Shown here: in pieces, positions 1-64,000 of the stretch | Layout: each line of letters opens with the position of its first letter | How positions within the stretch are numbered: position 1 is the stretch's first letter | Assembly (NCBI GenBank): GCA_964350735.1 | Contig: CAYGKO010000003.1 | Span: 52,452-116,451, forward strand | Reading direction: 5' to 3' | Length of the DNA: 64,000 nucleotides | From: an uncultured Candidatus Saccharibacteria bacterium | GTDB lineage: Bacteria; Patescibacteriota; Minisyncoccia; Phycocordibacterales; UBA918 | Notes under the pieces: generated by a model | Seen by the model: the letters and a program-made list of their open reading frames with translations, nothing else | The model's database searches: none | Told to the model about the DNA's origin: nothing | Made by a program: the position numbers and the translations under genes

Positions 1-60
1 TAGAATATTGCTTAGTGGCCGCAAATATACCAGAAAGGGCTGAAAATAGCAACACCGTTC

Positions 61-204
61 GGGCTTACCGCCAATAAACACACAGCAAAGTCCCAGCGGA
101 CTTTGTGTTATGCTCGCTGCCAGATTCTGCCGATGCGCTCCGCGCCTAAAGAGTCGGCAGAAACCGGCTCTGTCAGCTCCGCAATGTTTACTGGCGGTAA
201 GCCC
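61..204. repeat. Nested inverted-repeat element: 19-bp outer stem (61-79 vs 186-204, 18/19 matched) enclosing hairpins 86-105 and 126-161; candidate structured RNA or complex terminator
   Basis: Complementarity read directly from the sequence. GC-rich. Lies downstream, on the minus strand, of the rnhB-associated ORF. Confidence 0.4.
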
Positions 205-307
205 TCACTTTAGTGGTGAAGTATAAAAATGAAGAGCCGGACGAACGCGTTGCGTTGCCGGCCCCAAATGGACTACTCGAGCCCTTTTGTTTTTATATAT
301 GTCGCGA

Positions 308-700
308 CTATTGCACGACTTGCTTAGTCAGAAGCTGGGTTGTTACAGCCTGTAGCGCGTCCGGGCAAGAAGTTCTCATCTCGCGAGCCTTCCTGGCTAG
401 CTCTGCGAGAAGTGGCCCCGAAAGCTCACCTTCAACAGGAATCTTTCCTTTGACAAGCAAAGAATCTGTCTGTCGATATGAACAATCTTCAAAGCGCATC
501 CCTACTTCAAACCTTATCGCTTCCACGATAAGTTCGTCAGCCGATGCACAAACCACTTCTGCAGCTATTTGCTCCAAGCTGACACACCGATAACAACCTT
601 CACACAAGTACTGTCTTGACATTAAACCCTCGTGTATTTTGTCGCGTTTTGTGGAACAAATTCGATCGGTAGCGACTTCACCGATCTTATAGCCACACAC
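308..700 (-). CDS. Hypothetical 130-aa protein with a Cys cluster (CEGCYRC), directly downstream of rnhB
   Basis: ORF 1 nt after the rnhB stop on the same strand. The antisense + strand ORF 213-593 is serine-rich and low-complexity, so it is less likely to be coding. No family recognised. Confidence 0.4.
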   Translation of the reverse strand: MCGYKIGEVATDRICSTKRDKIHEGLMSRQYLCEGCYRCVSLEQIAAEVVCASADELIVEAIRFEVGMRFEDCSYRQTDSLLVKGKIPVEGELSGPLLAELARKAREMRTSCPDALQAVTTQLLTKQVVQ

Positions 701-701
701 T

Positions 702-1304
702 CTACAACACCTTTATATTTTTGCAATAGCTGCGGCGGTGTAGTGGTGAAAAACCGTGTTTGGCAATAGCTGCGCGGTGGGCTTTGGTGCCGTAACCTTT
801 GTGAATATGAAAATTATATGGCTTGTAAGCGGCAAGCTTAGACTGTCGCACCATGTAGCGGTCACGCGTCACTTTGGCCATCACTGACGCCAACCCAATC
901 ACGCGCTCCTTACTATCCCCTTTGATAATCGTCTCCTGATTAACAAACTCAACCGGCGCCTTCAGACCACCATCCAGCAATACCTTAGTACGATATATCG
1001 TACTATTAGTTGTGATTTTTTTGAGGGCGCGGCGCATCGCGAGCCTGATCGCTGCTGAAATCCCAATCCGGTCAATTACTTTGGCTGACACCATTGCTAC
1101 CGCGTACTCTAGCTTCCCGGCTTGCTGCAGCTCTTTCGCCCGGACAAACAACTCCTCCCGCTTCTGTTCGCTCAACTGCTTACTATCATTTACACCAGGA
1201 ATCAACTTCCAGTCAAAATTTACTGGGATTTTAAGTACCCCTACCGACACCGGACCAGCGAGAGGGCCTCGGCCGGCTTCATCAATACCAATGAGATATT
1301 TCAT
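702..1304 (-). CDS. rnhB: Ribonuclease HII
   Basis: Translation from the in-frame ATG at 1304 reads MKYLIGIDEAGRGPLAGPV..., matching the RNase HII DEAGRG catalytic N-terminus. The ORF-track start at 1457 is an upstream extension. Confidence 0.9.
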   Translation of the reverse strand: MKYLIGIDEAGRGPLAGPVSVGVLKIPVNFDWKLIPGVNDSKQLSEQKREELFVRAKELQQAGKLEYAVAMVSAKVIDRIGISAAIRLAMRRALKKITTNSTIYRTKVLLDGGLKAPVEFVNQETIIKGDSKERVIGLASVMAKVTRDRYMVRQSKLAAYKPYNFHIHKGYGTKAHRAAIAKHGFSPLHRRSYCKNIKVL

Positions 1305-1446
1305 AGTCTGATTGTACCCCACCTCACTACTTGTGTAGTGAGAAGCCGATGGCAGGTATTTTGGGTAAGACCGGCCGAGCGGCCTCGGAGCGCCCAAAAA
1401 TACGCACCATCGGCTTTGAACGGATTTTTGGTATACTACTCTCACT

Positions 1447-4400
1447 ATGTCTGACACGCCGAAACTGACTACTGACTTTGTGCATTTGCACGTGCATTCG
1501 CATTACTCCCTCCTTAATGCTGTTCCCACCCCAAAAGAGCTCGCTGCTACAGCCAAAGCCGACGGCCAAGACGCGCTGGCGATCACCGACGCTGGTGCGC
1601 TGTACGGAGCGATTGATTTCTATCAAGCCTGTCAAAAAGAAGGTATCAAGCCGATCATCGGCCTCGATGCTTTTATGGCACCCCGCACACGCCACGACCG
1701 CGACCCTATGGACAAGCCGCGGAGTCGCCTCGTCCTGCTGGCTAAAACCTTTAAAGGCTACCAAAACCTCATTATGTTGGTTACCCGTGCCAACACTGAA
1801 GGGTTTTACTATCGCCCCCGACTTGATCGTGAACTGCTCACCGAACTGCATGAAGACCTGATTTGTATCGTACCCTCTTTTGCTGGTGAACCAGCCCAAG
1901 CACTCAAGCACGGTGACACCGAAGCCGCCGGTGCTGCCCTTGATTTCTACAAACAACTCTTTAAAGACGATTGCTACCTCGAGATCAGCCACCACCCCGA
2001 GATGCTCGATCACCAAGAAAATCAAGAGCGCCTCAAGAAGCTGGCGGCGGACACCAACACTCCGCTCGTAGCGGCTCAAGATATTTATTACCTCACCAAA
2101 GACGACGCCATTGCTCGAGAAGCGATGATTAAGATCCAAAGTGGCGGCGTTGTAGACACCTCAGCCGAACGCTCCGAAGACTTCTCATTCACGACCCAGG
2201 AGCAAATGAAAGAACGGTTCGCCGATACACCAGAAGCACTTACCAATACGGTAAAAATCGCAGAGCAGTGTAACGTCGAGATTACCCTCGGCATGGAAGC
2301 GTGGAAGTTCCCGAATTACATCATTGAAAGTGGTAAAGAACCTGATGAAGAACTGCGAGATACTGCCTACGCCGGCGTGAAGTGGCGCGGACACGACATC
2401 AATGATGAGGTGGTAAAAAAGCGCCTCGACTATGAACTCGAGGTGATCAAAACTAAAGGCTACGCCAAGTATTTCTTGGTGGTAGGTGACTTGCTGCGTG
2501 AAGCTCGTGAGCGTGGCATCCTCACGACCATTCGAGGTTCGGTGGCTGGTTCGTACGCGACGTACGTGCTTGGAATTACCAACGTGGACCCCCTTGAATA
2601 CAAACTCCCTTTTGAACGATTCTTGAACCCGGAACGTCCATCAGCGCCTGATATCGATATGGACTTTGCCGATAACCGGCGTGACGAAATCATTGAGTAC
2701 GCCAAAAATAAATACGGTGAAGACAAAGTGGCTCAAATCGGCACCTTCGGAACCATGATGGCCCGCGCGGCCGTGCGTGACGTAGCGCGAGCACTCGGCC
2801 ACTCATACAGTACTGGAGACACGATCGCAAAACTCATCCCGATGGGTAGCCAAGGTTTTGCCATGACTATCGATCGAGCGCTTGAAATGGAACCTGATCT
2901 CAAAAAACTCTACAAAGCTGACAGCGAGTCGCGCGAAGTGATCGATCTCGCTAAGCGGATTGAAGGTCGGGTCCGGCACGTCGGTGTTCATGCGGCTGGT
3001 GTAGTAATAGCGCCAGAGCCACTCAATCAATACGTCCCCATCCAACTCGACTCCAAAACTGGCAAGTTCATCACTCAGTACGAAATGCATTCTGTTGGCG
3101 AAGATGGGGTTGGTCTCCTGAAGTTCGACTTTTTGGGTATTAAAAACCTCGCCATCTTAGCTGACGCGGTGAAGCGGGTGAAAGTTACGAGAAATGTTGA
3201 TGTCGATATTGAAAACATTCCGCTTGATGACGCCAAGACATTCAAGATGCTGGCTGAAGGTCAGACCATGGGACTCTTCCAGCTCAATGGCTCCGGGATG
3301 ACCTCGTTCTTAAAGCAGCTCCAACCAAGCAGCATTCACGACATCAATGCGATGGTGGCCTTGTATCGACCGGGACCAATGGAAATGATTCCAACGTATA
3401 TTGAGCGCAAACACAACCAATCCTTAATCACCTACCTTGACCCCCGCCTCGAGAAAATTCTCGATCGTTCCTACGGCGTGATCACCTACCAGGACGATGT
3501 GATGATGACCGCGATTGAACTCGCTGGCTATTCCTGGCTCGATGCCGACAAGCTGCGTAAAGCGATGGGAAAGAAAATTCCGGCAGTGATGGAAGCCGAA
3601 AAAGAAAAACTCATGCAAGGTTTCGCTGAGTACGGCAAACTCACTCCGGCACTGGCAGATAAACTCTGGAAGCTAATCGAGCCCTTTGCGGCGTACGGTT
3701 TTAATAAAGCCCACGCGGCGAGTTATGGCCGCGTCGCTTACCAAACCGCCTACATGAAGGCGAACTTCCCCGTCGAATATATGAGCGCGGTACTGACGGC
3801 AGACTCTGGTGACACCGAAAAAATCTCAGAAATTATTCACGAGTGTGACCGGATGGGTATCGAGGTATTACCCCCAGACGTCAACGAATCTTTCTCAGAC
3901 TTCACGGTGATTCCTGGTACCCAAACCATCCGCTTTGGACTCACGACGATTAAAAACTTCGGTTCTGGCATTGCTGACGCAATTATTGCTGAACGCAAAA
4001 AAGGTGGACCATTTGGTACACTGGCTGACTTCCTGACTCGTGTGCACGATAAAAATCTCAACAAGAAATCCCTCGAAGCGCTTGTCATGACTGGTGCGCT
4101 GAATAGCTTCGCTGAGCGTGGTCTGTTATACGCCAACATCGATACTATGCTTGCCTTCAACCGTGAACACGTCGCCGGCAAAGAGGCTGGTCAAGACTCG
4201 CTCTTTGGTGGTATGGAAACTACTATCAACGACCTTGTCCTTGAGAGCGCTCCTGAAGCCGACCAATCCCAAAAGCTCACTTGGGAACGAGAACTCTTGG
4301 GCGTGTATGTGTCAGGCCACCCGCTCGATGATCACCGCGAAGAATTGCAAAAAGGCGAACGGCGGATGATTGGCGACATTGTGAGTGCGGTCACAGATGG

Positions 4401-4719
4401 TCGTGAGATGGAGGTGGTGCAGATGAAGGGTAAGGTCGACACCGCTGGGATGATTGAAACCGTGAAAGAGCTTCTCACTAAAAAAGGCGATCGTATGGCC
4501 TTTGTCCAACTCTCCAATCACACCAGCACCATCGAAATGGTCGCCTTCCCCGAAGTCTTCCAAACCTACCGAGATCTCCTGGTGCCCGGTACCTGTGTGG
4601 CGCTCCGCGGCAAGCTCAATATTCGCAATGACGAACCAAGTATTCTCATTGATAAAATTAAAGTCCTGTCTCCAGCGCCAGAAACCAATTCAGTTGACGA
4701 ACCGCCAACAATTAGCTAG
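1447..4719 (+). CDS. dnaE: DNA polymerase III alpha subunit (short 1090-aa form with N-terminal PHP domain)
   Basis: HLHVHSHYSLL PHP motif, a polymerase core, and an OB-fold region near the C-terminus. Divergent from rnhB. Confidence 0.95.
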   Translation: MSDTPKLTTDFVHLHVHSHYSLLNAVPTPKELAATAKADGQDALAITDAGALYGAIDFYQACQKEGIKPIIGLDAFMAPRTRHDRDPMDKPRSRLVLLAKTFKGYQNLIMLVTRANTEGFYYRPRLDRELLTELHEDLICIVPSFAGEPAQALKHGDTEAAGAALDFYKQLFKDDCYLEISHHPEMLDHQENQERLKKLAADTNTPLVAAQDIYYLTKDDAIAREAMIKIQSGGVVDTSAERSEDFSFTTQEQMKERFADTPEALTNTVKIAEQCNVEITLGMEAWKFPNYIIESGKEPDEELRDTAYAGVKWRGHDINDEVVKKRLDYELEVIKTKGYAKYFLVVGDLLREARERGILTTIRGSVAGSYATYVLGITNVDPLEYKLPFERFLNPERPSAPDIDMDFADNRRDEIIEYAKNKYGEDKVAQIGTFGTMMARAAVRDVARALGHSYSTGDTIAKLIPMGSQGFAMTIDRALEMEPDLKKLYKADSESREVIDLAKRIEGRVRHVGVHAAGVVIAPEPLNQYVPIQLDSKTGKFITQYEMHSVGEDGVGLLKFDFLGIKNLAILADAVKRVKVTRNVDVDIENIPLDDAKTFKMLAEGQTMGLFQLNGSGMTSFLKQLQPSSIHDINAMVALYRPGPMEMIPTYIERKHNQSLITYLDPRLEKILDRSYGVITYQDDVMMTAIELAGYSWLDADKLRKAMGKKIPAVMEAEKEKLMQGFAEYGKLTPALADKLWKLIEPFAAYGFNKAHAASYGRVAYQTAYMKANFPVEYMSAVLTADSGDTEKISEIIHECDRMGIEVLPPDVNESFSDFTVIPGTQTIRFGLTTIKNFGSGIADAIIAERKKGGPFGTLADFLTRVHDKNLNKKSLEALVMTGALNSFAERGLLYANIDTMLAFNREHVAGKEAGQDSLFGGMETTINDLVLESAPEADQSQKLTWERELLGVYVSGHPLDDHREELQKGERRMIGDIVSAVTDGREMEVVQMKGKVDTAGMIETVKELLTKKGDRMAFVQLSNHTSTIEMVAFPEVFQTYRDLLVPGTCVALRGKLNIRNDEPSILIDKIKVLSPAPETNSVDEPPTIS

Positions 4720-4742
4720 TTTAGCTGACAGGAGGTGACACC

Positions 4743-4868
4743 ATGTACGACTTGCTTGGGATAATACCAATAATTGATTGGAGGCTCGCTCTGTTCCATT
4801 TCTGGACATGGTTTGATTCACTTCCGTCCGACCCCGTTGATGCGGGCTCTTGCCGTGGAATTCGGTAA
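4743..4868 (+). CDS. Candidate 41-aa hydrophobic small peptide (MYDLLGIIPIIDWRLALFHFWTWFDSLPSDPVDAGSCRGIR)
   Basis: GGAGGTGA SD at 4731-4738 sits 7 nt before the ATG at 4743. Stop TAA at 4866-4868 lies inside a terminator-like hairpin. Below the ORF-track size cutoff. Confidence 0.3.
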   Translation: MYDLLGIIPIIDWRLALFHFWTWFDSLPSDPVDAGSCRGIR

Positions 4869-4888
4869 GAGCCTCATCGGCTTTTTTT
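4845..4888 (+). terminator. Putative intrinsic terminator after dnaE and the small ORF (11-bp stem with one G-U pair, then a U7 tract 8 nt downstream)
   Basis: ggctcttgccg (4845-4855) pairs with cggtaagagcc (4863-4873); ttttttt at 4882-4888. Confidence 0.4.
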
Positions 4889-4990
4889 AGACAAAGTAGA
4901 CCAGCATTGTTGTATTCAATAATTTATTTTGAATTTGTTTCTAAACAAGATATTCTATACGTGCAAGTACGCAACCTTACGGAGGACGAT

Positions 4991-5302
4991 ATGCGACTTA
5001 AAGTCAGTTTTGCTTCAAATGTACCAGACGTGAAAGTCTGCTGGTACTTAATCCAAATCTGCGACGATGAGGGTGAGCTCTGCAACATCAAGGAGGGAGA
5101 TGAAGAGAAGCTTCGTGTGCTCATCCCCGGCATCGGGGAGATGTGTCGTAAAGTTCTTGGCGATGACTTCGTCAAACTCGACGATACCACCGACGACACG
5201 TCAGACATCGGTCTATGTGTCAAAGTGGGCACCTCACGTGGAAACAATAGATTTTCCTTTCGATCTCTACTCGGCTGGATCGAATTGCACGACCTCACCT
5301 GA
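4991..5302 (+). CDS. Hypothetical 103-aa acidic protein
   Basis: GGAGGA SD at 4981-4986 then ATG at 4991. Followed by a strong terminator. The ORF-track version (4850-5302) starts further upstream without an SD. Confidence 0.45.
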   Translation: MRLKVSFASNVPDVKVCWYLIQICDDEGELCNIKEGDEEKLRVLIPGIGEMCRKVLGDDFVKLDDTTDDTSDIGLCVKVGTSRGNNRFSFRSLLGWIELHDLT

Positions 5303-5310
5303 AGCTTGCT

Positions 5311-5340
5311 GCGCCCCGACATTCGGGGCGCACTTTTTTT
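5311..5340 (+). terminator. Rho-independent terminator
   Basis: gcgccccg (5311-5318), loop acatt, cggggcgc (5324-5331), then ttttttt (5334-5340). Confidence 0.85.
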
Positions 5341-5370
5341 GACAAAACAGAATCTAGGTGTAAGATTTTA

Positions 5371-5548
5371 TGTATCAGAGATTGCCTCGGCTACCAACCG
5401 AGGGCCGCACCGGTGCGCAAGCCTAATCTGAACCAATGAAGTGCTCTTCTGCATACAGAAGAGAAGCCCGGTGGAACCGCGATTACATTTGATCGTCCGA
5501 GCAAACATGCGACCCTGTCGTATGATTGCTCGGGCGTTTTATTATTTA
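5371..5548 (+). promoter_or_regulatory. Candidate T-box riboswitch leader (Thr specifier) with antiterminator/terminator switch
   Basis: T-box core GGUGGAACCGCG at 5470-5481. Antiterminator fold: A1 gcccgg (5466-5471) pairs with ccgagc (5497-5502); 7-nt bulge UGGAACC (5472-5478); A2 gcgat (5479-5483) pairs with atcgt (5492-5496). Competing terminator: 5494-5504 pairs with 5526-5536, followed by a U tract at 5537-5548. Specifier hairpin 5385-5403 has loop CUACCAA presenting ACC. Confidence 0.65.
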
Positions 5549-5633
5549 ACCTCTCAAAACTTCCGGTGCCTGCCTCAGCGGCTTCGCCTACAGAAGTCGG
5601 CTGCAGATGCTTCGGCACACACCGGAAGTCTCT

Positions 5634-5722
5634 GGATCTTAAAATTTTAAGCACTGTAGTGAAACATCTGCAGCGCGACAGCGCGAAGCCGTTGAATCTC
5701 AGTGCTTAAGATTTTAAGATCC
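5634..5722 (+). promoter_or_regulatory. Long imperfect inverted repeat (21-nt arms, 48-nt loop) ending 16 nt before the thrS ATG
   Basis: ggatcttaaaattttaagcac (5634-5654) is nearly complementary to gtgcttaagattttaagatcc (5703-5722). No U tract follows. Confidence 0.35.
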
Positions 5723-5738
5723 AACAAACCCCATAATT

Positions 5739-7508
5739 ATGAACACAAACCTAGAACACAAACGACACACCCTCGCTCACTTACTCGCTGCTGCGACCTT
5801 GGTCGAGTATCCTCATGCGAAACTCACCCTGGGGCCAGCCATCGACAACGGCTTCTACTACGACATCGACTTTTCTGCTGGTGAAGCGCCAGGTGACGGC
5901 GATCTAAAAAAGATCCAGAAACACATGAAGAAAATGCTCGGACAATGGACTAGTTTTGAACACAAGGAAGTCTCCGCTGATGAAGCTCGGGCTGTATTTG
6001 CAGACAATCAATTCAAGCTTGAACTTGTTAATGAAATTACCGAGAAAGGTGAAACTATCACTCTTTATACCGCCGGCGCTGGCACTAAAGCTGAGTTTAC
6101 TGATCTGTGCCGTGGTGGACACTCTGAGAATCCAGCTGAGGAAATAGCTACTGATGCCTTCAAGCTCGACAAAGTTGCCGGCGCCTACTGGCGCGGGAGC
6201 GAGGAGAACCCGATGCTGACCCGTATCTATGGCCTCGCCTTCGACACCAAAGAAGAGCTCGAGGTGTATGAAACGCAACTGGCCGAAGCCAAGAAGCGCG
6301 ATCATCGCAAGCTTGGTAAAGAGCTTGGTTTGTTTACGTTCTCAGAATTAGTGGGACCAGGTCTCCCGCTATGGACTCCCAAAGGCACCACCATGCGTCG
6401 TCTCATTGATGAATTTGTCACTGGTTTGCGCCGAGAGAAAGGCTATGAAGTAGTAACCATTCCCCACATCGCCAAAAAATCACTCTATGAAACGAGCGGT
6501 CACTGGAATAAATACAGTGAGGACTTATTTAAAGTCCGGGCTAAAGAAGATGACGATGCTGAAGAGTACGTACTTAAGCCAATGAACTGTCCGCATCATA
6601 CTCAAATTTTTGATGCTGAGCCGCGGTCATATCGCGATCTGCCCCAGCGCTACGCTGAAACCACTATGGTGTACCGGGCCGAGCAATCAGGTGAGCTCGC
6701 TGGATTGACCCGCGTCCTGTCTATTACGCAAGATGACGCGCACGTATTTTGTCGAGAATCACAACTGCGTGATGAGATCGAATCAATCTGGGACATCGTC
6801 AATGATTTCTACGGTGCCTTTGGTTTTGAACTCAAGGTTAGACTATCCTTCCACGATCCAGAACAAAAAGATAAATACCTCGGTGACAGCAGTATTTGGG
6901 AATCAACTGAAGGTCTTATGAAAGCAATCGCCGAGGATCGAAAAGCTGAATATTTCATCGGTATTGGCGAAGCTGCCTTTTATGCTCCCAAGCTCGATTT
7001 TATGGCGCTGGACTCGATTGGGCGCACCCATCAAGTTGCCACCATTCAACTTGACCGACTGATGCCAGAACGGTTCGGCCTTACGTGCACTAATGAACAG
7101 GGCGAGAAAGAAGGGATTGTAATGATCCACGCAGCGATTGCTGGTTCTCTGGAGCGCTTCTCAGCCGTCTTGATTGAACACCTTGGTGGCCACTTCCCGC
7201 TCTGGCTCTCGCCCGTGCAGGTCGCGGTGGTACCAGTAGCGGAGGCTCACAATGAGTTTGCTGCCGATGTGAATCGCCAACTTAAAGCGGCTGGTATCCG
7301 AACTGACTTTGACGACAGCAAAGAATCAATGGGTAAGAAAATCCGCAATGCCAAAAACGCCAAGCTCCCCTACTTCCTCGTAATCGGTGACAAAGAAGTG
7401 GAGCGCGGTGGAGTAACCCTCGAAGCACGTGATGGCAACTCCGTAGAACTCACCATTGAAGACATGATGAGTCGTCTACAAGAAGAAATTGAAACTAAGA
7501 AGCTGTAG
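5739..7508 (+). CDS. thrS: Threonyl-tRNA synthetase (589 aa, lacking the N-terminal TGS domain)
   Basis: HTLAHLLA editing-domain His motif, LKPMNCPHH, class II motifs, and an anticodon-binding C-terminus. Confidence 0.95.
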   Translation: MNTNLEHKRHTLAHLLAAATLVEYPHAKLTLGPAIDNGFYYDIDFSAGEAPGDGDLKKIQKHMKKMLGQWTSFEHKEVSADEARAVFADNQFKLELVNEITEKGETITLYTAGAGTKAEFTDLCRGGHSENPAEEIATDAFKLDKVAGAYWRGSEENPMLTRIYGLAFDTKEELEVYETQLAEAKKRDHRKLGKELGLFTFSELVGPGLPLWTPKGTTMRRLIDEFVTGLRREKGYEVVTIPHIAKKSLYETSGHWNKYSEDLFKVRAKEDDDAEEYVLKPMNCPHHTQIFDAEPRSYRDLPQRYAETTMVYRAEQSGELAGLTRVLSITQDDAHVFCRESQLRDEIESIWDIVNDFYGAFGFELKVRLSFHDPEQKDKYLGDSSIWESTEGLMKAIAEDRKAEYFIGIGEAAFYAPKLDFMALDSIGRTHQVATIQLDRLMPERFGLTCTNEQGEKEGIVMIHAAIAGSLERFSAVLIEHLGGHFPLWLSPVQVAVVPVAEAHNEFAADVNRQLKAAGIRTDFDDSKESMGKKIRNAKNAKLPYFLVIGDKEVERGGVTLEARDGNSVELTIEDMMSRLQEEIETKKL

Positions 7509-7530
7509 CAATTATGTTATTATTTTCTAT

Positions 7531-8436
7531 ATGAAACATACACATTTAGCGATCCTAGGTATCCTACTCGCCAGTATCGTTATTGGACTCAGTTATTGCA
7601 CTCAATACTACAAAAGTTCTGCCTCTAATCTGTCGCAAGAGGTTAACACTCTAGAAAAACGTAATATCGTACTAACCTCTGAGCTTGATACGGCGGTGAC
7701 CTTGAACACTAAATTACAAAACAAACTTGATTTAATGACCACAAACGATAGTGCTAATCGTAAATTCTATGAACTGACCGACGGATCGGAAAGATTTGGA
7801 TCTTCATTCGACATTTACACATTCAAAACTGCTGACCACATAGGTACTGTCGAGCACATATGTGAAAACCCCGAAGCGATCATTGAAAAAAATAGTAACA
7901 AATATTGTCAAGCTGATAGCTTTTTCTTACTTAATGTAGATGAGAAAATGAGCATTATCGACTCCTTTACATACACTGAACAAGGGGACGAGATCGGGCT
8001 ATCAATACCCACGTTTAACGAAGGGACAGAGCTGATTGCCACTAGCACCGATCGGTCTTCAGGAAAATTATTGGTAAGTACAAACCCACACTACTGTCTT
8101 TGGGAAGATGGCATGTGTTTCAGCCCTAATACGTTATCCTATATAATAGATATACCAGATGGAAATATAATAAAAGTTCAATTTCAAACTGAACTCTACT
8201 CTCAAGCTCGTTTACACTGGAATGAAGCTGGGACTAAAGCATTTTATCCAATTAGTTGTCCGGCAGGTTGTCCGACGTACTTATTATATGCCTTAGATAT
8301 CAACAAAAATCGAGGTGAAGCACTCATAGATAGAGAAGATTTTGGTGATATATTCTATAAAACGGCCACTTGGATAGACAATGACACAATTGAAGTCATA
8401 AACGACTCAGGTGAGTCGACCGAACTATCGTTCTAA
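7531..8436 (+). CDS. Hypothetical membrane-anchored protein (N-terminal TM helix, coiled coil, Cys-containing extracytoplasmic domain); AT-rich (about 35% GC)
   Basis: First ATG at 7531 (ORF-track start is TTG at 7489). GC is clearly lower than the flanking genes. Followed by a terminator. Confidence 0.6.
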   Translation: MKHTHLAILGILLASIVIGLSYCTQYYKSSASNLSQEVNTLEKRNIVLTSELDTAVTLNTKLQNKLDLMTTNDSANRKFYELTDGSERFGSSFDIYTFKTADHIGTVEHICENPEAIIEKNSNKYCQADSFFLLNVDEKMSIIDSFTYTEQGDEIGLSIPTFNEGTELIATSTDRSSGKLLVSTNPHYCLWEDGMCFSPNTLSYIIDIPDGNIIKVQFQTELYSQARLHWNEAGTKAFYPISCPAGCPTYLLYALDINKNRGEALIDREDFGDIFYKTATWIDNDTIEVINDSGESTELSF

Positions 8437-8442
8437 CGACAC

Positions 8443-8474
8443 AAAAAAGCCCTGGCATTTGCCAGGGCTTTTTT
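8443..8474. terminator. Bidirectional intrinsic terminator between convergent genes
   Basis: aaaaaa, gccctggc, attt, gccagggc, tttttt. Confidence 0.8.
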
Positions 8475-8493
8475 GTGCTGCAGGGAGACAGCT

Positions 8494-9255
8494 TTATGCC
8501 AGCGCTTTAATCGCTTTCATAATCGCTACCTTCACAGCCGCTTCTTCTGATGGATAGGTACCATCGATCGTTTGGGTTAGAGCCTCAATCGCAGCTTGTA
8601 CTTTACCGTGTGGAGTTTGATCAGCTACTTCTTTCAACATGTCTGAAAGAATGACTGATTCTCCATTTTGATGTCGGTACAACGCATCAAAGTCGGCTGA
8701 AGCACCAGCGAGGGCAATCATTGGACGCTGTCCAATAAGTTGATACGCTGCTACCACATTTCCTTCAATGATCGCTTCAGCGAGTGAGTTAGTTACTGGA
8801 GCCAGTTCAAACTCAGACCGCACAGCCTCTTTCTTAGCTTCAGAAACTACAATTGTTTCTTCGACTACAAGTGGTTGTGCCTTGAGCTCTTCTCGCTTTG
8901 CTGTCAGCTCTTCCATTCGATCACAGTTGAGGACTACCCAACCGTCTTCAGTTGGATAGGTCACCTTAGCTTCAGTAATCACCTTTTCCAAGAATGTCCG
9001 TCGGTTTAGATCCTTATGACATACATTAATGAAGTGCTGCATCGCATCACCTGAGATAAGCACTCGGTGTGTATGTGCTAAGTTTTCAAGTTCTTGCATT
9101 TCCTGACTTAATTCAGTCACTTCAGGATCAACTAATTCTGGCACTTCAGTAGCTACTACCGCTGCGTAGCCAACAGCTGGATTACCCGTTGGTAAGTTAC
9201 TCGGTGCAACCGCAGATGCGATTGTATTAGTAACAGTTTCCACTGTTTCTACCAC
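8494..9255 (-). CDS. Hypothetical 253-aa cytoplasmic protein (GTG start), overlapping the upstream surface-protein gene by 7 nt
   Basis: ORF with no TM segments. The start codon at 9253-9255 is GTG. The first in-frame ATG is about 52 codons downstream. Arrangement suggests translational coupling. Confidence 0.45.
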   Translation of the reverse strand: MVETVETVTNTIASAVAPSNLPTGNPAVGYAAVVATEVPELVDPEVTELSQEMQELENLAHTHRVLISGDAMQHFINVCHKDLNRRTFLEKVITEAKVTYPTEDGWVVLNCDRMEELTAKREELKAQPLVVEETIVVSEAKKEAVRSEFELAPVTNSLAEAIIEGNVVAAYQLIGQRPMIALAGASADFDALYRHQNGESVILSDMLKEVADQTPHGKVQAAIEALTQTIDGTYPSEEAAVKVAIMKAIKALA

Positions 9256-11852
9256 CGGTGATTCTGTCCGCTGTACTTCTGGCTCAGCATCTGTAGTTTT
9301 TTTTTGTAGATCTCATCTTCAGTTGTTACTACACCAGCTACTACAGAAGTACGATTCTTGTAGATGAATACGTATGCTACGAAGAGTGCCCAGAGCGTAA
9401 GAAGTGCGTAGAAGATGAATGTCAGAATTGGACCAGCTTCAAATCCAGTGTATGGCACTTGTGTCAGTGCAATACCAGCCACCCGTGGTTCTTGTGATCG
9501 GTTCTCGAGCACAACCACATCTTCGTCTTCCACTTCAATATTTACTGTACATTCTCGGTCTCGACTACCTCGTTCAACTACTAAAGTGTATTCAGTATCT
9601 TCAGTTGGTCGAACTCGGATACTTCCATCATCTACATCATCATCGTCATCAGTAGAGAAGATTTCTCGATCACCCTTATCTCCTTCGAAGATAGTAAGTT
9701 CTCGTCCTCGACTCGTTTCCCATGAGAGTGTGATTTGTTCACCTGCCTTGATCGTTCGATCAGATGCGGTGAATTCACAACGTGGTCGACTTGATCCTCC
9801 ACCACCTCCACCACCTCGATTTTCTACTGTAATTGTTTCAGTACATGTCACTGGAGTTTCTCCAGCTGCGATAGCAGTAAGTGTGTAGGTGATGTCACCA
9901 ATTGTAGAAGGAGCATTTACAGTGATATCACTATCAGCTGGGAGATTACTTCCGACTCCTTGGTCAATTGACACGCTCTCTGCATTTGTCGTATCCCACC
10001 GGAGGGTGAATGAACCATTTTCAAGTACGGTAGATGGAGTAGCTTGGAAGCTTTCACACACGATGTTGCTACCACTTACTCCTGGCACCACCACGTTAGT
10101 TGGGTCAGTGTCCGTTACTGTCGCACCATCTACAGCTGAATCTCCCGTCACATTTGCCACATTAGTGAATGAAGCTTGTACGTTAGACGTGGCACACGTA
10201 TAGGTATCTGAAGCCCCTTGCGCAAGGCTACCAATTGTCTTGTTACACGCTGCTTCAAGTGGGTCGGTTACTACTACGTTTACCAAATTTTCATTACCAG
10301 TGTTCGTCACTACGATCTCAAAGTTAGCAATGCCACCAGCTGATACTGTCTGTGTATCATCCTTATCAATAGCATCACGCTTGATGATTTCAATTGCTGG
10401 ATTAGTTTGTGTAACAACCGGTGTTACCACAACCGGTGTCGTACATACTGCGTCTGCCTGACCATCTTTACGAGCAGTTAGTGTATAGGTCGTATCGCCA
10501 AGCGCTGGTGTCTCAACAAGCGTAGTTTTATTAGCGTCTGTGCTAATAACCGTAGCTCCTTTAGCAAAGGTAACTGAATCAGCGTTAGTCGTTGTCCAGT
10601 TAAAATTTACCGTTCCTCCTAGAGTAAGTGACTGTGAACCTTTTGGATTCAAATCACAAGTCGGCGCATTAACTGCAACTGCTGTAGTCGTAAGTGTCGC
10701 CGGACACGTAGCAGTCTTTCCAGCCCCATTGTTTACGGTTACGGTGTAGGTTTTGCTGCCAAGATCAGACTGACTTACTGCCTTACTGCCAGCGTTGTTC
10801 GCAACTGTAATCACACCCACACCATTGTTAGCAGAAGCTGATGCAATATTTGATCCACTAACAGTCAGTGTTGATGCCGTATTTACAGTGACTGAACTTG
10901 GAGAGAATGAAGCAGTACAGATTGGATCTGGCACTACTACTGGTGCCGCTGTCGTCGTGAGGGTTGCTGTACAAGACCCAGGCTTACCTTGGTTGTTAAG
11001 TACTGCAATGGTGTAGGTTTTAGTTCCAACTGTTGTCTGGGTTACAGACTTACTACCAGCGTTGTTCGCAATTGTTACCGCTCCAACACTATTATTCACT
11101 GAAGCCGAAGCTAGGTTTGAACCATTGATTTGGAGTGTAGCCGGTGTATTTACCTGAACTGAAGCCGGATTAAATAGCGCCGTACATACTGGATCAGGAT
11201 CTGGTGCTGGTGTAGGTTTTGCATTTACTGTAATTTTCACATTACAAGTCCGCTCCACACCATCAGCGTTTTTCACTGTACCAGTGAATACACGATTTGT
11301 ACCAGTTACGGTCACAGTAGTACTAAGGGGCTGGTTATTTATACCAATCGCTCCCTTACCACGATCCAATTTCGCAGAAACAGCATTGGTTCCCTTAAGC
11401 GTAAACGTAACTTGGTCACCCGCAGTGATAGTCAAGTTAGACTGACCATTCACTTTAAGGACACAAGATGGAATTGGGGCTGATACAACTCCAGGGTCAT
11501 CACGATCAGGCTCTGGGTTAGTCGGAGTACTTGGCTCGTCATCACGACCGCTGCCGCTACCACAACCACCGCAACCATTTCCACCTCCAGAGTTACCAGA
11601 GCCACCATTTGATGTACCCCCGGTACCAAAACCGCCGTCTCCACCAGCACCTTCGCCACCGCCAGAACCAGAACCTCCTCCAGAGCCGCCAGAGCCACCG
11701 TCAGAGTCTCCGCCAGAACCAAAAGCTTCAGCTTGAATTTCTTCGCTTGAGAACTCAAAAAATGATTGTACTTGTGGGAGTGCAATATAAGAAACCACTA
11801 CCGCAACTGCGATTGGGAAAATTAATTTTTTGAATGGAATATTTTTTTTCAT
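9249..11852 (-). CDS. Large secreted surface protein (868 aa) with N-terminal signal/TM, Gly/Ser-rich linker, tandem Ig-like/DUF11-like repeats and a C-terminal VPYTG + hydrophobic + basic sorting-like signal
   Basis: ATG at 11852 (MKKNIPFKKLIFPIAVAVVV). Two near-identical ~90-aa domains (CTATLTTTA...SKTYT). C-terminus ...LTQVPYTGFEAGPILTFIFYALLTLWALFVAYVFIYKNR. Confidence 0.75.
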   Translation of the reverse strand: MKKNIPFKKLIFPIAVAVVVSYIALPQVQSFFEFSSEEIQAEAFGSGGDSDGGSGGSGGGSGSGGGEGAGGDGGFGTGGTSNGGSGNSGGGNGCGGCGSGSGRDDEPSTPTNPEPDRDDPGVVSAPIPSCVLKVNGQSNLTITAGDQVTFTLKGTNAVSAKLDRGKGAIGINNQPLSTTVTVTGTNRVFTGTVKNADGVERTCNVKITVNAKPTPAPDPDPVCTALFNPASVQVNTPATLQINGSNLASASVNNSVGAVTIANNAGSKSVTQTTVGTKTYTIAVLNNQGKPGSCTATLTTTAAPVVVPDPICTASFSPSSVTVNTASTLTVSGSNIASASANNGVGVITVANNAGSKAVSQSDLGSKTYTVTVNNGAGKTATCPATLTTTAVAVNAPTCDLNPKGSQSLTLGGTVNFNWTTTNADSVTFAKGATVISTDANKTTLVETPALGDTTYTLTARKDGQADAVCTTPVVVTPVVTQTNPAIEIIKRDAIDKDDTQTVSAGGIANFEIVVTNTGNENLVNVVVTDPLEAACNKTIGSLAQGASDTYTCATSNVQASFTNVANVTGDSAVDGATVTDTDPTNVVVPGVSGSNIVCESFQATPSTVLENGSFTLRWDTTNAESVSIDQGVGSNLPADSDITVNAPSTIGDITYTLTAIAAGETPVTCTETITVENRGGGGGGGSSRPRCEFTASDRTIKAGEQITLSWETSRGRELTIFEGDKGDREIFSTDDDDDVDDGSIRVRPTEDTEYTLVVERGSRDRECTVNIEVEDEDVVVLENRSQEPRVAGIALTQVPYTGFEAGPILTFIFYALLTLWALFVAYVFIYKNRTSVVAGVVTTEDEIYKKKLQMLSQKYSGQNHRW

Positions 11853-11968
11853 AATAAATTTGATAAGTAAGTAATGTGTTACCTCTGTATATTCCCACCT
11901 ACACCAGTACGCGAGAATATAAAAGGTGAGAAGCCGATCACAAAGTGACCGCCTTCCCAAATCTTGAA

Positions 11969-12523
11969 TCAGGAGCGCGGGTATGCATCACGACCCGGGT
12001 CGCAGACGCACGCCAAGGCGCTGTCGAGCGGCACCAAGGTGATGTTGTTACATACCGCCGGGACATAAACTTCCCAACGGTGATTAACATTATCCCCTTG
12101 TGGGACCGTGACCCACCATTTCCGACAGATGAACAGCTTGCGCGTCCATTCGTCGGTGACGACAGTCGGATTGATGGAAATGAACCCATCACCCGAAATC
12201 ATTGCACCTGGCAGTATCTTTCCGCGATACTGTGTATCCAGGTTGATGAGCTCGTCGCCGTCAGGTCGAGTCAGCAGAGCGTTTCGGATCATGATCCGCT
12301 CTCGCTGAGAAAGGTTCAGTCGCCCAATTGCCAGAGCTTCTCTGAAACCATCCTTAACGAAACGCTCTTGCAAGGATGCTCCACCCCCGTCTGACCAACG
12401 AAGAGTTCCGTCAGCCATGAGGGTTCCGTTCTGGAAGACCGGACCCTTAGGAGAATCTGCACCAACAGGAAGCGGAGCAATAAAGCTCGCAGCCATACCA
12501 GCACAGAATGAACGCCTGTTCAT
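11969..12523 (-). CDS. Hypothetical secreted protein with twin-arginine-like signal (MNRRSFCAGMAASFIAPLPVGA); part of the GC-rich island
   Basis: ATG at 12523 with AAGGA SD. About 60% GC, against about 50% in neighbouring genes. Confidence 0.6.
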   Translation of the reverse strand: MNRRSFCAGMAASFIAPLPVGADSPKGPVFQNGTLMADGTLRWSDGGGASLQERFVKDGFREALAIGRLNLSQRERIMIRNALLTRPDGDELINLDTQYRGKILPGAMISGDGFISINPTVVTDEWTRKLFICRKWWVTVPQGDNVNHRWEVYVPAVCNNITLVPLDSALACVCDPGRDAYPRS

Positions 12524-12526
12524 TGG

Positions 12527-13039
12527 CTATCCTTTCGGTTTGACCATCCAAATGGCCGCTGCGTTATCCTTCGAGTTAGCGAAGGCTGGATCATCATGCC
12601 TCGTCTCGATTGAGCCATGACAGTTGACCGTTGGCCCTCCATTTGCTGGAAAAGCTTTCTGGAGACCGATCGCTGGCCAAGAAGACGGTGCTTTGACACA
12701 GATGTCGCGACCCGGCGCCTTCATGCTGTCGGGCGCCTCGAAGTACCAGGTGCCGTTGTGCTCAAGCTCGAGCGTAACGACGTGTGTTTCGCCAGTCGGG
12801 TTGCCGCTGAGGTAGCCGAGAAAAGTGAACGTACCGGTAGCCGGCTTGATCTCACCCTTCTTCAGAGCTTTCTCGAACGCGACAATCATTTGGCCGTCAT
12901 CGAAGTTATATGCGCGGGCGATTTCCCACACCTTCTCAGATTCTTCAACGGCGACCAAACCGGTCCACCATTTCCCGTCAGCCAAAGCTGGGGTAACAAA
13001 GCAAAGCGCCATAACAGCGCTCAAAAGAATGCGAAGCAT
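12527..13039 (-). CDS. Hypothetical secreted protein (signal peptide MLRILLSAVMALCFVTPALA); part of the GC-rich island
   Basis: ATG at 13039 with GGAGA SD. The ORF-track start at 13075 is TTG. Confidence 0.6.
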   Translation of the reverse strand: MLRILLSAVMALCFVTPALADGKWWTGLVAVEESEKVWEIARAYNFDDGQMIVAFEKALKKGEIKPATGTFTFLGYLSGNPTGETHVVTLELEHNGTWYFEAPDSMKAPGRDICVKAPSSWPAIGLQKAFPANGGPTVNCHGSIETRHDDPAFANSKDNAAAIWMVKPKG

Positions 13040-13288
13040 GTCGCTCTCCAATTCTGATTCAATTTCAAAGTTCAATTACTCCCTCTACCATCCACGGCGA
13101 TAAGGTTGAACTTACTCGTGCGATGGCAGCGAGCTTGGTTGCAAGAAACGGACGACGCTCATAGGAGCGCGTTTCTTAGGACCAAGCTTGCTAGGAATAT
13201 GTTGTGAGATACTGCGACTTCCTCAATATGATGAGGACTCGCTTCGTTCATCTGTGAACTACTTTACTCTACTATTGTAGCATATCTA

Positions 13289-13431
13289 TTGACTTTTGTC
13301 AATATAATTGTCTAGTTATTTATTGGTCCAGCAATTTCTTCTAAAGAGGTAGAAAATTGGTAACTTGTACCCTGTGGGTATAAATTCAATATAGTCGTTG
13401 CACTCCTTATTTCATTCAACTTTTGTCAATA
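13289..13431. repeat. Two copies of the 13-mer ACTTTTGTCAATA (13292-13304 and 13419-13431) in an AT-rich intergenic region; the first copy is within the palindrome TTGACttttGTCAA
   Basis: Direct repeats read from the sequence. Lies upstream of the island genes and downstream of the sortase gene. Confidence 0.4.
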
Positions 13432-13482
13432 CTATGGTGCAACTGAATAATGGATCCGAGCGATCCTCAGAGCCATTATTAC

Positions 13483-14211
13483 TTATAGTTGTACGGTCTT
13501 TACTAATGTCGCTTCAAGGATAAACCGGTCATCTGTCGAGCCGAAGCTATCGCACGTTGCGAGCGTAAGCTTAGCCTTATCATCGCTCATTGGCACCGTC
13601 ACTTCAGAGGCTTTGGCTTCGTAGACGCGATCTACGCGGTAGATATATTCAGTATCGATAGACTGCACGCGCACGGTATCACCCCACGAGAGCTTCTGGA
13701 TACCGTTAAAGGCCTGAAAATTCTTATTGAGTACGTTCGGCAAGTAACTAGAATGGCCTAGAATAAGGATGTTTCCGGTATTTTTGAAGTCGGCTGAATC
13801 AGGATGACGTACTACTCCACCTAAAAGCGCCGCATCAAGGTCGGCAACAGCTCGAGAAGTTGGGTTTTTTACCACTACTTCCCGGCCACCAAGGGAGTCA
13901 AAAATGATCTTGGTCGGCAAGGCAGCCGCATCTAGTACCTCAGCTTTTGACTCAGGTTCAATCACTGCTAGTGGCGCCCGCTCTCGCACTTCTGCAACTG
14001 CTTCGACTACAGTGTCTGACACCCCAGCTACCAGCTCATCTACTATTGTCACCGCCGAATCAGAGGATTTTTCTACCGGCTCTGGAATGAAATCTACTAC
14101 AAACAGAACGAAATACGTGAACAGTACCGTACCAAAAAAGACCCCAAAAAAAGCGAGCTTTTGGCGCTTGATTTGCTCATATACGTCCCAAAAGGTGTCG
14201 GATAGGTTCAT
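13483..14211 (-). CDS. Sortase-family transpeptidase (N-terminal TM anchor)
   Basis: Conserved His (ILILGHSSY), catalytic Cys in a TLxTC motif (KLTLATCDSFG), and a downstream Arg. Length and topology are typical of a sortase. Confidence 0.7.
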   Translation of the reverse strand: MNLSDTFWDVYEQIKRQKLAFFGVFFGTVLFTYFVLFVVDFIPEPVEKSSDSAVTIVDELVAGVSDTVVEAVAEVRERAPLAVIEPESKAEVLDAAALPTKIIFDSLGGREVVVKNPTSRAVADLDAALLGGVVRHPDSADFKNTGNILILGHSSYLPNVLNKNFQAFNGIQKLSWGDTVRVQSIDTEYIYRVDRVYEAKASEVTVPMSDDKAKLTLATCDSFGSTDDRFILEATLVKTVQL

Positions 14212-14434
14212 AACAATAAGGATATTAGTGATCGATATAATACACTATATTTTTATAAAGTCAATACTGATGCTTGACATTACTAAGTAATATGATATGA
14301 TATTGGAGTCAAATTACTCGAGCGTTCGAGTTTGGTTCTCACTTGCATATCCTGTTCTCCCCCACTCATTAGTGAGTGGTGATTTCTCGGTATGTAGTGA
14401 TAGCTGACATTTAAATGTAACTATCCTTTATTGT

Positions 14435-15481
14435 ATGAATAATGTAACTCAAGAATCAAAAGATTCAGTCATGAAGACCATGGCAGTAGTGGGATTTGTT
14501 GCAGTCATCATCTTTGCAGTATGGCTCGCAGTCCAAATCGTACAGCTCATCCCTGGCGCCTTCACCTCACTCGCCTCTATTGCAGATGGTGTCTACGGCA
14601 ATCGTCCGGTCGCTGAATTTACAGTCGCTTCAAATGAAAGTGTGGTAAACACTGGCGAAGACTTCACACTTTCGTGGACAAACGTAAACCAAAACGGTAC
14701 GTACTCATTTATGTACAAATGTACTGATGGTGTATCAGTTGATATCCGAAACAATGCTGGGGAAATCGTCAGCATTGCTTGCGACACACCACTTGGTCTT
14801 GGTACTGAGGTAACATCACTAGAAATTGCAGCTGCTTCCGAAAAGAAGCGGTTTACAGACGTGGGTTATACCGTCGCCTTCCGCCCAAATGGAGCGGCAG
14901 ATGTAGCCGCTTCACAAAGTGGTAAGTTCACAGTAGTGAACCCCAGTATTCCACAAAGTGTCGCTGTAGCAGATGATACAGACGAATCAGAAGGTGAAGT
15001 AGCTGGTGAAACAACCTCTACTGAATCAGAAGAAGATACTGTTGATCCGGCTCCAGTCGTATCTACTCCAGCTCCCACAGTGATCGAAACACCCATCATT
15101 GCTATCCCAACTTCAGATCCCAACGGATTTACTGACTTGGAAGTGCGATTCCTCGGCGTTGGTACCATGGACAATAATAACCGTTTCACCCAAACCGCAA
15201 CTATCGACAACGATCGTCGGGGAGCGTATCAGTTTGAAGTGAAGAACACTGGTACTAAAACTTCTACTGCTTGGGAGTATGCTGCCATTCTTACATCAGG
15301 GACTGAATACGAATCAGGGCGACAAGATCCACTCAAGCCAAACGAACGATCAGTAATCACTCTTGGTTTTGATGCAGTTGGTGAAACTGGCGTCCAATTC
15401 TTCGGAGCTACCGTTTCAGGCGGAAGTGACCGAAACCGAAACAACAACAGCTTCACCTGGGCAGTTGAAGTAACGAACTAA
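14435..15481 (+). CDS. Hypothetical membrane-anchored extracytoplasmic protein (348 aa) with acidic Thr/Ser linker
   Basis: ORF with a TM segment (MAVVGFVAVIIFAVWLAV). Followed by a strong terminator. Alternative ATG at 14471. Confidence 0.6.
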   Translation: MNNVTQESKDSVMKTMAVVGFVAVIIFAVWLAVQIVQLIPGAFTSLASIADGVYGNRPVAEFTVASNESVVNTGEDFTLSWTNVNQNGTYSFMYKCTDGVSVDIRNNAGEIVSIACDTPLGLGTEVTSLEIAAASEKKRFTDVGYTVAFRPNGAADVAASQSGKFTVVNPSIPQSVAVADDTDESEGEVAGETTSTESEEDTVDPAPVVSTPAPTVIETPIIAIPTSDPNGFTDLEVRFLGVGTMDNNNRFTQTATIDNDRRGAYQFEVKNTGTKTSTAWEYAAILTSGTEYESGRQDPLKPNERSVITLGFDAVGETGVQFFGATVSGGSDRNRNNNSFTWAVEVTN

Positions 15482-15512
15482 CGTAGAAACTAAAATCTCG
15501 AACGCTACATTA

Positions 15513-15552
15513 AAAACCAGCCGGCGCCCTAGGGCGCCGGCTGGTTTTTTTA
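15513..15552. terminator. Bidirectional intrinsic terminator (13-bp GC stem flanked by an A run and a T run)
   Basis: aaaaa, ccagccggcgccc, ta, gggcgccggctgg, ttttttt. Confidence 0.85.
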
Positions 15553-15565
15553 TCTATAGCTAACG

Positions 15566-17638
15566 TTAGATATCTAAGTTTGCGTGCTGGGCGTTGGATT
15601 GAATAAAACTTTTTCGTGAAGCTACATCAGTGCCCATTAAGATATCAAATACCTTGTCAGCTTCTTGGGCGTCATCAATGGTCACCTGCTTCAGCAACCG
15701 CTTATCTGCCTGCATGGTAGTCTCGCCGAGCTCTTCTGCATTCATTTCTCCCAGACCCTTATACCGCTGGATCCGGAATTTACCAGCTGCTTTTTTGGTT
15801 TCCTCAACTTCATCTTCACCATCATCTCCTTCTTCGATCACCTCATCAGGTTCGTCTTCACCGACAATGGCAAACTTCTCTTGGTCAGTGTAGGCATACC
15901 ACGTCTCTTTCCCTTTCTGGATTTTATAGAGTGGCGGCTGCGCAATGTATACATACCCTTCTTCTACCAAGGTCTTGAAGTACCGGTAGAAGAGTGTGAG
16001 TAAAAGCGTTCGAATGTGCGCCCCATCAACGTCCGCGTCAGTCGCGATAATGATTTTGTGGTACCGTAGTTTTGAGACATCAAACACATCACCGATGGCA
16101 GTTCCGAGTGCTATCACTAAGTTCTTGATTTGTTCTGATGCAAGCATCTTGTCAATCCGGGCTCGCTCTACGTTTAGGATCTTTCCTCGTAGCGGCAGGA
16201 TAGCCTGTGTCTTTCGGTCACGACCCATCTTGGCTGATCCACCAGCTGAGTCTCCCTCTACAATAAATATCTCTGAATCCTCAGCTCGTTTACTCTGGCA
16301 GTCGGCCAATTTACCTGGTAGCGACATTCCCTCAAGGGCACCTTTACGTAACACTGAGTCTTTGGCCGCCTTAGCTGCTTTACGGGCCTTCACCGCAATC
16401 ACCACCTTATTGATAATGGCTTTCGCATCGTCCGGATTCTCTTCGAGATACGCATTGAACGCCTCTCCAAAGACTGATTCCACCGCCCCTCGGGCCTCAA
16501 CTGATCCTAGCTTACCTTTGGTCTGTCCTTCAAACTGAATCTCTGGCATCTTCACCGACACTACGGCTGTAATGCCTTCAAGTACGTCATCGCCAGTAAA
16601 GCCTGCGTCTTTGTCTTTGACACTAAAGAAGTTGTTTTTCTTGGCGTAGTTATTGAGCGTGCGGGTCAGGGCTGTCTTAAAGCCAGTGATATGGGTTCCG
16701 TGCTCTGGGTTGTAGATATTGTTCGCAAAGGCCGAAATCCGAGAAGAAATATCATCAACGTACTGTAACGACACTTCAACCGACAGTACATTCTCATCAA
16801 TATCGTTTTTCTCAATGTAGAAAATATTTTTGTGAACAGGCTTCTGGTACTGGTTATTGAAGGCCACCAGTGAACGAAGACCCCCTTCAAAGTAAAACGT
16901 CTGGTGTGGTACTTCGAGCTTCTCGTCGGCCAAATACACCACTGACTCCAGCGACTTTGGATCAAGCTTCGCATCGCTTTCGCGCGCATCAATCACGGTC
17001 ATGCGCATTCCTTTTACCAAGTAGGCTTGCTGTCGCAAGTGAGTGACTACTCGCTTCCAGTCGTATTTTACCTCTGGGAAAATAGTGGGATCCGCCTGGA
17101 AGATCACAATCGAACCATTGTGCTTAGTCTTACCTAATTTCTTCACCCGTGCTTTGGCTTTACCAATGGCATACTCTTGCATGTACTGATCGCCATCTTT
17201 ATGGACATCAACTCGAGTATGGGTCGATAGCGCATTCACCACCGATACACCTACACCATGGAGTCCACCTGATACCTTATACCCAGACTCATCACCACCG
17301 AACTTACCTCCCGCGTGCAGCGTCGTCATAATCGTCTCTAGCGCCGAGACCTTGGTCTGCTTGTGCATATCAACCGGGATACCTCGTCCGTTGTCGACCA
17401 CCCGAATGTAGTTGTCGGGCAGTAGTGCCACCTCAACTCGGTCTGCAAAACCACCCATCGCTTCATCGCGCGAGTTGTCGAAGATCTCCCAGATCATGTG
17501 ATGGAGACCATCGGGTCCAGTCGTACCAATGTACATCCCAGGGCGTTTTCGTACCGGTTCTAATCCTTCCAGGACCGAGATGGAAGAGGCGTCATAGCCT
17601 TTTGCTTTCTTGGGGGCAGCAGGTTTTTTAGCAGGCAT
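15566..17638 (-). CDS. gyrB: DNA gyrase subunit B
   Basis: GHKL ATPase motifs, TOPRIM domain (EGDSAGGSAK), and a GyrB C-terminal tail. Confidence 0.95.
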   Translation of the reverse strand: MPAKKPAAPKKAKGYDASSISVLEGLEPVRKRPGMYIGTTGPDGLHHMIWEIFDNSRDEAMGGFADRVEVALLPDNYIRVVDNGRGIPVDMHKQTKVSALETIMTTLHAGGKFGGDESGYKVSGGLHGVGVSVVNALSTHTRVDVHKDGDQYMQEYAIGKAKARVKKLGKTKHNGSIVIFQADPTIFPEVKYDWKRVVTHLRQQAYLVKGMRMTVIDARESDAKLDPKSLESVVYLADEKLEVPHQTFYFEGGLRSLVAFNNQYQKPVHKNIFYIEKNDIDENVLSVEVSLQYVDDISSRISAFANNIYNPEHGTHITGFKTALTRTLNNYAKKNNFFSVKDKDAGFTGDDVLEGITAVVSVKMPEIQFEGQTKGKLGSVEARGAVESVFGEAFNAYLEENPDDAKAIINKVVIAVKARKAAKAAKDSVLRKGALEGMSLPGKLADCQSKRAEDSEIFIVEGDSAGGSAKMGRDRKTQAILPLRGKILNVERARIDKMLASEQIKNLVIALGTAIGDVFDVSKLRYHKIIIATDADVDGAHIRTLLLTLFYRYFKTLVEEGYVYIAQPPLYKIQKGKETWYAYTDQEKFAIVGEDEPDEVIEEGDDGEDEVEETKKAAGKFRIQRYKGLGEMNAEELGETTMQADKRLLKQVTIDDAQEADKVFDILMGTDVASRKSFIQSNAQHANLDI

Positions 17639-17730
17639 AGTGGATAAGCAGAATAAAAATAATCAATGAATATGCCGGTATTATAGCAAATATACTGCTT
17701 GATTGCCCGCTACACTCGTGGCAAAAATAC

Positions 17731-17756
17731 TTGACAAAAAGCAGAAAAATTACAAT
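17731..17756 (+). promoter_or_regulatory. Possible sigma70-like promoter (TTGACA ... TACAAT) upstream of the small ORF; spacer only 14 nt
   Basis: ttgaca at 17731-17736 and tacaat at 17751-17756. The short spacing weakens the call. Confidence 0.25.
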
Positions 17757-17818
17757 TCACCCCTACCTGTGGTTCACCTCTCTAAACCGGCGTATTCTAA
17801 ATTTTAGGAGGATACACG

Positions 17819-18007
17819 ATGACCGACGTTCAGAAGGAACTTGTTGGTCGTGGCCAGCAAGTGCAGCCGCGCGCAGCGTTACTGCAAAGACACGAAAACG
17901 AGCCCCGCTGGCTTGCCTGGGCTCGTACACAAGGTTACGACCTAAGAAATCAGAGTGTTTGTAAACTTGCATATGCAGCGTACAAAAACACTAGGCGAGG
18001 TGGATGA
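17819..18007 (+). CDS. Candidate 62-aa basic small protein
   Basis: Very strong SD TAGGAGGA (17805-17812) 7 nt before the ATG. About 52% GC, inside an otherwise AT-rich intergenic region between gyrB and pheT. Confidence 0.3.
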   Translation: MTDVQKELVGRGQQVQPRAALLQRHENEPRWLAWARTQGYDLRNQSVCKLAYAAYKNTRRGG

Positions 18008-18050
18008 CTGTCTAAAAACTACTCATCCCCCTCGCTTTCGCTAACTCTAC

Positions 18051-20000
18051 CTACCGCGTCTCCCACTTTTCTGCTGCTACTGCTTTATAGACAGTATCCA
18101 TTACTGCATTCACTTCCTCATCAGTGAGGGTTTTTTCGTTTGATTGAAACACTAAACGGAAGGCTAGGCTGGTCCGGCCGTCTTTGGTGAACTCATCGAC
18201 GAAGGTAGTACGGACTCGCAAATCTCCAGCTGCTTCATTGAGGACTTTTTCGACATCCCCTTTCGTCAAATCTTCCTCTGGAGAATTTGACACCCACATC
18301 GCGATGTCACGACTCATATGCTGGTAGAGTGAAAACGGCTCGTAGACAATCTCGTCAGCTGCTGCAACTGGCTCGTACGCGGTCGGTGCCGGTAGCGCAC
18401 TAAAGAGCTTCGTGAAGTTAATTTCAGCCACTCCTTTCTCAATAGTCCAATCGATTGGACTATTGAGAAGCGTTTCTATTTCAGTGCACACTGATTCTAA
18501 AATCTTATCTTCTTTGCCGGTATACCCGCTCGACTTTAGACGGACACCGAGGCAAAGTGCGATGTGTTCGGTAACTCCTAAGTCACCCCCCTTATCGAAG
18601 ACCGTCCCGATCTCAAATACCCTCGTATCAGTCGCGCCAAATAAATCAGTCCGACCAGCATTAGCGTCAAGTGTCTCGGTGATGTTTTTAATTAAAGATG
18701 AACGCAAAAAACTTTTATCACTCGCTAGTGCATTACGGAGTTGCACGGTATCTTTCTTTCGAAACGACGAAGTGATCACTTCAGAGAAGCCGAGCTGCAG
18801 TAAGCAGTCTCGTACTTTCTCGCTGTAATAATGTCGGGCATTTAGTTCAGTGAGGGCGATCGGTTCTGGTACAACTGACTCCACTTTGTCATAGCCATGC
18901 AGTCGACCGATCTCTTCAATGAAGTCTTCTTCAATAGTCAAATCAGTCCGCTCAGTAGGGCCAGTACACTGCAACACCTCATCTTCAATCACTACCGTGA
19001 TTCCAGCTCGTTCCAAAATAGCTACCATGGCAGGCACGGCAAGTGACAGCCCCAACAGAGCATTCACTGTCTCTGGACGCACGATGACTGTCGGCACTTT
19101 CAGCTCTTGCAGATACACATCCACCATACCTTCACACTGTCCACCGGCAATCTCCGTAATCAACTTGATGATATCGGCTTGCGCGTATGGTGGCAGAGCC
19201 CGTGACGGTTCGTTTTCAAAGCGCTTACTCGCATCAATCACAATCCCGAGGTTACGAGCTGTCTTCCGGGTGATAGTGGGGTTCCAGTGGGCAGCTTCGA
19301 TGATGACTTTCGTCGTATCAGCGTGCACACCAGCAAACCGACCACCCTTCACTCCAGCGAGTCCAATCGGTGTATTAGATGAATTATCTACCACCAAGAC
19401 TTCTGTACCGGTTAGTTCTACAACGCGATCTTCATCCTTGCCGCCTTCAGCGAGCAAGCTGACTGTCTCACCTACTTGTGCGTAGCGCACCCCAAACCGC
19501 CAGGCACCATCTACTTGCGGAAACAAATCGGCGTCATAAGCATGCAGTGGCTGCCCGAGCGCATACATAACGTAGTTAGTCGCATCGACAATATTATTGA
19601 TCGGACGTTGTCCGAGGGCTTGAAGGCGGGTCTGGAGCCAGGCCGGTGAGTCTTTGATTTCAATACCAGTAATGAGTGACGCCGTAAAGCGTGGACAGAT
19701 TTCAGCTGACTCAATATCAACACTAATAGTATCGAGTGGTGCAATCTCAGGAGTGTTTTGTAGCGGATCGTGGACCAACGACTGCTTAAGCAGCGTCGCA
19801 ATTTCTCGAGCAATTCCCCGATGACACAGACAGTCTGAAGACCGGTTCGGCAGCACATCAACATCAATTACCCAATCATCACCTTTTTGTTCAACCCCTT
19901 CAATTTCAAATGAGTGGAAGGTCAACAAACCAGCCAGCGCTTCAGCTGACGGAATATCGGCACCTAAATAATCTTGCAACCAGTTATACGAAACTAACAT
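18051..20000 (-). CDS. pheT: Phenylalanyl-tRNA synthetase beta subunit (649 aa, shortened)
   Basis: N-terminus MLVSYNWLQDYL, B3/B4 and B5 regions, and a C-terminal anticodon-binding-like domain. Confidence 0.9.
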   Translation of the reverse strand: MLVSYNWLQDYLGADIPSAEALAGLLTFHSFEIEGVEQKGDDWVIDVDVLPNRSSDCLCHRGIAREIATLLKQSLVHDPLQNTPEIAPLDTISVDIESAEICPRFTASLITGIEIKDSPAWLQTRLQALGQRPINNIVDATNYVMYALGQPLHAYDADLFPQVDGAWRFGVRYAQVGETVSLLAEGGKDEDRVVELTGTEVLVVDNSSNTPIGLAGVKGGRFAGVHADTTKVIIEAAHWNPTITRKTARNLGIVIDASKRFENEPSRALPPYAQADIIKLITEIAGGQCEGMVDVYLQELKVPTVIVRPETVNALLGLSLAVPAMVAILERAGITVVIEDEVLQCTGPTERTDLTIEEDFIEEIGRLHGYDKVESVVPEPIALTELNARHYYSEKVRDCLLQLGFSEVITSSFRKKDTVQLRNALASDKSFLRSSLIKNITETLDANAGRTDLFGATDTRVFEIGTVFDKGGDLGVTEHIALCLGVRLKSSGYTGKEDKILESVCTEIETLLNSPIDWTIEKGVAEINFTKLFSALPAPTAYEPVAAADEIVYEPFSLYQHMSRDIAMWVSNSPEEDLTKGDVEKVLNEAAGDLRVRTTFVDEFTKDGRTSLAFRLVFQSNEKTLTDEEVNAVMDTVYKAVAAEKWETR

Positions 20001-20009
20001 ATCTAAAAA

Positions 20010-20741
20010 TTAAAACTGATTAACAAATCTTAGGTCCCCCGTATAGAGATCACGCACATCATTAATACCGTACTTCATGACGGCCAGACGATCAATTCCC
20101 ATTCCAAAGGCAAAACCAGAATATACCTCTGGATCAATCCCACAGTTACGAAGCACATTGGGGTGCACCATACCGGCGCCCATCATTTCTATCCACTTAC
20201 CTTTGAGCTTGGAGTCACCCGAGAGAATCTTCATATCTACTTCAACCCCTGGTTCTACAAACGGGAAGAAGCCAGGCCGGAAACGCACCTCTACTTCACC
20301 GCCAAGGAAACGTTCGAAGAAATATTCAAGCGTACCCTTAAGGTTTCCTAAGTGCACACCTTTATCTACCATCAAACCTTCACACTGATGAAACTGGGCT
20401 TCGTGCGTCGCGTCCGTGGCTTCGTTACGAAACACCTTCCCTGGCGCAATAATCCGAATCGGCGGCGTATGATTCTCCATGTAGCGAATCTGGATATTTG
20501 AAGTCTGCGTACGCAGCACCGTTGGCTCAGACACATCACTATCCTTAAACCAGAAGGTGTCTTGCATGTCTCGCGCGGGATGATCTTTTGGCACGTTCAG
20601 CTGATCGAAGTTGTAATGCTCGGTATCAACTTCTGGACCTTCCGCAAACACAAAACCGATCTCAGCAAAGATACTATTGATCTCGCTAATCATTTGCGTC
20701 AGCGGGTGCTGGTGGCCAATTTGTGTAGTTTCTGTTGTCAT
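20010..20741 (-). CDS. pheS: Phenylalanyl-tRNA synthetase alpha subunit (243 aa catalytic core)
   Basis: Class II motifs: FRPGFFPFVEPGVEVD and GAGMVHPNVL. Confidence 0.9.
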   Translation of the reverse strand: MTTETTQIGHQHPLTQMISEINSIFAEIGFVFAEGPEVDTEHYNFDQLNVPKDHPARDMQDTFWFKDSDVSEPTVLRTQTSNIQIRYMENHTPPIRIIAPGKVFRNEATDATHEAQFHQCEGLMVDKGVHLGNLKGTLEYFFERFLGGEVEVRFRPGFFPFVEPGVEVDMKILSGDSKLKGKWIEMMGAGMVHPNVLRNCGIDPEVYSGFAFGMGIDRLAVMKYGINDVRDLYTGDLRFVNQF

Positions 20742-20762
20742 AGTTTTAATACTACCAGAGGA

Positions 20763-21917
20763 TTATTCCGTGTCTAATGTCGTGAATACTTCAAAGTATA
20801 GTCCGTCCTCCGCAATGTAAATTTGTCCTCCATCGAGGATTACTTTAAATTCTGTACCGGGATATAGTAGCTGGGTATTCTGCCAAGCACGGTCGTCGAT
20901 CTCAGTGACATATAGTCCATCTTCAAGATGCAGTAACACCAAATCAGAACTGCCTGGTAAAAAATTAAAAAACTTTACATCTTGCTGTAAACGATCGAGC
21001 TTAATTGACGTACGACAATATTGATCATTATCAGTCAATGTTTCAGTACTGCTCGCAAGCTCAGCGAACACATCCTCTGCCACATGGGTTCCGTATAGAA
21101 TATCTAACGTACTGCTAGCGCCATAGGTAACACAAAAATAATACGGGGCTTCGTTTTGTACGCCACGCCACTGTAGCACCAGTTCTGTCCCAGACTCAGC
21201 AAAGCGCAGGTCACGACTAATAACCGTGGTAGTAGCTGATGACGTAGCTGCTGTAGTCGTAGGGGTTGCTGAACTAAACGTGAACGGTGCTTCAAGTCGG
21301 TCTTGCACTCGTTCAAGCAAAGTTGAATCAATCGTCGATGTAGCACGAAATAAATCTGCTACAAAGGTATGTTCAGGATTTTCTACACCAATTCGAGCCA
21401 GCTGGCTGGTACTGGTCGCAAACTGATTGGTAACTGAAGCATGCTGAAAAACTAAAGCTGACGTGCTAGCTACTGAGAGCAGCGATGTACCAGTTGCTGT
21501 TTGGTACGGTGTAATCAGTCGCACCTGAGCTTCTGTCGGCAAATTAAAAGAGAATGACTCTGTCACAATCCCCGGAAAGATCGACAGCTCTTTAACCCAC
21601 GTTTGCAAGCCAGGAGCTTGGACGTGCACCCGGTGCTGGCCTGAAGTAATATCTTCTAAATACAAAGCTCGTCTGAACAGTCGGCTTTTATCGATTGGGG
21701 ACTCATCAATGTACACATCAATGTCATCAAGATCATTACCAAGATAAATACCGCCCATACTAACAATGGTCGTCTCTTCATCATCAAACACTAATCGGTT
21801 ACCCGAAGTATAAAAAATCAACGCTGGCATTGCCATAATAAAAATCAAAAAACAAGACCAGAACACGACGACGCGTTTGCGATACGATAACACTGAAATT
21901 TGTGGTTCTTCTGGCAT
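20763..21917 (-). CDS. Hypothetical membrane-anchored protein (384 aa) immediately downstream of the GT2 synthase; candidate synthase partner
   Basis: N-terminal TM segment (VVVFWSCFLIFIMAMPALIF). 7-nt gap to the GT2 gene. Thr/Ser-rich segment. Confidence 0.55.
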   Translation of the reverse strand: MPEEPQISVLSYRKRVVVFWSCFLIFIMAMPALIFYTSGNRLVFDDEETTIVSMGGIYLGNDLDDIDVYIDESPIDKSRLFRRALYLEDITSGQHRVHVQAPGLQTWVKELSIFPGIVTESFSFNLPTEAQVRLITPYQTATGTSLLSVASTSALVFQHASVTNQFATSTSQLARIGVENPEHTFVADLFRATSTIDSTLLERVQDRLEAPFTFSSATPTTTAATSSATTTVISRDLRFAESGTELVLQWRGVQNEAPYYFCVTYGASSTLDILYGTHVAEDVFAELASSTETLTDNDQYCRTSIKLDRLQQDVKFFNFLPGSSDLVLLHLEDGLYVTEIDDRAWQNTQLLYPGTEFKVILDGGQIYIAEDGLYFEVFTTLDTE

Positions 21918-21923
21918 ATTAGT

Positions 21924-23516
21924 TTATGAATTTTTACTCCCTTTTGGCGTCACCCAGAATCCCAGATAACGACCGAACATCAGTCGCGTCTGAGCTTCAA
22001 GTCCTGGCAACGCACTAAACGCTACCATTGTGATTGGGACCATAATCCACTGCAGCGCCATCACTACGTACTTAAAGCGGCTATGCCCATCGGGGCGTTC
22101 TGGCATCAGGGAGATCGAAATCACTGAAGACAAAACTAATCCAAGCATCGCTGCAGTCAGTAGGTTACGGACCAAGATCGGCAACTCATACGACAGTACC
22201 GTCTGGTGGAACGCAGCAGTCCCCAAGAAGATCGGTGCCCATCCTAAGATAAACAGAATCAGTGGATTCGTAGCGAGCGACCAGTACCCTTCCCCTTGCA
22301 GTGCACCCACCACCAAACGCTTACGCAGTGGGATCGATTTGTTCTTAACAAAGTGATACGTGATGTAGCACCAGTTCTCAGTTCCATACGACCAACGTCG
22401 GTGCTGCTTATAAATATTTTTGACCGTCCCCCATAAGCTCGGAGCTACTGTAGCGTCCATCGCCACCGGATACGAAAGCGGCACAATATCAAAATTACCA
22501 TTATTTGCGACAAATAGATTCCAGTAGATTCGTGAGTCCTCACTGACTACATTGGCTTGACCATAGCCGATCTCCCAAAGGGCCTGAAAGCTCACTGAGT
22601 GCGAAGAGAAAGTAGCCGCTCGGTCTGGTCGTTCTTGGGTAATCATCTGCCAGAACGTACTACTCATCGCCATCACCCGAGAAATAGCTGGCGCTTCCCA
22701 GAAATTATTTACAAATAGGGGCACTGGCTGGTAAGCCGACTTATAGGGTTGCTCAGCTGTCATGAAGTGCCAAATCAGGCAATTGAAATAATCAGGATAC
22801 ACCACGGTATCTATATCAAAAACTGAAACGAGTACGTTCTTATACTCAATATTCTGCACATCAAGGATCCCTTCTCGCACCTTACCAAGCGCCCAGTGCA
22901 CGTTGGAACCCTTACCAGCAATTTCACCCGTAATATCATTTGGATGTTCGGTCACTAGAATATTTGGAAATATGTCTTGCCACTTCTCTTTAGCTGCGTA
23001 CCCACGCGCGATCGCTTCTTCACCAGCACGTGACTCTGCTGCCAATACGACAATTAATTTTTCCTTATCATATTTCACTTCGCTCAATGCCCGCATCGTC
23101 GCTTCAATCACTTCAGTTGGCTCTTTATAATATGGAAACACCAACACGTGATGAAATTGGTTATAAGTAAATCGCGACACTAACTGTTCCCAGTCGAGAC
23201 TCATGTGGTGCTTCAGTCGTTTCCAGTTATAGCGCACGTGATACGACAAGAAGGCCGTCTTGAGCACCCAGTATACTGAGAACGCAATAATAAAATACGC
23301 CGCCCAAAATGACGCGTAGATTGAAGCTAATACAATACCGATCAAAAAAGCCCACGCTAGAAAACCGGGCACTATCTCAAGAAACCGATATAAAATTCGA
23401 TCACGACCAGACAGCTCGTTGGCTCGGGCTACCTTAAAATCGCTCCGGGTTGCGTAAGGAAGCACGTGCGTCTTGTCCGACGTCAGTTCTGAATGGGAGG
23501 CATCTAGTTGGTCCAT
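21924..23516 (-). CDS. Processive family-2 glycosyltransferase (cellulose/chitin/hyaluronan-synthase-like), multi-TM
   Basis: D, DxD (VFDIDTV), SED (VVSEDSRIYW) and QxxRW (KQHRRWSYG) motifs. N- and C-terminal TM bundles. Confidence 0.8.
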   Translation of the reverse strand: MDQLDASHSELTSDKTHVLPYATRSDFKVARANELSGRDRILYRFLEIVPGFLAWAFLIGIVLASIYASFWAAYFIIAFSVYWVLKTAFLSYHVRYNWKRLKHHMSLDWEQLVSRFTYNQFHHVLVFPYYKEPTEVIEATMRALSEVKYDKEKLIVVLAAESRAGEEAIARGYAAKEKWQDIFPNILVTEHPNDITGEIAGKGSNVHWALGKVREGILDVQNIEYKNVLVSVFDIDTVVYPDYFNCLIWHFMTAEQPYKSAYQPVPLFVNNFWEAPAISRVMAMSSTFWQMITQERPDRAATFSSHSVSFQALWEIGYGQANVVSEDSRIYWNLFVANNGNFDIVPLSYPVAMDATVAPSLWGTVKNIYKQHRRWSYGTENWCYITYHFVKNKSIPLRKRLVVGALQGEGYWSLATNPLILFILGWAPIFLGTAAFHQTVLSYELPILVRNLLTAAMLGLVLSSVISISLMPERPDGHSRFKYVVMALQWIMVPITMVAFSALPGLEAQTRLMFGRYLGFWVTPKGSKNS

Positions 23517-23590
23517 ACAATAATAGGGCTACTATACCCTATTTTAGGTATATTTAAAGGTGTTTTAGTCACGCACTACTGTATGCTGTT

Positions 23591-23623
23591 GGCCACGCTG
23601 TATGGCAAGCATACAGCGTGGCC
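23591..23623. repeat. Hairpin repeat copy A (14-bp perfect stem ggccacgctgtatg / catacagcgtggcc, 5-nt loop)
   Basis: Read directly from the sequence. Related copy at 23727-23758. Confidence 0.6.
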
Positions 23624-23726
23624 TCACCTCGCGGCTCGTAAATTTCAGTACTCCGGCTTGACTCAGATAAAGCACAAAATAAATTTACCTACTGACAAAG
23701 ACCGCTCACACCATCTTTTTGACCTG

Positions 23727-23758
23727 GGCCACCTGTATGGCAATCATACAGCGTGGCC
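23727..23758. repeat. Hairpin repeat copy B (13/14-bp stem, same family as copy A)
   Basis: ggccacctgtatg gcaat catacagcgtggcc. Confidence 0.6.
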
Positions 23759-23774
23759 TCACTCGGAAGTGGGC

Positions 23775-23793
23775 GTCTGAACGGAGTTCAGAC
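23775..23793. repeat. Small perfect hairpin gtctgaac-gga-gttcagac
   Basis: 8-bp stem read from the sequence. Confidence 0.5.
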
Positions 23794-23794
23794 T

Positions 23795-23856
23795 AGAGTA
23801 AACAAAATAGCTGCGTATGAAAGTTTACTTTCATACGCAGCTATTTTGTTTACTCT
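23795..23856. repeat. Near-perfect 62-nt palindrome (about 28-30 bp arms) downstream of tRNA-Thr on the minus strand
   Basis: agtaaacaaaatagctgcgtatgaaagt, tt, actttcatacgcagctattttgtttact. Confidence 0.7.
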
Positions 23857-23893
23857 CCCGTTCGTTTCACTCACTCCACTCCTCTCGTATCGG

Positions 23894-23966
23894 AGCCACC
23901 TGTCAGATTCGAACTGACGACCTGCGGTTTACAAAACCGATGCTCTACCAACTGAGCTAAGGTGGC
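23894..23966 (-). tRNA. tRNA-Thr (anticodon UGU), discriminator U, CCA not encoded
   Basis: Manual cloverleaf: acceptor GCCACCT/AGGTGGC, D arm GCTC/GAGC, anticodon stem TCGGT/ACCGC with loop TTTGTAA, T arm GTCAG-TTCGAAT-CTGAC. Confidence 0.85.
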
Positions 23967-24016
23967 GGTAATTTGGTCGAGGTATTATTGCAATTTCTGA
24001 CGAAAAAGCAAGTTAC

Positions 24017-24442
24017 TTACCCCTTGAGACTTTTCTCACGTAGAGATACTTTTTCTGCATCACTAAGTGAAGTTGCTTCTTTATGCTCTGCGATTGAATC
24101 GAGATGAGAATTTTCTTTTTCTGATTTTATAGACTTAACCACTGAACGATTTCGTCTTTGCAAAAGAAGGATTTGGCTTTGGCCAAATTGCAAAACAGCT
24201 AAGCAGGCAGCTAGTACAGTATGAATAACAAAGTGAATCACAATACGCACCGTACCAACTCCCAGCCACGTTCCGATTTTAGTACAAAGCAACCAAAATG
24301 CACTCACAATACGATCAAGAAATGAGCGAAATTTTAATAGAAATAAGCGACTGCCACGCACGTGCTCTGCATGAAACAATAAACCAAGCGCTGCTAATAT
24401 AGCAGCGCTTGATCCAGCAATAATGAGACTAATCTCTAACAT
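24017..24442 (-). CDS. Hypothetical small membrane protein (141 aa), AT-rich, downstream of tsf
   Basis: ORF with 3-4 predicted TM helices. Occupies the position where pyrH often sits. Confidence 0.5.
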   Translation of the reverse strand: MLEISLIIAGSSAAILAALGLLFHAEHVRGSRLFLLKFRSFLDRIVSAFWLLCTKIGTWLGVGTVRIVIHFVIHTVLAACLAVLQFGQSQILLLQRRNRSVVKSIKSEKENSHLDSIAEHKEATSLSDAEKVSLREKSLKG

Positions 24443-24446
24443 CCTT

Positions 24447-25031
24447 CTATTTTATACTCAAACGTTCGATTGCTACAACCGATACGTTTTCACCAAACTT
24501 CTGGACTGCTCCTGCCACCATTTCTCCAATAGTTGTATCCGGATTCTTGATGAATGGTTGTTCCAGTAAGATCTGTTCTTTGAAATATGAACTCAGCTTC
24601 CCTTCCATGATCTTTTCCTGCATTTCAGCTGGCTTATCTGCCATTTCAGCAGCAAATACTTCTTTAGCTTTAGTGATTGCAGTCTCGTCAACTTCGTCTC
24701 GTGCAATATATTTTGGCGCCTGCGCTGCAACGTGCATTGCGATGTCTCGTGCAATTGCTACAAACTCCTCATTTTTTGATACGAAGTCAGTCTCACAAGC
24801 GAGGTGAACCATCGCTGCTACTTCGTTTGTATTGTGGGTGTACACACCAATCGCTCCAGCACCAAACTCACGATCTGATTTTTTATCAGCTGCTTCACTT
24901 CGCTTTTTCTTCAGAATAATAAGTGCCTTGTCCATATCACCAGCGGCTTCTTCTAAGGACTTCTTACACTGCATCACAGAAATACCTGTTTTGTCTCGCA
25001 ATTCTTTAATTTGGGCTGAAGTAATCTCCAT
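24447..25031 (-). CDS. tsf: Elongation factor Ts (short form)
   Basis: N-terminal UBA-like region MEITSAQIKELRDKTGISVMQCKKSL. Confidence 0.9.
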   Translation of the reverse strand: MEITSAQIKELRDKTGISVMQCKKSLEEAAGDMDKALIILKKKRSEAADKKSDREFGAGAIGVYTHNTNEVAAMVHLACETDFVSKNEEFVAIARDIAMHVAAQAPKYIARDEVDETAITKAKEVFAAEMADKPAEMQEKIMEGKLSSYFKEQILLEQPFIKNPDTTIGEMVAGAVQKFGENVSVVAIERLSIK

Positions 25032-25074
25032 ACAATAAAATAACTAAATTACTAAATCAGTGCTACCACTGAAA

Positions 25075-25839
25075 TTATGCTCGTCGTGCTTCAGGTCGTC
25101 GGGTTCGAGCTGGTCGTTCAACTGGCTTTGGTACAAACTCAGTTTTACCTGCCATCAAGGCAGCTGTCAGTTCTTCGAGTACCAGACTGATACTAGATTG
25201 TAGCGCGTCGTTTACCACAACAGGGTGTGTCACCAAACTGGTGTTGTTATCAGAACTCATGATTCCAATTACTGGGATACCAATTTCATTTGCCTCTGTC
25301 ACTGCGATTGAATCATGACGCGGGTCAACTACCACCATCAGATTAGGAGTTTTATCTAGTGTTTTGATACCACCAAAATTGAAATTTAATTTCTCGATTT
25401 CACGGCCAATAACTACGCGTTCTTTTTTAATGTACTTTCGCTCTAACTCACCACTTTCACCTTCTACGGTTAGTTTCTGGAGTCGATCAATTCGTTTTTT
25501 GATCTCTGAAAAATTTGTAAGTGCTCCACCGATCCAGCGGTTTGTAACGTATGGCATTTCTGCCTTTTCTGCTGCTGCTTTTACCAGCTTTGCGGCTTCG
25601 TCTTTAGTAGAAACAAATAGTACAGTTTTACCATCTTTGCCGGCAGTATGTAGTACCTGCTTTGCATCATCGATAAGTGTCGAAACTTTTTCAAGATCAA
25701 AAATATCAGTTCCCTGCTTGTTACCAAAGAGGTATGGCTTCACTGTTGGGTGCCGTCGACTCTTTGAAAACCCAAAGTGCGAACCAGCAGAAAAGAGGCG
25801 CTCAATGAGTGATTGGTTGTTTTGTGTATCAGTTGACAT
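25075..25839 (-). CDS. rpsB: 30S ribosomal protein S2 with basic C-terminal tail
   Basis: S2 motifs (GSHFGF, TNRWIGGALTNF). ATG at 25839. Confidence 0.9.
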   Translation of the reverse strand: MSTDTQNNQSLIERLFSAGSHFGFSKSRRHPTVKPYLFGNKQGTDIFDLEKVSTLIDDAKQVLHTAGKDGKTVLFVSTKDEAAKLVKAAAEKAEMPYVTNRWIGGALTNFSEIKKRIDRLQKLTVEGESGELERKYIKKERVVIGREIEKLNFNFGGIKTLDKTPNLMVVVDPRHDSIAVTEANEIGIPVIGIMSSDNNTSLVTHPVVVNDALQSSISLVLEELTAALMAGKTEFVPKPVERPARTRRPEARRA

Positions 25840-25925
25840 ATATAAGATAAAAACGCGATGTAGCGCGCTAACGGGTAGAACAGTACCATAGCCGCCAGCT
25901 ATGTGCAATAGAAAATAAGACTGTA

Positions 25926-26912
25926 TTAGAGGTCTAAATCAGCTTCTGCTTGCGAGAGAGCGGTAAAAATGTCATCAAGCTGACCTCCCATCACACCATC
26001 GATATTGTGCCAGCTCTCTTTGATCCTGTGGTCAGTGATTCGATTTTGAGGAAAATTGTAGGTTCGAATTTTTTCTGACCGATCCCCTGTTCCAATCTGG
26101 TTCTTGCGAACCGCAGCGTGTTTCCGAGCCTCTTCTTCTTCATGCATCACTTCCAACTTTGCAATCAGCATCGTCATTGCTTTTTCACGGTTCTTAAGCT
26201 GTGACCGATCAGACTCACAACGCACATCAACACCAGTTGGACGGTGTATTACTCGAACTGCAGTTTCGACCTTGTTTACGTTTTGACCACCAGCTCCACC
26301 AGATCGAGAAAACTCCATATCAATATCACCAGGGCTGATTTCAATAGTCGGTTTTTTTCGCATTGGTAGCACCGCCACAGTAACAGTCGAAGTGTGAATT
26401 CTCCCTTGTTTTTCTGTCGCTGGGATACGCTGTACTCGATGCACGCCCGTTTCGTACTTAAAGGCATCATAGACAGCTGGACTTAAAATTTCAAAAGAAG
26501 CATCTTTATACCCCACGCCTGCAGACGCTACTGAAACATTGTTCCGGGTGGTTTGCCACTCTTTTACTTCTGCATATTTAAGATACATCTGAGCTAACTC
26601 CTCGGCAAAAAGTGCCGCTTCGTCACCTCCGGCCCCTGCTCGTACCTCAAGCATAACCCCGTATGGTTTTGCTTCTTCCTCTCGACTCGCTTCAATAATC
26701 CGATCCATTTCGGCAAACTGATCTTCTAGCTGTGAAGTAAGCTCAGCAATCTCATCTTCGGCAAGTACAGCCATCTCAGGATCAGTTGCCGCCAAGGCTT
26801 GTGCTTCTTCTAATTGAGTCACGACCGTGTCGTATTGTGTCATTAAAAACTGTGTTTTTTGGTGCTCACGAAATGATTGAAGTTTTTCGGCTGTCTGGTC
26901 TGTTTCTTCCAT
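25926..26912 (-). CDS. prfA: Peptide chain release factor 1
   Basis: PAT tripeptide ([14 protein letters not shown]) and GGQ motif. ATG at 26912. Confidence 0.9.
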
Positions 26913-26982
26913 AGGTATATTTATACTATAGCAGCAATACAAAAGCCGCTGTTTTGTCTAGGCAAAACAGCGGCTTTTGTCG

Positions 26983-27246
26983 CTACGCTTTTTTCTTCCC
27001 AGCTTTTGAGGCTCGTGCCTTGAATCGTTCTACTCGTCCAGCAGTATCCATTACCTTTTCTTGACCAGTATAGAACGGGTGTGATGCACTTGAAACATCC
27101 ACACGCTTCATTGGGTATTCAGTACCGTCTGTCCACTTATCAGTCTCTGTCGTTGCAACAGTAGAGCCGATCAAAAATCGCTCCTCACTTGAGTCATCAT
27201 GGAAGATAACGAGACGGTAGTTTTTTGGGTGAATATCAGTTTTCAT
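26983..27246 (-). CDS. rpmE: 50S ribosomal protein L31 (type B, no zinc ribbon)
   Basis: MKTDIHPK ... HPFYTG. Confidence 0.85.
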
Positions 27247-27332
27247 ATTGTTTGTGGCCACATTTATTCAGCGACCGGTATATTTAGTAGTGCGGGAACT
27301 ATATCAGAATATTTGTAAACCGCAATAGATCT

Positions 27333-28694
27333 CTAACTTCCATCTAGAGTACGAATATCCTGTTCAAGCTGTGCCTTTCGCTCCATCACCTGATCCCCGT
27401 AGAAGAAGTTAGCTGGGTTACTTGCCCCTCCCCATCCGGCGTAATAACGTAATGCTGCTAGTCTATCTCCACCCCAAGTACCATTTGCCCCATTATCACG
27501 AAGGAGCAGTGCTGTCGCCGTAAAAGCATCTTGATTTACAAACGGACTGGAAGGGATATTTTTACCAAGCAGCGTCCGAATAGCATCACTACTTCGGCTG
27601 TATTGCCAACCACTACCAGTGTTCACAAAACCACCGTAGATAGCCCAAGTAGAAGGAATGAACTGTGATGCACCCATCGCACCTCCCCACCCAATCCGTG
27701 AACCATTTTGAATCAAAGGACATGAAACCGCCTGCGTCGCCGGGTCAAACCCCAGTTCAGCTGCGATCGCTAGGAACACTGGTTTATCACGGTCAGGATG
27801 CATAATATCCCTTCCTGACGTTACATCTCCCATAGTACAACCACCAATGTTGCTCCCAAATGAGGACTCTTGTTGCAAGATGGCTAAGATAAGTGATGGC
27901 TCTACTCCCACTGCTCCACCAGCGGTCTTCGCCAGTGCGATTGCCTCAGTTAACGGAATCTGTCCACCCCCACCCAAAAGATCAAACAATTCTGCCCGGA
28001 GCTGTGCCACAGTTTTTTGCTGTGAAGCCAACAGCTCTTGGTACGCCTCTTCTTCACCCTTGGTAACAGTAAGGATTTGTTCTTTCTCTTGCTCGCGTCG
28101 TTCAATCGCAGCTTTTTCTTGCTCTTGCAGCACCTTAAGCTGAGCTTCGGTCAGCTGTTTGTCTTCTAGGGAATTTTTCTGCAGCTCAGTGTCAGTCTTG
28201 ATCTCGTCGAGAACTACCATGGACTCATTCAGTGACTCATTAATTGATCGGAAACTTTCAAAGTCCGTAAAAAATTCAGAAAAGTTCTGATTACTCAACA
28301 AAACTTCTACTAACGAAAAATCATCCACTTCTTCAGTCTTACGAATTAGCTCGCCAATTGAATTACGTTGCTTCGTCAGTCGCTCACCTAAAATAATCAG
28401 TACCTCTTCCTTATCTCCAATCTGTTCAGTCAATTGCTCAATCGCAATTGACCGGGCCCGGATGCCCAACTGGGCTTTATCAATCTGTCCATCAATAATG
28501 GTCAAATCTCGTTCTAGTGATTGACGCTCTTCTTGCTTAGAATCTAGATCACGCTGACTTTGAATCATCTGCATCTCTACCTGCTGCAATTGAGCTTCCA
28601 GTCGGGCCTTGCGCTCATCATCGGTCTCAGCCATAACGCCGAGAGGAAAAACCCAAAAAGCGAGAAGTAGAAAACTGGCAACAGGACGTAACAT
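27333..28694 (-). CDS. Secreted coiled-coil protein with C-terminal lytic transglycosylase (SLT)-like domain
   Basis: Signal peptide starting from the ATG at 28694. Long heptad-rich N-terminal region. LAILQQESSFGSN resembles the SLT catalytic ES motif. Confidence 0.6.
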   Translation of the reverse strand: MLRPVASFLLLAFWVFPLGVMAETDDERKARLEAQLQQVEMQMIQSQRDLDSKQEERQSLERDLTIIDGQIDKAQLGIRARSIAIEQLTEQIGDKEEVLIILGERLTKQRNSIGELIRKTEEVDDFSLVEVLLSNQNFSEFFTDFESFRSINESLNESMVVLDEIKTDTELQKNSLEDKQLTEAQLKVLQEQEKAAIERREQEKEQILTVTKGEEEAYQELLASQQKTVAQLRAELFDLLGGGGQIPLTEAIALAKTAGGAVGVEPSLILAILQQESSFGSNIGGCTMGDVTSGRDIMHPDRDKPVFLAIAAELGFDPATQAVSCPLIQNGSRIGWGGAMGASQFIPSTWAIYGGFVNTGSGWQYSRSSDAIRTLLGKNIPSSPFVNQDAFTATALLLRDNGANGTWGGDRLAALRYYAGWGGASNPANFFYGDQVMERKAQLEQDIRTLDGS

Positions 28695-28781
28695 AGCAAT
28701 AGTATACCAATGAATTGGCAACATGAAAAAGGACGACACATCCTTGAGATGTGTCGTCCTTTCCCTGTATCGAGTTTAGAA

Positions 28782-29432
28782 TTACTCAGCTGGAGTTTCA
28801 GCTGCTCCTTCATTTTTACCCTTCCCTTTTTCTTCAACTTCAATTGTATCCATATCCGGAGCTGCTGGAGCTTCTTCCGGCTCCTCTTCTCGGGCTGCAG
28901 AGACAGCTACCACAACGTCCTCTGGTTCTGCAGAAAGTGTAACGTCAGCAGCTACTGCAAGGTCTTTGATCAAAATCTGAGCATCTTCTGTTTCGAGGAC
29001 TGAGAGGTCAACTTCAATGCTAGACGGTAGCGCACTTGGTCGACATGTCACTTCAACATCAAGCATAACTTTGTTCACCGATGCGCCTGATTTTTCTACT
29101 GGCGCTTCACCAATAAACTCAAGTGGCACGTTAGTTGTTAGTTCCTTTCCACGCTCAATAGCATAGAAGTCGACATGATTTACTCCACCCTTAGTCACAT
29201 CAAATGATGCATCTTGTACGAGCACTTCAATTTCTTCTTCCAATCCCGTAAGAGTAATGATGGTTGACTCTCCTGCAGTTTGCATGAGTTTATCAAACGT
29301 AATTTTATCTACAGCGATAGAAATAGGCTCTTGTTTTGGACCATATACAATACCAGGAAGATTCCCGGCAGTTCGAACTGCTACGGCAGACTCTTTGGCA
29401 TCACGTTTGGTTACAGCTAAAGTTGTGTTCAT
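28782..29432 (-). CDS. rplY: 50S ribosomal protein L25 / general stress protein Ctc with acidic C-terminal extension
   Basis: L25 beta-barrel N-terminal region. ATG at 29432. Confidence 0.8.
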   Translation of the reverse strand: MNTTLAVTKRDAKESAVAVRTAGNLPGIVYGPKQEPISIAVDKITFDKLMQTAGESTIITLTGLEEEIEVLVQDASFDVTKGGVNHVDFYAIERGKELTTNVPLEFIGEAPVEKSGASVNKVMLDVEVTCRPSALPSSIEVDLSVLETEDAQILIKDLAVAADVTLSAEPEDVVVAVSAAREEEPEEAPAAPDMDTIEVEEKGKGKNEGAAETPAE

Positions 29433-29498
29433 ATCATTTATATTTATGGCGATTACCATAGCACACTTTGGGGAAAGCTCAATGAGCGAACGAGTACG

Positions 29499-30521
29499 AT
29501 GTTATACTTTACCCGTATGTCACAACAATATGATTTCGTTGCCTTTGGCGACATTGTAGTCGATGCTTTTATTCAATTAAACAAAGACATGGCTGATGTC
29601 AGCCAAGACCTTGATACCGGTAGAAAGACGCTGCAGATGCCGTTTGGTAGCAAACTACCATACGAAGACGTTACTGTTGTTAATGCGGTTGGAAATTCAC
29701 CAAACGCTGCAGTTTCTGCCCATCGCCTTGGCTTAAACACCGCTCTCGTAACCAGTGTTGGAACCGACCGCTACGGAAAAGACTGTTTAGATGCCCTTCG
29801 AACTGAAGGCGTGCATACAGACTACGTAAAGCAGCACGAAGGTAAAGAAACAAACTACCACTATGTATTGCGATACGGCCCAGAGCGGACCATCCTCATC
29901 AAGCATGAACAGTATCCATATGTAATGCCAGACTTTGCTGAACCACCTCGATATATTTATTTCTCATCTATTGGTGAGCATGGGGTTGATTTCCATTTCG
30001 AACTCGCTAAATACATCAAAGCCAATCCCGAAACTAAATTAGTCTTCCAACCTGGAACCTTCCAAATCAAATTGGGAGCGGAAAAACTACGGGAACTATA
30101 CGAAGTGACTGAGATCTTTTTCTGCAACAAAGAAGAAGCTCAAGAAATCCTCGGTAGCGACGAACGAGATGTACCAACCCTGATCCGTGCCTTCAAAGAA
30201 CTCGGACCAAAGATGCCGGTAATTACCGACGGACCAAACGGAGCTTATGTAGTAGATGAAGACGACCAGGCCTGGCACATGCCAATGTACCCAGATCCCG
30301 CTCCACCAGTAGACCGTACTGGTGCTGGTGATTCATTCTCTTCAACTTTCACTGCTGCTATTGCTTTGGGTAAAACACCAGCTGAAGCACTCTCGTGGGG
30401 ACCAATCAACTCTATGAGTGTCGTGCAGCACATCGGTGCTCAAGCTGGACTCCTCTCAATGGACCAACTACAGTCATACCTAGCAGACGCTCCAGAAGAG
30501 TACGTGGCAAAAAAGATCTAA
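29499..30521 (+). CDS. PfkB-family carbohydrate kinase (ribokinase-like)
   Basis: DRTGAGDSF motif and an N-terminal GD-rich fold. Alternative ATG at 29517. Confidence 0.8.
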   Translation: MLYFTRMSQQYDFVAFGDIVVDAFIQLNKDMADVSQDLDTGRKTLQMPFGSKLPYEDVTVVNAVGNSPNAAVSAHRLGLNTALVTSVGTDRYGKDCLDALRTEGVHTDYVKQHEGKETNYHYVLRYGPERTILIKHEQYPYVMPDFAEPPRYIYFSSIGEHGVDFHFELAKYIKANPETKLVFQPGTFQIKLGAEKLRELYEVTEIFFCNKEEAQEILGSDERDVPTLIRAFKELGPKMPVITDGPNGAYVVDEDDQAWHMPMYPDPAPPVDRTGAGDSFSSTFTAAIALGKTPAEALSWGPINSMSVVQHIGAQAGLLSMDQLQSYLADAPEEYVAKKI

Positions 30522-30535
30522 CTTCGGGCGCAAAC

Positions 30536-30570
30536 ATAAAAAAAGCCGCAATTACTTTGCGGCTTTTTTT
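30536..30570. terminator. Bidirectional intrinsic terminator
   Basis: A run, gccgca, attactt, tgcggc, ttttttt. Confidence 0.8.
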
Positions 30571-30582
30571 ATTTAAAACTCA

Positions 30583-31209
30583 TTAGTCCAACAATGCTCG
30601 GCAAAGGGTCAGATCATTTCCGGCTCCAAATGTTGCGTCTGCTACAACTGCTTCTCCACAGTATTCGTTCGCTCCTTTAAGGATAAACCAAACACTGTAA
30701 TGCCGCGGCTGACACACCGCCTGTTTTCCAACTTGATCAGGATTACTTTGATTGGTTGGAGACGTTGGCTGAGCTGGATCATGAATAACACATCCACTCA
30801 ATGCCGGTGAACTATACGCCACTCCACCACTCGTAAATTCCTGTCGCGGCAGTTGTGACATATATTTTGCCATCTCTGTATAGAGTAGATTGCCTGCGGG
30901 CGCAGGGTTTGCTTCTGAAATACTGCCAAGGCACCTTCCAACCGCTCCATCGCCGATGCAAACCTTGCGGTGCCTGAATGCGTCTGACTGACTTCCAAAA
31001 GCAATCGGATACACCCCTAAATCTGAATACACTAAATTCAGTGCTTTTTCATACTCATTCATCTGCGATAGAATTGCGGCATTATCTGCCTTGTCTCGAG
31101 ACACGTTTAAACTGGCCAATACGACTACCGCTAAAATACCGATGATCGCCATCACCACCAACAACTCTAGTAACGTAAAACCTTTTTTAGTATTAATCAG
31201 AAACTTCAT
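30583..31209 (-). CDS. Type IV pilin-like protein (prepilin N-terminal methylation motif)
   Basis: KKGFTLLELLVVMAIIGIL class III signal. Overlaps the transketolase C-subunit gene by 17 nt. Confidence 0.75.
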   Translation of the reverse strand: MKFLINTKKGFTLLELLVVMAIIGILAVVVLASLNVSRDKADNAAILSQMNEYEKALNLVYSDLGVYPIAFGSQSDAFRHRKVCIGDGAVGRCLGSISEANPAPAGNLLYTEMAKYMSQLPRQEFTSGGVAYSSPALSGCVIHDPAQPTSPTNQSNPDQVGKQAVCQPRHYSVWFILKGANEYCGEAVVADATFGAGNDLTLCRALLD

Positions 31210-32179
31210 GTGTTACTCGACTTACAATGCTGTCTGCATCAATACCGTAGTGTGTCAGTAATTCATTTGGTTCACCTGATTGACCAAATTGGTCTTCAAT
31301 TCCGATTCGGATCATTTTTGTCGGACATTCAGAGGCCAGCACCTCTGCAATCGCAGAACCCATGCCCCCAGCAACCTGATGCTCTTCGACAGAAACAATA
31401 CAAACGCTTCGCTTAGCTGCAGCAATAATAGCTTCTACATCAAGTGGTTTGATAGTCCCTAAGTGTGCCACCTCAGTTTTAATACCAGCATCATTCAGTC
31501 GTTTTCCAGCTTCAAGTGCTTGGTACACAACTGTTCCAGTTGAAATAATAGTCACAATATCCTCACCTTCGACTTCAATCAAAGACAGGAGCTTACCCGG
31601 CTCACACGGTGTCTTATCAGTCGTTACTACCGGAGTTTTTTCTCGCGCAATCCGCATATACACCGGACCCTCATATTCAGCTGCCCACTGTGTCATCTTA
31701 CGGGCTTCATTGATATCACAGGGAGCAAGTACGGTCATGCCTGGAATAACCCGCATAATGGCGATATCTTCAATCGCTTGATGTGTAGCCCCGTCAGGAC
31801 CGACTGATACTCCAGAATGAGCACCAATTATTTTCACATTCGCTTCGTTATATGCAATTGTAGTACGGACCTGCTCCCAACTACGCCCGGGCGAAAACAT
31901 GGCGTACGAAGCAATAAAAGGAATCTTACCCATAGCTGCCATTCCCGAAGCTACCGAGGCCATATTTTGTTCTGCGATTCCTACTTGAACGAAGCGCTCA
32001 GGAAACGCGTCAGCAAACAAGCTCGTCTTTGTTGATCCCGTTAGATCAGCACTTAATGCGACTACTTTATTGTTCTTCTCACCGGCCGTTAGAAGTCCCT
32101 CTCCATAACCAATTCGGTTAGGCTCAGATGGGAGCGCCGCTTTAAATAAATCTGGATGTAGATGTGATGCAATTTTCAT
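31193..32179 (-). CDS. Transketolase, C-terminal (pyrimidine-binding) subunit of a split enzyme
   Basis: Transketolase Pyr and C-terminal domain sequence. ATG at 32179. Confidence 0.9.
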   Translation of the reverse strand: MKIASHLHPDLFKAALPSEPNRIGYGEGLLTAGEKNNKVVALSADLTGSTKTSLFADAFPERFVQVGIAEQNMASVASGMAAMGKIPFIASYAMFSPGRSWEQVRTTIAYNEANVKIIGAHSGVSVGPDGATHQAIEDIAIMRVIPGMTVLAPCDINEARKMTQWAAEYEGPVYMRIAREKTPVVTTDKTPCEPGKLLSLIEVEGEDIVTIISTGTVVYQALEAGKRLNDAGIKTEVAHLGTIKPLDVEAIIAAAKRSVCIVSVEEHQVAGGMGSAIAEVLASECPTKMIRIGIEDQFGQSGEPNELLTHYGIDADSIVSRVTHEVSD

Positions 32180-32183
32180 ACTA

Positions 32184-33077
32184 TTACGTGTCTGAAGGTT
32201 CAATGGCACCGGCTAAGGTACGCAGTTTTTCTAATGCTACTCGCGCCTGCTCGCCTTTGGCTACAAAATTTTCTGGACCTTTGCCAGGAGGATTGCCGTG
32301 CCATCTAAAATCTCGCTCAAACACATCAACCCCTTTTGCCGGGATAGTGTGGGCAATAATTATTGACGGCTGCCCATACACAGCCTGGGCTTTCCCAATC
32401 GCGTCATTTACTTGTCGAATATTGTGACCGTCTACTTCTTGTACATCAAAGTTAAAGGACTCCAGCTTTTCTCGGAATGGCTCCAAAGGCATTACGTCTT
32501 TCGTATAACCATCAATCTGAATACCGTTCCTGTCTACTATTACAATTAGATTATGAAGCTCTTCTTTGCCGGCTAACATAGCTGCTTCCCACATCTGGCC
32601 TTCATTCCACTCGCCGTCGCCGGTAATACAATACATGTATTTAGAGCTGTATGGATTGTCCATCCGTTCAGCAATAGACATGCCGACCGCTTGCGATAGT
32701 CCTGAACCAAGTGGACCTGAACTAGTTTCAATACCAGGAAGTGCGGTGCGGTGCGGATGACCTTGTAGACGTGATCCAAACTTACGAAGTGTCAGCAGCT
32801 CTTCTACTGGAAAGTATCCGGAGTGCGCCATAGCCGCATATAAGACCGGACAAATATGTCCGGCTGAAAGCACTAGTCGATCACGATCAGCCCAGTCAGG
32901 ATTTTTTGGATCATGTTTTAAAACCTCAAAATACAGAAGCGCAAAAATATCAGCCGTACCTAACGGACCAGAGGTGTGACCACTACCAGCCTCAATCAAC
33001 ATTTCAATAATACTCTGGCGAATATCATTGGCCTTCTTTTCTAATTTGATCACGTCTGTTTGACTGAGATAGTGCAT
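32184..33077 (-). CDS. Transketolase, N-terminal (TPP-binding) subunit of a split enzyme
   Basis: GSGHTSGPLG ... GDGEWNEGQ thiamine-diphosphate-binding motifs. Confidence 0.9.
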   Translation of the reverse strand: MHYLSQTDVIKLEKKANDIRQSIIEMLIEAGSGHTSGPLGTADIFALLYFEVLKHDPKNPDWADRDRLVLSAGHICPVLYAAMAHSGYFPVEELLTLRKFGSRLQGHPHRTALPGIETSSGPLGSGLSQAVGMSIAERMDNPYSSKYMYCITGDGEWNEGQMWEAAMLAGKEELHNLIVIVDRNGIQIDGYTKDVMPLEPFREKLESFNFDVQEVDGHNIRQVNDAIGKAQAVYGQPSIIIAHTIPAKGVDVFERDFRWHGNPPGKGPENFVAKGEQARVALEKLRTLAGAIEPSDT

Positions 33078-33128
33078 ATAGAGTAAGTATAAAAGAGATT
33101 CATCAGATCCAAAGGTCTAGCCTGTTCA

Positions 33129-33785
33129 TTACGTCGCCTGTGATAGTTCTGACAACTGATCAAAGACCCGTTGAGGATCTGTCGATCCCATAATAGCTGA
33201 ACCTACTACGAATCGTTCAGCTCCTGCTGAAAGTAAGCGAGGTAGTGTACGTTCATTAACACTACCATCTACACTAATAACTAAATCTGAGTGTAAAGAC
33301 TTTAAATCAACAATCCGCTGCAGTACACGTTCGTCAAAGGGTTGCCCCTGGGATCCAATTTGTGCGATACCCATCACCTGTACAAAATCTACACGATCTA
33401 AATATGGTTCTACTACTTTTAAGGTTGTATCGTTTTCAATTGCCAACCCTACAGCCACCCTACTTTGTTCACATAAATTAAAGGCTTGTTCAAGCTCTGC
33501 TGGGCTCGCAGCTTCAATATGAATAATCATTCTTTCGATATCGACTGACAACCACTCTATAATAGACGGGATAATGTCCTGAGCCATCAGATCAATCCCA
33601 ATCTTAAAATCTGGTATTGGGTTTACCAGATCGAAATGACGCACGTCTCCAGCATAGGGCCAAGAAGTCTGAGGAGCAAATACCCCATCCACAACATCAA
33701 TTTGCACCTGAGAAGCAAATGGCACTCGAGCCAGTTGGTTACGCAAATCTTTTAGCGACTTCGGGATAATAGCTGGAATGATCAT
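33129..33785 (-). CDS. rpe: Ribulose-phosphate 3-epimerase-like TIM-barrel protein
   Basis: MIIPAI ... IDVVDGVFAP, resembling the RPE HVDVMDGHFVP motif. Sits in the pentose-phosphate operon. Confidence 0.7.
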   Translation of the reverse strand: MIIPAIIPKSLKDLRNQLARVPFASQVQIDVVDGVFAPQTSWPYAGDVRHFDLVNPIPDFKIGIDLMAQDIIPSIIEWLSVDIERMIIHIEAASPAELEQAFNLCEQSRVAVGLAIENDTTLKVVEPYLDRVDFVQVMGIAQIGSQGQPFDERVLQRIVDLKSLHSDLVISVDGSVNERTLPRLLSAGAERFVVGSAIMGSTDPQRVFDQLSELSQAT

Positions 33786-33795
33786 AATCTAGGAC

Positions 33796-34260
33796 TTAAT
33801 ACATCTGATCGGTAATCTCTTTTATCTGATCAATCCGGCGCTGATATTTCTCATCAGCTAACGGCTTCGTCTTAAACCATAATTCAATAATTTTTTTTGC
33901 TTCTACAGCTGATACAAATCGCGCTCCTATAGAAAGCACATTAGCATCATTGTGTTCTCGAGATAATTTTACTATTTCGACTGCACCACCATAATAAACA
34001 ATCGCTCGCACTCGCGTAAAGCGGTTGGCTAACATAGCCTCTCCTTGTCCTGAACCACCAAAGATAACCGCTCTGTTGTTTTCAGGGTCTGCAGCTACTG
34101 CAGCGGCAGCTTCTGTAATGAAGACTGGGAAATCATCAACCGGGTCATATTCATGCGCACCACAGTCAATTACTTCAAAACCCAATTCAGACTCAAGAAA
34201 TACCTTAATCTCATTCTTTAATTCAAACCCAGCGTGATCTGTAGCGAGAAATACTTTCAT
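33796..34260 (-). CDS. rpiB: Ribose-5-phosphate isomerase B
   Basis: RpiB/LacAB fold sequence (LATDHAGFELK ... GGSGQGEAM). Confidence 0.85.
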   Translation of the reverse strand: MKVFLATDHAGFELKNEIKVFLESELGFEVIDCGAHEYDPVDDFPVFITEAAAAVAADPENNRAVIFGGSGQGEAMLANRFTRVRAIVYYGGAVEIVKLSREHNDANVLSIGARFVSAVEAKKIIELWFKTKPLADEKYQRRIDQIKEITDQMY

Positions 34261-34261
34261 G

Positions 34262-35299
34262 CTAAGCAGTGTCCTTGGCGTTGAAATACTTGGCTACTGC
34301 ACTAACATGCTCGACCAGAGTATGCGTGTAACTGGTCTCGTTGTCATACCAGGCCAGCACCTTTACTAAGTTTCCGCCAACCACACGAGTCATAGAAAGA
34401 TCTGCTATAGCTGCAAAACGCGCTCCAATAATATCCGAAGATACTACCGGTTCATCCGTAACAGCAAATAGATTTTTCCAAGCATCTGATTCAGCAGCTG
34501 CTTTAAAAGCAGCGTTGACCTCTTCAACTGTAGTATCTTTCGAAGCTATAAATGTCACATCAACAATCGACCCGACTGGCACCGGCACTCGAATAGCAAT
34601 GCCATCAAATTTATTTTCTAAGTCAGTATGTGCAAGAGTAGTTGCTTTAGCTGCACCCGTTGAGGTTGGAATGATATTTTGCGCTGCTGCTCTTCCTTTA
34701 CGGAAGTCTTTACTCGGTCCATCAATTAACGCTTGAGTTGCTGTATATGCGTGGATTGTGTTAAGAATTGCTTTATCTATTCCAATAGCGTCTTTCAAGA
34801 TTGCGACCAGCGGACTTGTTGCGTTGGTGGTACATGATGCGTTTGAACTAATCGAACACGATGACAAGGCAGCATCGTTTACACCCATCAGTACAGTCGC
34901 CCCGGTCACACCAGCTGCTGCTGGATCATCTTTTACCGGACCTGAAATTACTACACGCTTTGCCCCAGCTTCAAGATGAAGCTTTGAACCTTCATAGCTG
35001 GTAAAAAATCCCGTTGCTTCTACCACGATATCAACATTCATTGTGCCCCACGGCAAAGCTTTTGGATCACGTTCACTCAAAAAGCTTATCTGCTTCCCAT
35101 CGACAATTAAGTTCTCATCTTGGACCGACACATCAAATTCTCCTCGTCCATATGCAGTGTCATATTTCAATAGATAGGCTAGGTTTTCTAAGCTACCTAA
35201 GTCATTAATGGCTACGATCTCAAAATTTGGATTCGCGTGAGCCATCTTAAAAAACGTCCGTCCAATTCTGCCAAAACCATTAATTGCTACTCGTGTCAT
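34262..35299 (-). CDS. gap: Glyceraldehyde-3-phosphate dehydrogenase
   Basis: NGFGRIGR NAD-binding motif and SCTTN active-site Cys. Confidence 0.95.
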   Translation of the reverse strand: MTRVAINGFGRIGRTFFKMAHANPNFEIVAINDLGSLENLAYLLKYDTAYGRGEFDVSVQDENLIVDGKQISFLSERDPKALPWGTMNVDIVVEATGFFTSYEGSKLHLEAGAKRVVISGPVKDDPAAAGVTGATVLMGVNDAALSSCSISSNASCTTNATSPLVAILKDAIGIDKAILNTIHAYTATQALIDGPSKDFRKGRAAAQNIIPTSTGAAKATTLAHTDLENKFDGIAIRVPVPVGSIVDVTFIASKDTTVEEVNAAFKAAAESDAWKNLFAVTDEPVVSSDIIGARFAAIADLSMTRVVGGNLVKVLAWYDNETSYTHTLVEHVSAVAKYFNAKDTA

Positions 35300-35373
35300 A
35301 AAACTAAAGAACTAAATATAATAAATTGAAAACCTATAATTACTACTTAACTATACGGTACTACTGCTCATTT

Positions 35374-36933
35374 CTAAACCGACATATCCTCACGTTGCTG
35401 GAACAATCTACGCGCCATAATGCCAAGTAACACAAAAAGTGGCAGCAACCAAATAAACCACACGGAGGCAAATACTGCTTCAGTATCCTTAAACACCGTA
35501 ATCTGTCTTACCTCTATCACTCCAGTCAATTTTTTAATACCTTTAGTCTTAAAATCAAACACTTCAAAACTAAAATCATATTCACCAGGTACCAACAAGG
35601 CTCCGATCTCAGCTTCATAGGCCGTCTTGTCAGCATTTACTCGCAATAAAAACGCGAACACTTTTCCGTTTTGTGGATGCACCAGTCGTACTATCACTGT
35701 CTTGAGATGTTCAGGCAAGCGCTCATACGGCACCGATATCAATGTAGTTTGATTATTAGTAATCACCACCCTTTCATCTACAAACACCGCAACATTTCCC
35801 CGTCGGTCACTGAATGATATGTCTGCAATCGATACTACTGTAGTGTTTTCCCCCATCGGTAAACTAATATCTACAGTATCATCAAGTGCCGCATTAGACT
35901 GAGCTTCATCTATTTCGCCTGTGGAGCGTGAAAAATATATTTCAGTCACTGCTCCAGAGGAACTGTTTCCAGCTTCATCATAAGCAAAAATTGTATAAAA
36001 TCTACGCGCACTGTCTGCGGTACGACCGTCAAAAGTTTCTGCGGCATCACCTTCGTACACCAGATAACCTCCTTGTAAATCTGTCGGATAGAACTGATCG
36101 CTACTAAGCACTCTGACTTTCTGAAAATCATCTTCATTAGGATTAGTCCAACTTAATTGCACTCCAGTTTCTGTACCTATGGCTGAAAAGTTCATCGGAT
36201 TTGCCGGAGCCTGGACATCAGGGCGAGACAAAGTTCTAAAACTAACTGTTTCAATTGCAATCTTACCCGAGGAATCTCTCACCTGAATCTGGAGTTCATA
36301 AACAGAATCTGGTGCTAAACCATTAATTAGTACCTGGTGATCTTTCTTAAAGGCAGCACCGGTACTGAATCCTAATTCAAAGTCGACTGTTCTACCCCAA
36401 GCTATCTCAGCTTGAGTCAAACGATTGGTGGAGAACGAAACTGTTGCACTATCTATTTGGGTGTCAATATTTATAGTATCAATACGTACTGCAGCCTGAT
36501 TCACTATACGCCCTCCAAAACTAATCTCGGGAGTTGTGGTCGGTGTGGTAGTAGCAACAACCACTGGTAGTGTCACTGCCGTCGCAGTGGCTGACGTCGT
36601 AGAAAAATTAAAACTTGTGTCAAAAGCCCGGATCGTATAGTCATAGCTAGTACTGGCGGTTAGGCCAGTGTCTGAAAAGTTAACCAGCGAAGTAGTGGCA
36701 ATTTGTATCGTATCTCTAAATACTTGGTAGCCTCCTAATGCAAAGTTATCCGAAGACGCATCCCAGCTGACATCAATTTGGGCACTGGTCACTGGTGTTG
36801 CAAGTACGTTCAATGGTGTGGTTGGCGGTACAATATCGCCCCCAACCAAAGATTGGATCGTAAATTCATCAGTAGCCGCAAAAGCCACCTGCGTAGTAAT
36901 GAAACAAAGGATTACTAGAAGAATCTGTTTCAT
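35374..36933 (-). CDS. Secreted fibronectin-III-domain surface protein with C-terminal TM anchor (519 aa)
   Basis: Signal peptide. FN3-like segment (PTTPLNVLATPVTSAQIDVSWDAS ... YDYTIRAFD). C-terminal TM helix plus RR. Confidence 0.65.
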   Translation of the reverse strand: MKQILLVILCFITTQVAFAATDEFTIQSLVGGDIVPPTTPLNVLATPVTSAQIDVSWDASSDNFALGGYQVFRDTIQIATTSLVNFSDTGLTASTSYDYTIRAFDTSFNFSTTSATATAVTLPVVVATTTPTTTPEISFGGRIVNQAAVRIDTINIDTQIDSATVSFSTNRLTQAEIAWGRTVDFELGFSTGAAFKKDHQVLINGLAPDSVYELQIQVRDSSGKIAIETVSFRTLSRPDVQAPANPMNFSAIGTETGVQLSWTNPNEDDFQKVRVLSSDQFYPTDLQGGYLVYEGDAAETFDGRTADSARRFYTIFAYDEAGNSSSGAVTEIYFSRSTGEIDEAQSNAALDDTVDISLPMGENTTVVSIADISFSDRRGNVAVFVDERVVITNNQTTLISVPYERLPEHLKTVIVRLVHPQNGKVFAFLLRVNADKTAYEAEIGALLVPGEYDFSFEVFDFKTKGIKKLTGVIEVRQITVFKDTEAVFASVWFIWLLPLFVLLGIMARRLFQQREDMSV

Positions 36934-37691
36934 TGTGGCAGTGCCGTTAACGTCGCTGTAGCAGTGTACGTGCCTGGAACAGGGTTTGCGGTTGACCCAA
37001 CTCCAACCCGAAATTTAATTGTAGTAGTAGAACCTAAAGGATGATTAGGATCAGAACGATCAGCAATTACTCTACCGTCACTTTCATTATAGAAACCACT
37101 CCAACAGGCATCACTATCATCTAATGAACCAGTATTGCAAACCAAACCTGCACTATTCTTAAACGTATCAGCAATATCAATTCCTTCTGGTGAGTACCCA
37201 AAAAACGCTTGTCCGGAAGTGAAATCAAAATCATATGACGGTGTGGTACTAGTGGCATAGTCCGCGATAAAGTCACCTCCCGAAACCATAGCTGGTGAGG
37301 TGCTGGCTTTAATAAATAACTCATATCCAGCTGGATCATCGGTAACTACGGTTACTGTTGTAGACCCGTTAGAGACACCTCCAATCACACCGTCGATCAC
37401 CGTACTTAAAACTACATCAGGTGATGCCGAGAGAGAAATAAAAGAATTTTGCATTTGCTGATATCCGGCACGCAACTCATAGGAAGTACTGGTTCCGACT
37501 CCAGTTGCAATCTCTCCTGCCGTTGACTCTTGTCTGAAGTTAGTAGAACTAGAAAATCCGCCTCCAGTATTAATTGAATCGCTTTGAATTTGGTAGTTTG
37601 TACTTGATCGCACTTGTGCGTGCAGAAAAGGAGCTCCCAGCAGCAGTAGCGCACAGATTCCAAGTGTGATGTGTTTTTTAAAGAAGAGCAT
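36930..37691 (-). CDS. Secreted WxL-like small surface protein (253 aa) ending ...GTYTATATLTALPQ
   Basis: Signal peptide and a Ser/Thr/Gly-rich body. The C-terminal motif is shared with the paralog at 38769-39470 and resembles the terminal WxL motif, with W replaced by A. Confidence 0.55.
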   Translation of the reverse strand: MLFFKKHITLGICALLLLGAPFLHAQVRSSTNYQIQSDSINTGGGFSSSTNFRQESTAGEIATGVGTSTSYELRAGYQQMQNSFISLSASPDVVLSTVIDGVIGGVSNGSTTVTVVTDDPAGYELFIKASTSPAMVSGGDFIADYATSTTPSYDFDFTSGQAFFGYSPEGIDIADTFKNSAGLVCNTGSLDDSDACWSGFYNESDGRVIADRSDPNHPLGSTTTIKFRVGVGSTANPVPGTYTATATLTALPQ

Positions 37692-37705
37692 GTATTGAAT
37701 CAGTC

Positions 37706-38749
37706 TTATTTCCGCTTGAACTCAAACGTTCTGAAGAAGCCCCGAATCAAAAAATACAGCAGGAATATACTTAGCAAACCGCCAGCAACAAACGTCCAAG
37801 GGATAACCCAAAAACTCACTACAGCTGTGTCAATAATATTTTCATACCCTCGATTCAGTTGCACCTCTGCCTGGTACCGCCCGAACAACACCTCTCGATC
37901 CCAACTAATTTCACGAAGACGTACTGACCCTGGAAGTACAAACCAGGGCTGTAATTCAACAAAACCAACTTCTTCTCCTAGCAAATTAGTAATACGGATT
38001 TCACCATACGGGTTTAGGTGTACCGAACCTTGATTTTCGTACACTACATCAAAATTAACGGGACCTTGATTAAAAAATGTCTGTTTATTTCTAGTAGAAA
38101 AATCTTGCAATATACCACCCCGTTCGACTGCACCAGGAATTGACACAAAAAACAGAGATCCGATCCGACTCACAATTGCAGAGGACGGTAGTGTCCTCGG
38201 ATCAGAGCCATTATTAGCTTCTTTAGTAACCGTTTTAACCAACACACTTCCATACAACCCACCTGGCTCGGCATCAGGAGGCACGCTAATTGTGACAGGA
38301 ATGATAGCTCGCTTCGCGTGATCTAAGGGAAATTCTAGATCTGGGATTTTAATATAGTCTTTAATAGTGTACGGCCCAGTCTGACTACCAAGCAGCTCCA
38401 CCGATCGCTTTGGGTCATTTGAACTACGAATGTCTTCAATCTCAATGGAAAACGTTTGCTCTTTTCCAATTCTATTAGCTACACTGATCTCAACTGTTTT
38501 TGATTCACCTGGAGCGATTTCAAGCTCAACCTTACCTGGGCTCATTACGAAATCACCCACCACATCGTCGAACGGTAATGATTCGAGTCGATAGGCTGGC
38601 TGTTGCTCAGTTACTACTTCAGATTCAGGCGCTTCAATTGAACTACTTGCAGATGTAAAATCTTCTTGAGCCAGAGATGTCTCAGAGAAAATGAATAAAA
38701 TTACACTAACACTAAAAAATAGAGAACTGGGGTGGCGTATAACAGACAT
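37706..38749 (-). CDS. DUF916/DUF3324-like cell-surface protein with C-terminal TM anchor (347 aa)
   Basis: Signal peptide. PG(E/Q).K..V.V.N pattern typical of DUF916. Single C-terminal TM plus basic tail. Size and topology match CscA-type proteins. Confidence 0.5.
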   Translation of the reverse strand: MSVIRHPSSLFFSVSVILFIFSETSLAQEDFTSASSSIEAPESEVVTEQQPAYRLESLPFDDVVGDFVMSPGKVELEIAPGESKTVEISVANRIGKEQTFSIEIEDIRSSNDPKRSVELLGSQTGPYTIKDYIKIPDLEFPLDHAKRAIIPVTISVPPDAEPGGLYGSVLVKTVTKEANNGSDPRTLPSSAIVSRIGSLFFVSIPGAVERGGILQDFSTRNKQTFFNQGPVNFDVVYENQGSVHLNPYGEIRITNLLGEEVGFVELQPWFVLPGSVRLREISWDREVLFGRYQAEVQLNRGYENIIDTAVVSFWVIPWTFVAGGLLSIFLLYFLIRGFFRTFEFKRK

Positions 38750-38768
38750 ATTGTCTATTCAGTGTAGA

Positions 38769-39470
38769 TTAGTTATCTAATGCGGTCAACGTAGCTGTGG
38801 CGACATATGTTCCATTTGGTACGGCTGGATTTGGATTTGATGGAATTGTAATTCTAAACTGCACTGTAGAAGTTGATCCCGACCCAGGTGTTGGTGCTGA
38901 GGTATTAATTAGTTCAGTGACAGTAGTTGACGATGTGGTTGATGCCCCACGCCAGCAGTTGTTCACCGTGAATGAACCATTGTTTGAGGTCCCGCAGGCT
39001 GCACCTGTGTTAGTAAATACATCTGAAACATCCGCCGTAGCAGAAGCATTAACAGAGAAACCAAATTGTGCTCCGACTGATGAAGTATCGAACCCAGACG
39101 GATACGCGGCAGTACCAGTTGAATATACGTAGTTCGGAATAAGCCCTCCGCCACTATTTCGTCCCATCGCTGTAGTACTACTAAAATTAATCGTCATGTT
39201 GTAACCAGTAGCATTATTGGTTCGGACTCTTGTAGTAGTAGTACCGTACGAAGTGCCCCCAGTGAGACCGTCTAGAGTCCCAACCATGGCCACATCATTA
39301 GCGAGTGTTTGAAAAGAAATCGCTCCACTGATCACCTGAGTCACTGTGAAATCATCAGTGATAGCCCGACTAACCGTTGGTTCCAGCAACAGAAATGAGA
39401 ACGCAAGAAACAGACCAACGGCAAGCGTTTTGAAGGTTGCTTCTACAAAAGAGCGAGTTAGAGATTTCAT
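38769..39470 (-). CDS. Secreted WxL-like small surface protein (233 aa) ending ...GTYVATATLTALDN
   Basis: Paralog of 36930-37691, sharing the C-terminal P.P.GTY.ATATLTAL motif. Confidence 0.55.
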   Translation of the reverse strand: MKSLTRSFVEATFKTLAVGLFLAFSFLLLEPTVSRAITDDFTVTQVISGAISFQTLANDVAMVGTLDGLTGGTSYGTTTTRVRTNNATGYNMTINFSSTTAMGRNSGGGLIPNYVYSTGTAAYPSGFDTSSVGAQFGFSVNASATADVSDVFTNTGAACGTSNNGSFTVNNCWRGASTTSSTTVTELINTSAPTPGSGSTSTVQFRITIPSNPNPAVPNGTYVATATLTALDN

Positions 39471-39710
39471 ATAAAGAAAATTATTTTAATGTATTTTAAG
39501 TATAAGTCTTTACCCTCAAATACCAAGAGGCTTTATACACAGCAAGAAAAATTGCGTTTACCTTCATAACAAGAAAACTAATTAAATATTGTTCCGACCG
39601 CTTCGAATTCCAATTTATGATCATGTAGAGTTTCCGACTCGTTATAAATATTACATTGTTTTAATAAGCTATGTAATCCGACATAGCTATATTTTACTTA
39701 GTTTCACCGA

Positions 39711-42700
39711 CTAAATTGAACCTCCTCCTCCGCCCCCACCGCCAGTCGCTTGGTGATACACCCGTACCTGAATCTCATCGATCCGGATTTCGTTGCTTGA
39801 TGGTGCACCAGTAACCCGGATAGCAAAGTTGGTGTTGTTAAGCTCAGTCGGTGTCCAGGCGCGACCCCAGAGATCAGCCGGTGCACCGAGCGTAACCACC
39901 GTATCGCTCGTAGTGAGAGTCGGACTAGTCTTAGCAGCAGTCCAGCTGGTACCGCCATCGTACGAGAGTTCCACATCGATCGTCCCGGCGTCCGTAGTAC
40001 CAGACACCTCGAGCTTCACCGCAATTCCCACAATCTCATTACTGCCCGGGATACTGTGGCTGTAGTTGGTGTAGTTGTGAGTGTCGGCGGCACTGGTGGT
40101 GGCGTAGGTGCCGTCAGTCTGATCGTAGGCATTAGCAGCGCTGTTCCAGCTGCCACTATTGGCACTTGGGCGGTTGAAGCCAACTTCTGCACCAATGGTA
40201 CTACCACCAGTATTGGTATCAACTGCACTCCCACCTCCACTACCCCCTCCAACTTCTTCACTCCGACCGGCTGGAGCGTCGCCGCCAATCGATCCTTGAG
40301 AACTACCACCTCCACCACCACTCCCCTGATTACCTCTAATATGTTGCACTGAATTTACTGAACCATTTACATTGATTACTTCTTCAAATACTACCCCAAT
40401 ACCTTGCACACCACTCGTGGCTAGACTCAACACTAGCATTTCAGATCGTGAGACTGCATTAATATCAAACGTCACTAAATAATTTTGGTTTGTAGTGACT
40501 AGGAAATCATCGGCAAACACAATTGTACCCGACTCGCCACTGAAGGTGAACTCACCACTAGCATCGAGTACCTGGTCGGTTACATCATACTCAGCATCAT
40601 TATCTGTATCCTGGTACAAAACAATATTTGGGATACTGCTGGTTGAGACACTATTGCTGATACCTGACACATTGAGCGTTAGCGCTGTAACGGTTGCGCT
40701 CTCACCAGTTGGAGTAAGCTGAAATGCAAAGGCTGGTTGACTCGTTGCATTCTTAAAACTAAACGCACTACTTACCTGACCTACAGAATGATTAGCAATT
40801 GTAATCACACCTGGCTCTGCCAGCGCATAGAAGTCAGTAGTGGTTGATTGGTTGAGATATTCAGCGGCGATCCAGGCTGGAGCGCGTATAGAATTAGAAA
40901 TTCGTACCTCATCTAATGAGCCGTCTAGATTTCCACCCGCGCTGCGTTCTGCCCCCAATCGTACTGGTCGATCAGTCTCGAAATCTGGTTTTGAATTGAC
41001 AGCATCATTAGAATCAAATAAAGACCCATCAATATACTCATCAACATCATTGGCGCTTGTATCAAATTGCAATGTTACGTGCTTCCAGCCTGCGCCAGCA
41101 ATAGTAGACCAGCCGTTAGTAATAAAATTACCAGTTCCAGAAGTGTGAAAAATGGCCGTGTTATTTGTGGTGCCTCGACGTTGAAACGACCAGTCATTCC
41201 CAGCTCCATTTCCCTTGGAATAAAGCGCAGCAAAACTATTTTGTGAAGCATCCATATCAACCCACAGACTAACTGCGTAATCAGAAGCAGAGAAATCAAA
41301 TTCGCTAGTGCTCGGTATTTCAATGTAATCAGAAGCACCATCGAGATCTTGGGCCAAGCCGAGTCGTCCAGCTACATCACTCCCACTCGTCATCGATGTA
41401 CCAGTTCCGTGGTTTCCAAAACTTGTAGAATCTCTGTATCCACCGGCATCTGTATTTCCATCTTCGCCTAAGTGATACACCGCTACATACCCGTTACTCC
41501 ACACATTCTCCGCTCCATACGTAGCACTCGTAATGTAATCAATCGAACTAGAGCCGTTGTAGTAAATCCTAAAATGAGTATCCATAGTAGAAGAAATAAG
41601 ATTGGCCTTGAAGTGCAGCTCGCCTGTCTGAAGGGTCGTCGAGGCCGATACTAATTCGCGCGGTAACTCAACTGGTGAGCCGCTATTTGTGGTCACCCGA
41701 ATGTCACCAGCGTCACTCGATACTCCAGCCCAGAAATCTGCACTCAAGTCTGACAGATCAATATATACCGGGAAATCAGCTAGATCTTCATCAATATTGG
41801 TGTAGTCGATGGTGACAACATCGTATTCAGTCCAGTCAGTATCATTCCAAGGAACCGGCGCTGCTCCCGCCTCAAGGGTCCAGTTAGTGTTGTTTCCTGA
41901 GTCAACTGACTGATAGGCAGTGACCCCTCCGGCAGTGATTGTTGCGTCACTATCTCGCACATCAACAAATGACACCGATACTTGTATACCCGTATCAAGA
42001 TCCCAAGCAGTGCCTGGATCTGAAGAGCGGAGATACACTGGGCGACCATCTTCACCGGTCCAGTCCACACTATCAAAGCTATAAGTTTCTCCAGCTAGAA
42101 ACTGCACCGATGAGGAGGCCTCAATCGTAAAGAGGCCATCAGTTTCAGCTGGTGCCCCGAAAATGAATGATTGGGTTGTGCTACCTGAGGCTGAGTCATT
42201 ACGTACCGTCAGTGCATTAAAGGCATCGGTACCTGACAGCGAACCAGTAGCTGTCTGCGTACCAGATCCAGCGAAGATTACTTCTCCACCACTCCCATAT
42301 ACGCCATTATTCGTGTAATCACCGAGCACAGTCAGTTCGCCTGTCCCACTGAGTGAGCCAGTTGCATCAATCACCATGTCAGCAGTGGTAGCATTGGTAA
42401 AGGTGTAACTACCGGCAATCACCACTGTATTACCCGCAATAGCATCTGTCAGAGCGCCGGTAATTTGCTCTCCTGAGCCAGTGAGCGTGGTTGTACCACT
42501 CCCGGCAATCACTGCCCCACTGCTATCAAACGATCCAGCGATTGAAAGCTCATTTGGAAGAGCTGCTGTCCCTCTAGATTCGATGACAAAGTTGGTTGTA
42601 CTAGCGTTATCAGCAAACAATATTGTACCGACCGCCGAGATGTCATTGAATGCTGAAGATCCTGTAAGAACTCCTGAGGCAGACAGATCGTCTAAATCAT

Positions 42701-45700
42701 ATTCATTAACATCATCTCCGCTGAATCCAACAACAAACAACTTTGTACCGTTAGCATTAAATGCCATACCCGTCGGAGATGTCTCTTCTGCAGCAATACT
42801 GTAACTAGTAACGAAACTAGCGGTTGAGATTGAGAACGCCGTACTCAGGACATACTCATTGATATCATTACCAATATTCCCTAATACAAACATCTTCTCT
42901 CCTGTCTTATTAAAGAGTAGCGCTAAAGGGGTTGTATCTTGAGAAGAAACACTGAACTCAGCCACGTGACTGGCTGTAGACACATCAAATACAGTACTAA
43001 GAGAATACTCATTCACCTCATCGGGCGTTGATCCGAGAACATACATCTTTGTACCGTCAGTGTTAAACGTTACATCAGTCGGAGTGGAGTTATCTGCCAC
43101 CACACTAGTAGCATGAGAGAATGAGGCTGATGAAATATCAAAAGCGGTACCTAGTGCATACTCGTTAATATCATTACCTGCGTCGCCAGGAACATACATC
43201 TTTGTACCGTCAGTGTTAAATGCTACATTGAGTGGACTCGTGTCTTGGAGCGCCACACTCGTCGCATGAGTGAACACTGCAGTAGAAACATCGAAGCCAC
43301 TACTAAGCGCATACTCGTTAATATCATTACCACTGTCTCCAGCTACAAACATCTTGGTACCGTCGGTGTTGAATTCAACTCCTCTCGGCGTGAGGTCTTC
43401 AGTAGCAACCCTAAACGACCCGTCAAAATAAGCAGTAGAGATATCAAAAGCACTATCAAGGAAATAGCGATAGACATTGTCGCCAGTCGAACCAATGACG
43501 AACATTTGTGTGCCGTCATTGTTAAACCGCATATCGTTTGGAGTTGCCTCTTCAAGTGCGACACTAAAGCCATCTACAAACGTACGAGTTGATGCATCAA
43601 ACGCTCCACTGAGCGTATACTCACTAATATCATTACCGGTATCACCTACAATAAACATCTTGCTGCCGTCGGTATTAAACTCAATTCCAGTTGGAGTAAA
43701 ATCTTGCGCATTCACAAGCGTCGCATCAACAAACGCCGCTGAAGACACGTCCCACGGTGAACCCAAGGTATATTCGTTCACGTCATCACCACTACTCCCG
43801 ACTACAAACATCTTGGTGCCGTCAGTATTAAAACTCAAACCTTCCGGTGTAAGCTCTTGAAGTGACACACTCGTAGCGTGAGTATAGGCAGCGCTCGACA
43901 CATCAAATGCCGACGTCAGTTCATACTGAAACACCGAATCATTGGTGGTTCCTAGAACAAACATCCTCGTACCCGTTGCGCTGAACGTTACTGCCGTTGG
44001 AGAAGTCTCTTGAGACGCAATCCTAAAGCTATCAACAAAACGGGCGGTCGAAAGGTCGTATGGCTCTATTAATGCATACTCATTAACATCATCTCCAGAA
44101 GACCCAATCACAAATAATTTTGTACCGTCAGTATTGAAAGCCAACCCTTCTGGGCTTGCTTCTTCGGAACTAACAGAAAACACATCATTATAACTGAGAG
44201 TGGATACTTCATAGGCCTCACCGGCAAAATACACCGTTCCAGAATTGTTTTCGAATACCCCGTTATTGGTGAGCGACCCGGCAATTGTTAGGCTAGTAGC
44301 TGGAGCAGTGGTCGTAGCCCCAGCTTCAATTGTAATATTCGTAGTTGACGCTGCTTGTCCAAAGGAGACTGAACTACTAGCAATTATGCGCACATCTGCC
44401 AGACTGGACGCTCCCGTAAAATCCCCAGAGATACTCGCTGGAGTCGTGCTACTAAAACGCACCAATCCTTCATTGGCATTAAAGGAACCGTTGTTTGTTA
44501 GATCGCCAGTGACCGTTAACACAACCGGTGCCGTCGTACTCCCAGCGGCTGCAATGGTTATATTTTCTACTTCTGCTTCACTACTGAAAGTATAGGCCCC
44601 AACAACAAAGGTATTACCCAGTTGGTTATCTCCAGTCAAACTGCCAGAAACCGTCTTATCTGTCCCCGTCAAGTACAAACTCTGTCCAGCGGTAAAAGAT
44701 CCATTATTGGTAAAACCTCCACTCGTTTCAAAGTTGCTGGTAGATGCAATTGAGACCGACACTCCAGCGTCGATTGTAAAGTCGGTCGTTGACGCATTAT
44801 CAGCAAATAGCACATTTCCAAATGACGCCGTTGTTGTGGCTAAAGCTGAAGTGCCAGACAAGGTACCACTAAGCGTACTGGTCGAAATAACGGCCTCAAA
44901 CGTGAACGAAGACGCTAGATCAAAGCCACTGAAGGTATCGCTAAAACTACCGCTCACAAACATAGAGAAGCCGTCCGGACTCATGTCTATTCCTGATGGC
45001 AAGGTTTCAATATCAGACAAATCATATTGGCGACCATCGTATGATGCGGTTGATACATCAAACCCCGCCGACAGTGTGTATTCAAATACTGAATCAGTTT
45101 GGTCACCTAAAATAAACATCTTGGTTCCGGCGGTGTTAAAAACAATTCCCGACGGTTGCGTGTCTTCACTCGATACATCAAAACTATCTACAAACGAGGC
45201 GGTCGACACATCCCATGCCGGACTGAGTGTGTATTCATTTACATCCATTCCAGCCGTCCCGACTACAAACATTTTGTCGCCTGTAGCGCTAAGTGCCATA
45301 GCTGCCGGTGACGTCTCTTGTGAACCAATCGGCTCAGTATCTACCTGAGTAGCGCTCGAAATATCCCACGGGATACTAAGTGAAAATTCATTAATGTCAT
45401 TCCCTGTATCTCCCAGTATGTACATTCGACTACCGGTAGCATTGAACTGCACATCTTTCGGCGCAGTATCGAAGCTTTTAATAGAAAACCCTTTCTCATA
45501 CTCAGCAGTTGTAAGATCGTACGGTGTACTGACATCAAATTGCCCCACCATGCCAGAAAGTCGATACACACTGTACAATTTTGTTCCATCGTCATTAAAG
45601 GTGACCGCCTCCGGTACTGAATCAGTTTTTACCAACGAGTCTGTCGACACATTAGCAGCTCCCCCAAAAGAGAAAACTGGATCAAGTGCATATTCATAAA

Positions 45701-48700
45701 TTCCCCCCGTGGAAGGATCGGTCACATATGCCTTACTGCCACTGGCATTAAAGGTAATGTCGTAGAGATCTGTCACTTCAGTAAATGAGAGCGTGATGCT
45801 TGTGCCAATTGAACCAGGATCATAGGCTGAGCTGAGATCGTACACTGTAAGCGTGTTGCCGGTGTAATCACCGACAAACATTTTAGTACCATCGTCGTTA
45901 AATTTAATAGTTAACGTGTCTACAAAGATTGAGTGCGAAGCGTCAAAAGAGGCCCCTGATAGAGCGTACTTTGGGGAGAGGCCATATTCATAGATAGCAC
46001 CAGATCCGTTTGCTTGGTACAGTATCGATCCATCATCATTGAATTCAAGTCCAAATCCGCCGCCTGCAAAAGAGTCGGTAGCACTAGCGGTCGATACATC
46101 CCAGTCCGTACTGAGCTCGTACTCATATACATCCCCAGTTCCAGAGTCACTGATAAACATTTTGCTTCCAGTCGCATTAAATACGATAGCAACTGGTGAT
46201 ATTCCCTCAGTACTTACATCGAAACTGTCGGTGTAGCTTAAAGTGGAGAGGTCATAGTCAACACTAAGCGCATATTCATCTACATCATCCTCATTATCAT
46301 CAACTACATACGCCTTACTTCCATCATTATTGAAGCGAATCGCAAATGGCGTCGCACTATCACTTGGATAGGTGGTATCCTGAAATAATACTCCCCCAAA
46401 ACTATACGGCGCATCAAGAGAATACTCAAAATATCCTGCGAAAGCAGCGGTTAGGAACAACCGATCTCCATCACCATCAAAATCCACTCCTGTAATCGTA
46501 TTAGCACCCAAATCTCCTGAGGTATTGAGTGTACCTCCAAATACTGCCGTGGAAACATCAAAGGCAGTGCCCAGATCATACTGATAGACTTCCCCATTTG
46601 AATCCCCGCCGTCAGTAACAAACATCTCATCACCGGTCGGACTGAATGTTAGTGCATACGGACTGTCGGTTTCAGTACTCACACTGAACGCATCAACATA
46701 ACTGAGGGAGGTAATGTCCCACGCTGATAACGTAAATTCACTGACATCATCGGCGCTTTCGTCACCAACAAACAACTTAGTGCCCGCACTATTAAATGAG
46801 AAACTAATCGCGGTAGTTACTTGTGAGAAAATATGAGTATCAGTGGCACTCGCCGTTGAAACATCAAAGGCCGTACTGAGATCATAGGCATAGAGCGTAT
46901 TATTTCCACCGCCCAAAACAAACATCTGGGTACCTGAAGTATTAAACTTCACTCCAAAGGCAAAGCCGTCTTCTCCGCTCACATCATACCGGGAAGCCAG
47001 ACCAGCGGTGGACAAATCGTACGCAGTAGACAAATTATACATTTCGATCACATCATTAGTGACGTCAGTGAATGCTACCTTGGTCCCTGAGTCCACAATG
47101 GACATTCCCCAGAAGCTAGAGTTAGCCGCTGAAGTAGTCACTGCATTTTTGAAAGACACCGACTGTCCAGACTGAATGTCCAGCGTCGACTCTGTACTGT
47201 CATAGGTCCCGTCGTTTGTCAGACTCCCCGCCAATGTAAGCGTAGCTGGAGCTTCAAAGGTTGCTCCGCTTGGAATTGTAATTGACCCCGGCAGTGTTGC
47301 ACCAGAAATTGTAGTAATCGCAGTACCTCCATTAAGGGTACTACCTGGCCACACGTACAGCTCTTTTCCACCCTGAACCGTAAGTGTCTCAGCTGCCGCT
47401 GACGCTAGATACATGATGTCGCCATCATCTGATGCATCGTATACGGCGAAGTCTGCAATAGTAGTCGAAGAAATACCGGCTTCATGACGCGAAATAACGT
47501 GATCTTGATATAGATCAAGCGTTGTGATATCGGTCGAAGAAGAATTAGCAACAGTTACCAGCGATCCTTGAATACTACTATCACCATCCACCCAAACCAC
47601 CACGCCTGATCCGTCATCTATGGTATGACCTTGCGTAATCGCCACCTCCCACAGACCGGTAGTCTGAGCTGATGAACCGGTATAGACCTGGACTGGATTA
47701 CCAGCCGCTACTTTAATTACCGAACTAGTTGCAACAACCGTACTTCTATCAGCTTGGTACAGCGTACCTGAAAAAGTAATCGGAGCAGCTTGTGCAGTGT
47801 TGTAGAAGTCGGTGGTAGTAGCTTGATTGAGATGTTCAGCTGAAATCCAAGCAGCTGAACGTTCAACGGTACTAACCCGAAATTCGTCTATTGAACCTTC
47901 GTGATAGTTAGCACCCGCGTCTCCTCCTAAATAAAAACCAGTCAGGTCAACATTAGGATTGTCAGTCGAGATACTACTTGTTGCACTCACACCATCAAGA
48001 TAAATGCCTTTGCCTGTCCCTGAGGTCACGTGCACCATTGTCCATTTATCATCATAGGCTGTGTAACTAGTAGATATACGACCTGGTGTAGTACAGCAGG
48101 TACCAAAATCCCAATAAACAATATCCGCCCAGGGCGCTGATATCACAAGACGTTCATTCCCACCACCAACTGCCCAACCTGCCGCAATGTGAAAAGTCTC
48201 AGCCGCAGCTGCAGCTGCAACGTTATTCCAAAATTGTACAGTGACAGTATTATTGCTGTTGCTCCAGACATTATCTGTATCGGTTAATAGCTCATCATTA
48301 CCGTCGAACTGAATCGCCTGACCGCCTGCTAGGCGTCCAGTGACTGAGTCCCCTGACACAAACGATCCAATAGTAGCTAGGTCGTAATCATTACTCGTTG
48401 AGTCATACACCGTGGCTCCAGAAGGATCTTCTTGCAAATGGTAGACACTATAGTAGCTGTTCGTCCAGACATTCTCCGCTCCGTAGGTATCGTCGGTTGC
48501 GTACGCTGCCGTAGTTGAGCTGTTGTAGTAGATTCGAAACACCGTATCAGTCGTCGAAGAAATACTATTTGCCTTGAAGTGCAACTCTCCAGTTTCTAAG
48601 GTGGTAGAAGCAGACACCACTTCACGCGCCAACTCGACTGGTGAACCATCGTTCGTAGTCACGCGAATATCTCCCCCTCCATCACTGACCGTACTCCAGA

Positions 48701-48953
48701 AGGTTGACGAAAGATCAGCCAGGTTGATATAGACCGGGAAGTCTGCCAGGTCGTCGTCGATATTGGCAGCATCGATAGTGACAGTGTCGTACAAGGTCCA
48801 GCTGGTACCATTCCAAGTTGATGTAGCGGCTTCTGCAGACTGAGGCGTGAAGAATGTAAGCAGAGCGAGCGCTCCCAACAACACCAACAAACCACTCAGT
48901 TTAGTCTGCATTGTACTTATATATGTACGTGGTTTTGATTGATGTGTGTTCAT
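39711..48953 (-). CDS. Giant secreted protein (3080 aa): two DUF2341/LamG-like modules, dozens of ~45-aa beta-propeller-like repeats, Gly-rich C-terminus
   Basis: Signal peptide. DUF2341-like modules at the N-terminus and again mid-protein (ADFPVYI(N/D)L ... GDIRVTT ... GELHFKAN). Repeats of the form SP.G..FN.DGTKMFV.G..GDDVNEY.L..A(F/Y)D(V/L)STA. Confidence 0.8.
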   Translation of the reverse strand: MNTHQSKPRTYISTMQTKLSGLLVLLGALALLTFFTPQSAEAATSTWNGTSWTLYDTVTIDAANIDDDLADFPVYINLADLSSTFWSTVSDGGGDIRVTTNDGSPVELAREVVSASTTLETGELHFKANSISSTTDTVFRIYYNSSTTAAYATDDTYGAENVWTNSYYSVYHLQEDPSGATVYDSTSNDYDLATIGSFVSGDSVTGRLAGGQAIQFDGNDELLTDTDNVWSNSNNTVTVQFWNNVAAAAAAETFHIAAGWAVGGGNERLVISAPWADIVYWDFGTCCTTPGRISTSYTAYDDKWTMVHVTSGTGKGIYLDGVSATSSISTDNPNVDLTGFYLGGDAGANYHEGSIDEFRVSTVERSAAWISAEHLNQATTTDFYNTAQAAPITFSGTLYQADRSTVVATSSVIKVAAGNPVQVYTGSSAQTTGLWEVAITQGHTIDDGSGVVVWVDGDSSIQGSLVTVANSSSTDITTLDLYQDHVISRHEAGISSTTIADFAVYDASDDGDIMYLASAAAETLTVQGGKELYVWPGSTLNGGTAITTISGATLPGSITIPSGATFEAPATLTLAGSLTNDGTYDSTESTLDIQSGQSVSFKNAVTTSAANSSFWGMSIVDSGTKVAFTDVTNDVIEMYNLSTAYDLSTAGLASRYDVSGEDGFAFGVKFNTSGTQMFVLGGGNNTLYAYDLSTAFDVSTASATDTHIFSQVTTAISFSFNSAGTKLFVGDESADDVSEFTLSAWDITSLSYVDAFSVSTETDSPYALTFSPTGDEMFVTDGGDSNGEVYQYDLGTAFDVSTAVFGGTLNTSGDLGANTITGVDFDGDGDRLFLTAAFAGYFEYSLDAPYSFGGVLFQDTTYPSDSATPFAIRFNNDGSKAYVVDDNEDDVDEYALSVDYDLSTLSYTDSFDVSTEGISPVAIVFNATGSKMFISDSGTGDVYEYELSTDWDVSTASATDSFAGGGFGLEFNDDGSILYQANGSGAIYEYGLSPKYALSGASFDASHSIFVDTLTIKFNDDGTKMFVGDYTGNTLTVYDLSSAYDPGSIGTSITLSFTEVTDLYDITFNASGSKAYVTDPSTGGIYEYALDPVFSFGGAANVSTDSLVKTDSVPEAVTFNDDGTKLYSVYRLSGMVGQFDVSTPYDLTTAEYEKGFSIKSFDTAPKDVQFNATGSRMYILGDTGNDINEFSLSIPWDISSATQVDTEPIGSQETSPAAMALSATGDKMFVVGTAGMDVNEYTLSPAWDVSTASFVDSFDVSSEDTQPSGIVFNTAGTKMFILGDQTDSVFEYTLSAGFDVSTASYDGRQYDLSDIETLPSGIDMSPDGFSMFVSGSFSDTFSGFDLASSFTFEAVISTSTLSGTLSGTSALATTTASFGNVLFADNASTTDFTIDAGVSVSIASTSNFETSGGFTNNGSFTAGQSLYLTGTDKTVSGSLTGDNQLGNTFVVGAYTFSSEAEVENITIAAAGSTTAPVVLTVTGDLTNNGSFNANEGLVRFSSTTPASISGDFTGASSLADVRIIASSSVSFGQAASTTNITIEAGATTTAPATSLTIAGSLTNNGVFENNSGTVYFAGEAYEVSTLSYNDVFSVSSEEASPEGLAFNTDGTKLFVIGSSGDDVNEYALIEPYDLSTARFVDSFRIASQETSPTAVTFSATGTRMFVLGTTNDSVFQYELTSAFDVSSAAYTHATSVSLQELTPEGLSFNTDGTKMFVVGSSGDDVNEYTLGSPWDVSSAAFVDATLVNAQDFTPTGIEFNTDGSKMFIVGDTGNDISEYTLSGAFDASTRTFVDGFSVALEEATPNDMRFNNDGTQMFVIGSTGDNVYRYFLDSAFDISTAYFDGSFRVATEDLTPRGVEFNTDGTKMFVAGDSGNDINEYALSSGFDVSTAVFTHATSVALQDTSPLNVAFNTDGTKMYVPGDAGNDINEYALGTAFDISSASFSHATSVVADNSTPTDVTFNTDGTKMYVLGSTPDEVNEYSLSTVFDVSTASHVAEFSVSSQDTTPLALLFNKTGEKMFVLGNIGNDINEYVLSTAFSISTASFVTSYSIAAEETSPTGMAFNANGTKLFVVGFSGDDVNEYDLDDLSASGVLTGSSAFNDISAVGTILFADNASTTNFVIESRGTAALPNELSIAGSFDSSGAVIAGSGTTTLTGSGEQITGALTDAIAGNTVVIAGSYTFTNATTADMVIDATGSLSGTGELTVLGDYTNNGVYGSGGEVIFAGSGTQTATGSLSGTDAFNALTVRNDSASGSTTQSFIFGAPAETDGLFTIEASSSVQFLAGETYSFDSVDWTGEDGRPVYLRSSDPGTAWDLDTGIQVSVSFVDVRDSDATITAGGVTAYQSVDSGNNTNWTLEAGAAPVPWNDTDWTEYDVVTIDYTNIDEDLADFPVYIDLSDLSADFWAGVSSDAGDIRVTTNSGSPVELPRELVSASTTLQTGELHFKANLISSTMDTHFRIYYNGSSSIDYITSATYGAENVWSNGYVAVYHLGEDGNTDAGGYRDSTSFGNHGTGTSMTSGSDVAGRLGLAQDLDGASDYIEIPSTSEFDFSASDYAVSLWVDMDASQNSFAALYSKGNGAGNDWSFQRRGTTNNTAIFHTSGTGNFITNGWSTIAGAGWKHVTLQFDTSANDVDEYIDGSLFDSNDAVNSKPDFETDRPVRLGAERSAGGNLDGSLDEVRISNSIRAPAWIAAEYLNQSTTTDFYALAEPGVITIANHSVGQVSSAFSFKNATSQPAFAFQLTPTGESATVTALTLNVSGISNSVSTSSIPNIVLYQDTDNDAEYDVTDQVLDASGEFTFSGESGTIVFADDFLVTTNQNYLVTFDINAVSRSEMLVLSLATSGVQGIGVVFEEVINVNGSVNSVQHIRGNQGSGGGGGSSQGSIGGDAPAGRSEEVGGGSGGGSAVDTNTGGSTIGAEVGFNRPSANSGSWNSAANAYDQTDGTYATTSAADTHNYTNYSHSIPGSNEIVGIAVKLEVSGTTDAGTIDVELSYDGGTSWTAAKTSPTLTTSDTVVTLGAPADLWGRAWTPTELNNTNFAIRVTGAPSSNEIRIDEIQVRVYHQATGGGGGGGGSI

Positions 48954-48961
48954 ATTGATTT

Positions 48962-59167
<10,206 letters not shown>

Positions 59168-59169
59168 AA

Positions 59170-59913
59170 TTAATTTTCAATTTGCTTATCGGAGTCAGTA
59201 CTCATGTGTTCACCAGTAGAGACCGGGACCATCAGAAACAAATACTCGTCGTCTTGCTGATTTTCGCCATTGTCACGAAACACTGGCGTAATTACACCAG
59301 TGTCAGTGTTTTTCATTTCAATTACCACCTCATCGGAAAAAGCCTCCCTGACTTTTTCTAACTCAGTCTCAGTATCAACAATCACAACACCTACATCTTG
59401 ATTCGGTTCAATCGCTTGCACTATTTCAACTTCTTCTGAAAAGAAACCGAATAGATTAAAAGCCTCACTGAGTGTTTCCGTCACGGAAACCGCACCAAAA
59501 GAAAAGGCTTGGAGGTCTAAAGCTTCAGATTTTGCTGTCCAACTGAGAGAAGCTGCTAACGCGATGCACGCCAACACTGCTGCAGTTTCGGCCAAAGCCA
59601 CCGGGAACAAACTGGGAGCGGTTGCTACTTTTTCAAAAACAATTTGCTTTTGCCTTCCCACAACTCTTTCTACAATTCTAGATTGACGCAACTGCTCCTG
59701 TCGAAGTCTACGCTCTGCTTCAGCCTCAAGCGAGAAGAGCTTGAGTGAATCAGCTCCCACAAACCACTGGCGACCACGCTGCTCTGCGAGAATTTTCTTT
59801 TCCCGAGCAAGTCTTCCTACGTAATCAGCTGTGTACCCAACGAGCTTAGCAGCCTCTTTTGTCGGGAGCATTCGATCTGTATTTTCCGCTTGTGTTTGAA
59901 GAGAGTCCAACAT
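59170..59913 (-). CDS. Membrane-anchored protein with N-terminal excisionase-type HTH (HTH_17-like), one TM, extracytoplasmic C-terminus (247 aa)
   Basis: LPTKEAAKLVGYTADYVGRLAREKKILAEQRGRQWFV, then TM segment AVLACIALAASL. 3 nt upstream of the giant gene start. Confidence 0.6.
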   Translation of the reverse strand: MLDSLQTQAENTDRMLPTKEAAKLVGYTADYVGRLAREKKILAEQRGRQWFVGADSLKLFSLEAEAERRLRQEQLRQSRIVERVVGRQKQIVFEKVATAPSLFPVALAETAAVLACIALAASLSWTAKSEALDLQAFSFGAVSVTETLSEAFNLFGFFSEEVEIVQAIEPNQDVGVVIVDTETELEKVREAFSDEVVIEMKNTDTGVITPVFRDNGENQQDDEYLFLMVPVSTGEHMSTDSDKQIEN

Positions 59914-60313
59914 ACGATATTGCTATATATTATATAGCGATTCTCTTTAAAATAGTGCGTCGGTTGTGGACTACTTTTATACAAAAAAAACTACAATTTA
60001 TCCTGCTAAATTTAGAGCAGGTTTCAGACAAAAAGCTCCGGAGGAAAAAGGTAGCTGACTACCAAAAGATAACTTATAACAACCCATCAGGAGAACAGAG
60101 ACGCAAGCAAATCCTGGTTCTTAGTCCGATGCAAAACACAAACACAGCTCGTGAAAGGATTCGGTCGCAACTTAACTGCATGTTTCTAGTCAATTAGACA
60201 ATATCTAAGGAGAAATTGGAGATAAGGAGTCAGCGGTAATACAGACTGTAACACGTTTCCAGAATACTGCACATAACGGAATTATATGTAAAACTCTTTT
60301 ATACGATATAACC

Positions 60314-61204
60314 CTATTTTTCAATGTTTATCTGGGCTAAAAGTTGGTTAATGTTGAAGCTGTATTTTTCATCTAGACTGTCTGCAGTGGCCACAAGCGT
60401 TGTTTCGAGACCAGCCGCCAGTGTTGCAGCCAAAAGAATAACCAGTGTGCTTGCGCTGAGCATTAAAAAGAGAAGCCTGCCCTGGACTGGCTGATGAGAT
60501 TCTTCAGAATGAATTGGTATATGCACCACCCCAGCCGACCGCTCTGTATCTCTCATGCTTTCTACACTCTCCTCTTCCGCTATCTCCGGTACTGTATGGG
60601 GTACAGCAAATTTCCTTGAAAATAAGGATGTAACTACTGATTCCTGCTCTGCAATCTCTGCCTCTACCACTACTGGTTCTTCGGCATCCTCAAACACAGT
60701 GTCTTCGTGTGATTCCACCTGCACATCCCCTTTAAAGCGTATCCGCGGGTGTTTAGAGGCGCTAATAACGTACTCCTGAGTCTTCGAGGTCACCTCAAGC
60801 TTTTCAGCGCCACCTAGTTCGACCTCAAGTCTGTGGACTAGCTGGTTTTTCTTTTGAACCACAGGAACCAGATCAGAATCATCTGTTTCATAATTTGTGA
60901 TTTTAGTAGCCTTGGGTAGATGTTCAAAAAAGTTTTTATTCGCAGACTGCCGTACCGCCACAGTAACTTTGTGCGACGAAGATTCACGCAACGCCTGCTT
61001 CGACTTCTCTAAGTTGCTCCGTTGCTTAGTTTTCTTATGCTCAGTGATTGAGTCTGGATTCACATACCAAGTACGTCCCACTAGACGCGCATCAACTTTC
61101 TCGGATCTGCATAATTGTCCGAGATAGTCTTTTGTATAACCAAAATCTCGTGCAACCAAGGTCGCTTTTTTATAATTCTTCTTGTTAATAGTAACAACAT
61201 CCAT
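60314..61204 (-). CDS. Paralogous HTH_17-like DNA-binding / single-TM membrane protein (296 aa)
   Basis: KATLVARDFGYTKDYLGQLCRSEKVDARLVGRTWYV, then a C-terminal TM segment LLFLMLSASTLVILLAATLAAG. Confidence 0.6.
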   Translation of the reverse strand: MDVVTINKKNYKKATLVARDFGYTKDYLGQLCRSEKVDARLVGRTWYVNPDSITEHKKTKQRSNLEKSKQALRESSSHKVTVAVRQSANKNFFEHLPKATKITNYETDDSDLVPVVQKKNQLVHRLEVELGGAEKLEVTSKTQEYVISASKHPRIRFKGDVQVESHEDTVFEDAEEPVVVEAEIAEQESVVTSLFSRKFAVPHTVPEIAEEESVESMRDTERSAGVVHIPIHSEESHQPVQGRLLFLMLSASTLVILLAATLAAGLETTLVATADSLDEKYSFNINQLLAQINIEK

Positions 61205-61265
61205 AAACTCCTGCCATTATACATGACAGGAGTTTATGACAAAATAAGATATGTGAATGGCGCAA

Positions 61266-62675
61266 CTACTTCAGAGTTTCTTCTAACAAATTTTTCAGGA
61301 CTTCAGGATTCGCGGTGCCTCTGGAAAGCTTCATTCCTTGTCCAATCAGGTACTTGAGCGAAGCTTCTTTTCCGGCTTTAAATTCTTGAACTACAGCCTC
61401 ATTTTCAGCGATTACTTGCTCAATAACAGGCATGACATCTTCAGTCGAACTGCTTTGCGCTAAGCCACGTTCAGAAACAAGCTGTTCTGGATCACTATCT
61501 TCAAGCAACACCTCTGCAAGCAAATCTTTTGTCGTTCTTGAATTTATAGATTTGTCTGCAGCTAACGCTATTAATGAGGCAAAATTTTTCGCTTTCTCAA
61601 GCACGTTTACTTCAATCACTGGTGCTATATCCGACCCTAAAATATCGCTTGTCAGATAGTTTGCTGCAAGAACAGCGTGGTCCTTAGATTTTAGTCGCAG
61701 AAGTACTTCCCCAAAGAACACTTTTGCTTTTAAGTCAGAAATAATAACCTCGATTATATCCACTTTGATTCCGAGATTTGTATATTCATTACGCAATTCT
61801 GGGGCTAATTTTGGTATTATCTTGTCTAAACTAGAATTAGTAAAATCATCGATTGTGTCTCGGTCAAACTTTGGGATGTCAGGATCTGGAAAATAGCGAT
61901 ATTCCTCAGCACTTTCTTTAATCCGTTGGCTAAACGTGGTCGAGTTATTTTCATCCCACCCACGAGTTTCCTGAATGATGGTACCTCCACCTTCTAAAAC
62001 TTCGATATGCCGCGCTGTCTCGTAATCTATAGCAGCTTCCATGGCTTTGAAAGAGTTTAGGTTTTTTACTTCAACTTTGTCACCTAGCGTGTCAGTTTTG
62101 CTGACAGATATATTTGCTTCTACTCGCATTTCTCCGCGCTCCATATTGGCATCCGAAACACCCAGAGTTTTTAACAAGAGTTGTAGCTCTCGAGCAAAGT
62201 TCCCTGCCTGCTTTGATTCGTGAATCACCGGTTCAGTCACCAGCTCCATTAAAGGCACTCCAGCTCGATTGAAGTCGACTAAACTGCTGTCACTTTCATG
62301 TTGGCTACGAGCTGTATCTTCTTCGAGATGAATTCTGGTAATTTGTACTCCTGCCAATTCGCCACCCTTCACAAAAGGATATGCATACTGACTAATCTGA
62401 TACGCCTTCGGAATATCTGGGTAAAAATAATTCTTACGGTCAAATTCACTGTAACCAGCCAAAGTTCCGCCAATTGCTTTTCCAACAGTCAAAACCATCC
62501 TGACCGCCTCTTTATTAACAGCCGGAAGTGTCCCAGGGTGTGCCATACAAACTGGACATACGTTTGCATTCACTTCACTGGCATGAGGATCATTTTTACA
62601 TCCACAAAACATCTTACTAGCCGTCTTTAGTTCGGCATGCACTTCAATTCCTACTGTAGTTTTATACTCACTCAT
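61266..62675 (-). CDS. gatB: Asp/Glu-tRNA(Asn/Gln) amidotransferase subunit B
   Basis: VGIEVHAEL ... CGCKN ... CPVCMAHPGTLP. ATG at 62675. Confidence 0.9.
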   Translation of the reverse strand: MSEYKTTVGIEVHAELKTASKMFCGCKNDPHASEVNANVCPVCMAHPGTLPAVNKEAVRMVLTVGKAIGGTLAGYSEFDRKNYFYPDIPKAYQISQYAYPFVKGGELAGVQITRIHLEEDTARSQHESDSSLVDFNRAGVPLMELVTEPVIHESKQAGNFARELQLLLKTLGVSDANMERGEMRVEANISVSKTDTLGDKVEVKNLNSFKAMEAAIDYETARHIEVLEGGGTIIQETRGWDENNSTTFSQRIKESAEEYRYFPDPDIPKFDRDTIDDFTNSSLDKIIPKLAPELRNEYTNLGIKVDIIEVIISDLKAKVFFGEVLLRLKSKDHAVLAANYLTSDILGSDIAPVIEVNVLEKAKNFASLIALAADKSINSRTTKDLLAEVLLEDSDPEQLVSERGLAQSSSTEDVMPVIEQVIAENEAVVQEFKAGKEASLKYLIGQGMKLSRGTANPEVLKNLLEETLK

Positions 62676-62734
62676 ACTATATAGAATGCAGACAACACGC
62701 TGTCGCACTTTTATTAAACAAAATAATAGTAATA

Positions 62735-63712
62735 CTACCCTTCTCGTAGATGCGAAACAAGAGAATCTCGTAGTTCTTTAACCCCTTCACCAGTCTCTGC
62801 AGAGATTACAAACACACGATTCTTATCTGTGTCAATACTCTTCATAACTATGTCAATTTTAGCGCTAGAAACAAGGTCTTTTTTAGTAAAAATAATCCAC
62901 TCTTCTTTACTTTGAAGATCTTTTTTGTAAGCACTTAGCTCATTTCGAATTGTAGTATAGGCACTAATTGGGTCTTCATGCTCTAACGAAACGAGGTGCA
63001 GAAGCATTTTTGTGCGTTCGACATGCCGTAAAAATCGATGACCAAGCCCTTTCCCACTTGCTGCACCTTCAATAAGTCCTGGAACATCTGCCAAGACATA
63101 CCCGTAGAGGTCCCCTAAATGTGGCATCAAGGTGGTAAATTCGTAGGCTCCGATTTGTGAATTTGCGTTCGTGAAAGTATTGAGGAGAGTAGACTTTCCT
63201 GCATTTGGCATCCCAATTAAACCAACATCAACTACGAGCGACAACTCAATTTTGAAATTACCCTCTTCACCAATCTTTCCTTTAGTTGCCTGTTCTGGAG
63301 CTTGGTTCGTTGAAGATTTAAAATATTCATTTCCGAGACCACCATGTCCTCCATGCAAAATCTTCTCAGTTTGTCCTTCCTCGAAGAGTTCATAGGATCG
63401 GTCTCTTTCTAAATCATGTACAAATGACCCCATTGGGACATCTATATATAAATCATCACTCCCTTTACCGTACTGACTATCAATCCGCCCAGCCTCACCA
63501 GGCTTAGCTATAAATTCATTGTTACCGGTATATTTAGAGAGTAGGCTTAAATTACGTACAGCGCGTACGTACACATCACCGCCTCGACCGCCGTTTCCCC
63601 CAGAAGGTCCGGCATTTGGTCGAAATTTCTCATGACGCCAGCGGACCACCCCGTCCCCACCGTTTCCGGCTTTAGCGTATATTTCTAATTCATCTATAAA
63701 CATGCCTGCCAT
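62735..63712 (-). CDS. obg: GTPase Obg (short form)
   Basis: Obg-fold Gly-rich N-terminus and G domain (GLIGMPNAGKSTLL, DVPGLIEGA). Confidence 0.9.
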   Translation of the reverse strand: MAGMFIDELEIYAKAGNGGDGVVRWRHEKFRPNAGPSGGNGGRGGDVYVRAVRNLSLLSKYTGNNEFIAKPGEAGRIDSQYGKGSDDLYIDVPMGSFVHDLERDRSYELFEEGQTEKILHGGHGGLGNEYFKSSTNQAPEQATKGKIGEEGNFKIELSLVVDVGLIGMPNAGKSTLLNTFTNANSQIGAYEFTTLMPHLGDLYGYVLADVPGLIEGAASGKGLGHRFLRHVERTKMLLHLVSLEHEDPISAYTTIRNELSAYKKDLQSKEEWIIFTKKDLVSSAKIDIVMKSIDTDKNRVFVISAETGEGVKELRDSLVSHLREG

Positions 63713-63782
63713 TATGCATTATTTAGAGCGTATGTATAGGTTTGTGCAATAGTCCACTAAAAAATCTGTTAAAATAGCGCTA

Positions 63783-64000
63783 ATGAAAAAAAGTCGGCTG
63801 CAGCACTTCACTGCACTTTTACTGATCATAAGTATGGTTTTTGCTGGTGTGCTATTTTTTAGCACACTAGCTGCTGGCGCCACCTACACCTGGGACAACG
63901 GTGGTGTTACCAGTGACTGGAGTGACTGCGACAACTGGACGAGCGATACCTGCCCAGGCTCTGGTGATATTGCACGCTTTGATGGTACCTCAAGCGCAGA
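63783..64000 (+). CDS. 5' part of a secreted protein gene running off the window (MKKSRLQHFTALLLIISMVFAGVLFFSTLAAGATYTWDNGG...)
   Basis: ATG at 63783 with an open frame to the window edge. Signal-peptide-like N-terminus. Confidence 0.5.
   Translation, partial: MKKSRLQHFTALLLIISMVFAGVLFFSTLAAGATYTWDNGGVTSDWSDCDNWTSDTCPGSGDIARFDGTSSA

Follow-up and report, generated by a model that had tools for sequence, protein, structure and literature searches.

Threonyl-tRNA synthetase (ThrRS) is autoregulated in Escherichia coli by tRNA mimicry: hairpins of the thrS translational operator display the anticodon and bind ThrRS. The T-boxes, another type of leader found upstream of aminoacyl-tRNA synthetase genes, have been described in the Firmicutes, Actinobacteria, Chloroflexi, Deinococcus-Thermus and a few Deltaproteobacteria (PMC2494555). 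The ileS T-boxes of the Actinobacteria have a K-turn in Stem I, an S-turn in Stem II and a IIA/B pseudoknot in a linear arrangement; the long Stem II S-turn buttresses the codon–anticodon helix, and the F-box lies in IIA/B (PMC10651847, PMC11297988). The glyQS T-boxes have neither Stem II nor the IIA/B pseudoknot and compensate by a full-length Stem I with a distal platform for stacking against the tRNA elbow (PMC11297988). Known T-boxes devoid of the platform depend on Stem II with IIA/B, and those devoid of Stem II depend on the platform (PMC11297988). In the full-text-searchable literature we found no description of T-boxes in the Patescibacteria (CPR) or its classes, nor of the structural variant considered here.

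The thrS locus and the discriminator half of its leader

The analysed window is a stretch of 64 kb from a genome that is assigned to the Patescibacteria/Paceibacteria by the relatives of its ThrRS. The thrS gene (5739–7508; this and all other coordinates are on the plus strand unless indicated) is an open reading frame of 589 codons, and the homologues of its product are ThrRS with the Pfam domains tRNA-synt_2b and HGTP_anticodon. The original prediction comprised a T-box upstream of thrS, a threonine specifier within it and a CPR-like genome, and all three parts of it hold. The leader at 5376–5548 very probably is a transcription-attenuating T-box riboswitch that makes the expression of thrS, the regulated gene, depend on uncharged tRNA-Thr.

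The leader is preceded by a promoter-like site (5339–5366) with a −35 box TTGACA (5339–5344), a 16-nt spacer and a −10 box TAAGAT (5361–5366), yielding 10 of 12 matches in a consensus scan. The closest relative of the window, L081, has an equivalent site, TTGACA-17-TAGGAT, at the same distance from P1, the helix at the 5' end of the leader. The predicted transcript start is situated about 2–3 nt upstream of P1. Two open reading frames overlap the element, 5391–5654 on the minus strand and 5441–5650 on the plus strand. The coding interpretation was dismissed, as the conservation is that of paired stems with indels of any length. No T-box was found at the pheT gene of the window (18051–20000, minus strand).

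A linker (5431–5437) leads to the RRRNG–Stem III–AA motif, as defined in PMC7778990, present at 5438–5465 as GAAGUG–Stem III–AA. It is formed by GAAGUG (5438–5443), an 8 bp Stem III (5444–5451 with 5456–5463, loop CAUA) and the AA dinucleotide (5464–5465). The AG of RRRNG and the AA after Stem III are invariant in the aligned leaders, the Stem III pairs covary, and this stem aligns to the Stem III region of RF00230 with high posterior probability.

The T-box sequence CCGGUGGAACCGCG (5468–5481) coincides at 12 of 14 positions with the consensus of the conserved T-box sequence, AGGGUGGNACCGCG. Its 12-mer core GGTGGAACCGCG (5470–5481), noted in the original prediction, is the sole match in the 64 kb, even at one mismatch; with a chance expectation of 0.48, this 12-mer has no significance by itself. 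All 28 aligned leaders have GGUGGAACCGCG unchanged, and the N of UGGN is A in 94 out of 96 distinct leaders.

The antiterminator consists of helix A1 (GCCCGG, 5466–5471, with CCGAGC, 5497–5502, and a C·A mismatch at 5468/5500), the 7-nt T-box bulge UGGAACC (5472–5478) and helix A2 (5479–5483 with 5492–5496), whose first pair is G·U and which may be extended to 7 bp. Folding of 5466–5502 alone yields exactly this structure at −9.0 kcal/mol, with the same pairs as had been proposed, and RNAalifold, with no structure supplied, produces the same helices and bulge, along with Stem III and the hairpin P2 described below. Compensatory changes are observed at three of the six A1 pairs.

The intrinsic terminator (5494–5548) is a hairpin at 5494–5536 with the energy of −30.1 kcal/mol, formed by the predicted 11 bp arms (5494–5504 and 5526–5536) and an inner 8-bp extension, and followed by the U tract UUUUAUUAUUU (5537–5548). 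A simple terminator scan missed it because the loop exceeds the limit of the scan. The 5' arm of the terminator contains the 3' strands of both A2 and A1, hence the antiterminator and the terminator are mutually exclusive, as anticipated, and the energies of the two folds show the usual T-box balance. Equivalent hairpins (−16 to −39 kcal/mol), starting with CGYCC and followed by a U run, are present in all 28 leaders with differing stem sequences.

Conservation of the leader in the Patescibacteria

We sampled 80 thrS loci from 80 Patescibacteria species genomes. The exact motif TGGAACCGCG is present on the coding strand 80–400 nt upstream of thrS in 27 of them, and all 27 share the box CAGAGAUUG, the specifier hairpin, the box CCUAAUCUG, Stem III and the T-box. 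Some 100 metagenome contigs have the same leader, whereas roughly two thirds of the 80 loci are without a T-box. The genome and metagenome leaders alike display the A1, bulge, A2 and terminator arrangement and the ACC loop, with compensatory changes, contrary to the absence that would have refuted the original prediction. In an unguided MAFFT alignment, 92.7–93.5% of cells are paired versus 30–40% for slid partners, changes on both sides are observed in 18 pairs, and none of 500 shuffles reached any of the observed pairing measures.

The search with RF00230, suggested as a check, does produce a match at 5361–5503 (31.9 bits, E = 2.3e-5, 551 nt searched), with the antiterminator aligned at high posterior probability, but reaches only about a third of the 93 bits required for gathering. 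The orthologous leaders score 24.6–39.5 bits. The shortfall stems from the Stem II/IIA region and from Stem I, of which approximately 85 positions are deleted in the alignment. When the whole window was scanned with Rfam, only tRNA was found at the gathering threshold, and no T-box match appeared at E ≤ 0.5 either. Thus Rfam-based pipelines and collections omit the family, its scores being 25–40 bits, and because of the small, differently built decoding half, standard annotation misses the leader in well over a hundred related genomes.

With the covariance model of the family, the window reaches 119.8 bits (E = 5.5e-30), one of the highest scores obtained. The scores are 93–130 bits in the genome loci and 68–126 bits in about 85 metagenome loci; the element is always 5' of a ThrRS open reading frame. 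In total the model, which could seed a new RNA family, recovers more than 110 loci, and thrS is the sole gene linked to the element. A regular expression for the T-box core was also run over 203 sequences. It matched only thrS leaders, three canonical T-boxes from other phyla (L085, L144, L160) and chance sites in coding regions; it found no T-box upstream of other genes in Patescibacteria DNA.

The absence of the T-box from most sampled loci bears on the possibility that the element is a decaying or non-functional relic, that is, a T-box-like sequence that was inherited and does not regulate thrS in this genome. Decay indeed occurs in the family, as L018 retains the decoding module only and L114 has a degenerate extra copy. 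However, in the window copy all conserved positions and helices are intact, as are the terminator and its U tract, and L081 maintains the structure through compensatory substitutions. We consider a relic very improbable.

The decoding module and its predicted tRNA partner

The decoding half, judged by its sequence and alignment, appears to be non-canonical both in its unusually small size and in its construction, a junction of several helices with the conserved helix P1 as the closing one. The 5' strand of P1 (5376–5384) consists of CAG (5376–5378), a 2-nt bulge AG (5379–5380) and AUUG (5381–5384); it is a part of the box CAGAGAUUG and contains a run of five purines, AGAGA. The 3' strand, UAAU-CUG (5424–5430), is a part of the box CCUAAUCUG and has the UAAU invariant in the aligned leaders. 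Initially P1 was read as CAGA paired with UCUG. The present register replaced this reading, as in 28 sequences 100% of its cells are paired and the uncompensated variation falls in the two bulge positions; the pure AGAUU/AAUCU register was ruled out by mismatches in L079, L004, L034 and L037. Compensatory changes are found in L079 (CGG/CCG) and L019 (CAA/UUG). Within the genome set there is no variation in the upper half of P1 (AUU with AAU), which hence has no covariation support, and a few metagenome variants (GAAUG, GCAUG) would weaken the pairing there.

The specifier hairpin P2 (5385–5403) has a 6-bp stem (5385–5390 with 5398–5403) and a 7-nt loop CUACCAA (5391–5397), as had been described from the sequence of the window. 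The loop follows the anticodon-loop pattern C32-U33-NNN-R37-A38 and contains the threonine codon ACC (5393–5395) followed by a conserved purine, A5396. Upstream of ThrRS this is the expected specifier, in an atypical position, a terminal loop. Compensatory changes occur at each of the six stem pairs. Of the 96 distinct leaders, 95 have ACC as the triplet and the remaining one has ACG, also a threonine codon, so that the triplet stays within the threonine codon box; the next base, loop position 6, is a purine in all 96.

The variable branch between P2 and CCUAAUCUG (5404–5423 in the window) may form two mini-hairpins, CCG-CAC-CGG (5405–5413) and GC-GCAA-GC (5415–5422, with a GNRA loop), although this pairing is tentative. 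Across the 28 leaders the branch is 15–72 nt long, with one or two hairpins in the relatives, and has no conserved sequence except the terminal C(C). The minimum-energy fold of 5373–5432 is a four-way junction.

Only about 9 nt precede the 19-nt specifier hairpin, and inspection of the sequence did not reveal a class I decoding module with a long Stem I, K-turn, Specifier Loop S-turn and platform. By eye, the family alignment contains no recognisable Stem I K-turn or AG-bulge/distal-loop platform and no convincing Stem II S-turn, F-box or IIA/B pseudoknot, CCUAA being only loosely F-box-like. No GA/GA tandem or AGUA/GAA motif is conserved across the leaders at the sequence level, nor is any loop-to-linker complementarity. 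The AGAGA purine run might play an S-turn-like role.

The lack of any recognisable codon-presentation aid (S-turn, K-turn or platform), together with the fact that forming P1 is the only role assigned to the boxes CAGAGAUUG and CCUAAUCUG, would fit an attenuator that is derived from a T-box but does not use the ACC loop as the specifier. In such an attenuator another site, or none, would recognise which tRNA is bound, and the 3' half would either sense uncharged tRNA generically or respond to another factor that binds the P1 junction. However, ACC is invariant save for one synonymous change while the surrounding stem varies freely, the purine follows the triplet as canonical specifiers require, and the element is linked to thrS only; we find an attenuator of this kind scarcely credible. 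Autoregulation by ThrRS binding to P2 and controlling termination or translation, as at the E. coli operator, is suggested by the anticodon-arm size of P2 (a 6-bp stem and a C-U-N-N-N-A-A loop), by thrS being the only linked gene and by the established precedent of tRNA mimicry, but is extremely unlikely, as the loop shows the codon ACC rather than a threonine anticodon (GGU, UGU or CGU), so that P2 does not mimic the ThrRS identity element, and the UGGNACC bulge, RRRNG–Stem III–AA and the antiterminator/terminator pair fit sensing of the tRNA 3' end and not a protein operator.

The riboswitch reading, which we prefer, calls for a tRNA-Thr whose discriminator base matches the bulge. The tRNA-Thr gene of the window (23894–23966, minus strand) does have U73, as noted in the original prediction; its anticodon is UGU, however, and not GGU, which is expected to read ACC. 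CCA is not fully encoded in this gene, U73 being followed by CC and then g. With A as the variable base of the bulge, U73 of the one available tRNA-Thr, the UGU isoacceptor, supports the discriminator prediction by analogy only. ARAGORN found no tRNA-Thr(GGU) in the window, in the 28 loci or in the 1.5 Mb of sequence searched altogether; a single 'Thr(ggt)' call looks spurious.

Proposed mechanism and relation to known systems

We propose the following model. Transcription would start just upstream of 5376, and the first 55 nt would fold into a compact junction, in which P1 closes P2 and one or two small variable hairpins. The P2 loop would present ACC and its 3' purine in the way an anticodon loop presents its triplet, and would pair with the GGU anticodon of tRNA-Thr in a loop–loop (kissing) contact. 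About 40 nt downstream of the decoding module, the canonical discriminator would probe the bound tRNA at its 3' end. With uncharged tRNA, UGGA would pair with U73-C-C-A and stabilise the weak antiterminator (−9 kcal/mol), so that formation of the −30 kcal/mol terminator is blocked and the polymerase enters thrS. With charged tRNA, or with none, the terminator would form and transcription would stop at the U tract. The P1-closed junction may substitute for the Stem I platform as well as for Stem II and the IIA/B pseudoknot. High-affinity capture of tRNA by the decoding module is only putative, since neither the platform nor Stem II and IIA/B are recognisable (PMC11297988).

A second structured domain (5559–5723) is situated between the T-box terminator and the start codon of thrS. 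It has the energy of −81.8 kcal/mol (z = −8.5), contains the inverted repeats I2–I4 and is formed by two hairpins, 5559–5628 with box 1 (UCAGCGGCUUCGC...GCUGCAGAUGCUUC, 5575–5613) and 5633–5723 with box 2 (GAAACAUCUGCAGC...GCGAAGCCGUUGA, 5661–5695). The two boxes are approximate reverse complements of each other, so that an alternative long-range duplex could form. L081 retains the domain, with a compensatory change, and so do some 12 further thrS leaders, in each case downstream of the terminator and upstream of thrS. Considered as a dispersed repeat or MITE, the structured spacer 5549–5738 has no other copy in the window, and it does not match any known Rfam family.

Taken together, the sequence features and above all their conservation in related leaders argue that the thrS leader is a genuine T-box and a structural variant of the known mechanism. 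We see about an even chance that it represents a third structural class of T-boxes, specific to the Patescibacteria and to thrS, in which the codon is displayed on a 7-nt U-turn-type loop mimicking an anticodon arm, within a P1-closed three- or four-way junction. Such a T-box would work without the elbow-docking platform, K-turn, Stem II S-turn and IIA/B pseudoknot, and in some lineages, this genome included, the second domain would be a two-state RNA adding another level of thrS control. If so, no smaller natural tRNA-decoding module would be known, and the CPR would have a characteristic riboswitch class for the first time. Specific recognition of tRNA by some 55 nt that lack both the platform and Stem II with the pseudoknot would redefine the minimum needed, and such a module would be attractive for structural work and for engineering of small tRNA sensors.

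A widespread family in the Patescibacteria also extends the phylogenetic range of T-boxes and, by inference, agrees with the suggested affinity between the CPR and the T-box-carrying Terrabacteria lineages. In CPR organisms regulation is very reduced and the supply of amino acids depends on a host. That a T-box is retained at thrS alone suggests that the charging of tRNA-Thr is a signal they monitor.

Among the known systems, the class I T-boxes (RF00230) of the Firmicutes, e.g. those of Bacillus subtilis thrS, tyrS and glyQS, likewise reside in 5' leaders of aminoacyl-tRNA synthetase genes. The shared features are the T-box sequence, the 7-nt UGGNACC bulge between A1 and A2, RRRNG–Stem III–AA, the mutually exclusive intrinsic terminator, and a specifier that fits the amino acid of the gene, obeys the C-rule and is followed by a purine. 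Unlike class I, the Patescibacteria leader has no long Stem I, basal K-turn, internal Specifier Loop S-turn or AG bulge/distal loop platform for the tRNA elbow, and no recognisable Stem II and IIA/B pseudoknot; its specifier lies in the 7-nt terminal loop of a 6-bp hairpin, within a junction closed by its 5' and 3' ends. The glyQS T-boxes, the smallest well-studied natural ones, are also transcriptional and devoid of Stem II and IIA/B, but the Patescibacteria leader lacks their elbow-stacking distal platform too.

The likeness to the short class II ileS T-boxes of the Actinobacteria (Mycobacterium tuberculosis, Nocardia farcinica), pointed out initially, is confirmed for the apical specifier only, and the class II K-turn, Stem II S-turn, IIA/B pseudoknot and F-box are not recognisable in the Patescibacteria leader. 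Both have a short Stem I, no elbow-docking platform and the same discriminator core. However, class II ileS leaders act by sequestration of the ribosome-binding site, whereas transcription termination is the predicted mode for the Patescibacteria leader, whose 3' box pairs with the extreme 5' end, closing a junction rather than a pseudoknot; the gene, thrS, and the phylum also differ. Finally, the E. coli thrS operator resembles our case in feedback on thrS through an anticodon-arm-shaped leader hairpin, but the hairpin of the Patescibacteria leader shows the codon, and this leader carries a sensor of the tRNA 3' end.

The thrS leader in the window

The thrS gene (5739–7508, plus strand, 589 aa) is preceded by a T-box leader at 5376–5548. 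The original prediction was a T-box with a threonine specifier in the thrS leader of a CPR-like genome, and it is supported by the conserved architecture, the covariation and the ThrRS relatives; when the window sequence was checked, all leader elements listed in it were present within this interval at the positions it had assigned. The leader has the T-box sequence, a bulged antiterminator (5466–5502), a competing terminator (5494–5536, followed by a U tract at 5537–5548), a cognate specifier with a purine after it, and the RRRNG–Stem III–AA arrangement (Stem III at 5444–5463). A canonical Stem I is not found in it. The energies in the window, −9.0 kcal/mol for the antiterminator versus −30.1 kcal/mol for the terminator, follow the usual T-box arrangement, where the antiterminator needs tRNA to prevail. 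As for the discriminator base, the sole tRNA-Thr available is the UGU isoacceptor, with U73. Its gene (23892–23966, minus strand) is followed by CC and then g, so that only part of the 3' CCA is encoded and a CCA-adding enzyme must complete it. Judged by its sequence, the leader is very probably a genuine tRNA-Thr-sensing T-box transcription attenuator, the mechanism being predicted.

The T-box 12-mer occurs once in the 64-kb window, which is not significant by itself (0.48 matches expected with one mismatch allowed). At the Rfam gathering thresholds the whole window yields a tRNA and no T-box, nor is the T-box among the matches of a permissive Rfam scan of the whole window. In the RF00230 check proposed with the prediction, a search restricted to 5250–5800, the model does match 5361–5503 (E = 2.3e-5), but the score of 31.9 bits does not reach the gathering value of 93. 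The alignment has high posterior probability for Stem III and the antiterminator, with 85 Stem I model positions deleted. The orthologous leaders score 24.6–39.5 bits, and because of such low RF00230 scores the family is invisible to standard annotation.

Upstream of thrS lie dnaE (1447–4719) and, between the two genes, a 150-aa ORF (4850–5302) with its own terminator at the end (5310–5332) and no Pfam match; a promoter-like site, TTGACA-16-TAAGAT, is at 5339–5366. The ORF is missing in L081, the relative with 86% identity; there the T-box promoter and the dnaE end overlap (L081 2631–2644). In another related locus, L127, a C-terminus similar to that of the ORF (…NRFNFRSLSGWIELHDFV) precedes the T-box. 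No Shine-Dalgarno-like sequence is seen before the thrS start codon in the window (5724–5741) or in the matching regions of four relatives (L025, L031, L006, L079), and in several relatives the start codon is only 16–27 nt past the terminator U tract. Elsewhere in the window, two giant ORFs lie side by side on the minus strand (39711–48953 and 48962–59167; 3080 and 3401 aa), and weak Rfam matches to Leu_leader and Thr_leader (8443–8549 and 30487–30573; 27.8–34.3 bits, below the gathering score in every case) have the look of terminator hairpins, not of attenuators.

The closest ThrRS relatives, with up to 86% identity, come from metagenome-assembled genomes; these and all 80 related genome loci are labelled Paceibacteria, Parcubacteria, Nomurabacteria, Kaiserbacteria or Patescibacteria, and we assign the window genome to the Patescibacteria.

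Conservation in Patescibacteria

Of 80 Patescibacteria thrS loci, 27 carry the motif TGGAACCGCG on the coding strand, 80–400 nt before thrS; L081 has it as well. The 5' half common to these leaders consists of CAGAGAUUG, a 6-bp stem closing the loop C-U-A-C-C-A-A, 15–72 variable nucleotides and CCUAAUCUG; the 3' half, of a short linker with an RRRNG end, Stem III, AA, A1, UGGAACC, A2 and A1'. The terminator hairpin begins within A2'–A1' and is followed by a U run.

To assess covariation, 28 leaders were aligned by MAFFT without guidance, and pairing was scored for the structure written from the window sequence. Paired cells make up 92.7%, versus 30–38% with slid partners, both sides change in 18 of 29 pairs, and none of 500 shuffles reaches any observed measure. 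Two-sided changes occur in the antiterminator (helix A1), Stem III and the specifier hairpin; the prediction had proposed looking across thrS leaders for covariation in A1/A2 and the specifier loop. RNAalifold, run without an input structure, predicts the antiterminator with its bulge, Stem III and the specifier hairpin.

The covariance model derived from these aligned leaders gives 93–130 bits for the window and the 27 loci, and in the 635 kb searched it gives no further good score except a 32-bit remnant in L018. In this decayed copy (L018 2821–2896), P1 is retained together with the ACC hairpin and a degenerate form of the CCUAAUUUU box; Stem III is lost, as are the T-box and the terminator. 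In L114, a degenerate extra copy (534–658) is situated upstream of an intact T-box. Evidently, the element is undergoing loss in some lineages.

A metagenome scan with the pattern CTAATCTG-N(28–58)-GGTGGNACCGCG yielded at least 120 loci, and among the first 100 of them the family model gives 85 full-length matches (68–126 bits). Among the matches listed, the next ORF encodes ThrRS wherever the downstream sequence suffices. The 96 distinct leaders compared have the loop triplet ACC (95) or ACG (one), hence always a threonine codon, followed by a purine in all 96; UGGN is UGGA in 94 of them. By sequence comparison, the T-box is widespread among the thrS leaders of Patescibacteria, and its decoding module seems reduced and differently organised.

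Several variants were seen. UGGG replaces UGGA in L117, L151 and L185, and the ACG specifier is restricted, among the leaders compared, to L161. In L117, L118, L136 and L161 a leader of the same family is followed by a short ThrRS gene (about 410 aa) that begins with the catalytic core and has no N-terminal editing domain; these ORFs start 66–104 nt past the T-box match. L127 has two complete copies on one contig (563–689 and 1486–1648), the second preceding thrS and the first a hypothetical ORF (861–1363, about 167 aa), the sole case seen of this family before a non-thrS gene. The leader seems to have been duplicated when a gene was inserted here.

The region between the terminator and thrS

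The 190 nt from the terminator to the start codon (5549–5738) have a folding energy of −81.8 kcal/mol (z = −8.5) and form two long hairpins (5559–5628 and 5633–5723), each with a conserved apical box (box 1, 5575–5613; box 2, 5661–5695). Box 2 approximates the reverse complement of box 1, and therefore a long-range duplex, predicted at about 2 × 14–17 bp and −48 to −70 kcal/mol, would compete with the two local hairpins. Besides L081, about 12 further thrS leaders have both boxes, in every case after the T-box terminator and before thrS, and the stems flanking them differ in sequence with the pairing kept. The domain has no Rfam match and no other copy within the window. The domain is a candidate for a second switch or for an element that acts in processing or stability, such as an RNase III substrate.

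Other lineages have different conserved structured inserts of 60–300 nt in the same place, with no Rfam match in the loci searched. Type A (L002, L010, L034, L039, L068, L127) contains GGAGAAA...GAGGCUCC; type B is seen in L013 and L017, and type D in L007, L009 and L026. Type C (L011, L037, L077, L018, L099, L171, L158, L166, L195, L201, L120) starts with AAAUGAGCAAAUG, includes AUUGCGAAUUUAGUUCCGAAU, and is present as two tandem copies in L099.

The decoding half and known T-boxes

Pairing between the conserved boxes CAGAGAUUG and CCUAAUCUG forms helix P1, which thus closes a junction holding the specifier hairpin and further hairpins. One register fits all 28 sequences with all cells paired: CAG, a 2-nt bulge and AUUG with UAAU-CUG. 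The lower three pairs show compensatory changes in L079 and L019, and uncompensated variation is confined to the two bulge positions. The upper pairs AUU/AAU lack covariation support, as they are invariant in the genome set; among the metagenome variants, one change is consistent with the pairing (A to G, which gives G.U) and a few would weaken the helix. The specifier hairpin (5385–5403) adjoins the P1 5' strand with zero unpaired bases between, and the junction contains one or two more hairpins, free in sequence and length, which in the window are tiny (CCG-CAC-CGG and GC-GCAA-GC). The specifier loop follows the anticodon-loop pattern (C, U, three bases, purine, A) and, in a loop–loop complex, would present ACC(A) to the anticodon loop of the tRNA.

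The variable branch of this module often carries a near-identical palindromic hairpin: UAUGUAUCAUAUAUGAUACAUA in five unrelated genomes (L004, L005, L009, L068, L077), about 30–60 nt past the specifier hairpin, and CCCUAGGCAAGGCCUAGGG in three others (L026, L034, L039). This suggests either an element that has been inserted repeatedly or a binding site that these genomes share.

T-box surveys list the Firmicutes, Actinobacteria, Chloroflexi, Deinococcus-Thermus and two Deltaproteobacteria (PMC2494555). TBDB draws on Rfam-type models and a class II model, the latter applied to the Actinobacteria and to class I matches with truncated Stem I (PMC7778990). Full-text literature searches found no T-box report for the Patescibacteria/CPR or its subgroups, subscription papers being thinly covered there, so that this absence is no proof.

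Neither the RF00230 alignment nor the family leaders contain a recognisable K-turn, internal Specifier Loop with S-turn, AG-bulge/distal-loop platform, Stem II S-turn or F-box/IIA-B pseudoknot. T-boxes with a short Stem I, those of actinobacterial ileS, rely on two elements that follow it in a linear arrangement, Stem II and the IIA/B pseudoknot. The glyQS T-boxes have neither element and rely on the platform of Stem I (PMC11297988, PMC10651847). Unlike the former, the Patescibacteria thrS family has no recognisable Stem II/IIA-B solution, and unlike the latter, no recognisable Stem I platform; it also joins an apical specifier to a transcription terminator. Hence it would be a new structural variant in the decoding domain. 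By its predicted mechanism and discriminator domain the family is a T-box, and the chances that its decoding module constitutes a new structural class seem to us about even.

What the first reader, a model, noticed from the sequence alone, without database searches (positions are those of the whole stretch)
9249..14211. Sortase gene near a large surface protein carrying a non-canonical VPYTG-type C-terminal sorting signal
Seen in sequence:
- The 242-aa protein at 13483-14211 has an N-terminal TM helix, a conserved His (ILILGHSSY) and a TLxTC catalytic Cys (KLTLATCDSFG).
- About 1.6 kb away, the 868-aa surface protein (9249-11852) ends with ...LTQVPYTG, then a 28-residue hydrophobic stretch, then KNR. 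This is the tripartite architecture of sortase substrates, but with VPYTG instead of LPXTG and an unusually long 33-aa tail after the basic residues.
- The surface protein also carries two near-identical ~90-aa Ig-like repeats and a long Gly/Ser linker.
- A 253-aa GTG-start ORF overlaps its 3' end by 7 nt, suggesting coupling.

Established knowledge: sortase catalytic motifs and the LPXTG / hydrophobic / basic sorting signal.

Inference: this may be a sortase-substrate pair with variant motif specificity in a CPR-like cell envelope.
Basis: partly seen in the sequence, partly recalled or inferred. Interest (0 to 1): 0.6.

Follow-up and report, generated by a model that had tools for sequence, protein, structure and literature searches.

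The report
Sortase, VPYTG substrate, poly-A frameshift
A Patescibacteria (CPR) genome carries a conserved sortase next to one dedicated surface protein with a VPYTG anchoring signal, and the "separate" 253-aa gene behind it is really that protein's cytoplasmic domain, reachable only by slipping one base at a run of nine A's, so the cell probably makes a short and a long form of its sortase substrate.

Summary
A true sortase lies at 13483-14211 (-) and an 867-aa surface protein at 9249-11852 (-). The surface protein ends in VPYTG, a 28-residue hydrophobic segment, KNR and a 33-aa tail. A 253-aa ORF overlaps its end by 7 nt.

The pair is conserved across Paceibacteria. In 60 of 62 informative genome loci, and 27 of 29 metagenome loci, the sortase sits directly upstream of a [VILT]P[YH]TG-FEAGP-TM protein.

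The interpretation needs revising. In about 80% of relatives, the TM segment is followed in frame by a 250-300-aa cytoplasmic domain. That domain is the window's 253-aa ORF.

In 18 of 19 split cases, the window included, the junction is an A9 or A10 run and ORF2 lies in the -1 frame. ORF2 is under purifying selection (dN/dS 0.13-0.25, dS saturated). The split arose several times. A clade that lost ORF2 keeps only A7 at that site.

The best reading is a dedicated sortase-substrate pair whose gene is recoded at a poly-A run, by transcriptional slippage or -1 frameshifting. This would give a short, classically tailed form and a long form. The long form carries a domain whose predicted fold resembles clamp-loader domains II-III.

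No biochemistry is available. I rate it a new variant of known kinds.

The parts
13483..14211 (-). Sortase, 242 aa. It has an N-terminal TM helix (about residues 18-40), an acidic low-complexity linker, and a catalytic domain with His153, Cys220 (TLATC) and Arg229.
   Evidence: Pfam PF04203 scores 61.4 bits (cutoff 26.6). No NCBIfam class model reaches its cutoff. More than 1666 homologs were found. H153, C220 and R229 are invariant in 46 sequences. The AF2 model matches class E, A, F and D sortases with Foldseek probability 1.0.
9249..11852 (-). Frame-0 product of the substrate gene, 867 aa. It comprises an N-terminal hydrophobic signal/anchor, a Gly/Ser linker, six Cys-bounded Ig-like modules, a DUF7507/DUF11 (CLIPPER) domain, VPYTG, a TM segment, KNR, and a 33-aa tail ending ...KKKLQMLSQKYSGQNHRW.
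   Evidence: The C-terminal module is conserved in all 9 database hits and in 60 of 77 sortase loci.
9444..9458 (-). Codons for V-P-Y-T-G, the presumed sortase recognition pentapeptide. Cleavage is expected between T and G.
   Evidence: P, Y, T and G are invariant in 63 of 63 proteins found through the sortase, not through the motif. Across 136 members, position 1 is V 114, I 13, T 5 and L 4.
9351..9443 (-). FEAGP plus the hydrophobic membrane segment (28 aa) and the basic stop-transfer KNR.
   Evidence: F5, A7, G8, P9, T12, F15, Y16, W22 and Y28 are near-invariant, and [RK][KR] sits at +33/+34.
9297..9305 (-). A9 run (AAA AAA AAA = KKK). It is the proposed slippage site where one extra A, or a -1 ribosomal shift, joins the frame-0 protein to ORF2.
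   Evidence: It is the only homopolymer of 9 or more bases in the 64-kb window. 18 of 19 split relatives have an A9 or A10 run at the junction, always needing +1 nt. Fisher p = 5e-17.
8494..9312 (-). The -1 frame open reading frame. It is open from 9312, just upstream of the A9 run. The mechanically called 253-aa ORF starts at GTG 9253-9255. It encodes a disordered linker with a PSNLPTG motif and two folded cytoplasmic domains. Joined at the run, the product would be 1119 aa.
   Evidence: It is fused in frame to the TM in 93 of 115 complete relatives. dN/dS is 0.13-0.25 between split lineages. The AF2 model has pLDDT of 85 or more over residues 50-125 and 160-252. The fold is similar to clamp-loader tau/delta domains. 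The domain is always C-terminal, in 497 clusters.
14435..15481 (+). Divergently transcribed 348-aa protein with an N-terminal membrane anchor and two Ig-like domains. It is a conserved neighbour and a possible third member of the cluster.
   Evidence: A homolog lies on the opposite strand about 1 kb upstream of the sortase in 69 of 77 loci, and also in the divergent subfamily. Conserved residues are listed. It has no Pfam family.
11969..13075 (-). Two lineage-specific ORFs (184 and 182 aa) inserted between the sortase and its substrate. They are not part of the conserved system.
   Evidence: Homologs occur in only 1 of 77 loci. Local GC is higher. In most relatives the gap between sortase and substrate is only about 60-130 nt.

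Best explanation
This is a dedicated sortase and its single substrate. The pair is conserved as core genes in Paceibacteria (Patescibacteria/CPR).

The substrate is a secreted, Ig-domain-rich surface protein held in the membrane by a C-proximal helix. The membrane-anchored sortase is inferred to recognise the exofacial, juxtamembrane [VILT]-P-[YH]-T-G. It would cleave after Thr and transfer the ectodomain to the cell wall. The G-FEAGP-TM fragment would stay in the membrane.

Unlike classical substrates, the ancestral gene continues past the membrane helix into a ~290-aa cytoplasmic region. This region has a disordered linker with an NLPTG motif, then two helical domains whose predicted fold resembles the lid and collar domains of clamp-loader subunits.

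In the window, and in about one fifth of lineages, that region lies in the -1 frame behind a run of 9-10 A's. Standard decoding gives a short form with a conventional short cytoplasmic tail. Adding one A during transcription (RNA polymerase slippage, known to be efficient on A9/T9 runs), or a -1 ribosomal slip on A_AAA_AAA/G, gives the long 1119-aa form.

What is shown:
- the enzyme family;
- motif conservation;
- gene adjacency;
- fusion in relatives;
- the link between the A run and the frame change;
- purifying selection on ORF2.

What is inferred:
- cleavage at VPYT|G;
- cell-wall attachment;
- that slippage really yields both forms, and in what ratio;
- the role of the cytoplasmic domain (possibly oligomerisation, or coupling of the surface layer to a cytoplasmic partner).
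For: Sortase:
- Pfam hit above cutoff.
- Invariant His/Cys/Arg.
- Sortase fold.

Substrate link:
- A [VT]PYTG+TM protein lies immediately downstream on the same strand in 60 of 77 sortase-anchored loci.
- Of the 17 without it, all but L012 and L040 have a downstream ORF cut by the contig end or under about 2 kb of downstream DNA.
- 27 of 29 motif-anchored metagenome loci with at least 1.5 kb of upstream DNA have the sortase upstream. These include divergent IPYTG/FWL-type members with distant sortases.
- The constraint pattern is that of a sortase pentapeptide. P, T and G are fixed, and position 1 is V/I/T/L, including canonical LPYTG.
- In class I relatives the frame-0 protein ends VPYTG-TM-KKKVS*, a textbook tripartite signal.

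One gene, not two:
- The 253-aa ORF is fused in frame in 93 relatives.
- The domain is always C-terminal.

Recoding:
- 12 of the 14 A9 runs on the sortase strand in 1.21 Mb lie within 300 nt after the motif (p = 1e-20).
- 18 of 19 splits have an A9/A10 run at the junction, against 3 of 96 fused genes (p = 5e-17).
- All 18 need +1 nt.
- The run stays at 9 or more through synonymous changes: ATA AAA AAA AAG, ATT AAA AAA AAA, GTA AAA AAA AAA.
- Class I has no start codon in ORF2's frame. Homology (KKK-GFLGF...) resumes at the run.
- ORF2 dN/dS is 0.13-0.25 with saturated dS.
- Splits are scattered over the sortase tree in at least 5 clades.
- The clade that lost ORF2 has only A7 at the homologous site.
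- Independent assemblies agree on run length (L080/L081, L082/L083).
- No consistent hairpin or SD stimulator is present. This fits RNA polymerase slippage, which is efficient on runs of 9 A or T (PMC5009743).
- An experimentally proven precedent for two length variants from a poly-A-interrupted gene is tssM (PMC4256274).
Against: - There is no biochemical evidence. Cleavage at VPYTG, wall linkage and the existence of two protein forms are all inferred.
- The whole block DnaE-ThrRS-substrate-sortase-348aa-GyrB-PheTS is syntenic across the lineage. Adjacency alone is therefore weaker evidence of a functional link than it looks.
- No curated sorting-signal model (TIGR01167, PF00746) matches.
- The residues after the pentapeptide (FEAGP) and the TM helix are far more conserved than in known sorting signals.
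- A large cytoplasmic domain after a sorting signal has, to my knowledge, no precedent.
- In the window's class (II), the frame-0 tail KKK[LV]xxLxxKY..W is itself conserved.
- A GTG overlaps the stop in the window, so independent initiation of ORF2 cannot be excluded here.
- Most data are MAGs. L079 is a 3x long-read contig, where homopolymer length is unreliable.
Confidence: 0.6

Rival explanations
1. True gene fission with translational coupling. In the window the cytoplasmic domain is made as a separate 253-aa protein. It is initiated at the GTG that overlaps the stop codon (GTGGTAG). The A9 run is only the scar of the frameshift mutation that split the gene.
For: A GTG or TTG lies within 16 nt of the frame-0 stop in WIN, L079, L026 and L036. 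The frame-0 tail is conserved at the protein level, including a Trp whose codon supplies the xTG. In the overlap, frame 0 scores higher than the -1 frame (1.41 against 0.86 BLOSUM per residue).
Against: L080, L084 and L102 have no start codon near the stop. Their first starts lie 38-113 nt downstream, and in L084 and L102 these fall beyond the conserved NLPxG motif. The -1 frame is open from the run in all seven class II loci. All seven use AAA AAA AAA despite saturated dS (p = 4e-6 by codon usage). No SD-like sequence precedes the window's GTG. The clade that lost ORF2 let the run decay to A7. Class I cannot work this way at all.
Confidence: 0.2
2. The protein is not a sortase substrate. PYTGFEAGP plus the helix is a structural or recognition element of a bitopic receptor-like envelope protein. 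The sortase lies next to it only because the whole region is a frozen core-genome block. The sortase's real substrates are elsewhere in the genome.
For: About 12 genes around the pair are syntenic. The motif context and TM are conserved far beyond a pentapeptide. A large cytoplasmic domain follows in most members. No LPXTG-anchor HMM hit was found.
Against: The motif has exactly the variability profile of sortase signals and includes LPYTG. It sits at the outer face of the helix and is followed by basic residues. Repeated evolution placed a stop 2-15 codons after the basic cluster, creating canonical signals. Extra paralogs with VPYTG-TM-RRRK-short tail occur next to the main gene (L055, L069). 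No other candidate substrate is found in the 64-kb window.
Confidence: 0.15
3. Artefact or decay. The A9 is a homopolymer miscall of a genomic A10, so the gene is simply fused. Alternatively the split is a recent inactivating mutation or a DNA-level phase-variable switch.
For: Homopolymers are error-prone. All data are metagenome assemblies, and L079 is a 3x long-read contig. Poly-A runs are hotspots for replication slippage.
Against: The same frame relation recurs in 18 loci from many projects, mostly SPAdes or MEGAHIT short-read assemblies. Independent samples give identical runs. L082/L083 have A10 and still need +1 nt. No fused A10 variant was seen in any split clade. The direction is uniform at 18 of 18. 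ORF2 stays under purifying selection with saturated dS, which excludes recent decay.
Confidence: 0.05

Closest known systems
Housekeeping and dedicated sortases with LPXTG-type sorting signals. Examples: class A/E sortases; class C SrtC with the VPDTG pilin RrgC (PMC5640630); the proteobacterial 'class GN/marine' sortase with its single target (NCBIfam TIGR03784; the single target is from my own knowledge).
   Same: It has the sortase fold and the His-Cys-Arg triad with a TLxTC motif, plus an N-terminal membrane anchor. The substrate has an N-terminal signal, an xPxTG pentapeptide at the outer face of a hydrophobic segment, and basic residues after it. The genes are arranged one enzyme to one neighbouring target, as in the dedicated systems.
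   Different: It scores far below every curated class cutoff (23-34 bits against 140-165). The signal is V-P-Y-T-G with an invariant FEAGP extension and a strongly conserved 28-residue helix. In most members the signal is not C-terminal but is followed by a ~290-aa cytoplasmic domain. The pair is a core, syntenic gene pair of a CPR class rather than an accessory adhesin system.
dnaX tau/gamma expression. E. coli uses -1 ribosomal frameshifting at A AAA AAG. Thermus thermophilus uses transcriptional slippage on a run of nine (PMC5009743).
   Same: The slip site is a run of nine A's, or an A_AAA_AAG heptamer, coding Lys-Lys(-Lys). A short and a long product come from one gene. Both arrangements occur among relatives: long form in frame 0 (L002, L054, L199) or short form in frame 0 (window and 17 others). 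This mirrors the 'reversed' dnaX arrangements discussed in the review.
   Different: The gene is unrelated, encoding a membrane/surface protein. No conserved SD-like or hairpin stimulators are present. The shift site precedes the extra domain rather than following domain III. No experimental evidence exists. The clamp-loader-like predicted fold of the extra domain is a structural resemblance only.
Citrobacter rodentium / Yersinia tssM: transcriptional frameshifting at a poly-A tract gives two length variants, both needed (PMC4256274). Also the poly(A)-interrupted genes of Buchnera/Blochmannia rescued by polymerase infidelity (cited in PMC5009743).
   Same: An envelope protein gene is interrupted just after a poly-A run, with the C-terminal domain in another frame. 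The arrangement is conserved in relatives. The organism has a reduced genome, like the endosymbionts.
   Different: Here the run is 9-10 A's rather than 11. The arrangement arose repeatedly at three different positions in one gene family. The two forms differ in whether a sortase-type signal is followed by a cytoplasmic domain.
C-peptide signalling after sortase cleavage in streptococci, as summarised in PMC11502775.
   Same: After cleavage at the pentapeptide, a membrane-embedded C-terminal fragment remains and can have a function of its own.
   Different: Known C-peptides are about 30 residues with no folded domain. Here the remnant would carry a ~290-aa cytoplasmic region. No histidine kinase partner is evident near the locus.

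Membership tests
Sortase superfamily (Pfam PF04203) | Profile match above the curated threshold | tested here: met
   61.4 bits against a cutoff of 26.6, covering residues 112-237.
Sortase superfamily (Pfam PF04203) | Catalytic His, Cys (TLxTC) and Arg | tested here: met
   H153 (LGHSSY), C220 (TLATC) and R229 are invariant in a 46-sequence alignment.
Sortase superfamily (Pfam PF04203) | Eight-stranded beta-barrel sortase fold | tested here: met
   The AF2 model has pLDDT 75 overall and above 85 in the core strands. Foldseek gives probability 1.0 and TM-score 0.6-0.8 (target-normalised) to class E, A, F, D and C sortases.
Sortase superfamily (Pfam PF04203) | Transpeptidase activity on a sorting signal | not testable with these tools
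   Needs recombinant enzyme and a VPYTG peptide.
Curated sortase classes A-F and GN (NCBIfam) | Score at or above the class model cutoff | tested here: not met
   The best hits are class D at 34.3 (cutoff 165), class E at 32.9 (160), class C at 23.8 (160), GN at 23.4 (158) and the generic TIGR01076 at 29.7 (39.35). It belongs to no named class.
LPXTG-type cell-wall sorting signal | Pentapeptide [L/V/I..]-P-x-T-G | tested here: met
   VPYTG is encoded at 9444-9458. P, T and G are invariant in 63 of 63 sortase-anchored relatives. Four members have LPYTG.
LPXTG-type cell-wall sorting signal | Hydrophobic segment then basic residues directly after the motif | tested here: met
   A 28-residue uncharged segment is followed by KNR. 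[RK][KR] sits at +33/+34 in 60 of 63.
LPXTG-type cell-wall sorting signal | Signal lies at the extreme C-terminus, with only a few residues after the basic cluster | tested here: not met
   The window has 33 residues after KNR in frame 0, and 320 residues from the motif's Pro if read through the run. In 93 relatives a tail of about 270-330 aa follows. The feature is met only in class I frame-0 products (KKKVS*).
LPXTG-type cell-wall sorting signal | Match to curated anchor models (TIGR01167, PF00746) | tested here: not met
   No hit at E <= 0.01 in Pfam or NCBIfam.
LPXTG-type cell-wall sorting signal | Cleavage between T and G and linkage to peptidoglycan | not testable with these tools
   Needs cell-wall proteomics or an in vitro assay.
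Recoding by transcriptional slippage / -1 frameshifting at a homopolymer | Slippery run (at least 9 A/T) or X_XXY_YYZ heptamer at the frame junction | tested here: met
   A9 at 9297-9305 is the only such run in the window. 18 of 19 split relatives have A9/A10 at the junction.
Recoding by transcriptional slippage / -1 frameshifting at a homopolymer | The downstream frame continues the homologous protein and is under purifying selection | tested here: met
   A one-A insertion makes all split genes collinear with fused homologs. dN/dS is 0.13-0.25.
Recoding by transcriptional slippage / -1 frameshifting at a homopolymer | Site conserved across diverged lineages, beyond codon-usage expectation | tested here: met
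   The run is kept at 9 or more through synonymous changes. Seven class II lineages all use AAA AAA AAA (p = 4e-6). The run is A7 where ORF2 is lost.
Recoding by transcriptional slippage / -1 frameshifting at a homopolymer | Stimulatory SD-like element upstream or hairpin downstream (dnaX-type ribosomal frameshifting only) | tested here: not met
   Downstream folding z-scores range from +2.6 to -3.1 with no shared structure, and SD-like sequences are rare. This lowers the dnaX-type PRF reading but not RNA-polymerase slippage.
Recoding by transcriptional slippage / -1 frameshifting at a homopolymer | Heterogeneous mRNA or two protein products observed | not testable with these tools
   Needs RNA-seq/amplicon sequencing and protein mass spectrometry.
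Clamp-loader subunit (DnaX/HolA/HolB) C-terminal domains, for the cytoplasmic domain | Lid-plus-collar fold | tested here: inconclusive
Clamp-loader subunit (DnaX/HolA/HolB) C-terminal domains, for the cytoplasmic domain | Sequence-level family membership and an AAA+ ATPase module | tested here: not met
   No Pfam or PDB profile hit below E 0.1. No Rossmann/P-loop domain is present. It should not be filed as a clamp-loader protein.

The most novel reading that the evidence does not exclude
Paceibacteria use a poly-A slippage site to set the ratio of two forms of their one core sortase substrate. The short form would be released to the wall. The long form's clamp-loader-like cytoplasmic domain would oligomerise or signal. 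Sortase cleavage would then physically uncouple a surface layer from a cytoplasmic assembly. This would be a sortase substrate that spans the membrane with a folded cytoplasmic domain, which has not been described, combined with programmed recoding in CPR bacteria.
Probability: 0.3. Interest if true: 0.85.

Novelty: new variant of a known kind. Interest (0 to 1): 0.66.

Why it matters
CPR/Patescibacteria make up a large share of bacterial diversity, yet how their envelope is built is unclear. More than half of them encode a sortase (PMC6744442), but I found no published substrate or recognition motif for it.

This locus offers three things:
- A concrete, testable enzyme-substrate pair, with a defined motif ([VILT]P[YH]TG-FEAGP) and a conserved helix.
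- A sortase-type signal that, in most members, is followed by a folded cytoplasmic domain. This departs from the textbook rule that sorting signals are C-terminal.
- Comparative evidence for homopolymer-mediated recoding in these reduced genomes. Gene callers currently read such genes as two genes, or as a 'hypothetical protein' plus a truncated adhesin.

It also gives an annotation rule. An ORF encoding this domain behind an A9/A10 run belongs to the upstream gene.

Tried and rejected
- Other xPxTG+TM termini in the 64-kb window: none found. A second sortase: none.
- Literature on VPYTG, CPR sortase substrates, and slippage or frameshifting in Patescibacteria: nothing relevant.
- Pfam, NCBIfam and PDB profile searches for the cytoplasmic domain and the 348-aa neighbour: no significant family.
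- Downstream hairpins and upstream SD-like stimulators at 18 slip sites: no consistent signal. I therefore do not claim dnaX-type stimulated frameshifting.
- Rfam scan of the window: only the tRNA. tRNA scan: only tRNA-Thr, so the tRNA-Lys repertoire could not be assessed.
- Adjacency as specific evidence of function: weakened once the whole DnaE...PheS block proved syntenic.
- Extra split examples from P0133, P0136 and P0137: no DNA, a contig-end fragment, and an isolated low-coverage copy, so uninformative.
- AFDB fold search: the library was unavailable.
- Pilin-type polymerisation (class C-like): considered and not pursued. The ectodomain is too variable to carry a conserved pilin-motif Lys. 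No such motif was noticed by eye in the 348-aa neighbour's conservation profile, and no motif search was run.
- Cluster look-up for source names: none were given.

Full report
**1. The observation**

- A 242-aa protein at 13483-14211 (-) contains ILILGHSSY and KLTLATCDSFG.
- An 867-aa protein at 9249-11852 (-) ends ...ALTQVPYTG. This is followed by a 28-residue uncharged segment, then KNR, then 33 further residues.
- A GTG-started 253-aa ORF (8494-9255, -) overlaps the stop by 7 nt.
- The two Ig-like repeats are only 62% identical. They are two of six Cys-bounded modules.
- In 64 kb there is one sortase and one xPxTG-plus-helix terminus.

**2. The enzyme**

- The protein matches Pfam Sortase at 61 bits, against a cutoff of 26.6.
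- It falls far below every curated class model of NCBIfam.
- It has more than 1666 database homologs, typically about 55% identical.
- His153, Cys220 and Arg229 are invariant in 46 of these.
- An AlphaFold model (pLDDT 75) matches solved class E, A, F, D and C sortases with probability 1.0.
- The N-terminal membrane helix is itself strongly conserved.

**3. The organism and the neighbourhood**

Seventy-seven genome loci found through the sortase come from Paceibacteria, Kaiserbacteria, Nomurabacteria and other Patescibacteria MAGs.

In 60 of them, a protein carrying [VT]PYTG plus a helix lies directly downstream on the same strand. Of the 17 others, all but two either have a downstream ORF cut by the contig end or keep less than about 2 kb of downstream DNA.

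The signal is remarkably fixed: G-I-S-L-[TS]-Q-V-P-Y-T-G-F-[ED]-A-G-P, followed by a helix with near-invariant Thr, Phe-Tyr, Trp and Tyr, then [RK][KR].

An independent metagenome scan used only the motif's DNA pattern. It gave 71 family members. Of the 29 with at least 1.5 kb of upstream DNA, 27 have the sortase upstream. These include a divergent IPYTG subfamily with distant sortases.

Position 1 of the pentapeptide varies V/I/T/L, and four members have canonical LPYTG.

One caveat applies. The entire block DnaE-ThrRS-substrate-sortase-348-aa protein-GyrB-PheT-PheS is syntenic across these genomes. Adjacency is therefore partly inherited gene order.

Méheust et al. noted that more than half of CPR genomes encode a sortase (PMC6744442). 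I found no paper describing its substrate or motif.

**4. The 253-aa ORF is part of the same gene**

Database hits to the substrate's C-terminus showed the first sign. In several, the helix is followed by 150-200 more residues homologous to the window's separate ORF.

Across all collected loci the counts are as follows:
- 93 have the cytoplasmic domain fused in frame without a long A run;
- 3 have it fused in frame with an in-frame A9 run;
- 19 have it split;
- 11 lack it.

A profile search of 1.84 billion representatives finds 497 clusters. The domain is always at the C-terminus. About a quarter of the best hits are stand-alone ORFs of 180-280 aa.

**5. The frame junction is a poly-A run**

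- In 18 of the 19 split loci the junction holds an A9 run. One species has A10.
- ORF2 is always in the -1 frame, so one extra A restores a protein collinear with fused homologs, right to the conserved end ...DGTYxxExxAVKxAIMKAxK.
- The window's run is at 9297-9305. It is the only homopolymer of 9 or more bases in 64 kb.
- In 1.21 Mb of related loci, 12 of the 14 A9 runs on the sortase strand fall within 300 nt after the motif (p = 1e-20).
- The association between run and split gives Fisher p = 5e-17.

The runs occur at three positions:
- Class I: directly after the helix. Frame 0 ends KKKVS* or similar, a textbook sorting signal.
- Class II: about 50 residues after the motif, as in the window. 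Frame 0 ends in a conserved tail, KKK[LV]xxLxxKY..W.
- Class III: about 100 residues after the motif.

**6. This is not error or decay**

- The run stays at 9 or more through synonymous changes: ATA AAA AAA AAG, ATT AAA AAA AAA, GTA AAA AAA AAA.
- Independent samples give identical runs.
- No fused A10 allele appears in any split clade.
- ORF2 shows dN/dS of 0.13-0.25 with saturated dS between split lineages.
- Split lineages fall in at least five clades of the sortase tree.
- The Kaiserbacteria-type clade that lost ORF2 retains only A7 at the homologous site.
- Class I has no start codon in ORF2's frame, and homology resumes exactly at the run.
- In class II, three of seven lineages lack a start codon near the stop. 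Stop-start coupling therefore cannot be the general mechanism, although it remains possible in the window itself.
- No conserved hairpin or SD-like stimulator was found.

Two features favour RNA-polymerase slippage: the apparent need for at least 9 A's, and the uniform direction, always needing an added base. Slippage is efficient on runs of nine and mainly adds bases (PMC5009743). Ribosomal -1 slippage on A_AAA_AAA/G is not excluded. The tssM gene of Citrobacter is an experimentally proven parallel (PMC4256274).

**7. The cytoplasmic domain**

- It has no Pfam, NCBIfam or PDB sequence relatives.
- It has no ATPase module.
- I treat this as a fold resemblance only. It hints at oligomerisation or a protein-binding role.

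**8. Verdict**

The sortase call is right, and VPYTG is very probably its dedicated signal.

The signal is normally followed by a folded cytoplasmic domain. In the window that domain is reached only through a -1 shift at an A9 run.

All functional steps remain inferences: cleavage, wall attachment, the existence of two isoforms, and the role of the domain. I rate it a new variant of known kinds (a sortase system, and poly-A recoding) with above-average interest.

Noticed in passing
window 11969-13075 (-): Two ORFs lie between the sortase and its substrate. One is 184 aa with a Tat-like MNRRSFCAG N-terminus, and the other is 182 aa. Local GC is about 0.50, against 0.44-0.46 nearby. Homologs occur in only 1 of 77 related loci, so this looks like a lineage-specific insertion into an otherwise tight gene pair.
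   Followed up: partly
window 11842-11849: A second long run (T8, which is A8 on the coding strand) sits at codons 2-4 of the same surface-protein gene (ATG AAA AAA AAT).
   Followed up: no
window 39711-48953 and 48962-59167 (-): Two adjacent giant ORFs of 3080 aa (LamG/concanavalin-like domain) and 3401 aa (LVIVD repeat). Neither has a sortase-type terminus. A 347-aa neighbour (37706-38749) weakly matches the WxL-interacting peptidoglycan-binding domain.
   Followed up: partly
window 8494-9255 (-), ORF residues 19-25; related loci: A conserved x-N-L-P-[TV]-[GA] motif (PSNLPTG in the window) lies in the disordered cytoplasmic linker of 48 of 55 long tails. It looks LPxTG-like but is one residue short and is on the cytoplasmic side. 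Its function is unknown.
   Followed up: partly
L024, L039, L041, L042, L104, L119, L157: A Kaiserbacteria-type clade has lost the cytoplasmic domain altogether. It keeps the conserved frame-0 tail RKKVEALVAKY[ST]G, with only A7 at the site where class II genomes have A9.
   Followed up: yes
window 8494-9255 (-) and 1447-4719 (+): The cytoplasmic domain's predicted fold resembles DnaX/HolA clamp-loader domains. The gene also uses a dnaX-like A-run shift site and lies two genes from dnaE. This is probably coincidence, but it is unexplained.
   Followed up: no
window 13483-14211 (-) residues 1-45; 9360-9443 (-): Both the sortase's membrane helix (F21, F25, Y33, L36, D40 and P43 invariant) and the substrate's helix (T, FY, W and Y near-invariant) are unusually conserved. 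This suggests helix-helix recognition within the membrane.
   Followed up: no
L055 15299-16384, L069 13840-14925, L033 15623-17410: Some genomes carry a second, smaller paralog right after the main gene. It has VPYTG (or VPETG), a helix, RRRK and a short C-terminal tail, which is a fully canonical sorting signal.
   Followed up: partly
window 7489-8436 (+): A 315-aa ORF lies between ThrRS and the substrate gene. It has no homolog in any of the 77 related loci and no Pfam or NCBIfam hit.
   Followed up: no
L031 4500-5324: This is the single split locus without an A run. Its ORF2 is in the +1 frame, so it is probably a real pseudogene or an assembly error.
   Followed up: no

Follow-up and report, generated by a model that had tools for sequence, protein, structure and literature searches.

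Several described systems come close to the locus reported here. Integration hot spots and islets hold a fixed position between conserved genes, are present or absent among relatives, and carry unrelated accessory cargo, mostly of unassigned function, whose composition departs from that of the host; acquired islands are usually AT-richer than their hosts. Integron platforms (Pc promoter, attI and attC hairpins) combine a strong resident promoter with interchangeable short ORFs and a conserved imperfect palindrome. In Gram-positive sortase–substrate clusters, a sortase gene lies beside a large, repeat-rich surface-protein gene whose product ends in an xPxTG motif, a transmembrane segment and a basic tail. 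Twin-arginine (Tat) signals, as modelled by TIGR01409 and PF10518, consist of RR followed by x-F, a hydrophobic stretch and a cleavage-type site.

The locus lies in a 64,000-nucleotide stretch of DNA, here called the window, from an uncultured Candidatus Saccharibacteria bacterium, and shares traits with each of these systems. At its centre is a pair of small genes, which we interpret as a functional two-gene operon encoding a co-inherited exported pair, seated in the cargo slot of a sortase/surface-protein locus and having a GC content that is maintained and reflects neither recent import nor artefact; we give this reading a probability of roughly 0.6. The features of the locus, in the direction of transcription, are as follows.

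13483–14211, minus strand: sortase gene, 242 aa (Pfam PF04203, E = 9.2e-17), the conserved upstream anchor of the slot
13274–13302, minus strand: predicted near-consensus sigma-70 promoter (TTGACA, 17 nt, TACAAT, with TG; 11 of 12 matches)
13040–13265, minus strand: 5′ leader of the pair, with predicted structure that includes a long hairpin (13128–13192)
12527–13039, minus strand: ORF2, 170 aa, starting MLRILLSAVMALCFVTPALA↓DG..., with a Sec-type signal peptide; orphan family
11969–12523, minus strand: ORF1, 184 aa, starting MNRRSFCAGMAASFIAPLPVGA↓DS..., with a twin-arginine-type signal (MNRRSF...); orphan family
11928–11958, minus strand: terminator-like GC-rich hairpin just 3′ of the ORF1 stop
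11881–11932, minus strand: conserved hairpin with covariation, located in the 5′ UTR of the surface-protein gene and marking where the slot ends downstream
9249–11852, minus strand: surface-protein gene, 867 aa, candidate sortase substrate

The original prediction described two secreted-type ORFs with ribosome-binding sites, forming an island between a sortase and its candidate substrate, and this layout is borne out. The pair is flanked by the Pfam-recognized sortase on one side and the 867-aa surface protein on the other, and both ORFs have signal peptides and Shine-Dalgarno-like sites (GGAGAG and AAGGA). ORF2 and ORF1 are co-directional and tightly coupled, with 3 nt from the ORF2 stop to the ORF1 ATG. 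The surface protein has an N-terminal region rich in Gly and Cys, DUF11/DUF7507 repeats and, at its C-terminus, a sorting signal made up of QVPYTGF, a transmembrane segment and basic residues; its Pfam matches are PF24346 (4.6e-7) and PF01345 (2.9e-4), and the C-terminal motif is conserved in the window and in the related loci L012 and L016. The arrangement of a sortase beside a large repeat-rich surface-protein gene is that of Gram-positive sortase–substrate clusters, from which the locus differs in its VPYTG motif and in its sortase, which matched none of the NCBIfam class models at E ≤ 1e-10. It differs also in the pair itself: ORF1 (ending ...DPGRDAYPRS) and ORF2 (ending ...IWMVKPKG) have no sorting signal, and are therefore not sortase substrates.

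The pair stands out in base composition, with GC contents of 54.6% (ORF1) and 54.7% (ORF2) that rank 1 and 2 among the 39 genes of the window, compared with 46.0% and 48.0% in the flanking genes and 34–39% in the flanking AT-rich DNA. The absolute values originally predicted were too high: the region 12000–12700 measures 53.5% rather than 60–62%, and the window mean is 46.3%, against a supposed genome value of about 50%. The deviation from the host amounts to about +8 GC points, with third-position GC (GC3) of 0.562 and, in ORF2, 0.622 compared with a mean of 0.40. In 700-bp windows the excess is approximately 2.2 s.d. and falls in the top 2% for this window alone, a bracket shared with regions 1241–2240, 39651–40440 and 56351–57720. 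Judged within the window only, the GC excess of the pair is modest and lies barely beyond the native range. Codon bias linked to expression was weighed as a source of the high GC3 and rejected, as highly expressed genes here are low in GC3 (0.29–0.37 in tsf, rpsB, L25, GAPDH and prfA).

Homologues of the pair are few and confined to one genomic position. Word-indexed searches of 5.8 billion clusters with each ORF returned self-hits only; an exhaustive phmmer search of 1.84 billion representative proteins recovered seven distant homologues (28–43% identity), and a subsequent word-indexed profile search added three, giving about ten in total. A weak ORF1 homologue was present in 1 of 80 representative genomes. 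No homologue was found outside the slot among the 1.84 billion representatives or the 5.8 billion clusters, and searches of plasmid, phage and IMG/VR sequences returned nothing. All homologues with usable genomic context come from Paceibacteria-type Patescibacteria, where they occupy the same CPR slot as a pair and follow the same sortase. In 10 of 10 lineages with usable context an ORF2 homologue lies beside the ORF1 homologue, and each of the nine ORF2 homologues (24–57% identity) adjoins an ORF1 homologue. Wherever the contig is long enough (L002, L008/L009, L012, L014 and L095), a sortase is found just upstream of the pair; the orthologues in L002, L008, L012, L014 and L095 show 33–62% identity, and beyond the sortase, where the contig extends, lie thrS and dnaE. 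A metagenome scan with the window sortase revealed no very close relative, giving a best full-length match of 57% and a partial match (L171) of 70%.

A sister lineage, L096, has the same genes in the same place at 84.6% DNA identity. Compared with this lineage, dN/dS is 0.054 for the mature region of ORF1 and 0.058 for the C-terminal 64 codons of ORF2, and the differences in ORF1 are distributed 16/9/42 over codon positions 1/2/3. Both families contain invariant Gly, Trp, Pro and Cys columns, including three invariant Cys in the ORF1 mature domain. The pair consists of real genes under constraint and is strongly conserved, and by sequence comparison ORF1 and ORF2 are two new orphan families. 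Pairwise identities within the ORF1 and ORF2 families group the loci alike. The sortase groups the window with L012 and L014, whereas the cargo groups it with L002, L003 and L005. Host and cargo therefore do not agree completely in how they group, and it is likely that the cassette has moved laterally between lineages to some extent.

The slot was delimited as the interval from the sortase stop to the covarying hairpin before the VPYTG surface-protein gene. Its length is bimodal, at 80–256 nt in 26 loci (empty) and 768–4,129 nt in 25 loci (occupied), and the bimodality was replicated in metagenome contigs (81–177 nt, n = 9; 779–2,519 nt, n = 18; a few duplicates included). The ‘island’ of the original prediction is thus a presence/absence-variable slot, empty in about half of related species, although both causes proposed for it, a chimeric join and recent import, fail. 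Occupied slots encode small secreted proteins or lipoproteins from at least 10 orphan families that are unrelated to one another, and a Pfam search of ten other cargo proteins found no domain in any of them. Mean GC excess is highest 400–600 nt past the sortase stop. Among ORFs of up to 350 aa, 57% of those in the slot exceed the GC of their locus by 6 points, compared with 5% elsewhere (Fisher P = 2e-23); without GC pre-selection, 39 of 44 sense cargo ORFs lie above host GC, by a mean of 8.8 points, with the window pair at +6.7 and +7.9. The GC of the cargo partially tracks that of the host (slope 0.62), a value also compatible with partly ameliorated imports. The excess is kept in cargo families whose members share only 23–67% identity, and cargo GC3 in relatives reaches 0.70–0.84. 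Chance does not account for the excess, since all homologous loci show it and so does the clade as a whole. In its fixed position between conserved genes, its variable occupancy and its unrelated cargo of mostly unassigned function and off-host composition, the slot resembles integration hot spots and islets; unlike these, its cargo is almost always GC-richer than the host, it holds no mobility genes, its cargo families are unrecorded elsewhere, and insertion is within a 5′ UTR, with a promoter on one side and the conserved hairpin on the other.

The pair is probably driven by the sigma-70 promoter at 13274–13302. A promoter of the form CTTGACAAA-N17-TAnAAT also follows the sortase stop where the slot is empty and in all other occupied loci that were read. 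The leader (13040–13265), which contains the inverted repeat I2, has a predicted RNA minimum free energy of −77.4 kcal/mol (z = −5.16 compared with shuffled sequences), and its 3′ part resembles the leader of L003; Rfam gave no match in or around the island. At the other end of the pair, the hairpin at 11928–11958 was read from the sequence as GGGAAGGCGGTCAC-TTTG-TGATCGGCTTCTC, followed by ACCTTTTATATT. It was not called by a program scan of the region, and clearer terminator equivalents lie 3′ of the ORF1 homologues in L002, L004, L005, L010 and L012.

The downstream boundary of the slot is formed by the covarying hairpin. In alignment A4 it comprises 13 pairs, 96.7% paired, of which five change on both sides and one is an invariant G·U. 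The corresponding model, R1, scores 73.2 bits at the window site and matches 54 of 90 sources at E ≤ 0.01 (57 at E ≤ 0.1); its matches are always on the sortase strand and 3′ of the sortase, except for one weak antisense match that overlaps L050’s own copy. The hairpin was replicated in 28 of 82 further contigs. Most loci have one copy, at the downstream edge, and two loci (L006 and L094) have two, with a cargo gene between the copies in L006. A longer basal stem, in which ACCUUU would pair with the surface gene’s Shine-Dalgarno sequence, is only partially supported. The invariant G·U favours an RNA element on the sense strand, and the covarying hairpin is a new candidate cis-regulatory RNA motif. 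A strong resident promoter, interchangeable short ORFs and a conserved imperfect palindrome recall an integron platform. The differences are that no IntI-type recombinase was seen in slot loci (the neighbours in the window being the sortase, a 348-aa membrane protein and gyrB), that the slot hairpin has a conserved sequence, occurs in empty sites too and fits a sense-strand RNA, and that the cargo has its own leader and terminator.

Other explanations of the GC-rich pair were weighed against maintained composition. A chimeric assembly join was suggested by the compositional step and by nothing else. The Logan assembly of run ERR3534985 provides a separate contig that matches window positions 5744–15541 (9,798 nt) at 100% identity across both junctions; L096, from a different sample, covers ORF2, ORF1, the hairpin and the surface gene in the same order; and the order sortase–pair–hairpin–surface gene was found again in more than 10 unrelated samples. 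A chimeric join is effectively refuted, which removes the worry of mis-assembly or contamination for the island. It is also very improbable that there is no island at all and that the excess is ordinary gene-to-gene variation arising from amino-acid content and codon usage. Some native genes do have a similar GC3 (dnaE, 0.565; rnhB, 0.536), three other 700-bp regions equal the pair in GC, and the GC2 of the pair (0.46–0.49) is raised by composition; but the two genes hold the top two GC ranks in the window, and every homologue shows the excess, as does unrelated slot cargo, compared with only 5% of other small ORFs in the same loci.

Import deserves more attention. The pair and the rest of the slot cargo could have come from higher-GC donors outside the CPR, such as host bacteria, and be incompletely ameliorated, the slot being a permissive integration site. 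Such an origin would account for the excess of the pair over its host (+8 GC points and +0.16 to +0.22 in GC3), for the still higher GC3 of relatives’ cargo, for a cargo-on-host slope below 1 and for the differing occupancy among species; signal peptides of the RR and lipobox types are common among diderms, and Patescibacteria are reported to have frequent genomic islands and gene transfer (PMC12455944). A variable slot together with a GC3 excess is what foreign origin predicts. We nevertheless consider import unlikely. No donor-side homologue emerged from the 1.84 billion representatives or 5.8 billion clusters, and the ten other cargo proteins tested are likewise without a Pfam domain. The same families come back at the slot in lineages that share no more than 23–59% identity and are all GC-rich, although their synonymous sites should have equilibrated long ago. 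Recent acquisition, as originally proposed, is unsupported: the sister lineage shares the layout at a dS of 0.3–1.2 and a dN/dS of about 0.05; close homologues at the same locus in sister CPR genomes, named in the original prediction as evidence against it, were found. Marks of mobility were also sought: no integrase, nearby tRNA (the sole tRNA of the window is at 23892–23966) or convincing flanking direct repeat was found, and the short att-like matches are probably due to chance. A quite different and rather improbable reading is that the pair forms a polymorphic effector/partner module, in which a secreted toxin, for instance, is accompanied by a lipoprotein serving as immunity protein or chaperone, and which is swapped among lineages as other variable toxin cassettes are. 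It would fit the strict two-gene pairing, the like grouping of loci by both families, the placing of a small exported protein that contains Cys next to a partner of lipoprotein type, the many unrelated small secreted families of the variable slot and the fast divergence of distant lineages.

On the maintained-composition reading, the pair would be transcribed from the consensus promoter (13302–13274) through the structured leader, and the cargo would be seated between a strong post-sortase promoter and the conserved 5′-UTR hairpin of the sortase-substrate gene. Once exported, the two proteins may act at the cell envelope with the sortase-anchored adhesin and form a surface or host-interaction accessory specific to the lineage. 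Elevated GC would be a maintained property of slot cargo, for which GC-biased gene conversion at a recombination hot spot, selection and an unsampled GC-rich reservoir are candidate sources. More speculatively, and with considerable doubt, Paceibacteria-type CPR bacteria might possess a dedicated cassette-exchange platform, in which promoter and hairpin bracket interchangeable secreted-effector genes, GC is actively maintained by biased conversion or selection, and cassettes are confined to the clade; this would be the opposite of the usual AT-richness of acquired DNA. The locus is easily recognized by its succession of sortase, promoter, cargo, hairpin and VPYTG surface protein, at which episymbiotic ultra-small bacteria appear to hold lineage-specific exported proteins that are candidates for host recognition or attachment. 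It illustrates that DNA of outlying composition in a CPR genome can be old, under constraint and restricted to one clade, and it yields two new protein families and one candidate RNA motif. The consistently raised GC of unrelated cargo families makes the slot a compact natural system for testing GC-biased gene conversion against selection in bacteria.

Export of the pair would proceed via Tat and/or Sec, as judged from the signal peptides. The predicted twin-arginine-like n-region is present in ORF1 (RRxF, in MNRRSF), and the likeness to Tat signals extends to the RRSF motif of the window protein (DDRRAFL in L096), a hydrophobic stretch and a VGA↓D cleavage-type site. The window protein nevertheless falls below both Tat models (no match to TIGR01409 or, in Pfam at E ≤ 1, to PF10518); one of eight ORF1 relatives matched TIGR01409, at E = 0.064. 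RR occurs in 9 of 12 ORF1 sequences (the window, P0003–P0006, P0008, P0011, P0012 and P0014) and is lacking in P0007 and P0009, P0013 having been left out of the reading. The original prediction held a Tat signal to be odd in a CPR genome; the signal itself is present, and the argument for its oddness is weakened, since TatA and TatC are reported in Paceibacteria (PMC9166423). Searches of the 64-kb window for TatA and TatC (tblastn and phmmer, with Escherichia coli and Bacillus subtilis queries) found none. ORF2 of the window has, as read by eye, an ALA↓DG Sec-type site without a lipobox, whereas lipoboxes were read by eye in the homologues of L002 (LSGC), L005 (LVAC), L006 (VAAC), L010 (IGAC) and L014 (PTAC), so ORF2 may be a lipoprotein in several relatives.

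Neither ORF matched Pfam, NCBIfam, PADLOC or PHROGs, PDB sequence-profile searches gave nothing significant for either, and the searches assigned no domain, fold or named homologue to ORF1 or ORF2. The structure prediction for ORF1 is confident, from an alignment of only eight sequences; the single-sequence model of ORF2 is unusable (pLDDT 39.7). In the PDB profile search, ORF2 gave a faint hint of SHIRT/LPXTG proteins (E = 0.058 and 0.12).

The two genes of the island lie on the minus strand between a sortase gene and a surface-protein gene, and the anatomy set out in the original prediction (two ORFs, Shine-Dalgarno sites, secretion signals and the sortase and surface-gene flanks) is real. 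The features, in window coordinates and in order of transcription, are:

13483–14211, sortase gene upstream of the pair, Pfam PF04203 (E = 9e-17)
12527–13039, minus strand, ORF2, 170 aa from its ATG, beginning MLRILLSAVMALCFVTPALA followed by DG
11969–12523, minus strand, ORF1, 184 aa, beginning MNRRSFCAGMAASFIAPLPVGA followed by DS
11881–11932, minus strand, conserved hairpin in the 5′ UTR of the gene for the surface protein, the candidate sortase substrate
downstream of the pair, surface-protein gene, 867 aa, DUF11/DUF7507

A mechanical ORF list extended the ORF2 start to a TTG at 13075. The ORF1 start is 3 nt from the ORF2 stop, and purine-rich Shine-Dalgarno-like sequences precede both genes. 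The C-terminus of the surface protein has QVPYTGF followed by a hydrophobic stretch and basic residues, a motif kept in relatives. Downstream of its gene, a separate gene (8494–9255, minus strand) encodes a 253-aa protein whose counterpart in five related loci (L015, L023, L029, L030 and L036) is the C-terminal domain (...AEAIVTGNVVAAYQ...AVKMAIMKAVKA) of the longest ORF beyond the corresponding interval. A gene may have been split or fused here, or the crude ORF calls may create the difference.

The join at the island is genuine. In the Logan assembly of run ERR3534985, a 9,798-nt contig spans both island edges and matches window 5744–15541 at 100% identity, and a 1,078-nt ENA contig from a different sample (L096), 84.6% identical over window 12722–11656, has the same order of ORF2 end, ORF1, intergenic hairpin and surface-gene start; the proposed chimeric assembly is thereby refuted. 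Both ORFs are real genes under constraint: compared with L096, the mature region of ORF1 has a dS of 0.32 and a dN of 0.017 (dN/dS 0.054), dN/dS is 0.058 over the final 64 codons of ORF2, and ORF1 differences by codon position number 16/9/42. The amino-acid changes fall mostly in the ORF1 signal peptide, where the RR is retained (DDRRAFL in L096).

Judged on the window alone, the GC anomaly of the pair is modest. The 60–62% GC originally given was overstated, the value over 12000–12700 being 53.5% and that of the two ORFs 54.6% and 54.7%, against a window mean of 46.3% (sd 3.3%, 700-bp windows); the pair nonetheless ranks first and second in GC among 39 window genes. Three other window regions also attain the top-2% GC level, and the 5′ leader (46.5%) and promoter region (34%) of the pair are unremarkable. 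GC3 is 0.562 and 0.622 in the pair versus a gene mean of 0.40, with near-equal native values in dnaE (0.565) and rnhB (0.536). Codon preference of highly expressed genes was ruled out as the source of this high GC3, because tsf, rpsB, L25, GAPDH and prfA have low values (0.29–0.37). Native GC3 is markedly uneven (window 1–23500 versus 24000–39500), at 0.47–0.57 in replication and aminoacyl-tRNA synthetase genes (rnhB, dnaE, thrS, gyrB, pheS and pheT) and 0.29–0.37 in these same translation and glycolysis genes. Two adjoining giant ORFs on the minus strand (39711–48953, 3,080 aa; 48962–59167, 3,401 aa) occupy about 30% of the window, and one of them contains its GC-richest 700-bp stretch (at about 56481).

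Word-indexed searches of 5.8 billion clusters returned only ORF1 and ORF2 themselves. Exhaustive phmmer against 1.84 billion representatives recovered seven distant ORF1 homologues (28–43% identity), and three more came from a profile search; the family alignment has invariant Gly, Trp, Pro and three Cys, and the ORF2 family likewise has invariant columns. Genomic context was obtained for all ORF1 homologues except one, on a 664-nt contig, and in every such case an ORF2 homologue adjoins. Wherever the contig extends far enough, an orthologous sortase lies upstream of the pair (L002, L008/L009, L012, L014 and L095), and where it runs on downstream, a Gly/Cys-rich surface-protein gene follows. 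As in the window, thrS comes next in L006, L007 and L012, and dnaE in L006. Homologues at the same locus in other CPR genomes, which the original prediction named as evidence against its two causes, thus exist, with the pair beside the sortase and surface gene. Since pairwise identities of ORF1 and ORF2 group the loci alike and those of the sortase slightly otherwise, the sequences suggest a co-inherited pair, in a cassette with some lateral movement. The GC excess accompanies the pair in relatives: it has 62% GC (GC3 0.70–0.77) in L002, L003 and L005, with flanks at 47–52%; 58–59% versus 51–52% in L006; 57–62% in L010; and 59–63% versus 45–47% in L012 and L014.

The interval from the sortase stop to the conserved hairpin forms a slot with variable cargo. 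When one genome per species was scanned with an alignment of sortases, 80 loci were recovered, almost all from Patescibacteria (labelled Paceibacteria, Kaiserbacteria or Nomurabacteria), with sortases at best 57% identical to that of the window. Four Patescibacteria-type sortase contigs in MAGs labelled Acidimicrobiales, Azotimanducaceae, Patiriisocius and Balneolia (L035, L042, L049 and L076) are probably mis-binned. Of the 80 loci, only L035 has an ORF1 homologue, a weak one; many of them carry other GC-rich small ORFs at the same place. In an annotation-free profile of 85 loci, GC excess is maximal 400–600 nt past the sortase stop, where 32–36% of loci exceed +8 points, versus 0–4% outside the slot. 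Among ORFs of ≤350 aa, with pair-bearing loci left out, 57% in the slot exceed locus GC by 6 points versus 5% elsewhere (Fisher p = 2e-23), and one third versus 0.3% exceed it by 10 points. When slot ORFs are defined by slot boundaries, without GC pre-selection, 39 of 44 on the sense strand are GC-richer than the rest of the locus (mean +8.8 points, sd 5.7; +6.7 and +7.9 for the window pair), and cargo GC increases with host GC (slope 0.62 ± 0.25). Ten or more unrelated families, with hydrophobic signals at the N-terminus and in some cases lipoboxes or RR motifs, make up the cargo; none of ten proteins tested has a Pfam domain. The distance from sortase stop to hairpin is bimodal, at 80–256 nt (26 loci) or 768–4129 nt (25 loci), and is 1551 nt in the window. 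Bimodality recurs in an independent set of 80 metagenome contigs, which includes a few duplicates of one sequence, with GC excess in most occupied slots.

In an empty slot, the sortase stop is followed at once by a consensus promoter (CTTGACAAA-N17-TAnAAT) and then by a short leader. Those occupied loci that were read also start with a promoter of this kind, after which come a leader, the cargo, a hairpin resembling a terminator and, last, the conserved hairpin; cargo is therefore lodged in DNA that would otherwise be the surface-protein gene's 5′ UTR. Empty-slot leaders (for example, L058, L068, L081 and L085) repeatedly show two GTTCTC-like motifs around a small stem, which may be a second regulatory element. 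A 20-nt direct repeat (13292–13311 and 13419–13438; 85% identity, 127 nt apart) includes the TTGACAAAAGT −35 region; only the ORF2-proximal copy has a good −10, and the distal one could be what is left of a duplicated promoter at the slot's upstream edge.

Across homologous loci, DNA conservation is highest in the element of about 50 nt that separates the stop of ORF1 from the start of the surface gene. In an alignment of 26 loci the element folds into a 13-bp hairpin: 96.7% of cells are paired, both sides have changed at five pairs, and one G·U is invariant, as suits a sense-strand RNA. Rfam has no match. An extended stem, in which the 5′ flank ACCUUU would pair with the Shine-Dalgarno AGAGGU, is only partly supported. 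A covariance model run over 1.4 Mb matched 54 of 90 sources at E ≤ 0.01 (57 at E ≤ 0.1), in each case beyond the sortase on its own strand and nowhere else, except for one weak antisense match overlapping L050's own copy; 28 of 82 further contigs also have the hairpin. The hairpin generally occurs once per locus, with two copies in L006 (1319–1371 and 2101–2151) and L094 (12096–12148 and 15250–15302) that could be a trace of cassette insertion or duplication. In L006 the pair order is reversed and the ORF2-like gene lies between the copies.

The island is a hot-spot islet, resembling known ones in its variability and unusual in its consistently GC-rich, clade-restricted cargo. The island interpretation thus holds as far as variability goes, but recent horizontal transfer and a chimeric join both fail to account for it: the genes are old residents of the locus, and recent acquisition from a higher-GC donor is unsupported. 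Searches of plasmids, phages, IMG/VR, PADLOC and PHROGs with the pair gave no matches. Because protein identity among pair-bearing lineages is only 24–59%, synonymous sites are saturated, and a single ancient import ought to have reached equilibrium already. That the same families recur at the slot in deeply diverged lineages, all GC-rich and without outside homologues, indicates a maintained rather than a relict composition. It could be kept up by selection, by an unsampled reservoir of high GC, or by GC-biased gene conversion at a recombination hot spot with conserved sequence on either side. A live rival, which we consider rather unlikely, is that the cargo represents partly ameliorated imports. 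Genomic islands and gene exchange in Patescibacteria have been reported in general terms (PMC12455944); full-text literature searches found no description of the slot, the hairpin or the two protein families.

From signals and neighbourhood only, we infer that the pair may be exported envelope proteins expressed next to a sortase-anchored adhesin, with a plausible lineage-specific role at the surface or in host interaction. The RRxF n-region is kept in 9 of 12 ORF1-family sequences examined and stays below the curated signal HMMs. A Tat-type signal, originally thought odd in a minimal CPR genome, is not anomalous in itself, since TatA and TatC are reported in Paceibacteria (PMC9166423); neither tatA nor tatC was found in the 64-kb window, which has little bearing on the whole genome. 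Elsewhere in the window, a 208-aa protein (30583–31209, minus strand) starts with MKFLINTKKGFTLLELLVVMAIIGILAVV, read by eye as a type IV prepilin-like N-terminal motif.

Follow-up and report, generated by a model that had tools for sequence, protein, structure and literature searches.

A candidate minimal cellulose-synthase-like enzyme and a co-encoded membrane partner in Paceibacteria

The window analyzed here, a stretch of 64,000 nucleotides, encodes a 530-aa GT2 enzyme directly followed by a 384-aa membrane protein, and it is plausible that this pair represents a minimal cellulose-synthase-like variant with no PilZ domain and a non-BcsB partner. In the reading we favor, which has about an even chance of being correct, the pair is a glycan synthase with a constitutive, core role in the cell envelope of the Paceibacteria (Patescibacteria/CPR), the lineage from which the window comes. 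The GT2 matches core translation genes in conservation, and its product is therefore probably a core sugar polymer of the cell envelope; the label of exopolysaccharide synthase in the original prediction is probably the wrong frame, as conservation at a housekeeping level points to a core envelope function. We likewise consider a synthase plus partner plausible, and it is within this reading that we infer processivity, translocation, and physical interaction of the two proteins, as well as the donor sugar and the product.

Both genes (Table 1) are genuine rather than chance open reading frames, as 2917 homologues of the GT2 and 746 of the partner were recovered at E<=1e-3. The GT2 stop codon and the partner ATG are separated by 6 nt (actaat), where seven had been counted originally, and pheS and pheT follow on the same strand after the short gaps already described, of 21 nt between partner and pheS and 9 nt between pheS and pheT. 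No terminator-like site was found between the partner gene and pheS, and pheS-pheT are probably co-transcribed with the pair. On the other side, a perfect long hairpin is the likely upstream limit of the transcription unit. A promoter-like site lies just 5' of the GT2 start codon, and the count of such sites across the region is not above shuffle expectation. A 141-aa membrane protein encoded further upstream was considered as a third subunit and rejected: it is syntenic, yet tRNA-Thr and the hairpin intervene. Nor is it similar to the small 3-TM proteins encoded beside distant GT2 homologues.

Table 1. Positions in the window of the gene pair, its motifs and domains, and its neighbors
Feature	Position	Strand	Basis or remark
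530-aa GT2 enzyme gene	21924..23516	(-)	ORF list
E161 codon	23034..23036	(-)	At second Asp of BcsA DDG; hhalign LAAES vs ILDDG (E. coli BcsA)
DxD (D234-I-D236)	22809..22817	(-)	Aligned to BcsA FDCDHV
S325-E-D327, TED equivalent	22536..22544	(-)	Aligned to TED of BcsA and PgaC
Q371-H-R-R-W375, QxxRW motif	22392..22406	(-)	Aligned to PgaC QRLRW
F520-W-V-T-P-K525, FxVTxK-type gating loop	21942..21959	(-)	Invariant in A1; five residues from C-terminus
384-aa partner gene	20763..21917	(-)	ORF list, AF2 model, position 3' of GT2
Partner membrane helix (~residues 16-38)	21804..21872	(-)	Hydropathy; helix 12-38 in model
Partner PEGA/transthyretin-like beta-sandwich (~residues 40-135)	21513..21800	(-)	
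Partner C-terminal extracytoplasmic domain (~residues 232-378)	20784..21224	(-)	Alignment A2
pheS 20010..20741 and pheT 18051..20000	18051..20741	(-)	Pfam; co-directional, downstream of pair
Promoter-like site TTTAAA-16-TATAGT	23531..23558	(-)	Consensus match only
Terminator-like hairpin	23803..23848	(-)	Between GT2 gene and tRNA-Thr
tRNA-Thr(UGU)	23892..23966	(-)	Upstream neighbor; between pair and tsf plus 141-aa membrane protein
141-aa membrane protein	24017..24442		Upstream of pair

The 530-aa protein is a very divergent GT2. It scores at threshold in Pfam (Glyco_trans_2_3), and searches of PDB sequences with either the single sequence or a profile (E<=10) returned no match. A GT-A Rossmann-like catalytic domain was recovered by family profile, and the predicted fold is of the membrane-integrated cellulose/hyaluronan-synthase type. 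The NCBIfam model PgaC_IcaA (TIGR03937) gave 21 bits against a cut-off of 422.3, with the match limited to the TED-QxxRW stretch, and assignment as a poly-beta-1,6-GlcNAc synthase of the PgaC/IcaA type was rejected on this score, which is far below the equivalog cut-off. For the motifs we used an alignment of close homologues (A1) and one of the wider family at 25-55% identity (A3, 46 members aligned). Alignment of A1 to BcsA and PgaC with hhalign mapped PxYxE, DDG (as AE), K(A/G)(G/S)N, DxD, FFCGS (as FSSHS), TED, and QxxRW. Residues DID 234-236, SED 325-327, and QHRRW 371-375 are invariant in the close homologues, while D234, D327, Q371, R374, and K525 are invariant throughout the 25-55% identity family and D236 and W375 are at least 90% conserved there; QHRRW falls within a predicted interface helix (361-375), and D327 is the putative catalytic base. 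Of the motifs originally listed, DxD, SED, and QHRRW thus stand, aligned and conserved, but the first D does not, its place being taken in the hhalign mapping by a glutamate, E161, that is invariant in A1 and at least 90% conserved in A3. A loss of essential catalytic residues was looked for by alignment, and DxD, the acidic base, and QxxRW are all retained. As judged from the model and the alignments, the predicted fold and catalytic motifs are those of membrane-integrated synthases, in line with the processive-type GT2 class proposed at the outset.

A further motif, the FWVTPK gating loop, was absent from the earlier list. All 46 aligned family members carry an FxVTxK-like motif a few residues from their end, followed by a basic tail; the motif is strictly [FY]xVTxK in most of them, with single substitutions in some, and K525 is invariant. 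Every residue of FxVTxK is needed for the activity of BcsA and CesA8 (PMC10592267; its role in these enzymes is also described in PMC10374906), and hyaluronan and chitin synthases have WGTR/KG in its place (PMC10592267). The GT2 is laid out as two N-terminal TM helices, the cytoplasmic GT-A domain, interface helices, two C-terminal TM helices, an IF3-like helix, and the gating loop. Only four membrane-spanning helices are thus predicted, with modest confidence in the membrane part (pLDDT 55-65), and the chain ends right after the gating loop. Judged by loop charges across the family, residues 469-481 and the tail are cytoplasmic, which is why helix 480-502 is taken to be IF3-like.

Compared with BcsA of the BcsA-BcsB system, and with plant CesA/Csl, the enzyme shares the GT-A domain, PxYxE, K(A/G)(G/S)N, DxD, a TED-type motif, QxxRW, and FxVTxK, all in the same order, and the same run of interface and membrane helices up to the gating loop (IF2, two TM helices, IF3, gating loop). 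It differs from BcsA in having Glu for Asp at DDG and in missing both the last two channel helices and PilZ, for which there is no Pfam match and no sequence beyond the gating loop. In being compact and without PilZ, it is like the class I hyaluronan synthases (XlHAS1 and CvHAS, with alignments of 315-349 residues) and PgaC/IcaA, of which PgaC aligns over the TED-to-QxxRW region.

The partner begins with a membrane helix, after which come a PEGA/transthyretin-like domain, a linker rich in Ser and Thr, and finally a C-terminal domain (AF2 model, pLDDT 79). The single N-terminal hydrophobic helix and the large remainder agree with the original description of a single-TM protein with a large extracytoplasmic domain, and from sequence and model it is predicted to be an N-in single-pass membrane protein with a large extracytoplasmic part. 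A juxtamembrane motif, PxLIFYTxGxR (residues 31-41), starts in the helix and runs 9 nt further, to ~21795; its residues P31, F35, Y36, G39, and R41 are invariant in A2. The segment that follows was found to be a PEGA/transthyretin-like beta-sandwich. The C-terminal domain carries invariant C262 and C301 and the motif EIDDRAWQNTQ; it has no Pfam or NCBIfam match, comparison with PDB folds gave no confident match but only weak beta-propeller-like hits at low TM-scores, and a PDB sequence search with the partner returned noise only. Like BcsB, the partner is co-encoded, single-pass, and built of extracytoplasmic beta-rich domains. Unlike BcsB, it is anchored at the N-terminus and made of PEGA plus a novel domain with no BcsB similarity, and homology to BcsB was rejected (hhalign of A2 against E. 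coli BcsB, probability 0.2%). The original statement that the system lacks a PilZ domain or a BcsB-type partner therefore holds. That a small or single-pass membrane partner can complete a synthase is a principle known from PgaCD and IcaAD, although PgaD and IcaD are small membrane partners, whereas the protein described here is large and extracytoplasmic.

In the mechanism we propose, the 530-aa protein would be an inverting, metal-dependent GT2 of the cellulose/hyaluronan-synthase type, with its cytoplasmic GT-A domain binding the nucleotide sugar. D327 would act as the base, with the acceptor end positioned at the membrane interface by W375, the last residue of QHRRW; the beta-linked chain would then cross the membrane while growing. 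Six helices of BcsA line its channel. The GT2 ends at the gating loop with four, from which we infer a path completed in trans; the downstream partner, through its N-in helix, is the most likely contributor, with small membrane proteins or oligomerization as further candidates. Outside the cell, the PEGA and novel C-terminal domains may accept the chain, guide it, or anchor it in the wall; by function, though not by descent, the partner would be the counterpart of BcsB. As to the donor, the FxVTxK loop and KGSN resemble those of the hexose-using BcsA and CesA, unlike the WGTR/KG-type loop of GlcNAc polymerases (PMC10592267). The chain is possibly started on undecaprenyl-PP-GlcNAc, as in the WbbF-type synthase-dependent pathway.

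The best structural match of the GT2 is not a channel-forming synthase but PcManGT of Pyrobaculum calidifontis (PDB 6yv7, 14% identity), a mannosyltransferase described as a 'minimal cellulose-synthase-like fold' that takes GDP-mannose as donor and has been placed in N-glycan assembly. Compared with it by fold, the GT2 has two further N-terminal membrane helices and a C-terminal gating loop. QxxRW also occurs in non-translocating enzymes, such as NodC and glycolipid synthases, which counts against the mechanism above. It is possible, though rather unlikely in our estimate, that the GT2 is non-processive or oligomer-forming and adds one or more sugars to a polyprenyl-PP-linked glycan at the cytoplasmic face of the membrane, like PcManGT; after flipping, other proteins would use the glycan to build a wall polymer or to glycosylate proteins, and the partner would be a downstream handler or acceptor outside any channel. 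Against this, QxxRW and FxVTxK are fully kept and the lysine is invariant, and the catalytic role of the gating loop has been shown in the processive BcsA and CesA8 (PMC10592267). Hyaluronan synthases and BcsA also align over more residues than PcManGT does, membrane part included. A lipid-linked primer, finally, would fit a processive WbbF-type synthase as well (PMC2841628).

The suggestion of such a primer comes from distant CPR relatives, in which a WecA-like gene lies directly 3' of the GT2 homologue at three loci and GT4 genes lie nearby at two, contexts that suggest the chain may start on undecaprenyl-PP-GlcNAc. This arrangement matches the logic of WecA, adaptor glycosyltransferase, and synthase in the WbbF-type pathway (PMC2841628), a likeness that rests on the gene neighborhood of distant relatives, as no WecA-like or GT4 gene was found near the pair within this window. 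A glucose-1-phosphate nucleotidyltransferase is encoded directly 5' of the homologue at one locus, in a Saccharibacteria relative, and small 3-TM proteins are encoded directly upstream of some distant homologues. A broader version of our proposal, which we put forward tentatively and regard as unlikely, is that CPR bacteria at large have 'split' minimal synthases that end at the gating loop, start on undecaprenyl-PP-GlcNAc, and make an essential, undescribed wall glycan, with the path completed by separate membrane proteins: the PEGA partner in Paceibacteria and the small upstream 3-TM proteins elsewhere. Literature searches on CPR glycosyltransferases, on links between PEGA and polysaccharides, and on Saccharibacteria Tn-seq found nothing specific to this GT2 family.

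The pair is part of a conserved string, rpsB-tsf-small membrane protein-tRNA-Thr-GT2-partner-pheS-pheT-gyrB, in which tRNA-Thr lies 5' of the GT2 gene in all 46 related loci scanned, inverted in 10. Conservation of the GT2 (median identity 66%) is comparable to that of tsf and pheS (77% each), with rpsB at 62% and pheT at 54%; in the 55% identity lineage L093 the values are 55% for the GT2, 61% for tsf, 57% for pheS, and 46% for rpsB. Since the whole rpsB-to-gyrB stretch is syntenic in the clade, adjacency alone is weak evidence, and the two proteins might be neighbors by gene order only, the PEGA protein having an unrelated surface function. In keeping with this, the partner is by far the faster evolving of the two (median identity 39%), and relatives at 27-41% identity lack it in the vicinity of the GT2, which implies an enzyme without a strict need of this partner. 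We nonetheless judge mere adjacency improbable. Of 80 species-representative loci, 79 have the partner 3' of the GT2, the sole exception being a contig that ends at the GT2 gene, so that the originally proposed two-gene unit is kept in every one of these loci that extends past the GT2, including L060, where ~1.5 kb lie between the two genes; it is kept in L093 as well. Their junction is the tightest in the string (median gap ~7 nt), and the partner stays in L031, L080, and L087, from which pheS-pheT have departed. The invariant residues at the partner helix and juxtamembrane segment also suggest, at the level of sequence, a specific contact within the membrane.

We consider it more improbable still that the GT2 is a membrane glycolipid synthase, with diacylglycerol or some other lipid scavenged from the host as the acceptor of the hexose. 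GT2-type monoglucosyl-diacylglycerol and ceramide glucosyltransferases also carry D, DxD, and (Q/R)xxRW, and have a similar size and topology, with N- and C-terminal membrane helices around the GT-A domain. These organisms depend on host lipids, and an enzyme highly conserved in them, with the glucose-1-phosphate nucleotidyltransferase directly 5' in the Saccharibacteria relative, would fit such a role. However, no glycolipid-synthase family was matched in Pfam or NCBIfam, the only matches being Glyco_trans_2_3 and, weakly, PgaC_IcaA; WecA-like and GT4 genes as neighbors and an extracytoplasmic partner point to a glycan chain, and the gating loop matches cellulose-synthase-type enzymes (PMC10592267).

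A functional coupling to pheS-pheT, for example through envelope-translation co-regulation or a moonlighting PheRS, is highly improbable and was rejected on the synteny breaks, for despite the short gaps, the lack of a terminator-like site before pheS, and an order that L093 and ~73 of the 77 testable loci keep, the link is broken in L031, L080, and L087, absent from all eight distant CPR contexts examined, and of a kind with the mixed housekeeping operons usual in reduced genomes. The adjacency to aminoacyl-tRNA synthetase genes, singled out originally as an unusual coupling, appears to be no more than gene order conserved within a longer housekeeping string. The PheT of L093 carries an NlpC/P60 domain.

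A core envelope glycan synthase, the reading we prefer, bears on both the enzymology of such synthases and the biology of these bacteria. The GT2 is the smallest cellulose-synthase-type architecture seen here with the gating loop kept, and it offers a natural test of the minimum number of helices a polysaccharide-translocating synthase requires and of whether a partner can supply the remainder in trans. To our knowledge, almost nothing has been described of the CPR/Patescibacteria envelope beyond peptidoglycan, pili, and S-layers. A glycan synthase that equals translation factors in conservation, in genomes of 0.6-1 Mb, is likely to produce a structural or host-contact polymer. If the 'split' arrangement is true, it would provide ultra-small bacteria with a core polymer of their envelope.

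The four genes of the original prediction were all recovered at the same coordinates on the minus strand (see the table), and the gap between the glycosyltransferase family 2 enzyme (GT2) and its membrane partner is indeed short, at 6 nt from stop codon to next ATG rather than 7. Because they have 2917 and 746 homologues, respectively, at E<=1e-3, GT2 and the partner are real genes; current databases name the former 'glycosyltransferase family 2' or 'cellulose synthase/PNAG synthase-like' and the latter 'hypothetical'. Against Pfam, GT2 matches Glyco_trans_2_3 only, at threshold (27.1 bits, cut-off 27), and the window's partner has no match. PheS, which consists of the core domain alone, and PheT, in which no N-terminal tRNA-binding domain was matched, both fall short of typical bacterial lengths, and those of relatives are equally short (240 and 644 aa).

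Features of the locus, of the wider window and of related loci
Feature	Location	Strand	Basis or detail
GT2 gene	21924..23516	minus	ORF; 530 aa
Partner gene	20763..21917	minus	ORF; 384 aa
pheS	20010..20741	minus	ORF + Pfam; 243 aa
pheT	18051..20000	minus	ORF + Pfam; 649 aa
Spacer, tRNA-Thr/GT2	23517-23891		375 nt
Perfect hairpin, 29-bp stem	23803-23848		in spacer
Shorter hairpin, two copies	~23589-23625; ~23727-23760		in spacer; GGCCACGCTGTATG...CATACAGCGTGGCC
Membrane protein, charged C-terminal tail	24017-24442	minus	141 aa
DUF11/DUF7507 surface protein	9249-11960		
Sortase	13483-14211		
SLT-like transglycosylase with long coiled-coil	27333-28739		
Pilin-like protein with N-methylation motif	30583-31209		
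fn3 and WxL-interacting PG-binding proteins	35374-38749		
Giant ORF	39711-48953	minus	3080 aa
Giant ORF	48962-59167	minus	3401 aa
Partner N-terminal helix	residues 12-38		AF2 model; short basic cytoplasmic segment before it
Partner beta-sandwich	residues 40-135		AF2 model
Partner mixed region	residues ~136-208		AF2 model; short strands and helices, pLDDT 60-90
Partner linker	residues ~209-228		AF2 model; disordered, Ser/Thr-rich
Partner C-terminal domain	residues 232-378		AF2 model; mostly beta
Small protein upstream of GT2, abutting or overlapping	L094 2807-3103; L095 5640-6011; L096 2466-2816; L098 5638-5997		distant loci
PheRS beta subunit	L093 9214-11559		781 aa

The nearest fold match of GT2 is PcManGT (score 18.8, 277 aligned residues), then Xenopus hyaluronan synthase (HAS) 1 (17.3, 315), BcsA (15.9 and 15.3; 263 and 317) and Chlorella virus HAS (15.5, 349), with CesA, chitin synthase, cyclic glucan synthase and CslF6 next. 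Although hhalign pairs GT2 with E. coli BcsA and PgaC at weak significance (E ~1e-3), it aligns all canonical motifs: FPYYKEP with VPTYNED, LAAES with ILDDG (E161 occupying the DDG position), GKGSN with AKAGN, FDIDTV with FDCDHV, ATFSSHS with ATFFCGS, SED with TED, and QHRRW with QRLRW. Among 1.84 billion cluster representatives, a search recovered 271 clusters at E<=1e-30, and H191, E198, D234, D327, Q371, R374, P494, and K525 are invariant among 46 full-length members (25-55% identity). A feature absent from the original prediction lies at the C-terminus, where all 46 aligned members carry an [FY]xVTxK-like motif (with single substitutions in some) and then a basic tail, ending a few residues on; the window's copy is FWVTPK (residues 520-525). 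In BcsA and CesA, FxVTxK forms the gating loop, which touches UDP and in which every residue is required for activity, whereas HAS and chitin synthases have WGTR/KG at this place (PMC10592267; PMC10374906). Family-averaged charges put loop 433-445 outside and both loop 469-481 and the tail inside, and because the latter two share a side, the hydrophobic helix 480-502 is predicted to be a non-spanning, IF3-like interface helix; four membrane-spanning helices are predicted. The order IF2(QxxRW)-TM-TM-IF3-gating loop is identical in BcsA, and GT2 ends where BcsA goes on with TM7, TM8, and PilZ. Up to the gating loop, sequence and model suggest the build and working mode of the BcsA/CesA/HAS class. 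GT2 belongs neither to the BcsA-BcsB system nor to the PgaC family, as PilZ and BcsB are absent and it scores 21 bits against a 422-bit NCBIfam cut-off.

In the AF2 model of the partner (pLDDT 79), the beta-sandwich forms a domain of PEGA/transthyretin-like type: Foldseek matches it to that fold (E 2.5e-4), Pfam PEGA is matched in 11 of 32 family members, and the orthologue in L093, a locus from a more distant Paceibacteria lineage, reaches 31.9 bits. The C-terminal domain is marked in the family alignment by the motif EIDDRAWQNTQ and a pair of invariant cysteines, and sequence and fold searches found no confident relative of it. Descent of the partner from BcsB was rejected, as comparison revealed no relatedness, and clear homology to an unrelated function was looked for and not found.

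All named homologues of both proteins are from Patescibacteria (Paceibacteria, Kaiserbacteria, Nomurabacteria, and Parcubacteria). The order rpsB-tsf-small membrane protein-tRNA-Thr-GT2-partner-pheS-pheT-gyrB holds almost throughout the 80 species-representative genomes examined, with the partner downstream of GT2 in 79 (median gap ~7 nt) and the sole exception a contig ending at GT2. The 141-aa membrane protein, which has no family assignment, directly follows tsf in most relatives (25-38% identity), and the tRNA lies between its gene and GT2. This tRNA-Thr(UGU) was upstream of GT2 in 46/46 relatives scanned among loci L002-L087; its opposite orientation in 10 of them indicates that small inversions have recurred there. 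The spacer that follows varies widely in length between genomes and is highly structured in the window (MFE -160.6 kcal/mol, z = -12); its hairpins could represent terminators or small repeat elements. Given this spacer, a promoter-like site ending 15 nt ahead of the GT2 ATG, and a tRNA of variable orientation, the pair is predicted to begin its own transcription unit. A scan of the window sequence found no terminator-like site between partner and pheS, so co-transcription with pheS-pheT is plausible. The unusual coupling to aminoacyl-tRNA synthetase genes that had been proposed did not hold up: in L031, L080, and L087, pheS-pheT is missing after the pair and gyrB follows, and pheS-pheT was not found near GT2 in any distant relative examined. 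The adjacency appears to reflect the preservation of gene order in a streamlined genome, a functional link being unsupported. The PheT of L093 is an odd fusion, with an NlpC/P60 domain (E 3e-15), a cysteine peptidase/amidase domain, inserted in the B5 domain of this aminoacyl-tRNA synthetase.

Relatives of GT2 at 27-41% identity are all CPR where named (CPR1, Doudnabacteria, and Saccharibacteria), and no partner was found within 6 kb of them. A WecA-like polyprenyl-phosphate GlcNAc-1-P transferase is directly downstream in three distant loci (TIGR02380 101-109 bits, above their mraY scores), GT4 genes are nearby in two, and in a Saccharibacteria relative 2 nt separate GT2 from an upstream gene for a glucose-1-phosphate nucleotidyltransferase; further genes in individual loci are one that is GalU-like and others for a polyprenyl glycosylphosphotransferase, a UDP-sugar dehydrogenase, and PMT_2. 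Immediately upstream of GT2 in 4/8 distant loci is a 98-123-aa protein with about three predicted hydrophobic segments, mutual similarity being detectable only for L096 versus L098; these may be accessory synthase subunits. Such neighbors tie the GT2 family to envelope glycan assembly, and they raise the possibilities of small membrane subunits and of a lipid-linked primer for the product, as in the WbbF synthase-dependent route. Elsewhere in the window, envelope-related genes occupy 9249-15481 and the further intervals tabulated. The two adjacent giant ORFs, whose only domain matches are Laminin_G_3 (concanavalin-like lectin) and LVIVD repeats, probably encode giant surface proteins.

GT2 combines the fold, catalytic motifs, and gating loop of the cellulose-synthase type with a predicted cytoplasmic active site and C-terminus, and its partner is predicted to be extracytoplasmic, membrane-anchored, and PEGA-bearing. 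In the reading we prefer, with confidence evenly balanced, GT2 would draw on a nucleotide sugar to polymerize a beta-linked glycan and would translocate the chain to the outside; the partner's helix would help complete the path formed in BcsA by the missing TM7-8, and its outer domains would guide or anchor the chain. The main rival, which we consider rather unlikely, is a transferase resembling PcManGT that would act on a lipid-linked acceptor and translocate nothing; it has the nearest fold match on its side, and against it stand the retained QxxRW and gating-loop motifs. Less probable still is a glycolipid synthase, given a gating loop of the cellulose-synthase type. Also less probable is that the partner is merely syntenic, which fits its absence beside distant relatives and sits poorly with a pairing so tight and conserved.

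Median identity to the window proteins, slightly biased by selection of the 80 genomes on GT2 similarity, is 81% for gyrB, 77 for tsf and pheS, 66 for GT2, 62 for rpsB, 54 for pheT, and 39 for the partner. The ranking is the same in L093, which was found independently of that selection (tsf 61, pheS 57, GT2 55, rpsB 46, pheT 32-37, and partner 23). Because GT2 ranks among its housekeeping neighbors in both comparisons, it is under housekeeping-level constraint, which argues for a core rather than an accessory biofilm role. The class itself is familiar, and its function here is one we infer; what is notable is the architecture and the degree of conservation of a CPR-specific family of C-terminally minimal synthases, joined in Paceibacteria by a partner of a new type.

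Follow-up and report, generated by a model that had tools for sequence, protein, structure and literature searches.

A compact four-gene operon of a CPR bacterium that may encode an usher-less surface fibre assembled by donor-strand exchange

The window, by which I mean the whole stretch of 64,000 nucleotides that was analysed, comes from a tiny, uncultured CPR bacterium and carries on its minus strand four closely packed genes for surface proteins next to two genes of giant size. The genes and their main features are as follows (positions are counted from the first letter of the window):

35374..36933, minus strand: p519, 519-aa FN3-rich protein, candidate fibre anchor or terminator, PamR-like (Pfam fn3, synteny, architecture)
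36930..37691, minus strand: p253, 253-aa secreted protein, PamT-related (ORF, NCBIfam NF058579)
36933..37451, minus strand: predicted pilin-fold beta-sandwich of p253, aa 81-253, with an invariant GY.L, a Cys pair and the C-terminal ...YTATATLTALPQ
37452..37616, minus strand: extension at the N-terminus of p253 (aa 26-80), carrying three repeats of the type S.NY.[IL]; candidate region for a donor or linker strand
37706..38749, minus strand: p347, 347-aa membrane-anchored, chaperone-like protein with two Ig-like domains, DUF916/WxLIP family (Pfam, AlphaFold, Foldseek)
37727..37798, minus strand: transmembrane helix at the C-terminal end of p347 (aa 318-341), with the tail FFRxFEFKRK behind it (AlphaFold model)
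38138..38278, minus strand: long beta-hairpin with which domain 1 of p347 ends (aa 158-204), DAEPGGLYGSVLV...loop...SAIVSRIGSLFFVSI; candidate donor strand
38769..39470, minus strand: p233, 233-aa secreted pilin-like protein, paralogue of p253 (ORF)
39499..39526, minus strand: promoter-like site within the 240-bp gap that precedes p233 (consensus scan, 9/12 matches)
39711..48953, minus strand: 3080-aa giant secreted protein with two LamG/ConA-like lectin domains and beta-propeller repeats (ORF, Pfam, synteny)
48962..59167, minus strand: 3401-aa giant secreted fibre-like protein with LVIVD repeats (ORF, Pfam, synteny)

The four genes of the operon are separated by gaps of 14-19 bp, apart from those of p253 and p519, which overlap by 4 bp, and 83 related CPR loci keep the order 233-347-253-519 with hardly any exception. 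In these related loci p233 is the first gene of the module (about 80 of them), p519 is always the fourth, and a gene of the p347 type sits invariably between both subunit genes; the chaperone itself is present in 193 species-level genomes. Such order and packing argue against a set of independent surface proteins that happen to be encoded together, in which the small proteins would be lectin- or adhesin-like sandwiches and p347 an Ig-like membrane protein with another role, e.g. wall binding, and in which no strand would be donated. The promoter-like site is weak, since such sites are no commoner in this region than in shuffled sequence. The module adjoins genes for GAPDH and the pentose-phosphate pathway. 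The 3080-aa giant is encoded directly upstream of p233 and the 3401-aa giant upstream of that, so that along the direction of transcription the giants precede the cluster, the reverse of the sequence-only reading, which had put the cluster directly upstream of them. Giant lectin-like proteins are usually encoded upstream of the module in related loci as well, with homologues of the 3080-aa protein upstream of it and homologues of the 3401-aa protein near it in many loci, and other genomes encode proteins in which the domain types of the 3080-aa giant are joined to the p253 module.

That p233 and p253 are paralogues, as had been proposed, is borne out by BLASTP (E=5e-19, 38% identity over 162 aa) and by a profile comparison (hhalign E=3e-38); within the window they are the only two ORFs that match the subunit family profile and the only two with a TLTAL-type C-terminus. 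Both end, as read earlier, in ...TATLTAL plus 2 aa and flank the 347-aa protein. The shared C-terminus therefore stands, while the spacing given for it ("P.P.GTY") is slightly off in both proteins, the actual ends being ...PVPGTYTATATLTALPQ and ...PAVPNGTYVATATLTALDN. The motif is found in other proteins too, as Y.A[TS].T[LIVM]TA is kept in 71/76 members of the p253 family and in 47/77 of the p233 family, and since it is conserved across both families it is not a product of chance. Besides its signal peptide, p233 has an N-terminal strand that is short and conserved (AITDDFTVTQVISGA) and a beta-sandwich domain with the C-terminus ...YVATATLTALDN. For p253, one search found more than 1111 homologues and another 1625 representatives of 50%-identity clusters, and 15 of the 34 invariant columns of its family lie in the N-terminal extension, which is also the region that best matches the PamT model and which has a pLDDT of only about 45-58 in the monomer model. 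A region that is the most conserved and yet of low confidence in the monomer is what would be expected of a strand that binds another subunit. The architecture is modular, as in relatives of p253 insertions part the extension from the domain, or extra domains precede the extension. At one locus (L092) a 670-aa protein, consisting of an extra N-terminal region and a 253-type module, holds the position of the 253-aa gene, and in other relatives the regions ahead of the module are LamG, DUF2341 or FN3 domains; these combinations recall the two-domain tip adhesins FimH and PapG.

The gene that follows that of p253 encodes, as the sequence-only reading had it, a 519-aa FN3 surface protein, which Pfam fn3 matches in three stretches. 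A membrane helix lies near its C-terminus (aa 489-507, nt 35413-35469), and at the N-terminus the signal peptide is immediately followed by a strand motif, ATDEFTIQSLVGGD (nt 36835-36876). This motif, defined post hoc from data already seen, is common to the p519 family (29/69, 42%) and to the unrelated p233 family (29/77, 38%), and occurs in 13/2320 background ORFs (0.6%). With these features p519 is a candidate anchor or terminator of a fibre, resembling PamR.

[quoted passage not shown] By profile similarity, p253 is a distant relative of PamT and not its equivalog: NCBIfam NF058579 matches at E=9e-12 and 44.9 bits, the equivalog cut-off being 240 bits, over model positions 11-145 of 241, chiefly the N-terminal half, and it matches all 76 of 76 p253-family members (best 1.3e-14) far under that cut-off. 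PamT is said to be without a donor strand (10.64898/2026.03.03.709456), which sits awkwardly with the long conserved extension of p253. p233 does not match the PamT model, and besides PamT no NCBIfam match ties p233, p347 or p519 to Pam. [quoted passage not shown]

The small proteins are predicted to fold like chaperone-usher pilins, and polymerising pilins dominate their best fold matches, with Foldseek TM-scores that are modest (0.3-0.55) for the small-protein and p347 models. The subunit is modelled with a pilin-type Ig-like fold that could accept a donor strand, and I infer from fold and homology only that the subunits polymerise; Pfam pilin, SCPU and PapD families show no sequence similarity to the operon proteins. 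Among the fold matches of the subunit, archaic chaperone-usher pilins score above those of the TasA type. These higher scores make it very improbable that the small proteins form a matrix fibre by self-assembly, free of any chaperone and by donor-strand complementation as in Bacillus TasA, with p347 and p519 in accessory or anchoring roles only; neither TasA/camelysin nor SipW families match, and the unvarying place of a chaperone-like gene between the subunit genes points the same way.

In the 347-aa protein all elements read earlier are present, namely a hydrophobic signal sequence at the N-terminus, the PGESKTVEISVANRIG segment, the C-terminal helix and the basic tail, which (as FEFKRK in this copy) is nearly invariant in the family. 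Its homologues number more than 1174, some of them named DUF916. The AlphaFold model (pLDDT 90) shows two Ig-like domains, the second at aa 212-315, and the membrane helix. The suspected relationship to DUF916 is upheld, as PF06030 matches this p347 at E=2.6e-5 and 24.7 bits, just below the gathering score of 27.3, and matches 78/79 family members, at best with 1.7e-9. The family profile finds EfmWxLIP1 in the PDB at E=3.8e-7, and the best Foldseek match of the model is the E. faecium WxLIP (9i1y/9i25, E=4e-12), the alignment to 9i1y running over 273 columns, long enough for both domains. By sequence profile and by predicted structure, p347 is a homologue of DUF916/WxLIP. DUF3324 (PF11797), which the sequence-only reading had put alongside, was seen in none of 79 family members at E<=1.

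After WxLIP, the Foldseek matches of p347 are the chaperones of chaperone-usher systems, CfaA, CsuC, Caf1M, FimC and PapD, and the model also resembles non-chaperone proteins with two Ig-like domains, e.g. RbmA. The latter resemblance, the modest TM-scores and the commonness of Ig-like and beta-sandwich folds would suit the independent surface proteins considered above. However, the top fold matches of both proteins are mainly chaperone/subunit systems, and the insertion of a strand of WxLIP into WxL is documented for the homologous family; together with the nearly invariant gene order, this makes independence improbable. The hairpin that ends domain 1, with strands at 163-176 and 192-204 and a lower-confidence loop between them, is among the best-conserved stretches of the family. 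It is a candidate equivalent of the F1-G1 hairpin of chaperone-usher chaperones and would likewise correspond to the hairpin of WxLIP, which has been reported to complete the WxL sandwich by inserting a strand (PMC10599100); PDB 9i25 is a WxLIP-WxL complex.

For the small proteins, the comparison with WxL turns out differently. Neither matches the WxL profile (PF13731) at E<=10 in Pfam, none of 76 p253-family members does so at E<=1, hhalign against WxL alignments gives P=0.1-0.75, not above that of negative controls, and their best fold matches contain no WxL chain. The domain with two Trp-x-Leu motifs that marks a WxL cluster when present in at least two proteins was not found, and there is no Trp in the last 14 residues of any family member. 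The proposal that Ala had replaced the Trp is not borne out either, as a by-eye alignment of the C-terminal strand puts Leu at that position. The earlier idea of an analogous surface module is thus right, but a non-covalent WxL-type complex is probably not its best description, since the small proteins are related to PamT and have a chaperone-usher-pilin-like predicted fold.

A static complex of the WxL/Csc type would have p347 hold both small beta-sandwiches permanently by strand complementation, as a non-polymeric platform that perhaps docks or organises the giant adhesins, and there would be no fibre. That WxLIP is the closest relative of p347 by sequence as well as structure is in its favour, as is the presence of one WxLIP-like protein with two small paralogues, the commonest WxL cluster comprising one WxLIP and two WxL (PMC10599100). 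The best local hhalign matches, though not significant, land on both WxL motifs (GY.L vs GW.L, and the C-terminal ...VP...Y.T.T strand), Listeria pLIS14 proteins encoded beside DUF916 genes are also without Trp (TVTVAVVQGP, TITATIVQGP), and the subunits in the window are all single-domain. However, neither Pfam nor hmmsearch nor hhalign finds the small proteins statistically similar to WxL, polymerising pilins prevail among the fold matches, DUF3324 is undetected, and the p253 family is significantly homologous to a pilus protein, PamT. A static complex also leaves unexplained the conserved, apparently disordered extension of p253 and the strand motif that the FN3 anchor bears at its N-terminus. 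I consider it rather unlikely.

The best explanation, which I favour by a modest balance of probability, is that the operon encodes a pilus or fibre whose subunits are joined by donor-strand exchange with no usher involved, and that it is related, in reduced form, to the Pam pilus of the CPR; most likely, strand-swapping as in the pili of E. coli is used here to build a thin surface fibre. On the anatomy described above, each step of such an assembly can be proposed as follows. All four proteins would leave the cell by Sec, and p347, held in the cytoplasmic membrane by its C-terminal helix, would act outside the cell as a chaperone like PapD/FimC or WxLIP. A strand of its domain-1 hairpin would complete the unfinished beta-sandwich of newly exported 233- and 253-aa subunits, until the N-terminal strand of the next subunit displaces it and the subunits become linked non-covalently. 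The PamT relative p253 may be the distal (tip) subunit, its position being taken in other genomes by larger proteins with lectin-like domains, and p233 an adaptor or shaft subunit. p519, with a similar N-terminal strand and without an acceptor domain, would cap the base and, by its C-terminal helix, moor the fibre in the membrane. The giant lectin-like products of the upstream genes probably serve the same adhesion apparatus.

The module shares with the Pam system a CPR host, the lack of an usher, a secreted single-domain PamT relative and, in the neighbourhood, a gene for a large fibre-like protein. In predicted structure and in architecture, p347 resembles the PapD/FimC-like chaperones with a C-terminal membrane helix (PamC/PamD), and p519, compared by description only, is a candidate counterpart of PamR, which is described as RbmA-like, with FnIII domains between a strand at the N-terminus and a membrane helix at the C-terminus (10.64898/2026.03.03.709456). 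In contrast to Pam, major pilins with two domains (PamA/PamB/PamE type) are absent, there is a single chaperone in place of two, the operon is cut to four genes, and its neighbours are GAPDH and pentose-phosphate genes where Pam has those of ATP synthase. The host lineage, read as Paceibacteria-type, also differs, the preprint dealing mainly with Saccharimonadia and Microgenomatia; it makes no mention of a DUF916/WxLIP relationship of such chaperones (10.64898/2026.03.03.709456).

With the chaperone-usher systems of Gram-negative bacteria, archaic as well as classical (Csu, CupE/SCPU, CFA/I, Fim, Pap), the module has in common the predicted fold of p347, by the matches named above, and a C-terminal subunit strand in which Thr alternates with small or hydrophobic residues. 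It differs from them in that there is neither outer membrane nor usher (no Pfam match to an outer-membrane usher in the four operon proteins and the two giants), in that a membrane helix holds the chaperone in place, and in that an FN3 membrane protein would serve as anchor of the fibre.

The WxL clusters of Firmicutes are described as peptidoglycan-bound complexes rather than pili, and the WxLIP system is not known to make pili. They resemble the module in having two small secreted beta-sandwich paralogues and a two-domain protein whose C-terminal part forms a membrane helix, p347 combining, as WxLIP does, a DUF916 domain, a second Ig-like domain and that helix, and in that larger relatives of p253 bear binding domains ahead of the C-terminal subunit domain, like the 'large WxL' proteins. 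However, the small proteins here never carry the Trp and have no detectable WxL domain, DUF3324 is undetected by sequence, a membrane-anchored FN3 protein is encoded as fourth gene, one subunit has a conserved N-terminal extension, and the host belongs to the CPR and not to the Firmicutes (Lactobacillales, Bacillales). The module forms a link between the CPR pilus described in 2026 and the 'WxL' surface clusters known from lactic acid bacteria. It is conceivable, although I regard it as doubtful, that the Firmicute WxL/WxLIP (Csc) clusters, the CPR Pam pili and this Paceibacteria module form one ancient family, in which a membrane-anchored chaperone assembles donor-strand-exchange fibres in single-membrane bacteria, homologous to the archaic (Csu/SCPU-type) chaperone-usher pili. 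If so, WxL proteins would be pilin-like fibre subunits and not just binders of peptidoglycan, and the chaperone-subunit pair would be older than the usher, with the four-gene module near its minimal form.

All genes concerned lie on the minus strand, and an ORF check of the window confirmed the reading frames and layout given in the sequence-only reading. Its placement of the cluster upstream of the two giant proteins was mistaken; with respect to transcription, the giant genes are upstream and the cluster downstream.

Genes of the module and its surroundings, in the direction of transcription
59167..48962, minus strand: ORF, 3401-aa giant protein
48953..39711, minus strand: ORF, 3080-aa giant protein
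39470..38769, minus strand: ORF, p233 (233-aa protein)
38749..37706, minus strand: ORF, p347 (347-aa protein)
37691..36930, minus strand: ORF, p253 (253-aa protein)
36933..35374, minus strand: ORF, p519 (519-aa protein)
33129-35299, minus strand: GAPDH and RpiB region, next after p519

A gap of 240 bp separates the 3080-aa giant gene from p233, and the spacing within the four-gene module is 19 bp, 14 bp and finally a 4-bp overlap. At window positions 39667-39688, 23 bp past the stop codon of the 3080-aa gene, there is a perfect palindrome with an 8-bp stem (AGCTATGT...ACATAGCT). It has no T-run behind it on the coding strand and might serve as a weak terminator, or else as a processing site separating the module from the giant genes. 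A promoter and terminator scan yielded no more sites than shuffled sequence, and it hints only weakly that the p233 gene has a promoter of its own. Upstream of the giant genes, two minus-strand genes (59170-59913 and 60314-61204) encode proteins of 247 and 296 aa that have in common an N-terminal helix-turn-helix-like motif of about 36 aa (E=1e-9), with a hydrophobic segment further along each. A weakly similar protein (E=0.011) is encoded just upstream of the p233-type gene in another genome (related locus L092, 421-1032), and these proteins may be membrane-tethered regulators of the locus.

Of p347, more than 1174 homologues were found; a few, from Paceibacterota/Pacebacteria, are named 'DUF916 domain-containing protein' by NCBI. 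The Pfam model PF06030 (WxLIP_PGBD, formerly DUF916) matches p347 just below the gathering score and 78 of 79 relatives, and the family profile matches the solved WxLIP, the membrane-anchored protein of Firmicute WxL clusters, from E. faecium (E=3.8e-7). In the AlphaFold model (pLDDT 90), a signal helix is followed by two beta-sandwich domains, and these by the C-terminal membrane helix. Its top Foldseek matches are the WxLIP structures 9i1y and 9i25 ('bound to long WxL'; E about 1e-11 to 1e-12), followed by the chaperones of chaperone-usher systems CfaA, CsuC, Caf1M, FimC, PapD, DraB and SafB; RbmA is also among the matches, with a much poorer superposition. A literature search found no published paper on structure 9i25. 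The DUF916 relationship suggested from the sequence alone thus holds, whereas the accompanying DUF3324 domain was not detected by Pfam at the sequence level in the p347 family.

A conserved, long hairpin (aa 158-204), whose loop is modelled with lower confidence, closes domain 1 of p347; its position resembles that of F1-G1 in chaperone-usher chaperones. In WxL systems, a hairpin strand of WxLIP is reported to enter WxL (PMC10599100), and by analogy the hairpin of p347 would be the equivalent. The cytoplasmic tail behind the membrane helix, FFRxFEFKRK (window 37706-37750), is almost invariant in the CPR family, which may point to a partner inside the cell or to a signal for positioning; the transmembrane region of Firmicute WxLIP reportedly lacks clear sequence homology (PMC10599100). 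Because the nearest solved relative of p347 is a WxLIP, the static WxL-type complex proposed in the sequence-only reading is kept as the main rival explanation, albeit a rather improbable one.

Such a complex would have p233 and p253 as its WxL proteins. The two are indeed paralogues (BLASTP E=5e-19; profile-profile E=3e-38), as the earlier reading had it; they alone in the window carry the ...TATLTAL ending, and they are also its sole family-profile matches. Their interpretation as WxL domains with Trp replaced by Ala was not supported by any of the sequence comparisons. Permissive Pfam searches detected no WxL domain (PF13731) in the two proteins and 76 relatives, and the two family profiles, run with hmmsearch on ten Firmicute plasmid proteins, WxL or DUF916-neighbour proteins from Enterococcus, Bacillus, Pediococcus, Lactococcus, Lactiplantibacillus and Listeria, gave nothing significant. 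Compared by hhalign with two WxL alignments, one narrow and one diverse, the families reached P values of 0.1-0.75, which the negative controls equalled, and Trp is absent from the final 14 residues of every family member. WxL membership of p233 and p253 was therefore rejected. However, since the best local hhalign matches fall on both WxL motifs (GY.L against GW.L, and the C-terminal strand 'VP...Y.T.T'), a remote homology, without a significant score, is possible.

The p253 family comprises more than 1111 members at 90% clustering and 1625 representatives at 50% clustering (E<=1e-3), nearly all annotated as 'hypothetical', without functional names and with no Pfam domain on record. The NCBIfam model of PamT (NF058579), a protein of the CPR pilus of Candidatus Mycosynbacter amalyticus, matches p253 (E=9e-12) and all 76 relatives, with scores far below the equivalog cut-off; in p253 the match lies mostly within the N-terminal extension. 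AlphaFold predicts the domain of aa 81-253 mostly with high confidence (10-residue pLDDT block means 76-97), and as modelled it folds like an archaic chaperone-usher pilin. Confidence is low for aa 25-80, and yet 15 of the family's 34 invariant columns fall there. PDB sequence searches with p253 and its family profile returned chance-level matches only; the entries 25PZ and 25QA, of the pilins PamA and PamB, were either unmatched or absent from the PDB copy searched. In p233, the hydrophobic signal region ends with a Glu-Pro pair (aa 30-31, LLLEPTVSRA, window 39378-39383) that is kept in at least 90% of the family. Ordinary Sec signal peptides do not usually show such a conserved pair, which might be a sign of special processing.

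The fourth protein, p519, is built of a signal peptide, three stretches of FN3 type, another region towards the C-terminus, and finally a C-terminal membrane helix with a basic tail. Directly behind its signal peptide lies ATDEFTIQSLVGGD, which is close to AITDDFTVTQVISGA of p233. A strand motif, [DENSTQ][DENQ]F[TIVLS][VIL][TQSRK], sought in the first 90 residues, is present in 29 of 77 members of the p233 family and 29 of 69 of the p519 family, compared with 13 of 2320 other ORFs at the same loci; as the motif was defined after the data were seen, this enrichment is indicative only. A check for co-variation of the p233 and p519 strands within genomes comprised only three gap-free pairs.

The most economical reading, which I consider somewhat more probable than all others together, is a reduced fibre of the Pam kind, assembled by strand exchange without an usher. 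Pam pili are a recently described kind of pilus whose mechanism is related to that of chaperone-usher pili. In such a fibre, p347 would be the tethered chaperone that gives a strand to the subunits, which strand exchange would then join. The PamT-related p253 would be the distal subunit, replaced in other genomes by adhesin-bearing versions, p233 an adaptor or shaft subunit, and p519 the terminator and membrane anchor. The analysis itself establishes the gene layout, the paralogy, the homologies to DUF916/WxLIP and to PamT, the predicted folds and the synteny; strand donation and exchange, the order of the subunits, the length of the polymer and any link with the giant proteins are inferences. 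In the giants, the family profile of the small proteins, run over the whole window, found no pilin-type domain, and their role as 'large WxL' or tip-adhesin equivalents was rejected for lack of a family-profile match. Just behind the N-terminal hydrophobic signal region of the 3401-aa giant (window 59050-59090), and in its homologues at L038, L059, L073, L080 and L082 without exception, there is a motif '(T/Q)INYQGKLT' that resembles 'S.NY.IQSDS', the unit repeated in the N-terminal extension of p253; it might be a strand that attaches to the pilin domains.

A scan with one genome per species found the p347-type chaperone in at least 193 genomes, these matches covering the close Paceibacteria-type family only. 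The best 80 of the 193 are all CPR assemblies, labelled Paceibacteria, Kaiser-, Nomura- and Zambryskiibacteria among others, and many 'Saccharibacteria' labels among the relatives look like generic names from automated pipelines. The order p233-p347-p253-p519 hardly varies across 83 loci; homologues of the giants often precede it, and almost everywhere it is followed by GAPDH, RpiB, ribulose-phosphate epimerase and a split transketolase. Two loci (L002, L003) have two copies of p233, and in L092 a larger protein of 670 aa occupies exactly the p253 position. Larger relatives end in the p253 extension and domain, preceded by LamG, DUF2341, Gly-rich or FN3 domains, and in some, LamG, DUF2341 or FN3 is inserted between extension and domain (extra domains in P0354, 383 aa; P0289 and P0310, about 600 aa; P0405, 1205 aa; P0368, 2187 aa); LamG is also found in the 3080-aa giant. 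The N-terminal part of P0354 matches NCBIfam TafC, a haloarchaeal Tat-dependent fimbriae subunit (E=1e-6). Many database proteins of about 520-580 aa (P0290, P0296, P0298, P0299, P0301 and others) join the chaperone to a p253-type pilin; as they retain a second, internal signal peptide, they were rejected as true fusions and are probably read-through or fused gene calls.

In Firmicutes, DUF916 genes occur a few kb from CpaF/VirB11-type conjugation genes on B. anthracis pXO1 (L087, 4217-5978) and Listeria pLIS14 (L091, 4068-7461). The 'hypothetical' DUF916 neighbours of 244 and 530 aa on pLIS14 end in ...TVTVAVVQGP and ...TITATIVQGP, by their sequence WxL-like C-termini without Trp, and the layout of a small protein, a DUF916 protein and a protein of about 530 aa resembles the CPR module.

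CPR bacteria are generally regarded as living in attachment to host cells. If the operon builds an adhesive fibre, it would be a widespread candidate attachment organelle in Paceibacteria-type CPR, outside the main host classes of the Pam preprint (Saccharimonadia and Microgenomatia). The searchable literature holds no paper linking WxL to donor-strand or chaperone-usher assembly; p347, a clear DUF916/WxLIP homologue, and its PamT-related partner bridge the WxL and the Pam/chaperone-usher literatures, which the searchable papers leave unconnected. The predictions are that Pam chaperones should prove to belong to DUF916, that WxL proteins may form polymers or at any rate bind via strand exchange, and that a tethered chaperone would suffice for strand-exchange assembly, with no usher needed.

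The preprint on the Pam pili of the CPR parasite Mycosynbacter amalyticus (10.64898/2026.03.03.709456), which makes no mention of WxL or DUF916, reports their structure: PamA and PamB are two-domain pilins joined via donor-strand exchange, PamC and PamD (WP_260763277.1, WP_260763284.1) FimC/PapD-like chaperones with a C-terminal membrane helix, PamT a single-domain tip pilin, and PamR an FnIII protein resembling RbmA, with a strand at the N-terminus and a membrane helix at the C-terminus. The system has no usher, the gene of a tail-fibre-like protein is close by, and the distribution covers mainly Saccharimonadia and Microgenomatia. Compared through this description rather than through pam sequences, the present operon has candidate counterparts for the whole parts list except the two-domain major pilins and the second chaperone. 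It belongs to a different CPR class (Paceibacteria-type) and neighbours GAPDH and pentose-phosphate-type genes, whereas the pam operon adjoins ATP synthase genes. The present operon would thus be a variant of the Pam kind that ties the WxLIP/DUF916 family to strand-exchange pilus chaperones.
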